NCBI RefSeq assembly: GCF_001186125.1
Contig: NW_014040442.1
Span: forward strand, 96,110-148,406
DNA from: Sphaeroforma arctica JP610
Taxonomy: Eukaryota
Length of the DNA: 52,297 nucleotides
Direction of reading: 5' to 3'
Part shown: positions 1-52,297 of the stretch, one piece after another
Numbering within the stretch: position 1 is the stretch's first letter
How the letters are laid out: each line of letters begins with the position of its first letter
Position numbers and translations under genes: made by a program
The notes under the pieces: model-generated
Seen by the model: only the letters and a program-made list of their open reading frames with translations
What the model was told of the DNA's origin: nothing
The model's database searches: none

Positions 1-2083
1 CGAATCCTCACCGACAAAGTCATAGAGGAAGCCACGAGAATCACAATAAGTGTACCATGGTATCCAAATGCGACGTGGTTCCTACCATCGATTTATTTGC
101 AGCAGCACACAATGCACATACAGAAAAGTTCTACACCAAAGAACAGAATGCAATACTCCAAAAATGGGCAGATGAATTAAGCGCATGGGCGAATCCTCAC
201 TGACAAAGTCATAGAGGAAGCCACGAGAATCACAATAAGTGTACCATGGTATCCAAATGCGACGTGGTTCCCCAAATTCTTGTCACTATTTGAGCAAGAC
301 CCGATGATAGTCGAAAACACGAACAACACATTCCTAAAAACGGCACAACAGCCTGCGGCAAAACACCATGAGGGGTCACACTAGTAGCCAAAATAGGCAC
401 AAAGTTACCATACTTTGATCAAAAACTAGAAAACTCAGCCGCAAAAAGTGCGTCCGTACAAACTGCGGACGAGTCGACAGAACTAGACACAGTCACATAT
501 GATAACAGAGCTACCTTGATAGCTCAATACCTTACCGTGGGTCACTACCCCGTTAAAGAAACAGTGAACAAACTTTAAATTAGATGGTCACACATGGTCA
601 TGCCAGAAAAACGTGCCAATCAATACATTGAAGGCTGTGTACCATGTCTCAATCAAATAAATCACAAGAAGGTGTTCCAACCCTTACAATCAATGCACAA
701 AGTTACCATACTTTGATCAAAAACTAGAAAACCCAGCCGTAAAAAATGCGTCCGTACAAACTGCGGACGAGTCGACAGAACTAGACACAGTCACATATGA
801 TAACAGAGCTACCTTGATAGCCCAATACCTTACCGTGGGTCACTACCCCGTTGAAGAAACAGTGAACAAACTTTAAATTAGATGGTCACACATGGTCATG
901 CCAGAAAAACATGTCAATCAATATATTGAAGGCTGTGTACCATGTCTCAAAAAAAAATCACAAGAAGGTGTTCCAACCCTTACAATCAATAACGGCCGCA
1001 TTCCCGGGCGACAAGATACAAGTGGACACCATTGGTCCCTTGATAGACTCGAATAGAGGCAACACATGCGTCCTGGTTTGGCTCGATATACACTCATCAT
1101 GCTATACTTAGACCAATGATGGACAAGTCGGCGGCAACTGTCACATGAACACTAGTTCCAATCATGTGTGAACATGGCTTTCCACAAGTCATACAAATGG
1201 ATCAAGGCACAGAATACGTGAATGACATACTCTCGGAAATCATCGAGCCAGCACCGTCACAACACCTAGTGTACAGACCGTACCAATCCATAGTAATGGG
1301 AGCAAATTAGCGTTTACATTGAGACCTCATACCCTTACTGCGGAAATTTGTTGAATAAAATCCAGGCAACTGGTGTTCACGCCTTCCATTTGTTCAAATG
1401 AGCCACAACCTACGTTCATCACACAGACACAAATAAATGCGTTTCAATGTGTACTATGGACGGACGACGACACAACAAACTATCCGATTATAACAACAAT
1501 CAATGCACCCGGTACAACAGTACCATGGGAAACACGACTGAAGAATCTAGAAGAGTCGATACGATCACACCTAGAAAATGTTGCACAATATCAAGAAAAT
1601 ATGCGCGCAGCATATGACCGTAAATACCGAGAGAAGTATGTACACTTCAAGGATGGGGACATTGTGATGGTTCGTTACCAAGGTGAAATGAATAAAATGA
1701 CAGCACCATACGGATGACCTTACAAGATGATGAGCAAGGAGGGCAACGAGTATTTTGTATGTAACCTTGATGGGACTTTAGCCCCCGAATATCTTAACTC
1801 GGTCAGTGATGAGCTAATCGGACTAGTCAAGAAAGCCAATGCTGTGGAAGAATTCACCACGAACAGTCAAGTACAACCATCGGAAGAAACTCAATTCTCC
1901 TCGACACTTGACCACAGACCATCCACAAAAGATGATGAATCCCAGGAACACCTACTGCAATGGCCGGATGGGAAGCGTACCTGCACGCATGAATCAGACA
2001 TCACAGATGCTGATATTCTTACACTATATACCGACAGCGTACCAGACGCAAGCGAAGGCAATCGAGGCCGACGAAGTCAATAG
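1..2083 (+). pseudogene. pol: Ty3/gypsy pol 3' part (element A): decayed Dam-like methyltransferase, integrase and chromodomain-like tail
   Basis: 87-198 translates IDLFAAAHNAHTEKFYTKEQNAILQKWADELSAWANP, then (frame-shifted) ITISVPWYPNATWFPKFLSLFEQDP...CGKTP. Integrase motifs follow: FQPLQSITAAFPGDKIQVDTIGPL, HGFPQVIQMDQGTEY, HFKDGDIVMV. Chromo-like EHLLQWPDGKRT near 1950. Many stops and frameshifts, two tandem duplications. Confidence 0.85.
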
Positions 2084-2440
2084 CAACGAGCACTAATGAA
2101 CGATCAGCGAGCAACAGGAAGCGCACGAGGCGGGGAAATTAACCAAGTTTTACTGACACCGAAGGGCACTCCCACTTTTCTCACCTTGAAGCATGCTCCG
2201 CCTACAAGCCAGAGAGATAAGGACCAAAGACTCGGTTATAGAGCCACCGTTGAGATGTGTTTTCATAAGCCAAGTTGAGACCAACCGAGAGCACATGTCA
2301 AGACTGGCTCCGACGAGCATGATTGAGAACTCGCGTCATATCATAATTTAAGATTAGGCAATATGTAAGAATAGATAATGGTGGCAGGTTTTTCATCTTA
2401 AACCAGGGAAAAGTTTTCCCTGTACAAAAACACCAACCTC

Positions 2441-2460
2441 NNNNNNNNNNNNNNNNNNNN
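2441..2460. other. Assembly gap (20 N)
   Basis: Run of n in the sequence; relative orientation across the gap is uncertain. Confidence 1.
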
Positions 2461-3116
2461 CATAATTGATGTCGCATACTTGGGTTGACCCTGTTCTTTG
2501 TATTCTTGTATCTTCAGTTTGTGCTAGTTGCTTAAATCCCGGCTGCTCCCTGGCTGATGGATACAGTTCAGGTACTATACTCTTGTCCATACCTGAGCGT
2601 TGTGCACCGGAGTCTACTATGGCATTGTGTGTATTGCCATTGATTTGTATGTCAATGTGTAATCTTTGGTCTCGTTGTGCGGGAAGCAAGGACAAAGGTT
2701 GATAAATTATATCATCTGCATTGATTAACAACGTTTCTTCACCTGTATTTACATTAAGCCTGTCAGCCAGGTCAAACATGTTTGCTTCCGCCCACCAGTT
2801 GTTTCAGGACTCATCGCCATCTACTATCTCTTCTACCTTCCTTGAGGTAATGAATAGTCTGCCTACTTGCACATCGTTCTTGCCACGCTCCTCAGCCCTC
2901 TTGTTCTGATTTGATGCCTTCATAGGGCTGATAAAATCGATGTGGGACTGATGACACCTTACAATAAGGACATGCACGTATATGCGTCCCTTTCTTTTCT
3001 TGGGGCTGTCCTGCTGTCTCTGGTTGTCTTGGTGTGCCATTGTCTGGGTTGTGACGCTTTATAGCAGCGGTGGTATCGTTCTGAGCTTGGCTATGATTTG
3101 CTGTGCTAGAGCTGTA
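2461..3116 (-). pseudogene. Host gypsy element X: gag C-terminus and aspartic protease
   Basis: ORF 2393-2779 has LHIDIQINGNTHNAIVDSGAQRS (retropepsin DSG motif). ORF 2804-3040 lies in the same frame, separated by one TGA. Confidence 0.75.
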
Positions 3117-3327
3117 TGTGGTTAAATACGCGAGGTTAACAATATCTCAACGTACTCCCCTCATACAAGTGGAGACGTTGTATCTTTATTGAATCATAAA
3201 ATGAACCATAGGTTCTACTATTTGACATGTGTATAAATTTGCTCATAGACCCTAAACCAGGGTGTATGACCTTTCTCAAATAAACCTCAAACCCCTAAAT
3301 AAACCTAACTGAGTATATCTGACCATA
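3117..3327 (-). repeat. 3' LTR of element B
   Basis: TGTGG...GACCATA; direct repeat of 19546-19753 (about 15 substitutions and one indel by eye); followed by the C-rich complement of the PPT (accctccc). Confidence 0.95.
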
Positions 3328-3580
3328 ACCCTCCCAAGCTGAAGCACGGTCGTGTGCCAGTTTCGTATGGTTGAAGATCTACTCACTATACATAGGACGT
3401 TGGTTAACCTCCACGAACAAGAGGGATCCGCTGGCATTTACCCCCAGAGAGCTGGAGTATCGGCTGGCATTTAACCTCAGAGAGCTAGAGGGCCCGGTTA
3501 CTGACAACCACGCGAGCATGGTCGGTAACGTATAAGAAAGAAATAACTATAACAATAAGAACTAAACATAGCCATACTTG

Positions 3581-5124
3581 TTACACCGCGTCTCGCCGGC
3601 GCTTGCGAGAGCGTGTTTGTGTATCCTTGTGGTATGCCACAATATCATTAGCATCGTCAAACACCTCGGCCGTCTCCCAGATAGGACCCCCTTCTCGCCA
3701 TCGTATGAGATACTCCATCTTGTTCGTGTCATCATTTACACAATGTTTAATGATGTGGCGGAACGCGGACCCGTCCTCACACCAAAGACTCTCGTCCAGG
3801 GGTGGGTCAGTACTCCTGTGGACCAAACGTATCAGTTCAACCCGGACTGGTCGACCTTTGAATTCCGATGGAGTCGAACCATCACGATGAGATATATCGT
3901 ACCCCTGTCCATTCCGGCCTTTTACGACATAAGAACCAAACAAGGAGCACATGGCCTTTGATGTTCGGCCTTCCGATTTGACCATCACCACATCGCCCTC
4001 CTCGAAGTGCACTAAATCGTCCGTATGAAGGCGGTCGAAATTCTTCGTCAACGTATCCGTGTGCCGCATCATCAACCTATGTAACGGTGGTAAGATCGTA
4101 TCCTGGAGGCGATCGAGGCGCTGAGCCCACGTCTCATTCGTGACTGGCTGATTCTCTGGGGTATCGTCGGTAAAGTCCGAAAAGGGGACGTGGCGGCGTC
4201 CAAAGTATACGCTAAAGGGAGCACTTTTGTGCCGACGGGATACGCGCAGGTTTTGGTACAGCATCGTGAATGGTAGGCGCTCATCCCACGCTTGGGGTAT
4301 AGCCACAGAACAGATCCGAATCGATCGGACAATTTCCTTATGCCGGCGTTCCGTGGCCCCTAATACTTGCGAGCGGTATGCCGGCGAGAGTTTGTGCATC
4401 ATCCCAACCTTCCGAACAATGAGGGCCACTACCCCGTTGATAAATTCGGTACCCATATCAGATTGTATCTTCCGGGGGAACCCGTGCTCTCCGAAAATTG
4501 CCAATAACGTCTGCGCCGTGGATTCCTTTGATTTGTCAGGTGTGGTGCGGAGGATCGAGTACCCGGAGGCGATGTCAAGAACATGTAGAACGTACTTGTG
4601 CTTTCGACTAGATACGATCGGCATCGGGATATAATCAACTTGAATGTGGTCCCACGGATAACGAGCGTCTTTACTCACCAATGGGTGAAACCCTTTCTTC
4701 AGGGTGTCCTGACCCAAGCACGCGCTGCATTGATGCTTAACTTCCGTGGCCAACTCCAGAGCTCCCGGCCATATGTGGCCATTATGTTGAAGGTGTGTCA
4801 CTGTATCTGCTGCACCGTGGTGTCCTTGTTCATGTTGGGCTTGTGTAAGTTGTGTGCGTCGTTGTTGTTCTTCTAGTGACGCATTGACAAACGCTGGCTG
4901 AGCCTCCGCACTGGTTATTGGGATTGAGATTTCCCGTGCCGTGTCCAAACAACGAGGTTGTGGTGGAAACCGGGGCTCGGCAAAACCCAACCGGTGTTGA
5001 AACGACTCGTGTAGCTGAAAGCCATTGGAGGGCCCCACCCTATCAATGACCGTATGTCCCCACGGGGTTTTACCACACGCATACTTGGCGTGTTTCAAGA
5101 ACGTGTGTGGTGTTCGGGGCACCA
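3581..5124 (-). CDS. pol: Element B integrase plus C-terminal chromodomain (uninterrupted ~514-codon frame; start lost to insertion of C)
   Basis: HHCC finger (HEQGHHG...CSAC), DDE core (QVDY, QSDMGTEF, ATERRH), FEEGDVVMV/GSY module, chromodomain FRHIIKH...EYLIRWREGGPIWETAEVFDD. Confidence 0.93.
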
Positions 5125-5355
5125 TGTAGTGAGTAGTCGAGAGTAACTGTATTTCAACGTACTCCTCTCGTACAAGGGGAGACGTTGTTCATTTATTGAA
5201 CTAAATCCGGTGACTATCATTTTGGTCATGTGTTTTCCGTTAATCAGTTTTAACCTGATTGGATAAACCCAATTCAAAAGGTAGTCTCTAAAAAAACCCA
5301 AATATCAAATAAACCCTAATCCTAAATAAACCCTATCGGGGACTTCCTGACTACA
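5125..5355 (-). repeat. 3' LTR of element C
   Basis: Direct repeat of 13522-13731; followed by a poly-C run (PPT complement) at 5356-5363. Confidence 0.95.
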
Positions 5356-5425
5356 ACCCCCCCAAGCTGAAACGCCACAAGTGTGCGAGCTTAAAAGATT
5401 GAAGGAATGCCCTGAAAGCGGTTGC

Positions 5426-5613
5426 GTGCTGGCATTTATCTTCAGAGAGCTAGGGCATTGTGCTGGCATTTATCCTCAGAGAGCTAGAGCATTGTGCTGG
5501 CATTTATCCTCAGAGAGCTAGAGGGCTGGCATTTATCCTCAGCGTTGTGCTGGCATTTATCCTCAGAGAGTTAGAGCATTGTGCTGGCATTTAACCTCAG
5601 AGAGCTAGAGGGC
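5426..5613. repeat. Tandem ~34-bp repeat (GTGCTGGCATTTATCCTCAGAGAGCTAGAGCATT, about 6 units) in the 3' UTR of element C
   Basis: Units read directly near 5426, 5460, 5494, 5525 (partial), 5547 and 5581. Two related units occur in B (~3430-3492) and one in D (~26309-26341). Confidence 0.9.
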
Positions 5614-5700
5614 TCGGCTATTTGTTCACCACTCGAGCTGGTGACTAAACTGTAAGTACACGTAACATAAAATTATATCTATTAACAAAGTATCTTCTAA

Positions 5701-7040
5701 CTATAACTGGTCTCTCCGGCGTTTCCGAGCTCGTGTCTGCGTATCTTTGTGATATGCCACAATGTCAGTAGCATCGTCAAAGGCCTCGGCCGTTTCCCAC
5801 GTCGGCACCCCCTCGTGCCAACGCACCAGAAACTCGAGTTTACCCGTGACATCATTCGTTCTATGTTTGATGATGTGACGGAACGCTGACCCGCCTTCTT
5901 GCCAAAGATCATCGTTCAACGGTGGGTCCGTACTGCGGTGGACCAACCCTAGTAACACAACCCGTACCGGCTTCCCATTAAACTCCTGGGGAGTGGACCC
6001 ATCTCTATGAGTAAGGTCATAACCTTGACCGTTGCGGCCTTTAACTACACACGGGCCAACAGTGGACGCATGGCAGTGGAAGTTCGCCCCTCCGATTTCA
6101 CCATCAAGACGTCGCCTTCATCAAAGTGGACTAAGTCCTGGGCGTGTAACCGATCAAACGTCTTCGTCAATTTATCCGTGTAGGTCGTAGTGATCTTATG
6201 CAGTGTAGGCAAAATTGTATCCTGGAGCTGGTCCAACCGTTGTGCCCACGTGTCATTAGTAACGGTTGTTGCTCTGGTACGTCATCGGTGAAATCCGCAA
6301 ACGGCACGTGTCGACGTCCGAAATAAACGTACAGCATTGTAAAAGGGAGACGTTCGTCCCATGCTTGAGGTACTGCCTCACAGACGATGCGTATCGAACG
6401 TGTTTTCTCCTTGTGCCGACGTTCCGTTGCCCCAACACCTGTGGTCAATAAGGTGGTGATACTTTGTGAAGTATACCCGCTGTCTTGACAATGAGGGCGA
6501 CCATGTTGTTCGTAAACTCATTACCCCTATATGTCTGTAGCTTGCGAGGAAAGCCATTTTCGCCAAAGATAGACAACAACATCTGCGCGGTGGTTTCCTT
6601 AGTCTTATCTGGTGTGGCACGTAAGATCAAATAGCCGGAAGCCACGTCTAATACACGGAGGACAAATTTATTATGTCTTGTGAACGTTACCGGCATTGGA
6701 ATATAGTCCACCTGAATGTGATCCCAAGGGTACTTCGCATCAATGCTTGTCATCGGATGGAAGCCTTTACGTAGGGTATCCTGGCCCAAACACTGTCCAC
6801 ACTGCCGTTTAATTTCTGTAGCCAGTTCTAATGCCCCCGGCCAAACGTGGCCGTTCTGTTGTAATTGTTGGACAGTATCGGCAGCGCCGTGGTGGCCTTG
6901 CTCATGCTGTGTCTGTGTGAGTTGTGTACGCTGTTGTTGTTCCATCGGTGTGGCATTCGCAAAGGCCGGTTGTGCCCCCTCACGTCTCTCGTGCCGTATC
7001 CAAACACTGATGGTTTGGTGTGTGTCGAGGTTCGGCATAG
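5701..7040 (-). pseudogene. pol: Element C integrase and chromodomain (frameshifted)
   Basis: ORFs 6445-7038, 6167-6448, 6045-6236 and 5701-5958 are colinear homologs of the B integrase, including EFLVRWHEGVPTWETAEAFDD. Confidence 0.9.
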
Positions 7041-7049
7041 CCTAATCTT

Positions 7050-7490
7050 TGTGTAAAGCTCTCGGCGAGCTGGAAACCTGACGGCAGCCCCACTCGTGCA
7101 ACGACCGTGTGTCCCCACGGCGTCTTCCCACGGGCATACTTCGCATACTTTATAAATGTATGCGAGGTCCGGGTTCTCGGTTTGCAAAAATGATTTGAAA
7201 AGGTCAAACCATGGTGCGCGAGGTGTCCAAGGTAAGCACACCGTCGCTGTAGCCCCATCCGCTTTGATCTTCCGAAGCATGCGATGTATCGACCTCCACG
7301 GCGGATTCATCCATCCGTCAACCAACGCCCAGTTATGATCAAATGCACCGTCGCGCTCGTTTTTTGTCCAAAACCTAGGAAGCTGTGTGTTATGGGGTGC
7401 TGCGAACACGTCTATGTTGTTGTGTCCAAAGATACGCTGTGCTTGTTCGAAGTAGCTGGGAAATAATTGCCAGCAGTCTGCATATAGTAT
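7050..7490 (-). pseudogene. Dam-like (NPPW) DNA amino-methyltransferase domain in element C Pol
   Basis: In frame after RNase H: DCWQLFPSYF...IDVFAAPHNTQLPRFWT...GAFDHNW...GWMNPPW (7296-7307)...ATATVCLPWTPRAPWF. Matches the motif layout of DIRS-type/phage Dam-like MTases. Confidence 0.85.
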
Positions 7491-9426
7491 ATCTGGCACG
7501 TCTGTTTCCGCGGTCCCTTCATGTATACGACTCAGCATATCCGGCAGGACATTCCTCTCCCCAGGTATATGTGAAATGGTGAAGTTAAAAGGCGCTATAA
7601 TGTGGTGCCACCTCTGTAGCATAGGATTAAGTTTCAGTTGAGTATTTATATATACTAATGCTTTGTGATCCGTAAACACCGCAAAGCGCTGGCCGTCAAG
7701 GTAGTCGCGGAAGTGTGTCAACCCGTAGACTAACGCTAGTAGTTCCTTCATTGGTGTCGCATAGTTCTGTTGAGCCAGATTGAGTGTCTTGCTGAAAAAC
7801 ATTAGGTAGTGTTTCTTGCCCTCCACCCACTGGAACAGTGCCCCCCCCCTCAATCCGTAGTCGCTCACGTCTGTCTCGAGGTTGAGGGGGACGTCATCCA
7901 CCGGGAAGTGTAGTGCGACCGCGTTGACTATCGCGTCCGTCATCGCTGTCCACGTGTCCGCATGGCGTTGTTCCCACCTATCTCCGATCAGTTCATTCGG
8001 CTTCAGCTTGCAAAACTCCCGTAGAGGGGCTACCACGTGTGCGAAATTGGGTAGGTGTTCGTGCGAGAAGTTAGCTAATCCCAACGCGGAGGCAATGTCC
8101 TTATATCGCTGAGGTGTTGGCCAGTCGAGGAGTTTAGCCTACTTGTCAAATTCAACGTCAATCCCTGCCGCTGAAGCCTTGTTACCTAGTATCATAACCT
8201 CTGCAAGTGCAAAGTAGCACTTCACTGGGTTCAGTTTGAAACTGTGGTACGTCAATCTTCTGATCACCTCTTTCACTATAGCGATGTGCTCTTCATAATT
8301 GTCACTGGCAATCACAATATCGTCAATGTAGTGGTGGACTGGTAGTCCATCTAGAATCGTACTGAGCGTCCGTTGGAATTGTTGCGTCAATACGTGCAAC
8401 CCGAAAGGTGCCGATGTAAACGAGTACTGGTATCGATCGTGTGTGAAATTAAATAGGTATCTAGAATCCGAGTGTATCGGTAGTCTATGATATGCTGCTG
8501 ATATATCAAGTGTGGTATAGTACTTCCTGCTCTTCAGTTGTGAAATGATCTCATTCACCTTCGGTATCAAGAACTGGTCTCCTGGAATCAGTGCGTTGAC
8601 CTCTCGTATGTCCAGACATACCCGTACCTTCTTCACATTACCCTCACTATCAAACGTTGTAACTGTGAGTAAGGGATGATTAACCGTCGTGGGAGTGGTC
8701 CGCTTCGTAGTCTCTAAGTCCTTCAATCACTTCTGTACTTGTTCATCGACATACGGTAACCATCGCTCGAATACAAAGTTGCGTGTCGATCGTCTCATGC
8801 TCCTAGCCTGCTCGCGTGTCACCGGTATTGTCACTTCACTCCCCTCTAAGCAGCAACGTGCCTTGTCTGCAATGTCGGCGTTCGCTTCCAACCCTGCGGC
8901 CAGCCTTGTCCGTACTCCGTCGGGTTCGATGGTATTGGGGGCTTGGCGCCGAGCCATGGGTGTAAGGAGTTCATCTAGTTCCGTTGGGTCGATAGGTGCG
9001 AGTGGTGACTGAATTCCGCCAATATATAACCCAAGGTTCGTCATCATGTCCAGTCCCGAGTATAATGTCGATGCTGTCAGGGAGATTCATCAACTCGAAC
9101 GATCCATTGATGATCTCTGAGCCATAACCTATCGGTAACACTCCTGTTGTCCCCAGGCGAGGAGTGCGTACCGCTTTATCCGCCAAATATATAAATGATT
9201 CGCTGGGTGCTGGAGTAATTGGTCGTCCTAAGAGGTCTGCGGATGCTCGTACGATGCAACTACGGTTCGCACCTGTATCTATCAACGCTCGGAATGTACG
9301 ACCATTCACCTGCAATCGTATATAGACACGGTTGTCGGAGGACAGCAGTGGGTCTTTTATTGTCATCACTGTCTTCAATGGATGCGTGAACGTAAATGCT
9401 ACCTCATCATCGGATACCCTGAGGTC
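7491..9426 (-). pseudogene. pol: Element C protease, reverse transcriptase and RNase H
   Basis: PR ALIDTGANRS; RT KVRVCLDIREVN, LDISAAYH, PFGL, YIDD; RH ETDVSDYG, FFSKTL, KELLALV, FTDHKAL, NVLPDMLSR. A few stops and frameshifts. Confidence 0.93.
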
Positions 9427-11518
9427 TCAATGTTGCTCTGTTATCGGGGTCCATTGGGGCTGCAAAGTGTCCGTTTGTGTATCTACGGTCTGATCGAAGT
9501 CATTGGTTAGGATGAAGTGTATATGTAACTCTGTGGCCGACTGGCTATCGTATCCCGGACCCTCCTCCTGTGTGAGCACATTAACCTGCGGTGTCGTCGC
9601 AGTTGAGGTCGACTGTCGGTTTAGGTATTGTGGTGGTAGGTGCACGGACCCTTCTGGTGGCGTAGATCGCTGTCCCATAGTCACTTCTCTCTGCTGCTGA
9701 CTAGTGTCTGACGTCCGTGTCATCACGTCCTGCCCCTTATGTTGGGCAGCTCGGTAATGATGGCAGCGCGGTATATGTCGCAACCCTGGAGGTGCTTGTG
9801 CGCGGCAACCGTTGCACGTCGTTGGGTTAGTTGTTGGAGTCGGGCGTTGTTGCCATTGTTGCTGCTGACGCTGGACTATGTGCGGGCCAGGTCTACTAAA
9901 CGATTGACTAACCGTTGAGTCGAACGAATCTGGGCCTCCTGGATATCCGGACTGAGCAGCTGTAGTAATTCATGAGTCTCCATGAGTTGCCACTTTGGAT
10001 GTAACTGTAACGTGCGCTCATATGTCCGGGATCCTAAGGTGTCCTCCAACAATTGAACTATGCAGTGGTTGAGCAATTTTTTCTTAAAATCTGCATCGGT
10101 CTGACAACGCTCGTGTGCCCGACGATGGTTCTCCATTAAGTATGTCATCTGTTCCATCACTGGAACATTACTAAGTTTCTGGTGTCCCGTTGCTAATTTG
10201 CGAAATGTGGGGTCCACCGTAGCCTGAGTCTCGTGTGAACAGATTTGTGTTATTTGGAGGTCTGGTGTCCATGTAACTAAACGTTGGTGATTAGATTTTA
10301 TATAATCAAGTGTAGATTGTTCGGCTTTAAAGTGACTTAACACCTTATAAAACCAACGAAGACTCCATGCTTCGTCGAGACCCGAAATCTGCGCATTCTT
10401 AAGGGCTTCTCGCAATGCCCCTTTAGTGTCGCGCTCCATAATGTTGCTGAGGTTATACCAGTTCGAGGGCCACTCCGGCCAACTACGTGGTTCCCGTGGT
10501 TCCTGTTTGTTCACCGGTCGTGAGTCATGGGTTGCTCTTAATGTCTCGAGTACACCTCTTAGTGCTTCCGCTCGTGGCAAGTTGTTGGCTTCCACTGCAC
10601 TACATAATTCTTCCGACAATTTGAGCATACGCGCGTGCTAGGCTTGGCGGTCCGCCGCTATGCTGTCTGGTGTAGGAGGTGTGGCCTGCTGAGCCAAGCG
10701 TCGACGCTTCTCCGATGACGTAGCTTGACTCGACGGTGTGCGTTCAAGCAGCCTGCGTGACGGTAGACTGTCATTCATAGCTTCTCGTACAAATTGTTGG
10801 TTCTGACGTTGTGCTTGTAAGGACGTGTCCATGTCGTCACGTCGATTATCCAGTGCCTCCCTCCCGTGAGGGTTCTGTGTAGCTCTACGTCGTTCCTTTG
10901 TAAAGTATTGACGAGATATCGTTTCCTGTTGTGTATCGCCTTCGTCCTGATCCGACGGTGTGTACCCTAACCCCTGACGGGCATCGTCGGTTCTTCTAAT
11001 GCGGAACTCGATGTTTTAGGGTTTTGTTCCCTCGTTGCAGTCGACGCAAACGCCGTTCATATTTCTCTAATAGCGATTGTTGTCGTCGAAGTAGGCTCGT
11101 CATTTGCTCTGGTGTATCATCGTCTCTACCTCGGCTCTGTCGTTTCTCTTTGGTATGAGAACTATGGCGCTTACTTGTAACAGCGCGTGATGCCTCTCGA
11201 GGAGTTGTCCCCTCCTGGTAGTGAGCCTGCGACGTCGAATGTGGTGCTCTCATGATTTCGGGGGTGTCGTTCACGATCCGTGAAGTCCACGTCACTCGGA
11301 GTGGTTATTCGCCCGTCGCGTTGATGTTGTGCTGTTAGTGTCCGCTGGAGTATTGTTCGGTTAGTTCGACGTTCTGACTTTAAGTCCTCCGACACTTCTC
11401 CATCCGTATCTACTCGATCCTGAGTACGTCGTCGGAAACCTCGTTGATGGATGTCATCCCGTTCACGTTGTTCTGGGGATAGCTGTTGCTGCCGACGAGT
11501 CTGTCGAATGTTAGTCAT
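9427..11518 (-). pseudogene. gag: Element C gag (fragmented)
   Basis: ORFs 11171-11518, 10996-11295, 10638-10832, 9876-10628 and 9427-9783 align with the gag regions of B and D (RAEALRG, WPSN, NHCIVQLL, CxxC...APPGLRH) and lie directly upstream of PR. Confidence 0.8.
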
Positions 11519-11869
11519 GGTTGAAGTAGCTTCTGTTTGTCTATTGATAGCAATGTCCCGTTATCTTTGCCTCTCTTCCGCCTTAAATAGTCCACTGCTT
11601 AGTCATGTCATCGCCTTTCGAATAACCTGAAGCCCCATTGACGGTACATACATCGTCTACGTCTTGCTCTATTTCGTAGTCTCGACACATCGGCGTTGTC
11701 CCTGCATAGGCAATCGTGTTTTAGGCTAATTCCGGGTCTCGTTGTGGTTGCTCTTTTACTCTTCCAACTAACCCCTGCTCTTGGCTCATGTGCCACTGTT
11801 TTCTCGGTAACTCCTTGCTCCCAACATTCGGTTTCCATCTCATCTAAGTACATGTTCTTTACTCCTTTC

Positions 11870-12294
11870 TGAGAGACTACAGATCTCAAGCAAGTTTCAA
11901 TAGCAAGAAAACTCTTTTTCTTGAATGAAATCACAAGAGTTGCGTCACTCCGAAAAGCGGATCAAATTATTAACCACATCATGTTAATAATACATTTGCT
12001 CCTATGAGAGCATTGCTCTGAAAGCCGATACCTAGGAGAGAATTGCTCTGAAAGCCAAGCAACATTAATTGATCGGCGTAAGAGCGAGTAGCAGAGATTA
12101 TGCTATAGAACAATATCTAAGTGTTAAAGTGTTCTGCAAAAGGTTTCTCATACTGACCATATGAGTTTTCACCCTGGCCAACCCAAGCGGTTGAACACTA
12201 GCACAAACACCTTGAGTATAAAACCAAAGGTGAGGTTGTAAATAAAGATATACAATTACGCTTTATTCAAAGACTACCATCTTACACTCTAACA
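11870..12294. repeat. Solo LTR of a different family inserted in element C's leader
   Basis: TGAGAGACT...CTCTAACA flanked by the 5-bp TSD CTTTC (11865-11869 and 12295-12299); homologous in inverted orientation to 23273-23693. Confidence 0.8.
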
Positions 12295-12857
12295 CTTTCA
12301 AAGCTCATCTACTCCCCCAACGATTGTCGCCTCTAACCTCTCGTAGCTACTCAGTTTGTCCGCCAATATCACCCGTCGTTCTCGTCTGTGATCCCGGGCT
12401 TACGCAAGCACTTGTCTCTTCCAACTCGCTTGGACGGCGCACACCCACATTGAACGCACACCCACATTGCCATTGCTTCGTGGTCACTTACACATTGATG
12501 TCACTTGCTTGCATGTTCATCACTTCTGGTACTAGCTTATTTCACATTATTGTACTCTATATTGGTGTATACGCTTACTGTGTGTGCAACTTACTTCCTG
12601 TCTGTTTTAACATTTGGTGCGATGCACATCTCTCCGTGTTACCGTCTTTGCATGAATATCTGTTACCGTGAATTATTATCCATGTCATATGATCACTATT
12701 TCTTATTTCAGCAGGTTACTTGAGTGCTATACAAGGCGTATCTTACATATATATATGTCTCTATTTAACGTTTTCTTACGTACCTGATTGACGTGTACGT
12801 CCACATTCCTTGTTGTCTTGGTGATCTTCCAACTTTTACACCTACCTTTGTTATCCC

Positions 12858-13373
12858 TCATCTGTGTTCCACTTCGTCTTCTATAATCTGCCATCCTTCT
12901 TCCTTGTCCTCTTCAACCTTCCTGGTGTGGCTCGGCTCTGGCGAAGGTGTTGGTGCCCATAACGGTGTGGATGTTTCTTGATGTGGTGTGGTTCGGAGTG
13001 TCCATGTCGATGTAAAGGTACACACTCTTTGGTTTTGTTCTAACATATCACTTCCTCCGGTTCGTTTGGCTACCGCAACATCTTCGGTGTCGATACATAG
13101 TAGTCTGTTAATAACTCCGTCGCTAATCTCTATCCGCTCTATTCTCGCATTCAAGCGGTCTACTTGTTGACGAGTATGCGTCCGGAGTCTACGATTGTGT
13201 CGTCCCATGCGTCTGGCTTGTCTCTGGATTTCTGAGGTTATTCTATTCGTCTCCGCCTCAGACGCACTACTGCTGTTTGGTAGAAGTGCTGGCATGCTAT
13301 CACTAGTATCACTACTAATAAAGCCACTATCTGTGTCATCTACTAACGGTTGTTCTATGTTGACGACCGTCAT
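12858..13373 (-). CDS. Extra upstream ORF (ORF0) of element C, unknown function
   Basis: 171-aa ORF between the 5' LTR and gag; N-terminal DDTDSGFISSDTSDSMPALL matches the corresponding regions of B and D. Confidence 0.6.
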   Translation of the reverse strand: MTVVNIEQPLVDDTDSGFISSDTSDSMPALLPNSSSASEAETNRITSEIQRQARRMGRHNRRLRTHTRQQVDRLNARIERIEISDGVINRLLCIDTEDVAVAKRTGGSDMLEQNQRVCTFTSTWTLRTTPHQETSTPLWAPTPSPEPSHTRKVEEDKEEGWQIIEDEVEHR

Positions 13374-13521
13374 TTCCGTTTATGATATCTGAGACATCTC
13401 TCTCTTCTTTGTGTTGTGTACAAAAAATTATACTTTTACACGGGATCCTATAGTCCCTCCTAACTTCGTCCCCTATTCAGGAATAGTTCAATTAATGTAC
13501 AACATCTAAGTCAGTTAAAAA

Positions 13522-13731
13522 TGTAGTAAGTAGTCGAGGATAACTGTATCTCAACGTACTCCTCTCGTACAAGGGGAGACGTTGTTCATTTATTGAACTA
13601 AATCCTGTGACTATCATTTAGGTCATGTGTTTTCCGTTAATCAGTTTTAACGTGATTAAATCCAGTTCAAAATGTAGTCTCTAATAAAACCCTAATCCTA
13701 AATAAACCATATCAGGGAATTCCATACTACA
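13522..13731 (-). repeat. 5' LTR of element C
   Basis: Direct repeat of 5125-5355 with two deletions. Confidence 0.95.
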
Positions 13732-13735
13732 ACCA

Positions 13736-14070
13736 ACACCGGTTCCGTCTGTAGTAAATACTTGAACAATGTGAAGCACGGGGCTCTAGAGGCCCACGGT
13801 TCGCATACTGTCACCGACGCACCATCAGACTTATTCTTCCGAAACATCTTGTGTATAAGTTTCCAGGGTACATTCATCCATCCGTTGACCATCGCCCAAT
13901 TATGTCGAAAGGCGCCTCCCCGCTCGTCATACGTCCAGAACCGAGGCAGTTGCGCATCCCCTGGTGTCGCGAACACATCCACGTTGTTGGGACCGAATAT
14001 CTGCTGAGCTTGTGTGAAGTATTTCGGGAACAGTTGCCAACAATCAGCGTATAGTACTTCTGGTATATCA
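13736..14070 (-). pseudogene. Dam-like methyltransferase domain of element B (NVPW variant; C-terminus split by element C)
   Basis: LYADCWQLFPKYF...VDVFATPGDAQLPRFWT...GAFRHNW...GWMNVPW (13863-13874)...VTVCEPWASRAPCF. Confidence 0.8.
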
Positions 14071-14189
14071 CCTTCCACAGTCCTTTCGTGGACCCTACTC
14101 AACATGTCAGGGAGAACATTCTTCTCCCCTGGAATATGTGATATCGTAAAATCAAACGGGGCTATTATGTGGTGCCACCGCTGGAGCAT

Positions 14190-16133
14190 TGCTGAGCTTG
14201 TGTGAAGTATTTCGGGAACAGTTGCCAACAATCAGCGTATAGTACTTCTGGTATATCACCTTCCACAGTCCTTTCGTGGACCCTACTCAACATGTCAGGG
14301 AGAACATTCTTCTCCCCTGGAATATGTGATATCGTAAAATCAAACGGGGCTATTATGTGGTGTCACCGCTGGAGCATCGGGTTCAACTTCATTGTGTGTC
14401 CATATACACTAACGCCTTGTGGTATGTGAACGCCGCGAAACGCTGTCCGTCGAGGAATTCCCAAAAGTGGGTAAGCCCATATACCAGCGCCAATAGTTCC
14501 TTCATTGGCGTCGCATAGTTCTGTTGTGCCTGATTGAGCGTTTTACTGAAGAACATGAGGTAGTGCTTCTTCTCGTCAACCCACTGGAACAAAGCTCCCC
14601 CGATGCCATAGTCGCTGGCATATGTCTCCAGATTCAGGGGGACATCCTCTACTGGGAAGTGTAAAGCCACCGCATTAACAATCGCGGTCTTCATAGCCGT
14701 CCAAGCCTCCGAGTGGCGGGGTTCCCACCGTGTCCCAGTCAGCTCGTTTGGTCTCAGCTTGCAGAACTCCCGGAGTGGCGCCACTATCAGCGCGAAATTG
14801 GGAAGATGTTCGTGTAGGATGTTCGCGAGACCTAACGCCGATGCTATATCTTTGTAGCGCTGCGGTGTCGACCAATCCAGCAGCTTCGCCTGTTTCTCGA
14901 AATCAATATGAATACCTGCTGCTGATACCTTCTTCCCAAGAATCATGACTTCCTCAAAGTGACATTTATCCGGATTCAACTTGAAGCTGTGATACGTAAG
15001 ACGGCGTATCGCCTCCTTAGCCGTTGCTGTGTGCTCTTCGTAGTCGTCTCCTGCTATCACTATATCGTCAATATAATGGTGCACAGGGAGGCCATCCAAG
15101 ATTGTACTCAATGTCCGTTGGAATTGCTAGGTGAGTACGTGCAGTCCAAATGGCGCTGACGAAAACGAGTACTGGTGGCGTCCATGGGTGAAACTAAACA
15201 AGTATTTCGAATCCGGGTGGATGTATAATACTTCTTTCTCTGTAGACGCTATATAATCTCGTTCAATTTGGGAATCAAGAATTGGTCGCCTGGGATCAAG
15301 GCATTGACTGCCCGCATATCAAGGCATACTCGCACCTTCTTTACATTTCCCTCACTATCAAAGGTTGGTACCGCTAGTAGTGACAGGTTCACCGTAGTTG
15401 GAGTAGTCCGCTTGATAATTACTAAATCTCGTGGCCACTTTTGCACCTATTCTTCCACATATGGTATCCACCGGTCTGACACAAAGTTCCTCGTTGATCG
15501 TCGCAAGTTCATCGCCTGTTCTCGGGTAACCGGTATGGCTACCTCACTCCCTTCCAACCGGCAGCGTGTGTTATCAGTAATCGCTGCATTCGCCTCCAGG
15601 ACTGCTTTCAGTTTCATACGTATGCCGTCAGGTTCAATTAAGTCCGGGGCTTGTCGTCGACAAATCGGCTTCAGTAAATTATCTAATTCTGTCGGATCTA
15701 TAGGTGCCAAAGGAGATTGTAGTCCCCCTAAGTAAAATCCCAAGCACGGCATGATATCCACCCCGATGATCACATCGATCCCTACCGGTAGATTCAGTAG
15801 TTCTAAAGAACCTTTCGTTATGGACGTTCCATATCTAATTGGGATACTCTCCGTCGTCCCCAGTCGCCGAGTGTGCGCCGCCTGATCCGCCAAATAAATG
15901 TATGAATCAGGAGGAGCCGGAGAAATCGGTAGGCCTAGTGCCTCTGCGGATGCCTGCAAAATACAGCTTCTGTTTGCGCCTTAATCTACCAGGGCTCGGA
16001 ACATGCGACCGTTCAACTGAATTTGAACATACACTCGTTGATCTGCTGTCAACAACGGGTCTTTGATCGCCTGTACCGAGTATCCCGCGTACGCAAACGT
16101 CAATGCTATATTGTCGTCAGACACCCTGATGTC
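14190..16133 (-). pseudogene. pol: Element B protease, reverse transcriptase and RNase H
   Basis: KVRVCLDMRAVN, YIDD, ETYASDYGIGG, KELLALV; PR region with IIGVD and a decayed catalytic motif. Stops, deletions and a 188-bp duplication. Confidence 0.92.
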
Positions 16134-18283
16134 TCATGGTTGATCTGATATAGGTGGCCATTCTAGGGATATCTTATCAGCTTCTGTTCCTGTAGTCGGA
16201 TCACTCTCCCCCATATCACCAGAAAGCAGTGCTCCAATATGTAGATCTGTAGCGGTCGGTGGGGTATCCCACGCCGACGTATCTGTAAGGTTGTGTACAT
16301 ACGGTTGCGTGTTGTTGTCGCCTCCCGCACTCCGTACCCGTGGTACCGATAGTGTTACCGTCGTTGAGGGTGTTACTGAATTATGTGATATCGAGGCACG
16401 TTGTCGTATCTCTGACGTGCGGCCACGGTTGTCCTGTGTCGCTGCCCTATAATTATGACAACAAGGAACGTGTCGTAAACCTGGTGGCGCCTGTGTCTGG
16501 CACCCGCCACATGTCATCGTTGTCGTCGACATCGGTGTACATTGTTGCCACGGTTGTGGCCGTCGTGGTGTGACGGTTGTGATGTGCGTGGTAGCTGTGC
16601 ATCCCCCCGTTGATGATCGTTGTTATGGGGTCGCCGGATCGACATCCGCGCCGTAGTTCTCGTCTGTGCTTCCTGAATATCTGGACTGAGAAGCTGCAAC
16701 AATTTGTGGGTCTCCATCAATTGCCAATTAGTGTGCAATTGTAATGTCCGTTCATATGTTCGGGATCCAAGGGAGTCTTTCAATAACTGTACGATGCAGT
16801 GGTTTAAAGGGCTTTGATTGAACTCCACATCTGTCTAGCTGCGCTCATGGGCACGTCTGTGATTTTCCATGAGCTGTGTCATCTATTCCATAATGGGTAT
16901 GTTTGACGCCCGAAAGTGTCCTTTCGGGTCGACTGTCGCTTGAGTTTCGTGAGAACAAATCTGTGTTATCTGCAACTCTGGTGTCCAGTTGACTAACGCT
17001 GGTGGTTGGACTTAATGTAGTCCATGGTAGATTGTTCGGACTTAAAATGGCTAAGAACCTTATAAAATCACCGCAAGCTCCACGCCGCGTCTGGGCCCGA
17101 GATCTGCGCATTCTTCAGCGGGTATCTCTCTCCAAGACATTATGTAGTTGGTATCGATTCTCGGCTCTCGTGGCTCGTGCTTAGTTACTGGGCGAGAGTT
17201 ATGTGCAGCTCGCAAGGTTTCTAGTACCCCTCGTAGCGCTTCGGCCCGTGGAAGATCCTCTGCCTCGACCGCTCTACACAATTCCTCAGATAGTCAAAGC
17301 ATCCGCGCATGAAGTACTTGACGGTCTGCAGCAATACTTTCTGGTGTAGGAAGGGTCTCCTTATCACTGGCCGCTGGTGGAATCGCCGGTGTTGTGTGGG
17401 TTGCTGACGTCGTGTGTCGTGGTAGCGAATCTCGTAGTGCATCCGCCTCGAAACGTTGACTCTGTTGTTGAGAATAGATCGTACCGGATAGTCTGTCACG
17501 TCGATTGTCCGATGTTTCAGGGCCATGAGGATCCTGTGCTGCTCGTTGTTGCGCATGGGCAAAATCTTGTAACGAAATAGATACTCTTGATGGAGCTGCG
17601 TTCATTGGACCCACCTCTGGAGATGGAGCCTGGTACCCTACGCCGTGTCTGGCCGCACTACCTGGAATCCTAGACTCCAAACGCTCATTTCCTCCGTGTG
17701 GTGCTGCCAACGCACGAGATGTATCATCACTCTCCTCTTGGTCCTGATCTTGAGAAATCATTGTATGATCTACTCGCGGTCCCGCTGCCTGTCTTTGTAG
17801 GTGTTGCAGCCGTTGTTCGTATTTCTCCTACAGTTCCTGCTTTTTCTTCAACAGCTGATCCGTCTTAGATTGTGCGTTGCTCGCATTCTGTCGGTGCTGA
17901 CGGTAAGGCCGACGCTTCCGACGAGGCCGTGTCTGTCCTTGCTGGTGTTGAACCCTGCTGCCGTCATTCTGGCGCTCTTGTCCCCTGACTTCCTCTCTCC
18001 GTGTGCTAGTGCTCGACGGGGATGACTCGAAACCGTCGCTAGGCGGTGCTGCACTCTCGCCTTGACGTAAGCAGGTCTGATGGTCCGCTAGGGCTTGCTG
18101 CAACATTGTCTGAGTCGCTCGGAATATTTCGTCTGCATTACCTCGCTGATTCCCAGACGATCCATTGCCTACTTCTTGTGATGGTCCAACTCTGCGCTTA
18201 AGGCCTCGTTGGTGGCTCGCACTACGTACTTGTTGTTCGGGTTCCAGACCGTGTTCACGGCGGCTCTTCCGTGTGCTTGGCAT
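16134..18283 (-). pseudogene. gag: Element B gag (fragmented)
   Basis: ORFs 17828-18283, 17294-17761, 17060-17281, 16514-16828 and 16134-16532 are homologous to the gag fragments of C and D. Confidence 0.8.
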
Positions 18284-18921
18284 CGCGTTAATTGCTTGGT
18301 TGTATGTACTTGTACGTCTAGAAACAATTGATCGCTAACCATCCCTGCCTGCTGCTTATATATGCAAGGGATGGTTCTCATCCCAACCCATATGGGCTTC
18401 CTGGCCTCACGTACTTTACTCCCAGAGTATATGGTCCCACTGCCTCCCGTGCAGAGTAAATGTTCGGGGTAACTCTCTTTCATCACTCTCTACTCTGGCC
18501 TCATGCTCCTCTAACGGTTGCACGTGTGTCTTCTGGTTGCACATGCTCACTCTTACTTGCCACCATCTGGCCCAGCAAGTACTGGCTGAACGTCTATTCA
18601 CCCTGTATTCCGTTCACGCAGTATAACTCGTATCCAGTACTTCCTCGCTGCTAGCTATCCAGCTGCTTATGCCCTCGGTTGTAATACATGTCGATACCTG
18701 TGACGTTCACCTCATGTCCTTGCTTCCGCCTGATGCTTATCACAACTAATCACTAACTTAGGTTCCCTCTGTGCAAACCAATACTCGGTGTATGATGTCT
18801 AGGTGCGTGCCTCTTGCTTCGCATTACAACCTCTATCACGTGACACTACTTCATACATTCCTGCTACTAATGCCTGCACCTTTAAAGCAACACCCATCCG
18901 CATTTAAGAACTATCTATATC

Positions 18922-19440
18922 TTAATATACCCGCTCACTTTTCCTTCTTGACCATAGAGACTTACCTTGTCCGGTGAATATTGTCCATGTCCGTTGTTCA
19001 TCGTTTATTCCTTCGCCATGTTCATGTCCGCCATTCGTCAGTATTCCTGGTGCCCTTGCTGCTCGTTTTAATGGTGCTGGTGGCCCGACTTGGCGCCAAC
19101 TCAACCCATTCACCTTCACATATCGCTCTTCTCTTCTTATAGTATCGTATATATCCCATCTTGCCAATCGCTGCCTTCTTATATTGATTGATTGGTTGAT
19201 TTCATGGCGTGATTCTCGTAGGGGGATCACTTCTTCATTTGTGTGATCCTCATCTTCTTCGCCTTCCTCAGAGTCACTCTCTGAGTTTGACAAAAAAAGA
19301 TGGCAAGCTCTGGTCACTACTGCAAAACCCGCTGTCCTCACTGCTCAGTTGTTGGTCTGCTGCTAACAGTCCAGTGGGGGCATTAACACCTCTCAAGTGA
19401 CTCCTTGGTAGGCTCTTCCATTGCCTCGATGTTGATGCCC
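18922..19440 (-). pseudogene. ORF0 of element B (frameshifted)
   Basis: Manual translation gives ...LSSEDSGFCSSDQSLPSF, then a T-run frameshift into SNSESDSEEGEEDE (ORF 18922-19341). Confidence 0.55.
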
Positions 19441-19545
19441 TAATTCTAGCGAAAAAAAAATATAGGTCATTTTTCCGTCTTCCTCATACTATGTCGATTC
19501 TAACTTTACTTCCAATAAAGTACAACTATATAAGCTTGTTAAAAA

Positions 19546-19753
19546 TGTAGTCAAATACGCGAGGTTAATAATATCTCAACGTACTCCCCTCATACAATGG
19601 GAGACGTTGTATCTTTATTGAATCATAAAATGAACCATAGGTCCTATTTGACATGTGTATAAATTTGATCATAAACCCTAAACCAGGGTTTATGACTTTT
19701 CTCAAATAAACATTAAAATCCTAAATAGACCTAACTGAGTATATCTGACCACA
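19546..19753 (-). repeat. 5' LTR of element B
   Basis: TGTAG...GACCACA; direct repeat of 3117-3327. Confidence 0.95.
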
Positions 19754-19757
19754 TGTA

Positions 19758-20331
19758 TCTCTTACGTACTCTGTACATACGATCTGCCTGTACTTTGGCT
19801 TCCGCTCTTATGGATGCTTCATTAGGAAAGTAGAACACACTATGTTTCATATCTGATAAGTGACCGTCACTTCCATCAGACAGTTTGTCTGCTTTAATGA
19901 TTGCGTATACCTTCTCTTGCGGTCCCTAGTACATGAGTGCCTTCTATCTCGCTACTTTGAGTAGTTGTGCGTGTATTGGCTGCTTGTCTGTGTTCCAGTA
20001 GCGCTCTTCCAACACTTGCATTGTTCTGTGCAACCGCTATGTGCGCACATCTACGTTCAGTGCCTTGTTCTCCATGTCATTGGGAAACTTCTCTAACATA
20101 TAGTCCAATGGGTTGTGCCCGAGTCTATCAATAATATTTCGATTGAATTGCTCTATATCCGTGTAGTGCTTTGTGACTCAAGTTCCCGAGTCACGTATCT
20201 CATTGAGTACATCTTTGGTATTCTCTGTTGCATCAGTAGATGTCAGTTAAATCTAGTAGATATCTCACAAGTGCTGGGTACTGACATAGTGGCATTGAAA
20301 TAGCTAGGAATACATGCGTAGTAAACTCTAT
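19758..20331 (-). pseudogene. Probable continuation of host element X gag (resumes after 36511)
   Basis: Contiguity inferred from the TSDs of B and of the copia element; heavily decayed, no diagnostic motif. Confidence 0.4.
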
Positions 20332-21153
20332 TGCTAGAACAAAATCAACACTGTTATTCTTATCTCCTATACAGTAACAGTTCGGTACTAAGTATAGTAC
20401 ACAAGAGAACTGACATATGTCTGAGTATCAATATAGAGGGGATTCACTAAACACCACCCCGTGGGTATGTAGATTCCACTAATCACTACCCTTGACGATC
20501 ACTTAGTAGATATATCCTCAAACCCTACCATATTTTTTAGGGGTAGTGATTAGTGAAATCACATCATTTTAGGGTAGTAAATAGTGGATTTTGAGAGGCG
20601 GGTTGAATAAGCTTGTGATAGAGTTCATATACAAGTTTTCACATGCGAATTAATTTCCTTCTTTATTCTGTAGTCCTAACGTACATTGTAAATACTTTCC
20701 GGCAAAGTGTACGCTCTGATGAGAGCGGTCATTTTGTGATTTGCCAAGTATTTGCGGAGTTCTGACGATGTACAAGTCTTGGCAGTGTGATACTTCGCAG
20801 AACATATTTTGCATATTTGTGGATTTCCCTTGCGCTTGTTTTTACGTCGATTCCTGGCACGTCGACCCTTTTTACGCCCTCGATGACCAGGATTGTTTGG
20901 AGGATATACCTGACATAATTTGCTCTCGATATCGAGTTCATTTGTAATTTGAAGAGTCTCCGAATACTGCTTCACGTATGTCTTGCATCAATATATTATG
21001 ACACTCACTCCACATGGCAGAATGTCAATGTATTATGACACTCACAGATTACATGATATACTTTCTTGTGAACTATTACATTGTCTACACAATATACAAC
21101 CCTGCAAAAAGGGATAATAAAGTTACTCGATTCATAGTTTTATTTAATCAACA
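20332..21153 (+). repeat. 5' LTR of the copia element, interrupted by a Mutator-like insert
   Basis: 20332-20435 joined to 20996-21153 matches 36244-36506. Confidence 0.88.
20436..20986 (-). mobile_element. Mutator-like (MULE) DNA transposon fragment
   Basis: Perfect 9-bp TSD ATCAATATA (20427-20435 and 20987-20995). ORF 20676-20975 has PP..PGHRGRKKGRR and CKICSAKYHTAKTC, typical of MULE transposase C-termini. Inverted sub-repeats at the left end. Confidence 0.72.
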
Positions 21154-21266
21154 CTAGACTCCTACAATAGTGTCTCTCCTCTGTCTCATACCCTTCGCAT
21201 TCAGCTACCCCACGCGCTACACATCTGCGGGTACCACAATCACGGGTATACACACAGTCATCCAAC

Positions 21267-22790
21267 ATGCCTCCCTCCATTGAAGTCTTTACTATACCCC
21301 AGGCCTTCGACTCCCTCGAAAGTGCTATTGCATTTCATGATGATCTTTGGCCTGGTTGTCCTACGTATCAGACGCTTGACGAGGCAAACACGCACTTCCT
21401 TAACATTCATGCCATGCTCAATGAATTCCAACTCGTTGCTCACGACATCCCCGTTAGCACGGCTGTCGTCCTAGCCCATCTCGTCGTCTCGCACACCAAT
21501 GCTCATCGCATTAAACCCAACCGCGACCATTATCACGACGATGCTACCCGCTATAAACAGAAATCCATTGACTTGGAATACGAACTCAACCAACTCCACG
21601 ATCTTCATTCCAGTATTGAGCGTGAACGGGATATTCTTAAGCGCCGCCTCGACGAAGCCCTTGAAAAGCTTGCTCGTACTGAAGCTCATCTCCACGATGA
21701 GATCAAATCTGATCACGATTCTTCTCGTCTTCAAGACCTAGTTACTACTCTTCGTGCCGACCTTCAAGCTGCCTTTGATCAAATACAGGCTATTCGTCGT
21801 GTCCACAAGAAACCTCAGTCCATCGCTGAGAAATATGACATCTCTCCCACCAAGCCTGCCGTTGCCATCACCGACTGCCCCAAATATAAGGACATTTATA
21901 AGCGCACCAAACTCAAGGATTATACTAACTTCGGAAACTGGCTCATTGGCTTACGTATGGAACTTGACCACTTTGATGTTATCCATCGCCTTCACCCTCA
22001 TTGTGACGACGTCTCAGTCGGAGGCGGCCCCGACATGCTCGCTGACGCCCGCTGCCGCCGCATTCTCGTTGACTCCATCAATGAGACACTGATTAATTCT
22101 ATATACAAGTCTCATGTGTCCAAGGCACCCCATGCTTACTTTAAACACATCTGCCTCACCTTGCATGTATGCTTGTGGTAACCTCCAGCCCCGGTACAGT
22201 CGGCAACCATTACAGGCAGTCATGGTCATTTCTGGACTGCCATGAAATCTCTCATCAATTTCACCGCCACCGGGTCTCCCGATTTGACTCTTCAGGCACT
22301 AGACGACATCCGCCGACATCTTCTTGACGTTGGCAAAGTCGTTCCTGATAAGTATCTTATCTGTGCCCTCTTATACAGTCGCAGTGGCGACTACAAACTC
22401 CTTCGTTGCGACATTTTCGCTCAGGATATTGATGCACTCACCATCGATGAACTCACCATCGATGCACTCACCATCGATGATGTCTACATGAAAGTCACGA
22501 ATTTCACAGGCGATTACCATCTTGACGTCTCCCCTTCTCCTTCCGGTTTAAACGCACTTACCGTCGGCAATCCTTCAACGCCTTCCACCGCTGGTCCTAC
22601 TCGCCGAAACAAGCCTTGTCCTATTTGTACTCAACCAGGCCACAGTATTTTTGGGTGCCCCGATTCCATTTGTCGCCGTTGTGGCTCCAATGACCACAAA
22701 GGCAATAAATGTCCCGTGGTCCGTTCAGCACTTTCTTGTACCCACTGCTCCCATACAGGTCATAATGCTACCGCGTGTCTCTCCAATTAA
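21267..22790 (+). pseudogene. gag: Copia gag with a coiled-coil-like N-terminal region and three CCHC zinc knuckles
   Basis: ORFs 21267-22181 and 22242-22790; KLKDYTNFGNW copia gag-like motif; CPICTQPGHSIFGC, CRRCGSNDHKGNKC, CTHCSHTGHNATAC. Confidence 0.82.
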
Positions 22791-22859
22791 AGCCACGGGA
22801 TACACAGTGGCACACATTCCGGCCTTCCACCCCATCTCTTTCGCCACGCCGACCCCTCC

Positions 22860-23272
22860 TTGCCTACCGGCCATTTCACTGTACACTGTGCCACTTCTTG
22901 CAATGAACCCGCAACACCCTCATGTGTCGCTAATTCTTTTATTGATTTCGGCGCCATGATTCATATCCGTGACACTACCCAAGGTGTTATTCATCTCGAA
23001 CATGGTGTCTTCACTGTGGAGTTCCTCGACAAATCACAGATTACACCCACACAACGTTGTTATCTTCCAGGCCTTGGTCCGTTCTCATCATGCCACAGGC
23101 TACTCAAAATATCCTTTCCGTTCGCCTCTTACAACGAAATGGTTATCGCATTATCTTTCCTCCGCAACGCGACACCTCTCACCCTACCGAGTGCGTCATC
23201 AACCATCCCAACGGCAGCACTATGCGCACCACATATACACATGGTCTCTACAAAATCACTGTTTGCGTGCGG
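22860..23272 (+). pseudogene. Copia protease region
   Basis: SFIDFGAMIHI (decayed DSGA) and QNILSVRLLQRNGYRIIF...HGLYKI, as in copia PR and pre-integrase regions. Confidence 0.7.
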
Positions 23273-23693
23273 TGTAGGGGACTATAAGTAAAGTGCTAGT
23301 GTATCTAAAGTATGGTGCATTCGAATGAATTTATTTACGATCTCACCTTCAGTTATATATTGATGGTATTTGTACTAGTGTTCAACCACTTGGGTTGGCC
23401 AGGGTAAAAACTCATATGATCAGTATGAGAAACCTATGCAGAACACTTTAGCACTCGGATATATTTTCTAGAAATAAATATATCATATTTTCTGTTACTA
23501 CACTCAGTCTCGGACCTCGGCTCTCGGCTAGCCGGTGGCTTGTGTCCTATAAATAGAATAATCCGAGAATAAGTCTCAAATTACTCTTACGTTCTCTCGG
23601 GCTGACCCACCTATACTTATATTAATTTGAGGACAAGTCCCAAATTACTCTCGGGCTGACGACGTAAAACGCTATTAACGTATGAGTCTCTCA
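23273..23693. repeat. LTR-like insert related to the solo LTR at 11870-12294 (opposite orientation)
   Basis: TG...CA bounded; ~23330-23470 is a reverse-complement homolog of ~12105-12250; no TSD, and the HH half of the copia integrase zinc finger is missing. Confidence 0.65.
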
Positions 23694-23713
23694 ATGAGAG
23701 ACTAAAGTAGTAG

Positions 23714-24830
23714 ACGTATTGATGTTCTTGCCCATCCCACGGATGCGTCTTTTTGTACTACCTGTGCTACCAGCAAAATGCGTCGCCGCCCTATTTCCCA
23801 CACGCTTAAAGATCCTGCAACTCGTCCTCCAATCGGCACGGTTTTTCATGTTGATCTTGAAACTGGCCTCCATTCTTCCGTTGGTGGTTGTACATCCAAC
23901 ATTAAGTTTGTGGATGCCAATTCCGGGATGCCGTTTGTCTATACCCTCAAGTCCAAAGACGAGGCTGCCCATACTCTTGATCGCTTTTACACTGATATCG
24001 GCAAAGACAAGCTCGCCAACCTCCAAGAGTTAAAATGTGATCGCGGCGGAGAGTTCACATCTCCCGTGTTCAACGCTATCAACACAGTTGCCCACGTGAA
24101 AGTCCGCTATGTTCCGACCAACTCCTCTGCTTTACAAGGTCTCGCCGAGCATGTCAATAGCAGCATAAACGACCTTATGGCTAGTCTACTTCACCATAGT
24201 CAGCAACCCGAACAAATGTGGGCTGAAGCCATCCGTGATGCCACTCTTCTCAAAGCCATTCAACACAATCAGCGTAATCCCGACAACAAGTCGTCCTGGG
24301 AGATGTTCTACGGCGTATCACTCCAATCCCGCTTACGCTCCTTGTATGTTTACGGCTGTCTTGCTTACGTCAATCAAGATCCACAGCGTAAGCTTGATGA
24401 TCGTGTTCTCCTCGGCGTGTATCTAGGCCATGGCACTAAGTATTACGACGAGTGTCGCTTACTCAGTGCGAAAACTGGTCGCATTTGTCCTTCTCGTGAC
24501 GTCAAACTTAGCGATCGTGTATTCCCCACCTGGACAACTGTTGGTACAACCCCTCTTTCACAGTTTCTCACACCCAACGAAGACTCGGGCTTACTATGCT
24601 ACTACGTCGTCTTCCACTTACCCTACGCTAAGTATTACGACGAGTGTCGCATACTCAGTGCGAAAACTGGTCGCATTGTCATTCTCGTGACGTCAAACTT
24701 AACGATCGTGTATTCCCCGCCTGGACAACTGTTGGTACTACCCCTCTTTCACAGTTTCTCACACCCAACGAAGACTCGGGCTTGCTATGCTACTACGCCG
24801 TCTTTCACTTACCCTACGTCTCCGTCCGCT
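23714..24830 (+). pseudogene. pol: Copia integrase
   Basis: FCTTCATSK, VFHVDL, KCDRGGEFTS, QGLAEHVN, WAEAI, VYGCLAYV, KLDDR...GVYLG, SRDVK; includes a 192-bp duplication. Confidence 0.92.
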
Positions 24831-25729
24831 ACCACCGCCCAGTCTACAGGTTCTCCTCATACTCCTCCCTCCCCAATGGCCCCATCCGCCTCTCCTCTTT
24901 CAGGGGAACTATCTCATTCCGCTTCAGGGGAGGTTCCACCAATTGTAGGGGAGGTTTCACTCGCTTCTCCTCCTTTAGAGGCGCTCTCCCATTTAGCTTC
25001 AGGGGAGGTTTCCTCTCCTGCCCCAGCTTCACTTCTCCGTCAGCTTCCCCCCCAACTCCAAGGGAGCCTTTAGGGGAGCCTACTACCCCTAGTTCCGACC
25101 ACTACTCTTCACCTGCTCCCGCCATTAATGCCACCCCCCCCCCCCCCTCCCGCCGCCTCTCGAAGATACCATTAATGCCGATATCCGTACTCATACTGCC
25201 AGACATCCCACATCACGCACCCTTCGCGGTCTCCTTCTCTAACTCCGGACCCTTACTTGCCCCGCCCTTACCCAATAATATGTGCATGACACGTCAACGC
25301 GCTCACCAAATGACTGCCCATAATGTCCAGTCTCAAAATGCCCTCGCTCTCCTTCCCACGCCTCGACCGTTACGGCATATCACATGGTCATCAGACATTG
25401 AAAATACTGGCCCCCTTCACCCCTTTCGTCGCACATCTTCTACTCCACCCATCCCCCTCGATCTTTCTCGCAACGAATCTCTGCTTCGTCACAAACACAC
25501 CCACTCGTTTGCCCATCTTCGCCGTACCTATTCCCAAAACAAGATCGATCGATGACTTCGCCGTACCACCTCTCAACTGACACGATCCTTTCCACCCATT
25601 GTTGTTCCATCCCCTTCGTCTCCCTCCTCTCATCCCCTTTGCTCGGTCACTCTGCCCGATACCATCCCTGTCCCGCTCCGCACTCCGATGTCATCTCTAC
25701 CTCCGTCCCAGCAACAGCTCTACAACGAC

Positions 25730-25997
25730 ACAGCCCGCCACATATACTCTGTTACGTGTTTAGCCGTTCAGTCTCATCCCCTCACCCCCAAATCCATCCG
25801 TGAAGCACTCCGTGGTGAAGACGCCGACCTTTGGTGCGCTGCCATCGAACGTGAACTTCATAGCCTCGCCAAATCCAACACATATGATCTTCTTAAGCCC
25901 GAATATGTCCCAGATGATGCTTGTATTGTTTCCAGCAAGTGGGTCTTTAAAGTCAAATTGATTGACGGCATAGTTGATAAATACAAGGCACGATTAT
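25730..25997 (+). pseudogene. pol: Copia reverse transcriptase, N-terminal part
   Basis: PKSIREAL...WCAAIERELHSL...TYDL...KWVFKVK...YKARL, cut by element D. Confidence 0.9.
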
Positions 25998-26230
25998 TGT
26001 GGTAAACGAACGCTTCAATAAATGTATCGCAACGTTCTCCCTACGTAGAGAGGGAGACGTTGTTCATTTATTAGTAATTGTAAAATTAGTGACTCTAAAA
26101 GTGAGTCATAAGTCATGTGCTGTAATAGTCAGCAAAAACCAAGTTTATCAGATTATTCTGATAAACTGTAAAAAAAACTATAATTGCTAAAATAAACAAC
26201 TAAAACCTAAGTACTTGTATTCTGGCCACA
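25998..26230 (-). repeat. 3' LTR of element D
   Basis: Direct repeat of 34379-34609. Confidence 0.95.
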
Positions 26231-26399
26231 ACCCCCCCAAACTGAAGCACTGACCGAAAAGCAGTGTGCCAGTTTTAGAGATAGTGAGGAATACCCAAGT
26301 AACTTAGTTGCTGGCATTTATCCTCTGAGAGCTAGAGGGCTCGACGATTACGGTTCGAGCGCACCGTCCTACCGAGTAGGCATATCTGAAGATATAATT

Positions 26400-28050
26400 T
26401 TAGATTTGGGCACGTTGGCGTTTACGTGTCCATGGCTGCGAAGCTTTGTGGTAGTCCGCGATATCGTTGGCATCATCAAAAGCCTCCGATGTTTCCCACG
26501 TTGGATCGCCTTCACGCCATCGCACCAAGTATTCCAATTCCCTGTTTCATCATTAGTACGGTGTGTAATAATGTGGCGAAACTCAACACCTCCTCATGTC
26601 CACATTTCGTCGTTAAGTGGTGGGTCTGTGCGCCTATGCACTAACCGGAGGAGTTCCACCCGTACCGGTTTGTGATTGAATTCTGGAGGGGCGGATCCGT
26701 CTTTATTCGCTAACTCATATCGTTGTCCGATCCTGGCCTTCACCACATACGGCCCAAACAGTGGCCGCATTGCCTTAGTCGTTCTACCATCCGATCGTAC
26801 CATAACCACATCGCCTTCGTCGAAATGGACCAAGTCATGAGCGTGCAGGCGGTCAAATGTCTTCGTAAGTTTGCCTGTATACTTCTTGGTAATGTGGTGG
26901 AGAGTCGGCAGTATGGTATCCAGCAACTGGTCTAACCGTTGTGCCCAGGTGTCGTTCGTCATCGGCTAGGTATCCGGTAAGTCATCAGTGAAGTGGGCAA
27001 ATGGAACATGACGGCGGCCAAAATATACACTGAACGGCGCGCTCTTGTGACATCAGAATTCCGAAAGTTCTGATAGAGCATCGTAAACCGAAGGCGTTCG
27101 TCTCATCGTAGAGGAACTGCCTCACAGCATTGTCGAATGGAACGTGTAATCTCCTTATGACGGCGTTCAGCAGCACCCAGTACCTGGGGTCGATATGGAG
27201 GTGACACCTTGTGTAGCGTATCCAGCAACTGGTCTAACCGTTGTGCCCAGGTGTCGTTCGTCATCGGCTGGGTATCCGGTAAGTCATCAGTGAAGTGGGC
27301 AAATGGTACATGACGGCGGCCAAAATATACACTGAACGGCGCGCTCTTGTGACGTCGGGATATCCGAAGGTTCTGATAGAGCATCGTAAACCGAAGGCGT
27401 TCGTCTCATCGTAGAGGAACTGCCTCACAGCATTGTCGAATGGAACGTGTAATCTCCTTATGACGGCGTTCAGCAGCACCCAGTACCTGGGGTCGATATG
27501 GAGGTGACACCTTGTGTAGCATACCCACTTCTTGGACCAGTAGCCCCACTGTCTTGTTAGTGAATTCATTCTCCATGTCCGTCTGGATCATACGTGGGAA
27601 ACCATGCTCGCCAAAAACTGATATTAGTGTCTGTGCCGTCGTCTCATTCGTCTTGTCCGTGTCGCTCGAAGGATTGAGTAGCCTGTAGCAATGTCCAGGA
27701 CGTGAAGTATATAATTGTTCTTTCGTCTGGACTCAAGTGGCATCGGGATATAGTCGACTTGAATATGGCCCCACGGGTAGCGCGCGTCAATGCTAATCAT
27801 CGGGTGGAAACATTTACGAAGCGTATCCTGTCCCAAACATATAGCGCACTGCCGTTTGACTTCCGTTGGCAACTCAAGTGCGCCCGGCCACACATGACCG
27901 TTCTGACGGAGTTGTTGAGTTCGTGGTGCGCTTGTGTGAGTCGCGTACGGCGTTGTTGTTCTACTGGCGTCGCCTGCTCAAATGCCGGTTGACCTTCTGC
28001 ATCCGCCATTGCCACCGAGATCTCTCGCGCGGTATCTAAACATATTACGT
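26400..28050 (-). pseudogene. pol: Element D integrase and chromodomain
   Basis: CAICLGQD, IQVDY, IQTDMENEF, AAERRH, FDEGDVVMV, LEYLVRWREGDPTWE; ~300-bp duplication and frameshifts. Confidence 0.9.
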
Positions 28051-28059
28051 ACGTTGTGT

Positions 28060-28540
28060 GTTTTGGTTCTGCATACCCAAGTCGCTGTGAAAACAGCGGG
28101 TCCAGTTTGAACCCGTTAGGGGGTCCCACTCGTGCAATCACTGTGTGTCCCCATGGCGTCTTGCCACAGGCAAACTTAGCGTACTTGAGGAACGTGTGCC
28201 GCGTTCGTGGGACCAGCACTGGTTCTGATTGCAACAACTGTTTGAACAGGTCAAACCATGGTGCTCTTGGTACCCATGGCAGACACACCGTGGCCCTCGC
28301 ACCATCGGTCCTTATCTTGCGTAACATTCTCTGTATCTTCTCCCATGGTGGGTTCATCTATTCATCGACTGTCGACCAGTCGTGGGCAAACGCCCCTTCC
28401 CCATCGTCTTTAGTCCAAAATCGAGGAAGCTGAGCGTTAGACGAGTCCGCAAATACATCTGTATTGTTCGGACCGAAGTGTTGTTGCGCTTGTTCAAAGT
28501 AACTAGGGAATAACTGCCAACAGTCTGTGTACAGTATTTC
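28060..28540 (-). pseudogene. Dam-like (NPPW) methyltransferase domain of element D
   Basis: LYTDCWQLFPSYF...TDVFADSSNAQLPRFWT...GAFAHDW...E*MNPPW (28343-28354)...ARATVCLPWVPRAPWFDLF...CGKTPW. Confidence 0.85.
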
Positions 28541-30472
28541 AGGTTCGTCCTGCTCCGCAGTCCCCTCATGTACTCTGCTCAACATGCCCGGAAGCACGTT
28601 TGTCTCTCCTGGTATATGTGATATGGTAAAGTTGAACGGTGCTATAATATGGTGTCATCTCTGAAGCATCGATTTAAGCTTGAGCTGTGTATTCATATAC
28701 ACCAGGGCCTTGTGGTCCGTAAAGACTGCAAACCGTTGCCCATCCAAATGTTCCCTAAAATATGTCAGCCCGTACACCAAGGCTAGTAACTCCTTCATTA
28801 GTGTAGCGTAGTTCTGTTGCGCATGGTTCAGAGTCTTGCTAAAGAACATTAAATTAAAAAAATTCCCGTCGACCCATTGGAATAACGCTCTCCCCAAACC
28901 GTAATCGCTAGCGTCGGTTTCCAAGTTCAATGGTATACCGTCGACCGGAAAGTACAACGCCACTGCATTGACAACTGCATCCTTCATCGCCTGCCACGCC
29001 TGTGCATGTCTTTCCTCCCAACGATCGCCGATCAACTCCTTCGATTTGAGTTTGCAAAACTCGCGCAAAGATGCAACTGTGTTCGCGAAGTTGGGGAGAG
29101 ATGTTCATGAAGATAATTCGCCAATCCTAAGGCAGAGCCTATGTCTTTGTACCGTAGTGGGGTAGGCCAGTCGATAAGCTTGGTCTGCTTCTCATGATCA
29201 ATATTTATGCCTTGTGCCAACACCTTCTTCCCTAGGATCATCACTTCGGGAATAGCAAAGTGGCACTTGACGGGGTTGAGCTTAAAACTCTGGTATGTTA
29301 AACGTTGAATCACCTTCTTCACCGTTCGAATATGTTCGTCATAGTCGTCGCTGGCAATAACTATAGCGTCCATATAGTGGTAGACCGGCAAGCCGTTCAG
29401 TATTGTGCTCGAGGTTTGCTGGAACTGTTGCGTGAGCACATGGAGTCCAAATGGCGCCGATGTAAACGAGTACTGATAACGCTCGTGTGTAAAGCTAAAC
29501 AGATATTGTGAATCGGGATGGATCGGTAGCCTGTGATATGCCGCCGATATATCCAGCATAGTGTAGTACTTCTTACTCTTGAGGCGAGAGATAAGTTCGT
29601 TGACCCTGGGAATCAAGAACTGGTCGCCCGGAATAAGCACGTTGACAGCACGCATATCTAAACATACGCGTACCTTCTTCAGGTTCCCTTCTGCATCAAA
29701 CGTCGGGACCGCAAGAAGCGGGAGGTTAACAGTCGTCGGTGTCGTCCGCTTCGTGATCACCAAATCCGCCAACCACTTCTTCACCTGCTCGTCCACGTAT
29801 GGTAGCCACCGGTCGGATACAAAGTTACGCGTTGATCTGCGCATGTGCATCGCCTGTTCATGGGTTACTGGAATGGTAACTTCGCTCCCTTCCAGACGAC
29901 ATCGCGCCTTGTCAGCAATCTGCGCGTTCGCCTCTAAATCCTGTGCCAGCCGTTGACGTGCAACGGCGGGTTCCATCGTGTTCGGTGCCTGTCGTCGTGG
30001 GATGGGTTCGAGGAGCTCATCGAGTTCTGTGGGGTCTATTGGTGCAAGTGAAGATTGGATGCCGCCTATGTATAGACTCAAGCCTTTCAACATATCTTGT
30101 CTCGCTATGATGTCTATTCCTGCCGGTAAATTCATTAATTCCAGTGACCCGTCGGATAATCTTGGTCCCATACCGAATGGGTACCACTTCCGTCGTCCCC
30201 AGTTGAGGAGTTCGAACCTCCTTGTCAGCTAAATATATGAATTACCCAGGTGGTGCTGGAGTTATTGGGCGGCCGAGGAGGTCTGCGGATGTCTGTGAGA
30301 TACAACTTCTGTTTGCTCCCGTGTCTAACAATGCTTTGAACGTACGTCCATTAACTTGCACTTGAATATAAACTCGGTTATCAAAAGACAGTAATGGGTC
30401 CTGTATCGCCATCACTTCCCTAATAGTATTAACAAATGTGAAGCTCATATCCGACTAAGACACCCTCACATC
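28541..30472 (-). pseudogene. pol: Element D protease, reverse transcriptase and RNase H
   Basis: ALLDTGANRS; KVRVCLDMRAVN, LDISAAYH, PFGL, YMDA (mutated YxDD); ETDASDYG, KELLALV, FTDHKAL. Confidence 0.93.
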
Positions 30473-32715
30473 TCATGCTTGATCGGTAACAGTCTCCCAT
30501 ATACCGTAATCCTGGTCTGGTTCCAGTATTGTGTGCTCGAAGTCTTCCGTGAGCATCATGTTGATGTGTACCTCTGTAGCTGCTGATGGTGGTACAAAAC
30601 TGTCGTCGTTTGTAATCGTGTTCATCTGTACTTGCGGAGTCGGACGTGTAGTGACCAAGTCTTTGCCCGAGTTGTTGGGCTGTCCCTGTCCTAAGGTTGA
30701 AGCTGCGGACGGTCTGTGTGCAGGTTGTGCGTCTCGTGATGTGCGGTTGGTGTCATACGGTCGCGCCCTGCCGTCCGTACCCCCTCGGGGCGACGCTCGG
30801 AAATGGTGACATCGCGAAATATGACGTGAACCTGGCGGTGCTTGTGCCTGACATCCAGCACACGTTGTAGGTAATGTCGGCTGGGGTCGCTGTGCCCAGT
30901 TCTGGGACTGTCGTCGAACCGTCTGCGGGTTAGAGCGGCTATTGGTGTAGTCACGAGCCCCATTACTTGGTGGACCATCGCAATTATTACGGTTCTGGAG
31001 TCGCGCCGCAGTGCGCTGCTGTGCGTCCTGAATGTCGGGACTCAACAACTGTAGAAGCTCGTGGGTCTTCATTAACTGCCATTTGGGATGTAATTGTAGA
31101 GTGCCTTCATACGTACGGCGGTTGAGAGCTTCCTCCAACAGTTGAACAATGCAGTGGTTTAATAAATTCTGTTGGAAGTCGGCATCCGTCTGGCATCATT
31201 CACGTGCCCTCCTTTGGTTCTCCATGAGCTGTATCATGTGTTCCATAATAGGGGTGTGCATGTTGCGGTTATGGCCCTTGGCAAGCTTACAAAACACGGG
31301 ATCAACAGTGGCTTGAGAGTCTCGTGTGAGCAAATCTGTTCGATTTGTGGTTGTGGCGTCCACATCTTCAATCGTTCAGAGTTGTCACGTATGTAATCCA
31401 ATGTTGACTTCTCAGCCTCTAAGTAGGATAATACCTTGTGGAACCATATAAGGCTCCAACTCTCATCTAACCCTGCGATTTGCGCGTTCTTAAAAGCCTC
31501 CAGTAAAGCCCCCTTCGTGTCCCGTTCCATGAAGTCGTGGAGGTGGTATCTATTCGAGGGCCAATCGGGCCATGTACGAGGTGATGGTACTGGACGCTTT
31601 TTCACTGGACGGGACTCTGGCGTGGCTCGAAGCGTTTCGATCGCTCCCCTAAGAGCTTCAGCTCGAGCCGTATTATTATCCTCTATTGCTTGGCATAGCT
31701 CGTCGCTCAAGTGTAGTATACGTGCGTGTAGCACCTGTCGACTTTTCTCGATACTCGCCGGTGTGGGTGGAGGTGTGAGCGTCGTCGTCTTCGCTCGCTT
31801 AGGCGTCTGTACATACTCACTGGTTGCTGCCCTCTCGAACGATTGTCGCTGTTGTTGTTGGCGATAGGTCGTGCTCATCTGGTCCTGCCTGTTCTTGAGC
31901 GCTTCCTGCCCATGTGGGTTTTGTTTGGCCAACACCTGCTCACGTGCGAATTCTTGGAATGACGAAGCCTCGTCCAGAGACGACAAAGTCTCTTCTTCCT
32001 CGGAGAGTTGACCTGCCGACCCAGGTGATTCATACCCGAGTCCATGTTGCTGTTGTGAACGGCCTTGGATACGAAACGTGGGATTGCCCTCCCTACCTCG
32101 TGCCCTATGCCCCCGTTTATATGGGCTAGTCAACGCTTCGTGCGCGGACAACGTTGTCGTAGGTCGTTCTGAAGATGTACGCTTCAGCCTTTGTTCGTAT
32201 TTCTCCAAGAGCGACTGTTGTTGTGCCATGAGCTCGGTTAGCTTCTGTGTTGACGACTGGCCCTGCACCGTGCCCTTGTTGTTGGAACGACGGCGGTGGC
32301 GCCTACGCTTATTAGGTGGGAAGCGTGGTTGCTCGTTACCGGAAGATGAGGCTCCAGAGATACCCGAAGACGAACAGGAGGGCAGCCCACTACTAGCTAC
32401 ATGTTCACCAGTACTGGACTGCCCCCTGTCCGCACGCAAGTCGGGATCTCCTTTGGCCTCGTCACTAATTACCACGTCTTCCTTCGTTAGGCTGATATCA
32501 CCCTTGGGTGTCTTGGATGCCTGTCTAATGTTAGCCGCTGCTTGGTGATGAACCTCTCTATTCTGTAGTTCCATCTGTCCGTTCTCAGCACGTTGGCCGG
32601 TATGGTCCGTGACAGACTGGTGGCGCTTAGTCCCTCGACGGTCTATGGAGTCTTCCTCCCGACGTTCAGGGGTCAGATGTTGCTGCTTACGGCTTTGACG
32701 TAGGTTGGACGTAAT
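30473..32715 (-). pseudogene. gag: Element D gag
   Basis: ORFs 31234-32574 and 30473-31138. The N-terminus TSNLRQSRKQQHLTPERR near 32715 matches C (MTNIRQTRRQQQLSPEQR) and B (MPSTRKSRREHGLEPEQQ). Confidence 0.82.
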
Positions 32716-34038
32716 AGTACGTTGTGTAGTTCAATGGAGGTATACGTTGTGTGGTTCAATGGAGGTTTGTAATGTATGTAAACGTCCTCGAAATAGGTCG
32801 GGTATAAATACTTCTCCGTCCTAGAGATCGTTTCTCATCTCAACAAGTCTCGACACTGTTTGCCCGGAAAGATTTATTCCGTGCCTTTCACTACGTCCTT
32901 TTCAGAGTGGTACATTAGTAAATGAATTCTGCTCATGCCTCCAGCAGACTATGGTGCCGTATATCCTTCGATGAAATACTTGTCGGGGTTCACCCTACAC
33001 TCCTTGGGTGCTACTCCAACCTCCTAGTGGAGTCACATCCTTAGAGAGCTCCACCGCTCTCGCTTTACTCTTCTTCCTATGCTAATCATACTCCCTTGTG
33101 CAGCTGCATGTGCCGTTGCGGTTGTCGGTATGTAACTGCCTATTGTCGGCCTGTCGTGCCCTACAGACCCCTCTGTTTACCTCTAGATCCTGCTTGGTAC
33201 TTTCTTTCGAGCATCTCTAACACAAAGTCCTTCCTAGACAAGTAGTTCCCAGTGCCTCTGTGGATTCTAACTGTGCATTATACAATTCTTACCTCGACAT
33301 CCCCTAGTTTACCAGATATCATCCCTATCTATGTACTGTAACTTCTAAGGTGGTTCTTTGATTTACAGTAAGACTCAAATTGTACTATTAGTCCGTATCG
33401 TACCACGATCCTATTGCTAACCTCTTTGTTCAATGTACCTGGGTACCATTTAAATATGGACATACTCTCTACCCCTTCGATCTCTCAATTTCGTCAAGAA
33501 GAATCTCTCTTACCACGTTAGTAACGTACTATGCTTATGATATCATGATATACATCTATAATTGTTTACGCTGACTTGTTCTTTGTGTCCTTACTTGCTT
33601 TCTAACCTTCATTTTAGTCCCTTTAAGTATCTTCTAACTGGGACATTGCGAACTACCTAACTTTTCCCTTTGTCTATGCCTAGAGTTAGGGCGTATTTCT
33701 TGTAGTATTATATCTACTTGCCCCATCTACCGTAGGTGCAACATTCCTAATTCTATTCTTGATTGCTTCTATGCATACAACCTCTTAGATCTTACTCACT
33801 ATATAAACTGGTTCCATTTCTCTAACGCAATTTCTACTGAGTATCCTCTAACCAAAAATATTTCCAGAATAGGGTTGTAACTCGATATCTAACTCACAAT
33901 TTTACCCACACTATTTGTTTCTACAACATATAATCACCAAACTATTTTGCACCATCGTTTCTACTTAACTGATCGTCTGGCTGGTCCCTCGTCTTGGCCG
34001 TTTGGCCCTTCTTGTCCTGCTCATTTCGTTCTTGTACT

Positions 34039-34230
34039 TCAGATGTCTGGTCCTGATTCGATTGCTTCTTGGGTTCGGTCGTGGGCTCCTTGGGTTCGGT
34101 CGTAGTCCTCTTCGCTGCCACTACTCGATATCAATGATGGCATTGTGGCACTAACGTCACTACTTGTGTACCCACTATCGTCTTCTACCGCGGGTAGATT
34201 CTCAAAGATTTCATCATTTTGTCGCGCCAT
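34039..34230 (-). CDS. ORF0 of element D (N-terminal part; may have been longer)
   Basis: MARQNDEIFENLPAVEDDSGYTSSDVSATMPSLISSS, homologous to ORF0 of C and B. Confidence 0.55.
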   Translation of the reverse strand: MARQNDEIFENLPAVEDDSGYTSSDVSATMPSLISSSGSEEDYDRTQGAHDRTQEAIESGPDI

Positions 34231-34378
34231 CTTACTTCCGCTATTATAACAATCGATGTTCTCTTTCTTCGTTCGTCGTATTCCTGTAGAAAAATCTAAA
34301 AAAATTTCATTCAATTATTATAAAGTAGCTTATTTCCTAATTACTAATATACTCACAACTTCCTTGGTAAGCTAAGAA

Positions 34379-34609
34379 TGTGGTAAACGAACGCTTCAAT
34401 AACCGTATCGCAACGTTCTCCCTCCGTAGAGAGGGAGACGTTGTTCATTTATTAGTAATTGTAAAATTAGTGACCCTAAAAGTGAGTCATAAGTCATGTG
34501 CCGCAGTAGTCAGCAAAAACCAAGTTTCTCAGAGTATTATGATAAACAGTAAAAAATTATAAAAACTAAAATAAACAACTAAAACCTAAGTACTTGTATT
34601 CTGACCACA
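34379..34609 (-). repeat. 5' LTR of element D
   Basis: Direct repeat of 25998-26230. Confidence 0.95.
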
Positions 34610-34613
34610 TCAT

Positions 34614-35870
34614 GCGCCCGGGTTTTACTCAAACGCAGGGCATCGCTTCCACGTGTTCTCATGAAACATTACGGTCTGTTCTTGCTGTCGCTGCTTCTCA
34701 AGGCTGGCGAGTCGCTCAAATGGATGTCGACACCGCTTATTTATACGCTGACCTCGACGAGCCTATATATATGCGCCCTCCTCCCGGTTCTAGTTCTGTC
34801 GGTTTCCCTGATAAGTTCGTCCTTGCTCTCAAGAAGTGTTTATACGGCCTCAAACAGTCGGGTAGCCTCTGGCACGCTCTCATTAAGTCCAAACTTCTCG
34901 CCATGGGTTTTACCCAGAGCCGTACCGATCCGTGCATGTTTATTATCAACACCCCCGACTTCTCCTGCATTATTATCCTTTACGTCGATGACACTATTAT
35001 CTGTGGTAAAACCGATTCCGACATTAGTCACTTCAAAACGCTCATCACTCGCGAGTTTAGCTGCAAAGATCCTGGCCGACCACACTGGTTACTCGGCGTT
35101 CGCGTCATATCCTACCAATGACTCCATCCGTCTTCTCCAGGACAATTATATTACCGATGCCCTCACCACGTTTGATCTCCTTGATGCTCATGTCGCCCCT
35201 ACGCCTGCCACTTCTGATATCATCAGCGCTAACGATGGTTCCCGCTTTACCTGTCGGTGCTTACTCGTATTGACATCAGCTTCCCTTTAAACAATCTCCC
35301 ACGCTATATGGCTAATCTGTCTCCAGCGCATTGAATAGCTGCCCAGCGTATCTTACGGTACCTCAAAGGCACGCCCAATCTTGGCCTTACCTATTGTTTC
35401 CAGCCTGGTGCCCCCATTGTTGATGCTTTCGTCGATGCCAATTATAATGCCTGTCCTGATACTCGTCACTCTACCAGTGGCTATGTCCTTCGTATCAATG
35501 GCGTCCCCGTCGTCTGGAAGTCCAAACGTCAGAAGACCGTCAAGACTAGCACTGCAGAGGCCGAATATTACGCTGCATCTGAGGCTGGTAAACAATTTCA
35601 ATGGTTGCGCAATCTCTTATCCGAGATCGGCTTCCCACAGTCCACACCCACACCGCTCTATTGCGACAATCAATCGGCCATTCACGTCATTACAGACACC
35701 GGCACTAACAAGCATCTCAAACATGTTGACATTCGTATCCATCATATCCGCGACATACAATCCCAAGGTGTCATCAGCACTCAATATGTTACCTCCTCTG
35801 ACAATGTCGCTGACATTCTTACGAAAAATACCGCACGTCTCACACATTCTCGTCATACTTCCAATATGCT
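34614..35870 (+). pseudogene. pol: Copia reverse transcriptase (C-terminal part) and RNase H
   Basis: GFTQ, QMDVDTAYL, LYGLKQS, LYVDD; LYCDNQSA, KHVDIR, NVADILTK. Confidence 0.93.
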
Positions 35871-36243
35871 CCTCCGTCGTCCCTCAATCTTCCGATGCCT
35901 TCGCGGAAACAATCCAGGAGAGGAGCGTATCACACTACAGTGAACTGCAGATTGTATCCTCAATAACACTACACACTGCTGGTTTTAGGAGAGTGTTAGG
36001 GCAAAATCAACACTGTTATTCTTTTCTCCTATACAATAGCAGTTCGGTACTAAGTATAGTACACAAGATTACGAAAAATACGGCACGTCCCGCACATTCT
36101 CGTTATACTTCCAATATGCTCTCCGTCGTCCCTCAATCTTCCGATGCCGTTCACGGAAACAATCCAGGGGAGGAGCGCATCACACTACAGTGAACTGCAG
36201 ATTGTATCCTCAATAACACTACACACTGCTGGTTTTAAGGGAG

Positions 36244-36506
36244 TGTTATGACAGAATCAACACTGACATTCTTATATCCTATACAATAGCAGTTCGGTAC
36301 TAATTATAGTACACAAGAGAACTGACACATGTCAGAGTATCAATATATTATGACACTCACTCCACATGGCAGAGTGTCAATATATTATGACACTCACAGA
36401 TTACATGATATACTTTCCTGTGAACTATCACATTGTCTACACAATATACAACACTGCAAAAAGGGATAATAAAGTTACTCTATTCATAGTTCTATATTGT
36501 TTAACA
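36244..36506 (+). repeat. 3' LTR of the copia element
   Basis: TGTTA...TAACA after a purine tract; a partial extra copy at ~35994-36067 comes from a 250-bp tandem duplication. Confidence 0.9.
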
Positions 36507-37132
36507 TCTATATTGTCGTCACAATTTTCCATTTGAAATTACTGTCTTCTCTTGGTAACTTCGGAAATTTTGAAGTCTTTAGTAGTTTAGATAGTGCAGG
36601 TTTATTGTCTTTATCATCTAAGCGTGAACGCAAGATTTATAGCTCGCTAATATACTAACTAATTAGTATTAATTCGTCCTTCTCATCCTCACCACCCTCA
36701 TTGATAGCTTGGTCGTATCTCCTTCTGAGTTTTGCGTCTACCATTGGCATGCGACGTTCTGGTTGCTAATCGTGAATGCCTACTCTCATCTTGTGTAGAC
36801 TCGCGATGGTTATAGGTGCTGTTTGTTTCAGTTTGGCTACAATCATACTCACCAGGAAGTGATCGCCTTGACAAATTCTCTCGTATTTTTCTAAACGTAT
36901 TGTTGATGCCTGTACGGGCACCTCATTAGGTGTTTGTTGGCTTGAGTTGGCACCCGGGGCTACCCTCCCCCTGCTGGGTTGTCATCCGCACCTTCACCAC
37001 CATACACGCCTGCTTTGGTTGTGTTGGCATCTTGAGTCGACTGAGTGGACGTGTCTATATTGCAGGCTATTAGTGAAGACTTGTGTAAAATTCGCTGTGA
37101 ATAGGCGCGTACCCCTCGTCTTTACTAGTAAC

Positions 37133-37163
<31 letters not shown>

Positions 37164-37999
37164 CATTTATCTCATTTACTTTTGTCGTGGTTACGATCTT
37201 CTGCACTTCCGTGGGAAGTGTTTACCGCTCTGTGCTATGCGGTAACTTGTTGTGTTCCTTCCTGTGATTGTGAAAGTGTATTTGTTGTTGGTTAGTTAAG
37301 CTTATTCCGTCACGTGCGAACATACTCGTATTTATTCCTCATGTGATATTAAGTAGATGTTCGGTCCTGATGACGTCACCTGTGAATTTCGGTCTCATTG
37401 ACCTCACCGCTGGCCCTAACAGGCTTCACTTGTGATGCTCGGTCTGATTGACGTCACTTTTGATGTTCGGTCATATGTACCGTACTGTGTGAATATTGAA
37501 CTTTTTGTTAAGTTTTTTCATACTAATTGCACCAACTGTCTTGTGTTTGTGTTCGCGTTCGCTAAACTATTGTTGGGTTCTACTGCTCTTGTGTATGTCT
37601 GATCGTGGTGTCCTTGTGTCCAACCAACCAGTATATACGCGAAATTCACATGCGTGTGCATGATTTGAGTGTGATTGTCGTGTTCTTGGTATGTCCTGTT
37701 TCTTGGAAACAGCGTACTTCTTGTTTGCAGACATTTAAAACTCTATCTCGTCCAAAACTCTCTGCTCCTAGTTTGCACAAGTTGTAAACTCAAGATCGTT
37801 GTGCGGGTTCGTGATTAGGATACAATCTTGCATTCCTTAGACGCAATCTTGCTTTATTAGCATGTCTTACTTCTCATGAAGCGCTATGCGCTAAGTTCGT
37901 GATATATTTGTTGCGTAAGCATTCTTGCTTCACTCACTATGTGTTGTGTCCGATCTGGGAGCTTCTTAGTCTTGTGTAGATCGATTGTGGGTCTGATTG

Positions 38000-40690
38000 T
38001 ACCTCTCTTTGTGTTTCTGTACACTGTGATTGTTTACCTGGCGGTTGGTACCCCATAGTTGGTCACGAAATGTTCTCATCACTTGAAACATCTGAATCTG
38101 ACATGACATCCGGACAATCACTGATCCCAGAAAGAACCTCTGAGTCCGAGCTCGTACCACTGGACTGCGATCCATCGCCTGCGAATGAGGTACAAAATCC
38201 TCTGTGGAACTCTCATCATCCCCGCTGTCGACGCGACGATTGTTGGCACCACCAGCCGCGCGTTCCAACGCCCGCCGTGGTTTATGCCTCCTCTTCATTT
38301 GCATTTTTTTTTCCCGCGCACGAGGCTTTGACTGCCTATAGCCAAGCAACAGCTTGATTTGCGGGCTCAATGGGACATTTGTGTCCTTAAACCATGACCA
38401 ATTAATGGCCGACATGGGCACTAGTATCAGCTCATCGCCGCTCCACATAAGCGCCCAATTAGAATGACCCATTTAGTCATATCCAATGAGTATTTCACAA
38501 CCCATTGGTATGTCCTCCACTACATAGAATGGGTGGCCCTTAGCTAACGCTTAAGTCCCCCCAAGGATGATCATATACGCCTCCTAGTCATCCCACGGCA
38601 CAAAACACGGGATTTAATTTCCCCATTCCGTCAATACTTTCTAATGCAGTCCTGTATACTTCTGCCTGGCTGTCACACCGAGCTCACTGAGCAGGCGATT
38701 CGAAACAAGCTAGAATGTACAACCCAAATTCGCATACGCCCACGTGTGCACAGCCCCGACTATAGCAGGAACCACCGCACCATTTCACTTACGACGCAAT
38801 TTCTTCTTCGAAGCTGCGCCTGCTGACCCGCCATAACGCGGGAAGTTTTCCGCTGCATGATAAGTCTCGTAACAAACCGTATGGTAGAGCTCAGCCTCTG
38901 ATTCCGACGACCGGGAGTGCTTACGACCTCTTTTACGCCGTCCTCTGCGCTTATCACGCCCACACTCACGGCTATGTGAGCGCGATGAACTATCGTGCGA
39001 CCGCTTGCGGTGATGTCTGTCCTTACCAGACCGCGAATGCGATCGTTCTCGACCTGATTCAGCATCGTCCAATTCCGAACGCCGATTGCGACGCTTCCAG
39101 GGCTTGGAGTAACCTTATTCTTGTCTCTCGTGTGGTAATTCTCATAAGAACGCCGATTTCCGCTACAGTCCTCGTTCCTGTCTTTCGTACGTATCTTGCG
39201 TGCCCTACCAATAAGAAAATTGAGCTGCGCCTGCAACTGCTGCTGCTTAGGCTGTTGCTGACCACCGCCACCTTTGTTGCCTTTGCCTCCATGGTCATCA
39301 CTACCACAATCTGCCTTCTGGCCATTGCCATTTTTCTGGTGGCTCTGCTGCAGATTGCCTACACTAGCAATAACCTTAAAACTAACACCATCCTCGGTCT
39401 AAATGAAATCGAATAATGCTGCGCTATAAAGCACATACGACTGTTGTAGCCAGCTGAGCAAGCGCGGTGTGCCTTGCTCAGCAAACCCAGCCAAGGACAG
39501 AACGTGCTTCGTGATCCTAAAATTGAGTGAAAATAACAACTCAACGACCACAACCTGTTCGTTCACTTCACTCACTACTTTCTCTAATAACTCAGGCTCA
39601 GCAATTGCTTGTGCTAACAAAAACTTACTGATGTTGCCGTTCACCATTGCCAATGCTGCGTACGCCTTGTTGGACCCATTCCTAAGGCGCATACAGAACC
39701 GAGAAACTTCCTCAGATATGCCTGTTGGCAAGCGAAGAACCGCTTAGTCAATAGCTCGCGAAGCACGGGGAGCCAATGGCACCCCTTCTGTCAATTGAGA
39801 AATTCATTGCTGAACTGGCAGAAGTCGACCCTGATGTCGACGATCCCGAAGTACTTGGTGCCATCGCTCTTTCAGATTGACAGCGATGAGCTTCTTCAGC
39901 CCTACCTCTGTTCGGATCCGCTGCCCCATGGCTTCGTCCTGCTGAAATTGCGCCCATTGCGCTTTCTCAGCTTCCGTCGGCTGGCCATCGCCACCATTTC
40001 TCGATGCACCCGATGTGCCCGAATCTGGCTGAGTCGCTGTGGGATCCTGTTGCCCTATAGGTAGTGACAGAGTGGCTGGCTCTGGCACCGCCGAAGCACC
40101 TGATGCTGCCGTACGCCCGCCATCCGACGGCGTATTCAACTCGGCATCTCGCTGATCCGCTAGAAATGCAGCCGCTCGATGGGGAGCTGCCTCGTTCTCT
40201 GCACCAGTTTGGTACGCCTTTAAATGGCTACGCAAGAGAGGGACCGAGCTTGAGCCCCCTAACAGGCTCTCGGTTCCCATGTTTGCTCGAAGCGACGCGA
40301 CAAAGTTGTCGGCCGAAAAGCTGCTGCTTCCGCTGAGGTTCGGGCATCAAGTGACTCCTCCAGGAACACCTTCAACAGGGCTCTGTCGCCATGTAAGAAA
40401 GCAGCTCCTATAAGACATGCACAGTAACTTGCAGATCCTTCCGCAAAGCTCGCGCAACCGCCGCTGAATGAGAAGTGTCCTTCCGGAAATGACGACATTC
40501 GCCAGCGTACAAGGTGGCCATCGCCAATAGCCACATATGATTTCCTTGCATTCGTTGAGCTGAATTTCTGTACAATTGCGGGCCTATGTAGAGGCTTAGC
40601 ATCTGTTCCTTCTCAAATAACTGTCGACTTCCAAGCGTAGAAGTCATCACACTTGTTGTCATGTAATAAGTGACGCTGATACTGCTTGGC
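38000..40690 (-). pseudogene. Highly decayed gag-protease remnant of another retroelement
   Basis: Manual translation ~38460-38540 gives HPFYVVEDIPMGCEILIGYD*M (retropepsin C-terminal motif). HTVCYETYHAAENFP resembles an eroded Cx2Cx4Hx4C knuckle after an RS-rich tract. No RT or LTR found. Confidence 0.45.
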
Positions 40691-40834
40691 CATGCCGAGG
40701 CTATGTTAACTATCTACACCAACTATATACTACTATTGTGAGATGGGGAATTCACGGCTAGCTAACAATCAATTCTTCTACTGAGAGCTATATTAGTAGG
40801 TTTAAAAAATTTAGAGTAGATTTCTGGGCCCAAA

Positions 40835-43800
40835 TATATATATATATATATTAATATGTCGGTATGAATATTTGGTTCACAGAATTTGATAATTATCACG
40901 TGTCACTATATTATACTCCAAAGTTTGGTACTACGGCTTCGAGGCCGATCACAATACACACACACACACATATATATATATATACATATACATGCATACA
41001 TTTAACAATATATATACATATACATGCATACATTTAAATGTATATAAACATACACACAAACACACACACACATATATATATGTATATATCTATCTATTTA
41101 TATAGATATATATGTATATGTATAGATATATATGTATATATCTATATACATGCATTATATCTTACATATATTACACAAACATAGGCATGTATTATATATT
41201 ATACAATATTAAATCATATTTAAAGACATACACACGTACATAAAAAATATGGATATGGATATGGATATATATATACATACATATATAGGCATATTTATAT
41301 ACATATACATATACAATACATACATATATATATACATATATATACATAAATATACATATACAATATACATACATATATATATACATTTACATACATACAC
41401 ATATATTATATCTACATTTATATATATATATATATATGTTTGTGTTTATGTAAAGTTATATACAAATATAATATTAATTGAAAATCTGTAACAATAGTAT
41501 ATTAGCTGTAGATATCGCACACCATATTTATATACATATATACGGTTACGTATATATGCATACACACTCATATATTCATACAGTTATATATATGTTTTCA
41601 TATATATATATACATACATATATATATATATATATACATAAACATATATATATATATATGTATATTTATTTAAATATTTATAGGTATATACATACACACA
41701 CACATATACATACATATATATATATATAGATGCATACAAATAAACAATATATATATATATACATATATACATATATACACACACACACACACATGTATAT
41801 ATAATTGGACTATATTTACATATCCATATCTACATATAAACATATAATTATATAATATATTTATATACGAATATATACAATATATATATATATATATATA
41901 TATAGATGTAGTCATATATATATATATAAATTCGAAAATATTTATAAATGGACTTTATATTTATATATCCATATCCATATCCATATATATATACATGTAA
42001 ATAAAAATAAAAAAATAATATATATATATATACGAATATATATACATATACATATAGATATATTCATATATATGCGTATATATACATATACATATAGATA
42101 TATTCATATATATGTGTATATAATATATATATATATCTATGTAAATATAAATATATATACAAATATATATATATATACATAGTATATACACATTTACCTT
42201 GATAAACATATATTTATACGTATATATAATGATATATATATATATACGTATGTATATAAATTTATATACGTATACGTATGCGTATATACATATATATATA
42301 TATATGTATACTTAAATATATATATATATATAGCAATGGACTGTATATATAGATATACGACTGTATATATAGATATAGATATATATATACGCGAATATAT
42401 ATATATATAAATATATATACATATATAGCTAGTTATGAATATATATTCATATATATATATACATACACATGTATATATATATACGTATACAAATATATAT
42501 CGTGTATATGTATATATATAGATACGTACATATAAATATACACGTACAAATACACGTATATATTTATATATATAGATATAGATACGTACATATATATATA
42601 TATATATACGTATATAATATACAAGTACTCCTCATTACATCAACTGCATTCGTATCTGCGTACAAGTACAGACTCTATAACATACGCATACAATATTTTA
42701 TCGTATTTCGCGTTCCATCTTTCTATTAGCGTTCAGTCGCTCTCACACATGTTATATTCGCGTACAGGAAAATTATACATATTGTCGCGCCAAATCCAAA
42801 TTCGAAACCAACCCAGTCCAAGCCTGAAAATCAATCCGCTGCTGCATGAGCTCCCTGCGAACTCAACGGACAACCAGTAGAAGGCGCGACTTCTCAATGG
42901 CCAATACTATCAGGCCCTGACTTCTCTGGGACCTACAGGCATATTCCACTTAACTCTCAAAAGGGACCCATTTCAGGACCCCCAGGGACGAAAATTCTAG
43001 TCCACAAGGGCCAAAGGTAGAATATACAAACATATAATCATATATATATTATATAATCATATATGTATATATATATATAATCATTTATATATATATACAT
43101 AAACATAAGCATACATACATACATACATAAATATACATGTGTGTGTACGGGTATAGGCTGTGGTGGTTCTCGTATTCGTTATGCTAGTGCGTATATTTTG
43201 ACGAGGATATGTGTGTACAATGATACGAAAACATGCTATGGACAAGTGTGTATTGTAGTGAATCTTGATCACATACCGCTCTTCTGTATGGTTTGACGAC
43301 CATGTATGCAATTTTGTGTTGGTGCTGTACTTCAATGTATATACATATATAAATGCATATTTGTATAGATGAATATAGATGTATATGTGTATAAATATGA
43401 ATATTTATATACATATATATATATATATATATACACATACATATAAATACAAATATGCATATATATATAAATATTTATACATATGTATATGTACAATATA
43501 TAAATATATAATTGTGTGTATAAACACATATATTTGTGTGTAATATATTATATATATATATATCAGCCTACATCATTTCATATACCGTCAACTGGGTTTG
43601 TACAATTGTGACATATGTTTATGTAGATATACAGACATAAATAAATATGTGCATGTATTATATGTTATAGTATATATATACAGGTAATATATATATATGT
43701 AAATATACAGGTATTATATATTATATTTTACATATATACAAATTATATATTAAATTTTCATACATACAAACATATATATGTGTGTATATAAATATTATAT

Positions 43801-44585
43801 ATATATATATATATACCTGTATATAAATATAAACAAATTATATATTCAATTTTCGTACATACATACATGTGTATATAAATATTATATATATATATATACC
43901 TGTATATAAATATTATATGTATTTTGTATATGTACATATGTATAATACATAAAACATCCACATATATATATATATATATGTTTTCAAGTTTTAGGGATGG
44001 CACCTCCATTATAAACTTCATAAAATTAAAAATAAGTACTCCTCATTACCTCAACTGCATTCGCGTCTGCGTACACGTACAAACTTCATAACATCAATAT
44101 AGTGTTGTATTGAGCGTTCATCTTCCTGTTAGCGCTGAGCCGCTCACACAAGCTATTTTCGCGTCCAGGAAAATCATACATACATATTGTCGCACCAAAA
44201 CCAAATTTGAAACAACCCGGTTCAAGCCTTAAATTCAATTCGCCACTGCCTGAGCTCCCTGAGAACTCGAGGGCCAACCATGGGAGGCCCTGACTTCTCA
44301 AGGGCCACTAACACCAGGCCCTTACTTCTCTGAGACATACAGCCTGCTACAAGCATATTTCACTAACCACCCCATTGAGGATCCCTAGGGACGAAAATTC
44401 GAGTCCCTAAGGGCCCAGGGTAGGAAATAAATACATAAATACATACATATAAATATATATAAATATACAAACACACATATATATATGCATGTTTGTGCTT
44501 GTGTGTATATGTGTATACATACATACATACATACATAATATATATTCATATTTATATATATATACATACATACACGCACATAAAC

Positions 44586-44618
<33 letters not shown>

Positions 44619-44957
44619 AATATATATATACATGTGTATGTGTGTGTATACATAAGCCGTGATGTTTCTCGCATTTTTGGTGCTTGTGTGTATGTTTTGA
44701 CGAGCATGTGTCTGTACAATGATGCGAATGCATGCGATGGACAATTGTGTGTTGTAGTGAATTTCGACCACATAATGCTCATCTGTATGTTTTAGTTTGT
44801 GTATGTATGTACAATGATGCGATAGACAATTGTGTGTTGGTGCTATACTTCAATATATGGGTACAAGTATCTGGTAGTTTCGGAGAACACCAGTAAGGGG
44901 TAGGCTAAAGATATTCGTACGTCAACGAGGCCCGCCTAAAGTACATCGATGCGATTG

Positions 44958-44993
<36 letters not shown>

Positions 44994-45035
44994 CCCTAAC
45001 ATATATGAATATATATATACTTCGATATATATATA
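40835..45035. repeat. TA/CA-rich microsatellite region containing a ~1.4-1.5 kb two-copy diverged duplication
   Basis: Long (TA)n-derived tracts; block pairs ~42623-43020 with ~44034-44425, ~43140-43335 with ~44640-44855, and ~43563-43611 with ~45036-45082. Confidence 0.85.
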
Positions 45036-45861
45036 AGCCTACATTATTCCAGATACTGTCTATTGGGCACGTACAAGTGTGAATTCATCAGTAAAACGGT
45101 GCTTGTTCATTACAAAAAGTTGACCACACGAGATTGCAAATCTTGCACATTTCTTGTGTGGAAAATCACAGCGGTGCGCGGTTATGCCGTACTGTCGTTG
45201 GGTGTCCGGTGACGGTTTGTTGTGATAGTGCAATAATAGGCTAGGGCGCTCATATCTATAAAATAAACAGCTTGTACACTACAACTAGCTTCACTAATGT
45301 CTGCTTGCGTAGCAAAATATAGGACACTGTTTTACTTGTGAAAAACTGAAAATCCAGAAAGTTGACTTGTAGTAAATACAGCTTTCAAACAAGGCCTGGA
45401 TCGACCCGGCCTAGGTCAAGAATACAACGAGACAGAAATCTAATTAATAAACAGCATATATCAAAAGGGTCTTATACTTTACTCATTTGTAGATGACAAA
45501 GAACGTACCGAAGAAGGCTGAATTTACATACGAAGCCAACATAAGGGCACGCACTGCCGGAACAACAGCATCAATAGTATCATGCTACTCCCCCAGAATC
45601 ACTTGCCATTCGATCTACATTACTTAATTTCGGGATACGCTCCTTGATCGCAAGTTAATTCCTCATTTTCGCAACTTGCACCAACTTTTGAATCTTGGAT
45701 ATCGTATTTTATATTGATGCATACGGCGTGCTCAATGTAGTCCATTCGAGTTATACAGCGCAGTTGTTCCTTCATGAACCGTGCACACTCGCGGCCGAGT
45801 GTTATTGCGCTCCAGGAATACAGTAGACATGCCGTAGGCGATGGCAGTCAGCCTAAACTAT

Positions 45862-46332
45862 TTACATGTACTTCGATCTTTGCTGCTTCTCCTTCAGTTC
45901 GCTTCTGGCCGCGGCGACGAATGCCTTGAGTCCAGGAGTGCTCATACTCTTGGGACGCTCGAGGGGTAGACCCATAGAACGACTCCACACAAGTGATGTA
46001 AGTACACCAATTGCGCGCGACACACCGAATAGCACGGTGTAGAAATTCATCTCAGTCATGCCGTAGTGTTGCAGCAAGATACCAGAGTGAGCGTCCACAT
46101 TGGGCCAGGGGTTCTTGGCTTTTCCGTGTTTCAGAAGAATGTCAGGAACCACTTCGTATAGCATGGAGACAAGCTTGAAGTCGTCGGAATCAGGCATGTG
46201 CTTCAAAGCAAATTCGCGCTGACAAGTGTAACGGGGATCAGTCTTTCTTAGGACAGCGTGACCATATCCAGGAATAACCTGGCCTGAGTTGAGGGTATTC
46301 CAGACCTCGTCCGAAAGGCTCTTCTTATTCAA
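45862..46332 (-). CDS. CS: Citrate synthase (eukaryotic type I), last exon
   Basis: [53 protein letters not shown]. Acceptor ...TACAG at 46333 after a pyrimidine tract, phase 0; stop TAA at 45862-45864. Confidence 0.96.
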
Positions 46333-46656
46333 CTGTATCAGAAAAAAAGAAGCAAATCACGACGTGAGTAATGATAATCAATATTCAACGTACTAACTAT
46401 GCGAAATACAATGCATGAAACAAGTATAATGGGCTCAGAATATAAAATATGAAAAGCTCGTTCGAATTCAGTCTAACAATTTGTAAAACCTATTCTATGA
46501 TTTCCCAGGAAGACCCAGTATCTGCCTTGAAAAGCAAGCTAACGCGAGATCTATGACAGAATAAACAAAGCCTATGTAAGAAGGAACAAGCCTCCACTGT
46601 CAACCTAATTACACAGAACGCCAACAAAATAAACAAGGTACAAAATATTCACATAC

Positions 46657-47583
46657 GTTTTCTTGCCAATTGCCGCCGTTCTTCTCTCCTAACCTAGCCT
46701 TGATCTTGGTCAACCAACTAAGCACCTCCTGATTAGCAAGTCCGTGCAAGGGACCTGCAAGACCGTTCAAAGCAGCTCCATAAGCCAAGTATGGATCGGA
46801 AAGCGCACTTCCTACCAAGTGTGTTGTGTGTGCACTCACGTTACCTCCCTCGTGGTCGGCGTGGATGACAAGGTACAGACGTAGTAGATCAACGAAACCC
46901 TCATCAGTGAAACCCATCATATTGGCGAAGTTGGCTCCCAAATCTTTTTCTGGGTCGATTTTACCTATGGGGCGCCCATTGTGGAACACGTTGTTATATA
47001 TCATAGCCGCAATAACTGGCAGTTTAGCGATAAGATCCAGACTGTCTTCTAGTGTGAGCTCCCAGTACTTGCTCTTAGGTGTATCACCAGTAGCGTATGC
47101 TTTGGCAAACTTGGACTCTGAGTGTAGGGCGGTGACGGCAGCGGACAACTGAGCCATAGGGTGCAACTCCTTGGGGAAGTTGTTAAGCATCTGCTCCACG
47201 TGGTGAGGTAGTTCTGCACGACGAGCCAGGTCTTTCGACAACAAAGTGGTTTCTTTCTGGGTAGGTAGTTCCCCAGTCAACAGCAGCCACAGAGCGCCTT
47301 CGGGCAAAGGCTCTTGTCCTCCCGGTCCACGAGGAAGAGTTTCTTGCAGCTCTAATAGTGTGTGACCCTGGAACCGGATACCTTCGTCTGCGTCGAGAAC
47401 AGAGGTCTCAGATACCATACCCTTGATACCACGCATGCCTCCGTATGCCATATCCACGGTTAAAATACCAATAGCTTCTCCTCCGTGTGCTTCACGGAAC
47501 TCTTTGACATCCTGGGCGTGCTTTGGCAGGATCTCGCGAAGTCGTTCGTATAGGGGTTCGAGGCCGTTTTGTTGAGGGATCAT
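46657..47583 (-). CDS. CS: Citrate synthase (eukaryotic type I), upstream coding exon
   Basis: [59 protein letters not shown]. Donor GTATGT at 46656-46651 gives a 324-bp intron (46333-46656) joining ...WQEN|LNKKS in frame. The true start is uncertain. Confidence 0.95.
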
Positions 47584-50500
47584 ATTGAATAGATATTAAC
47601 AACCGAGTGCGAAAGCCTACTTTAAGATTAAATTTAAGGACGATCTATATGATCATCGACAAACTGAAGTGTCCACACCAGCACGATTGTTATTTATGCA
47701 TACTCATGTAAAACCTACGAGCATCTAGAGTGTATACAAAACCGACATATAATAAGGTAATTGCTGTTATTTAGCGCCGAACATATCATTGATCTAAATT
47801 CGCAATATAAATATAGCGAATTCCAGTCAATGATAACAAAACTCAGACATAGCCTCCCTAAAAAAGACAGGAGGCTACATATGGCTCAGATAGTTAAGGT
47901 TATGTAAAAATTGCCTGTGTCTGTATAAGGACAGATGGGAATGTCGCAACCCAATGGCAATCAGCGTTGCGTGTGTCAACGCTCCTCGTTTGCTTCAATC
48001 ACTATTCGAGAGGTCAGAAGATCTGAGAAGAAAACCAAATACGTACATTACGAGCCACTTTCGAAAAAACAAATATTACTCTCGTTAAAATGACCCAGAA
48101 AGGCATGGTCCTCTGAGCACCTCTCTCTGGAGTCTGGAGTGAATGGAGTGTGGAATACTGGATTTGTCTCTCAGGAATGATTTCGTCAGCTGATTTTCGT
48201 CCTGGGGAAATTCATTTTTTATCTCGCGACAATTCTAGAGAGGGCCATGAGAATGGGTACACTTTTGGGGCAGAGATACTTAACTTGACATTCAATGAAT
48301 CAAAAGACTGATAAATACATTCCAGCTGTATTAACAACGATTGTTCGTTGGATGTACCCTCATACCAATTACCATGTCTGGTTCAAACTTCAAAAATTAG
48401 CTGTACTACGAAGATATTCCCGCCAATAAGGTCAGTTTTGAGAGAAATGAATGTTTTATAGAAATAAATGGGGGGAAATTGCATGCAAATGACCGGCGTT
48501 ATTACCATCGGACCATATGATGGCAATATTGTCTAAATAGCAGTAGGCCAATAGATCAACTGTAAAAGTATACTCACTTCTAGTAGTAGGAGATATAACA
48601 AGCTAGAGTAAATATTGTTTTTTGTACACTTTTGTTGGCTATTGTTTGTGATATGTCAACGTAGTAATCAATGATATGTCACATTAATTATTGTATTCCA
48701 CACGTATGATTTGTAACTGTATTTTCGCGAAAATGGCTCATTGGTTTTTTTAAGAAAAACCCAAAAACCCAAAAATAAAATGAACATAGCCTTCTGAGAA
48801 GGCTATAGAGTAACGAGAGTCAAGGACTCAAGAGGACTAGAGACTAGAGAGGAGCCAAGCTGCCCACCAGCAGCTCATCAATCGACTAGCGAACTAGCGA
48901 CGCACCAGTCATCACTAGAACTTTTTGTTGTTGGGGTTTTTATATCTTGCAGAACGAAAGAAAAGAATACATATATAAATAGGAGCTGAAGGTATTTTTA
49001 CGAACTTTTTCATGTTTGTCAAATTGTTAGGCGTACCGCGTACCCAAAAATATTGTTTTATAAAAATACAAAAACAAAAAACAAAACAAATGATAGTTGT
49101 TTTGTTTTGGTTCATTTATTTAAAAAAAACAAAATGAACAACTACATACAAAAATAAATACAAACAACATCATCTAACAATCTGACATGACATGTGTGCA
49201 AAACATTTTTGTAAAAAAATACTAGCACTAAACAACCAATAGGAGTGGTGATAAATATATTCGTTTGTTTTGCGGTGCTTGATATTCATTATTCTGGTTA
49301 AAACTATATTTTATATATAAAATAGTCTACACTCTACACTCTACAGTCTACAGTCTAAGTTACAAATATGTTATATATATTTACACTGTGTATTTGATTT
49401 AAAAAAAGCGGCGACTTTTCTAATAGACACCCGTGACTATAAAACAATTAACTCTCGAGCCCATGTAGTTTTTTTTACTTTATTGTAATTTTAAGAAAAC
49501 TAAAAACCCGCCTGTATAGAGTATAGACTCTATAGAGAGTATACTAAAGACTGTGTACTCTACTCTCTAGCTAGACTTTTTTCTCTCTACTCTCCATTTT
49601 ATACTCTAGAGAGCAGAGTAAGCGGGCGAGAGAGAGAGCTGAGAGTTGACACTGAGAGACTGCGTGTGTGACTCTGAGACTCTTTGAGAGTTGAGACTTG
49701 AGTTTTGAGTTTTGAGATAGACTATTTATTAGAAATTTAGATATATTGGTATTTGGTCCTCTCACGGTGGGCCTCTCCCTCTAAAAATAAAATTGAGCTC
49801 TCATACTAGTATTTATTTTTAGTATTGCATTGTCAGTTGGTCATGGTTTTTAAAAAAAGAGAAAAATACGTATAGAAAGGTCTAAATTTAAAAAAAAAGG
49901 TTATATATGTACGATAATACTATATACTATTAAAAAAATATATATAGGCTATGATAAAAAAAGAATCTTACTATTTTGGGGGTTTTTTTCTCACAAAATA
50001 TAAAATAGACAATAAACAGAAAGTACCAACAACGTCGACAATACATTTTAGGAAAGTGAATATGAAATTCAAAGCATACTCTAGATATAAAATAGGGTTG
50101 ACTTTCCGTACCAAACGAAAACACAAACGTGGCTGTCCAACGGCATATCAACAGACTCGCTAAGAATTAAAAATGAATTTGGTCGGTCTCGTCTATTTGA
50201 TTTATTTTTATCTCCTATTTCACCATTGCAGGATTTTCAAAAGGATCCCGAATATATTTCCGAACCTAATAAAAATATTTTTGGCGTCCAGAACTCGAGA
50301 TATCCCGAAGTAGTGCCAGGAGTCCAGGAGTACAGGAGTCCAGAACTGCCCAGGAAGAGTAAAATAAATTTAACGCCAGGGACTGGAATTGAGGAAGACT
50401 GTCAGTAACTGTCACTGATGACTCTGATGATTGTCGCAGGGGTGGAGGCCGCCTGTAGTCCGATTCAGACACAGCAGTGGTGTGTCAATCACATAGAGCT

Positions 50501-52297
50501 GGCCTGACACTTGACAGTGCGGAGTGCTGAGTGCTGACTGCTGACTGTTCGCAGTCTCTCTCTCTATTTAAAAACAACAACAATATGCCTTCCCTAACTA
50601 GCTCTATAGAGTAGAGAAACTCTGAGAGAGATAGAGTATGCAGTAGTAAAGTGAGAGAGAGAGAGTAAAGAGTATTTGTAGTAAGGAATTTAGAGAAAAA
50701 GGTTGAAACTTCCTTTCAAATATAGTTCCTGCCATTCTGGAAATTACAAAGACAAAGGCAAAAAATAGCCTTCTAAAATCGAACATGGCTATGACTAATG
50801 ACCATCCTATGAGACTACAGTCTTTTTTTTCTCAAACATTACAGGTTGCCTTCTTTAAAAAAAAATAAAAATCGAACGGAGTATCTACTATCTGCTAGTA
50901 CTATTTATTGAGTAAATATACAGAGACTCTCTCGTCTAGAGAGAGAAAGACTGATAAGTTCTTCAACAGTTGGTCACTAAAGTCTCACCCTCGGGCCCCC
51001 AATTCCAGAGTCCCAGACTCTCATTCTCCATACTCCAGCAGTCCAGTGACACCAGTCACACCACACACAAACAACAACAACAAGAGTCAGCAACAACAAC
51101 AAAACACAGGGAACAGTAAACAGTTGAACACACAACACACAATATCAACAAGAGAAGAGAGAGAGAGTAGAAGAGAGAGAAATGGAGTAGAAGAGAGAGA
51201 GAGAGGAGTAGAGCATCAGTCTGTGACACGTATGGGCGCCGGACGGTCAGCCCGTTAGATGTCAGGTCGTCAGAGCCTGGCATGTAGAGTTGTGAGTAAT
51301 CAAATCTGAGTTTAAAAATGACCAATAGAAAAGTTATATTTGTGTCCGAGATACATTGATAAAGCTTGTGAATGGAGCCTTGGAGCCATGCCGGCCTCTC
51401 TCAGCCCGGAGTGCTGGGCTCTGGAGTCCTGGACACTGGTGGAGTGGTGGAGTGTTTATTCTGGAATCTGGATCAGATATAAATATTTTGTTGTTTGGTT
51501 ATATTTACTTTTATTTTCAACTTGACCCGTAGAATTTAATTTTTTACCTTCTTGCGGTTATTTTCAAATTGTTGACAACATATTTGAACCCCTTGTGGGG
51601 GGTTTTTTTTTGTTATGTATCGGTTTTTGTCATCCTACTTAAGAACAATATGTCGTAAATATAGAAAAAAAGCAGGGCAATTTTATTTTGATCTATATTG
51701 TATTCAAATTGACCTTGGATTTGGTACAGTTCAAATAATTTGCTACCGACGTCAAGCTTCAAATCGTTTCAATATAGAATCGATAGAAACGACTTTGAAC
51801 TTGACATTGGGAGTAAATAAGAAAGTAAAATATTACAGAAATAGTATCAGTTTGTACCGCTAACAAGACATTCTTTTTCTATAGGTATTCTAAAAATAAT
51901 TAGCCAATGACAAATACTATCTTCAGAATCCCATTGGTTTTTAAATGTCGGCAAAATACACAACAAATAAGTGAAAATATGCGACCGGCAAGTTGGAAAA
52001 TATGCGACCGGTAAATAAAACACGATATAAAAATAAAATTCTAGGTACCTATTGGCTATATTTATATTTGCCCTTTCGGCCAAGAAAACTAAGACAAGGG
52101 GCGGTCGGGCAGATAACTATTTCAAAAATAGGGCATGTCATACAAACAAAAATGAGACATGTCTCACCTACAACACACGGCACCACTTTTAGAATGCACA
52201 ACTGCACACTACACTTCCACCTAGTCATACGTGTACATTCTCGGATAAATCCCACCTAGTCATATTTCTATGTATACATATACATATCCACTATACA

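What the first reader, a model, noticed from the sequence alone, without database searches (positions are those of the whole stretch)
7050..7490. Chromodomain Ty3/gypsy retrotransposons with a Dam-like DNA methyltransferase between RNase H and integrase
Seen: elements C (7050-7490), B (13736-14070) and D (28060-28540) each have a ~150-aa domain in frame between the RH end (NVLPDMLSR) and the integrase HHCC finger. It has a D[VL]FA SAM-binding-like motif, a GAFxxxW motif, NPPW and a hydrophobic strand ending in P-W...W-F. Known: this layout matches Dam-like N6-adenine (or N4-cytosine) MTases, found after RH in DIRS tyrosine-recombinase retrotransposons, and is not a standard Ty3/gypsy domain. 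These are true LTR elements with direct repeats, TSDs, a DDE integrase and a chromodomain. Inference: the lineage may methylate its own cDNA or insertion site, pairing a DNA-modification writer with a chromatin reader in one polyprotein. Retention in three families with diverged LTRs suggests selection. I cannot tell whether this has been published.
Basis: partly seen in the sequence, partly recalled or inferred. Interest (0 to 1): 0.92.

Follow-up and report, generated by a model that had tools for sequence, protein, structure and literature searches.

The report
Gypsy retrotransposons carrying adenine methyltransferase domain
Three broken jumping-gene copies of the gypsy type carry an adenine-methyltransferase-like domain, predicted to mark the element's own new DNA copy, plus a worn chromodomain; this kind of element was described in a 2026 preprint.

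Summary
Three decayed Ty3/gypsy LTR elements on the minus strand carry a Dam/PCIF1-like N6-adenine methyltransferase domain between RNase H and integrase. Each has paired LTRs, a 4-bp target duplication and a polypurine tract. The domain passes Pfam Dam in copy C, folds as a Rossmann methyltransferase (best match PCIF1/CAPAM) and is under purifying selection. One correction: B and A are one element, split inside this domain by the insertion of C. A fourth, related family lies at 1-2130.

The architecture is in print. A May 2026 preprint defines DAM-LTRs, including an ichthyosporean lineage, and the window's RT and methyltransferase both group with Abeoforma elements. This scan has noted the kind before in other genomes.

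Two points go beyond the preprint's text. It says this lineage lacks chromodomains, yet these elements and an Abeoforma relative end in a divergent one that falls under its E-value cut-off and, in the window, lacks two of three methyl-lysine cage residues. The closest solved structure is an RNA cap methyltransferase, so the substrate may not be DNA. Activity is untested here, and the preprint's E. coli assay was negative.

The parts
5125..13731 (-). Element C, a decayed Ty3/gypsy DAM-LTR inserted inside the methyltransferase domain of element BA; target duplication ACCA/ACCA
13522..13731 (-). 5' LTR of C (TG...CA)
   Evidence: 195 of 210 aligned columns match the 3' LTR
5125..5355 (-). 3' LTR of C, preceded by a G-rich polypurine tract
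8974..9426 (-). Aspartic protease of C
   Evidence: Pfam gag-asp_proteas E 7e-7
8142..8726 (-). Reverse transcriptase of C
   Evidence: Pfam RVT_1 E 6e-21
7527..8138 (-). Connection and RNase H of C, in frame with the methyltransferase
   Evidence: Pfam RT_RNaseH E 3.8e-26
7085..7493 (-). Dam/PCIF1-like N6-adenine methyltransferase domain of C (DVFA, NPPW); frameshift near 7170
   Evidence: Pfam Dam 31.4 bits
6057..6906 (-). Integrase of C (zinc finger, DDE core, GPY/F region), frameshifted
   Evidence: Pfam rve E 3.8e-10
5728..5910 (-). Divergent chromodomain of C
   Evidence: E 1.3e-5
13732..19753 (-). 5' half (B) of element BA: 5' LTR 19546-19753, gag, protease, RT, RNase H and the first part of the methyltransferase
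13732..14060 (-). First part of the BA methyltransferase (DVFA, NVPW), cut by the insertion of C
   Evidence: Pfam Dam 20.5 bits, under the cut-off
3117..5124 (-). 3' half (A) of element BA: methyltransferase tail 5124-5030, integrase and chromodomain (3790-3608) in one open frame, then 3' LTR 3117-3327; target duplication TGTA/TGTA
25998..34609 (-). Element D, a decayed DAM-LTR (LTRs 34379-34609 and 25998-26230; TTAT/TCAT) inserted into the RT gene of a copia element
28121..28540 (-). Full-length methyltransferase domain of D (DVFA, NPPW), with one stop codon just before the NPPW motif
   Evidence: model pLDDT 92.3
26427..26593 (-). Divergent chromodomain of D, frameshifted
   Evidence: E 6.3e-8
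1..2130 (+).
   Evidence: tblastn of P0006, 40-83% identity by segment; chromo profile match prob 95.9; no Pfam hit for the chromo-like end

Best explanation
These are dead copies of Ty3/gypsy LTR retrotransposons whose Pol reads protease-RT-RNase H-methyltransferase-integrase-chromodomain, and the methyltransferase, likely taken from a DIRS element, is predicted to put N6-methyladenine on the element's own newly made DNA copy. Shown here: the domain order, the LTR anatomy, the fold, the conserved motifs, purifying selection, and grouping with Abeoforma DAM-LTRs. Inferred: in live copies the domain travels with RT and RNase H in the particle and methylates the nascent cDNA or RNA:DNA hybrid using SAM. 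After integration the host maintenance enzyme AMT1 would keep the mark, so the new copy stays transcribable. This is the model of the 2026 preprint. The cage-less chromodomain would steer integrase to chromatin by some contact other than a classical methyl-lysine cage. Confidence in the identity is about 0.95; the number given is for the mechanism.
For: Pfam Dam above cut-off in C. Model pLDDT 92.3 matches N6-adenine methyltransferases: CAPAM Z 10.0 (135 aligned, rmsd 3.2), M.TaqI Z 7.7, T4 Dam Z 7.4. The catalytic Asn is kept in 3 of 3 window copies and 16 of 18 LTR-type relatives. Between families, synonymous sites are saturated and pN/pS is 0.21-0.27 for the domain. Among family-C copies, shared variants are 11 silent and 4 replacement, against 1 and 7 for changes private to the window's copy. 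Intact relatives carry the whole order in one frame (P0006, P0036, P0011). The RT groups with Abeoforma elements at SH-aLRT 98 and the methyltransferase at 92. The preprint reports more 6mA and more transcription on DAM-LTRs than on other LTRs in S. arctica and A. whisleri.
Against: No activity was measured here. The preprint's expression of such domains in dam-minus E. coli gave no rise in 6mA, and its 6mA enrichment is a correlation that host AMT1 alone could produce. The best structural match is an RNA enzyme. Iyer et al. judged DIRS methyltransferases likely inactive. Copy B reads NVPW. The domain's pN/pS (0.21-0.27) is higher than RT and RNase H (0.11-0.14) and not far below the linker (0.34). 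The dominant family-C contig in runs X18 and X19, guessed to be RNA, lacks 25 bases that include the NPP codons. ApT is not enriched or depleted in the elements (0.96-1.10 of expected). AMT1 was not looked for, as no genome is held.
Confidence: 0.45

Rival explanations
1. The domain methylates RNA, as its closest structural relative PCIF1/CAPAM does. It would put N6-methyladenine on the element's own transcript (cap-adjacent or internal) or on the primer, aiding stability, translation or packaging.
For: CAPAM is the top match in two fold searches (Foldseek E 7.8e-4; Z 10.0 against 7.4 for T4 Dam), and ranks 2-11 are RNA methyltransferases (one of them putative). The profile aligns to CAPAM over the D-x-F-A motif, though only at E 1.8. 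Iyer et al. place DIRS methyltransferases in the PCIF1 clade. The assay on E. coli DNA was negative.
Against: CAPAM needs a large helical domain to help bind the cap and long substrates, and this 140-residue domain has none. A shared fold shows no function, and small domains score similarly on many Rossmann folds. The Pfam family it hits is annotated as a DNA methylase. The preprint links DAM-LTRs to hosts that have DNA 6mA.
Confidence: 0.2
2. The domain is catalytically idle. It is kept as a SAM-binding or nucleic-acid-binding module, or as a structural part of the RT-RNase H unit, and the 6mA seen on such elements is laid by host AMT1 because they are transcribed.
For: Iyer et al. call DIRS copies likely inactive. 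The heterologous assay was negative. B has NVPW, and the Asn is replaced or unaligned in 6 of 40 DIRS-type and 24 of 93 unclassified relatives. Purifying selection fits a structural role as well.
Against: NPPW is kept in 15 of 18 LTR-type relatives, and D, F, A, P and P of the two motifs are at least 90% invariant across 70 sequences. Both sets were found with an NPPW-bearing query, which favours this result.
Confidence: 0.2
3. The domain methylates the cDNA only as passing protection against host nucleases or sensors before integration, as phage Dam enzymes do, with no lasting epigenetic effect.
For: It matches the phage-type Dam family. The similar idea of cDNA protection is discussed for cytosine methyltransferases in retrotransposons.
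Against: The preprint finds 6mA enriched on integrated DAM-LTR copies, and DAM-LTRs mostly in AMT1-positive hosts (9 of 13). No methyl-sensitive host nuclease was looked for.
Confidence: 0.15

Closest known systems
Ichthyosporean DAM-LTR lineage (Fernandez-Moreno et al., bioRxiv 10.64898/2026.05.21.726589; whole main text read, figures and supplements not seen)
   Same: Ty3/gypsy Pol with a DIRS-derived Dam domain. The best hit is Sphaeroforma arctica SARC_07150 at 66% identity, and RT and methyltransferase group with Abeoforma whisleri proteins.
   Different: The preprint says this lineage lacks chromodomains, but the window's elements and Abeoforma P0036 end in a divergent one. The window's elements may be among those the preprint counted; this was not established.
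Chlorophyta DAM-chromovirus-like clade and EpiLTRs (same preprint)
   Same: Dam domain and chromodomain in one LTR element.
   Different: No cytosine methyltransferase was seen here. In my trees the Pfam-chromo-positive DAM elements (P0010, P0052, P0124; hosts unnamed) fall outside the window's clade.
DIRS tyrosine-recombinase retrotransposon methyltransferase (Iyer et al. 2016, PMC4738411, passages read; de Mendoza et al. 2018, PMC5890265, passages read)
   Same: Same domain, at the same place right after RNase H, with the same motifs.
   Different: Here a DDE integrase, direct LTRs, target duplications and a gypsy-type RT and RNase H.
PCIF1/CAPAM cap-specific m6Am methyltransferase (PMC8287941, passages read)
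   Same: Closest solved fold; NPP-aromatic catalytic motif.
   Different: 13-16% identity; no WW or helical domain; part of a retroelement polyprotein.
Group II retrotransposon chromodomains (PMC3350952, passages read)
   Same: Chromo fold at the integrase C-terminus, keeping the central Trp and lacking the first and third cage aromatics.
   Different: That paper knows group II only from plant gypsy elements. Kinship to them was not tested, and Abeoforma P0036 keeps an aromatic at the first position.

Membership tests
Ty3/gypsy LTR retrotransposon | Pol order protease-RT-RNase H-integrase | tested here: met
   Pfam hits in this order in C
Ty3/gypsy LTR retrotransposon | Direct LTRs ending TG...CA, target duplication, polypurine tract | tested here: met
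   3 of 3 elements; 4-bp duplications, one with a mismatch; the BA 3' LTR ends TA
Ty3/gypsy LTR retrotransposon | tRNA primer-binding site after the 5' LTR | tested here: inconclusive
   No TGG start in 3 of 3; self-priming match is only 7 bases, in C's 5' LTR; host tRNAs not available
DAM-LTR (2026 preprint) | Pfam Dam domain in Pol of an integrase-type element | tested here: met
   31.4 bits in C; Dam plus integrase in 13 of 64 relatives scanned
DAM-LTR, ichthyosporean lineage | RT and Dam group with Abeoforma/Sphaeroforma/Pirum elements | tested here: met
   SH-aLRT 98 for RT and 92 for the methyltransferase; quick trees, Abeoforma the only named members, no Repbase references
DAM-LTR, ichthyosporean lineage | No chromodomain (as the preprint describes the lineage) | tested here: not met
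   Chromodomain found by profile, fold and blind search. The named Abeoforma member has one too, so this corrects the description more than it excludes the window
DAM-LTR, ichthyosporean lineage | 6mA enrichment on insertions in an AMT1-positive host | not testable with these tools
   No genome and no modified-base data
N6-adenine methyltransferase (Dam/PCIF1 type) | Rossmann SAM-binding fold | tested here: met
N6-adenine methyltransferase (Dam/PCIF1 type) | NPP-aromatic catalytic motif | tested here: met
   NPPW in C and D; NVPW in B
N6-adenine methyltransferase (Dam/PCIF1 type) | Methyl transfer to adenine in DNA | not testable with these tools
   The preprint's E. coli assay of related domains was negative
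DIRS retrotransposon | Tyrosine recombinase and DIRS-type RT in place of integrase | tested here: not met
   DDE integrase; the RT lies outside the 24-row DIRS-type branch
Classical (group I) methyl-lysine chromodomain | Three-residue aromatic cage | tested here: not met
   Only the central Trp is kept in A, C and D (cage definition)
Chromovirus clade | RT falls within reference chromoviruses | not tested
   No reference set was on hand; the chromovirus-like P0010 does not group with the window

The most novel reading that the evidence does not exclude
The retrotransposon 'Dam' domain is a PCIF1/CAPAM-like RNA methyltransferase that modifies the element's own transcript or RNA:DNA hybrid, which would explain the negative assay on E. 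coli DNA. In the ichthyosporean lineage it is paired with an overlooked, cage-less chromodomain.
Probability: 0.2. Interest if true: 0.75.

Novelty: new member of a known kind. Interest (0 to 1): 0.33.

Why it matters
A transposon that writes an 'active chromatin' mark on its own copies would reverse the usual picture of methylation as a silencer of transposons. That idea is already in a preprint and still lacks an enzyme assay. This window adds two testable details. The lineage closest to animals carries a chromodomain after all, so writer and targeting domain occur together more widely than stated. The fold also points to RNA or hybrid substrates, which the preprint's assay on E. coli genomic DNA did not test.

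Tried and rejected
No whole genome is held, so genome copy number, AMT1 and insertion sites were not examined. Three word-index homologue searches found nothing; the HMMER search did. A profile of the methyltransferase found no solved methyltransferase by sequence at E under 1. dS is saturated, so dN/dS could be computed in only 4 of 15 comparisons and pN/pS is given instead.

No run on record as RNA holds the element. Runs X8, X18 and X19 are only guessed to be RNA, so expression is neither shown nor excluded. Summed contig depth over C is far above that over B, but the tool says this is no copy number. The Atlas gave only generic clusters for the domain and no host lineage for the citrate synthase.

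Self-priming of the Tf1 kind (recalled, not from a call) was not supported: the best match is 7 bases. The open frames upstream of gag have no convincing Pfam match. Four separate elements A-D was rejected, because A and B are one. No tRNA genes lie in the window.

Paper searches: 2 papers; 2; 0; 1; 3; two searches were for background.

Full report
Observation. Six-frame translation shows the motifs on the minus strand at the stated places. The open frame 8138-6831 of element C holds a gypsy-type RNase H (E 3.8e-26) followed by Pfam Dam PF05869 (31.4 bits, cut-off 28.1). B scores 20.5 bits, under the cut-off, and the C-terminal half of D alone gave no hit. C and D read NPPW; B reads NVPW. No copy is intact.

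Anatomy. Self-comparison gives three LTR pairs. BA has LTRs at 19546-19753 and 3117-3327 with TGTA on both sides. C has 13522-13731 and 5125-5355 with ACCA on both sides. D has 34379-34609 and 25998-26230 with TTAT/TCAT. Each has a G-rich polypurine tract, and none has a TGG primer site. LTR pairs are 92-93% identical over aligned columns, and LTRs of different elements 72-74%. C sits inside the methyltransferase of BA: B stops where A resumes when compared with D. A carries the domain's tail, the integrase (Pfam rve E 4e-11) and the C-terminal domain in one open frame. D sits in the RT gene of a copia element. A fourth family, E, lies at 1-2130 on the plus strand and matches the intact protein P0006.

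Fold. Copy D, read with X at its stop and aligned with 69 other sequences, gave a model with mean pLDDT 92.3. Foldseek's best match is human CAPAM/PCIF1 (E 7.8e-4), the only one of 497 matches under 1e-3. The wide search agrees: CAPAM Z 10.0 (135 residues, rmsd 3.2), then RNA methyltransferases at about 8, M.TaqI 7.7 and T4 Dam 7.4. By sequence the profile reaches CAPAM only at E 1.8. Iyer et al. 2016 (PMC4738411, passages) put DIRS methyltransferases in the PCIF1 clade and thought them likely inactive. CAPAM is a cap-specific RNA enzyme with an NPPF motif, and its helical domain helps bind the cap (PMC8287941, passages); the retroelement domain lacks that part.

Selection. Between families synonymous sites are mostly saturated. 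pN/pS is 0.12-0.14 for RT, 0.11-0.12 for RNase H, 0.21-0.27 for the methyltransferase (0.11 for the 30-codon tail alone), 0.34 for the linker, 0.18-0.19 for integrase and 0.27 for the chromodomain. Contigs of other family-C copies were laid on 7040-7530. I classed 23 of the 29 listed variants and left out six: four seen only in runs X18/X19, one at low share in X1 and absent from X14, and one at the frameshift. Shared variants are 11 silent and 4 replacement; those private to the window's copy are 1 and 7. This fits a family under purifying selection and a copy decaying since insertion. It rests on summed contig depths and is crude. Against an active enzyme, the dominant contig in X18 and X19 lacks 25 bases that include the NPP codons.

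Relatives. HMMER found 1115 proteins at E up to 0.001 and listed 150. The best is Sphaeroforma arctica SARC_07150 at 66%. Three others are from Abeoforma whisleri (P0012, P0015, P0036) and one more from S. arctica. Most have no name. I scanned 64 proteins on Pfam (62 of the 150 plus two cluster members, chosen mostly for length). Thirteen hold Dam plus an integrase family, and three of these pass Pfam Chromo. The catalytic Asn is present in 16 of 18 that I labelled LTR-type, 34 of 40 DIRS-type and 69 of 93 others; the labels are my reading of domain content. In a 39-row RT tree (B's frameshifted RT and several partial RTs left out), C and D lie in a 10-row branch with the Abeoforma proteins (SH-aLRT 98), apart from 24 DIRS-type rows. 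In a 59-row methyltransferase tree (unclassified rows, P0001 and P0003 left out), the three window copies lie in a 14-row branch with the same relatives (92), among DIRS-type rows. Both are quick, unrooted trees without reference elements, so they show grouping, not the donor. The host is probably a Sphaeroforma-like ichthyosporean; this is inferred from these hits and was not confirmed.

What is known. Fernandez-Moreno et al. (bioRxiv 10.64898/2026.05.21.726589; whole main text read; figures and supplements not seen) define DAM-LTRs in five lineages. These include chromodomain-bearing ones in green algae and an ichthyosporean lineage in Pirum, Abeoforma and Sphaeroforma, said to lack chromodomains. 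They report more 6mA and expression on DAM-LTRs, and no activity in dam-minus E. coli. Earlier notes of this scan reach the same paper for other genomes; I had found it before reading them.

The chromodomain. The C-terminus of A alone matched 19 solved sequences at E up to 10, all of them chromodomain proteins, best E 1.5e-4. A profile of 12 C-terminal stretches, picked by eye from the window and nine relatives, matches cpSRP43 at 1.4e-12 and an HP1-type chromodomain at 2.3e-11. Singly, 9 of the 12 match Pfam Chromo, best E 2.1e-5, which is weaker than the 1e-5 cut-off the preprint used. The model (pLDDT 80) matches CBX7 with TM 0.74, though at E 3.8e-3. As a check free of my selection, a profile from three Pfam-positive chromodomains was run on 1223 sequences. 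After the seeds, the top three are the C-termini of D, C and A (6e-8, 1e-5, 3e-3), and Abeoforma P0036 scores 7e-3; the best off-target window segment scored 0.1. The window's versions keep the central Trp but lack the first and third cage aromatics, like group II retrotransposon chromodomains (PMC3350952, passages). The two paper searches that bear on this showed no report of it; the preprint's figures could still show it.

Mechanism. I commit to methylation of the element's own cDNA or hybrid, maintained by host AMT1 (0.45). Rivals are RNA methylation of the PCIF1 kind (0.2), an idle binding module (0.2) and passing protection of cDNA (0.15). A search for DIRS, methyltransferase, PCIF1 and retrotransposon together returned only Iyer et al., so the preprint's text does not raise the PCIF1 link. 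Verdict: a correct reading of a real domain, but a member of a kind described in May 2026, with one small correction to that description. Interest 0.33.

Noticed in passing
window 1-2130 (+) and 2462-2740 (-): A fourth DAM-LTR family fragment close to intact protein P0006, and beyond the N gap (2441-2460) a protease fragment of the same family in the opposite orientation.
   Followed up: partly
window 19516-19545, 13492-13521, 34349-34378: No TGG tRNA primer site follows any of the three 5' LTRs; BA and C start TTTTTAAC and D starts TTCTTAGC. The primer is unexplained.
   Followed up: partly
window 3429-3502, 5427-5622, 26309-26349: A shared unit of about 34-41 bases, tandemly repeated in the 3' untranslated region of BA and C and present once in D, upstream of the polypurine tract; possibly a cis signal.
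   Followed up: no
window 12861-13379, 18925-19344, about 34050-34315: Open frames between the 5' LTR and gag on the sense strand; C and D share a 45-residue Ser/Asp-rich stretch at 31% identity, with no convincing Pfam match. They may be an extra gene.
   Followed up: partly
window 14002-14377, 26916-27527, 397-990, 24436-24818, 35819-36318: Several head-to-tail duplications of 190-310 bases at 92-99% identity inside the elements; slippage or assembly artefacts.
   Followed up: no
window about 20987-36495: A decayed copia element on the plus strand (terminal repeats 95.5% identical), split by element D.
   Followed up: partly
window 12106-12246 and 23330-23470: A 141-base segment shared in inverted orientation between element C's leader and the copia element, 86% identical.
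   Followed up: no
window 45865-47595 (-): Citrate synthase gene (Pfam E 1.6e-62) beside an AT/AC microsatellite field at about 40800-45000.
   Followed up: partly
proteins P0044, P0130, P0021: Other layouts among the hits: Dam before RT with an endonuclease domain (P0044), Dam before RT (P0130), and Dam in front of a copia-type RT (P0021).
   Followed up: no
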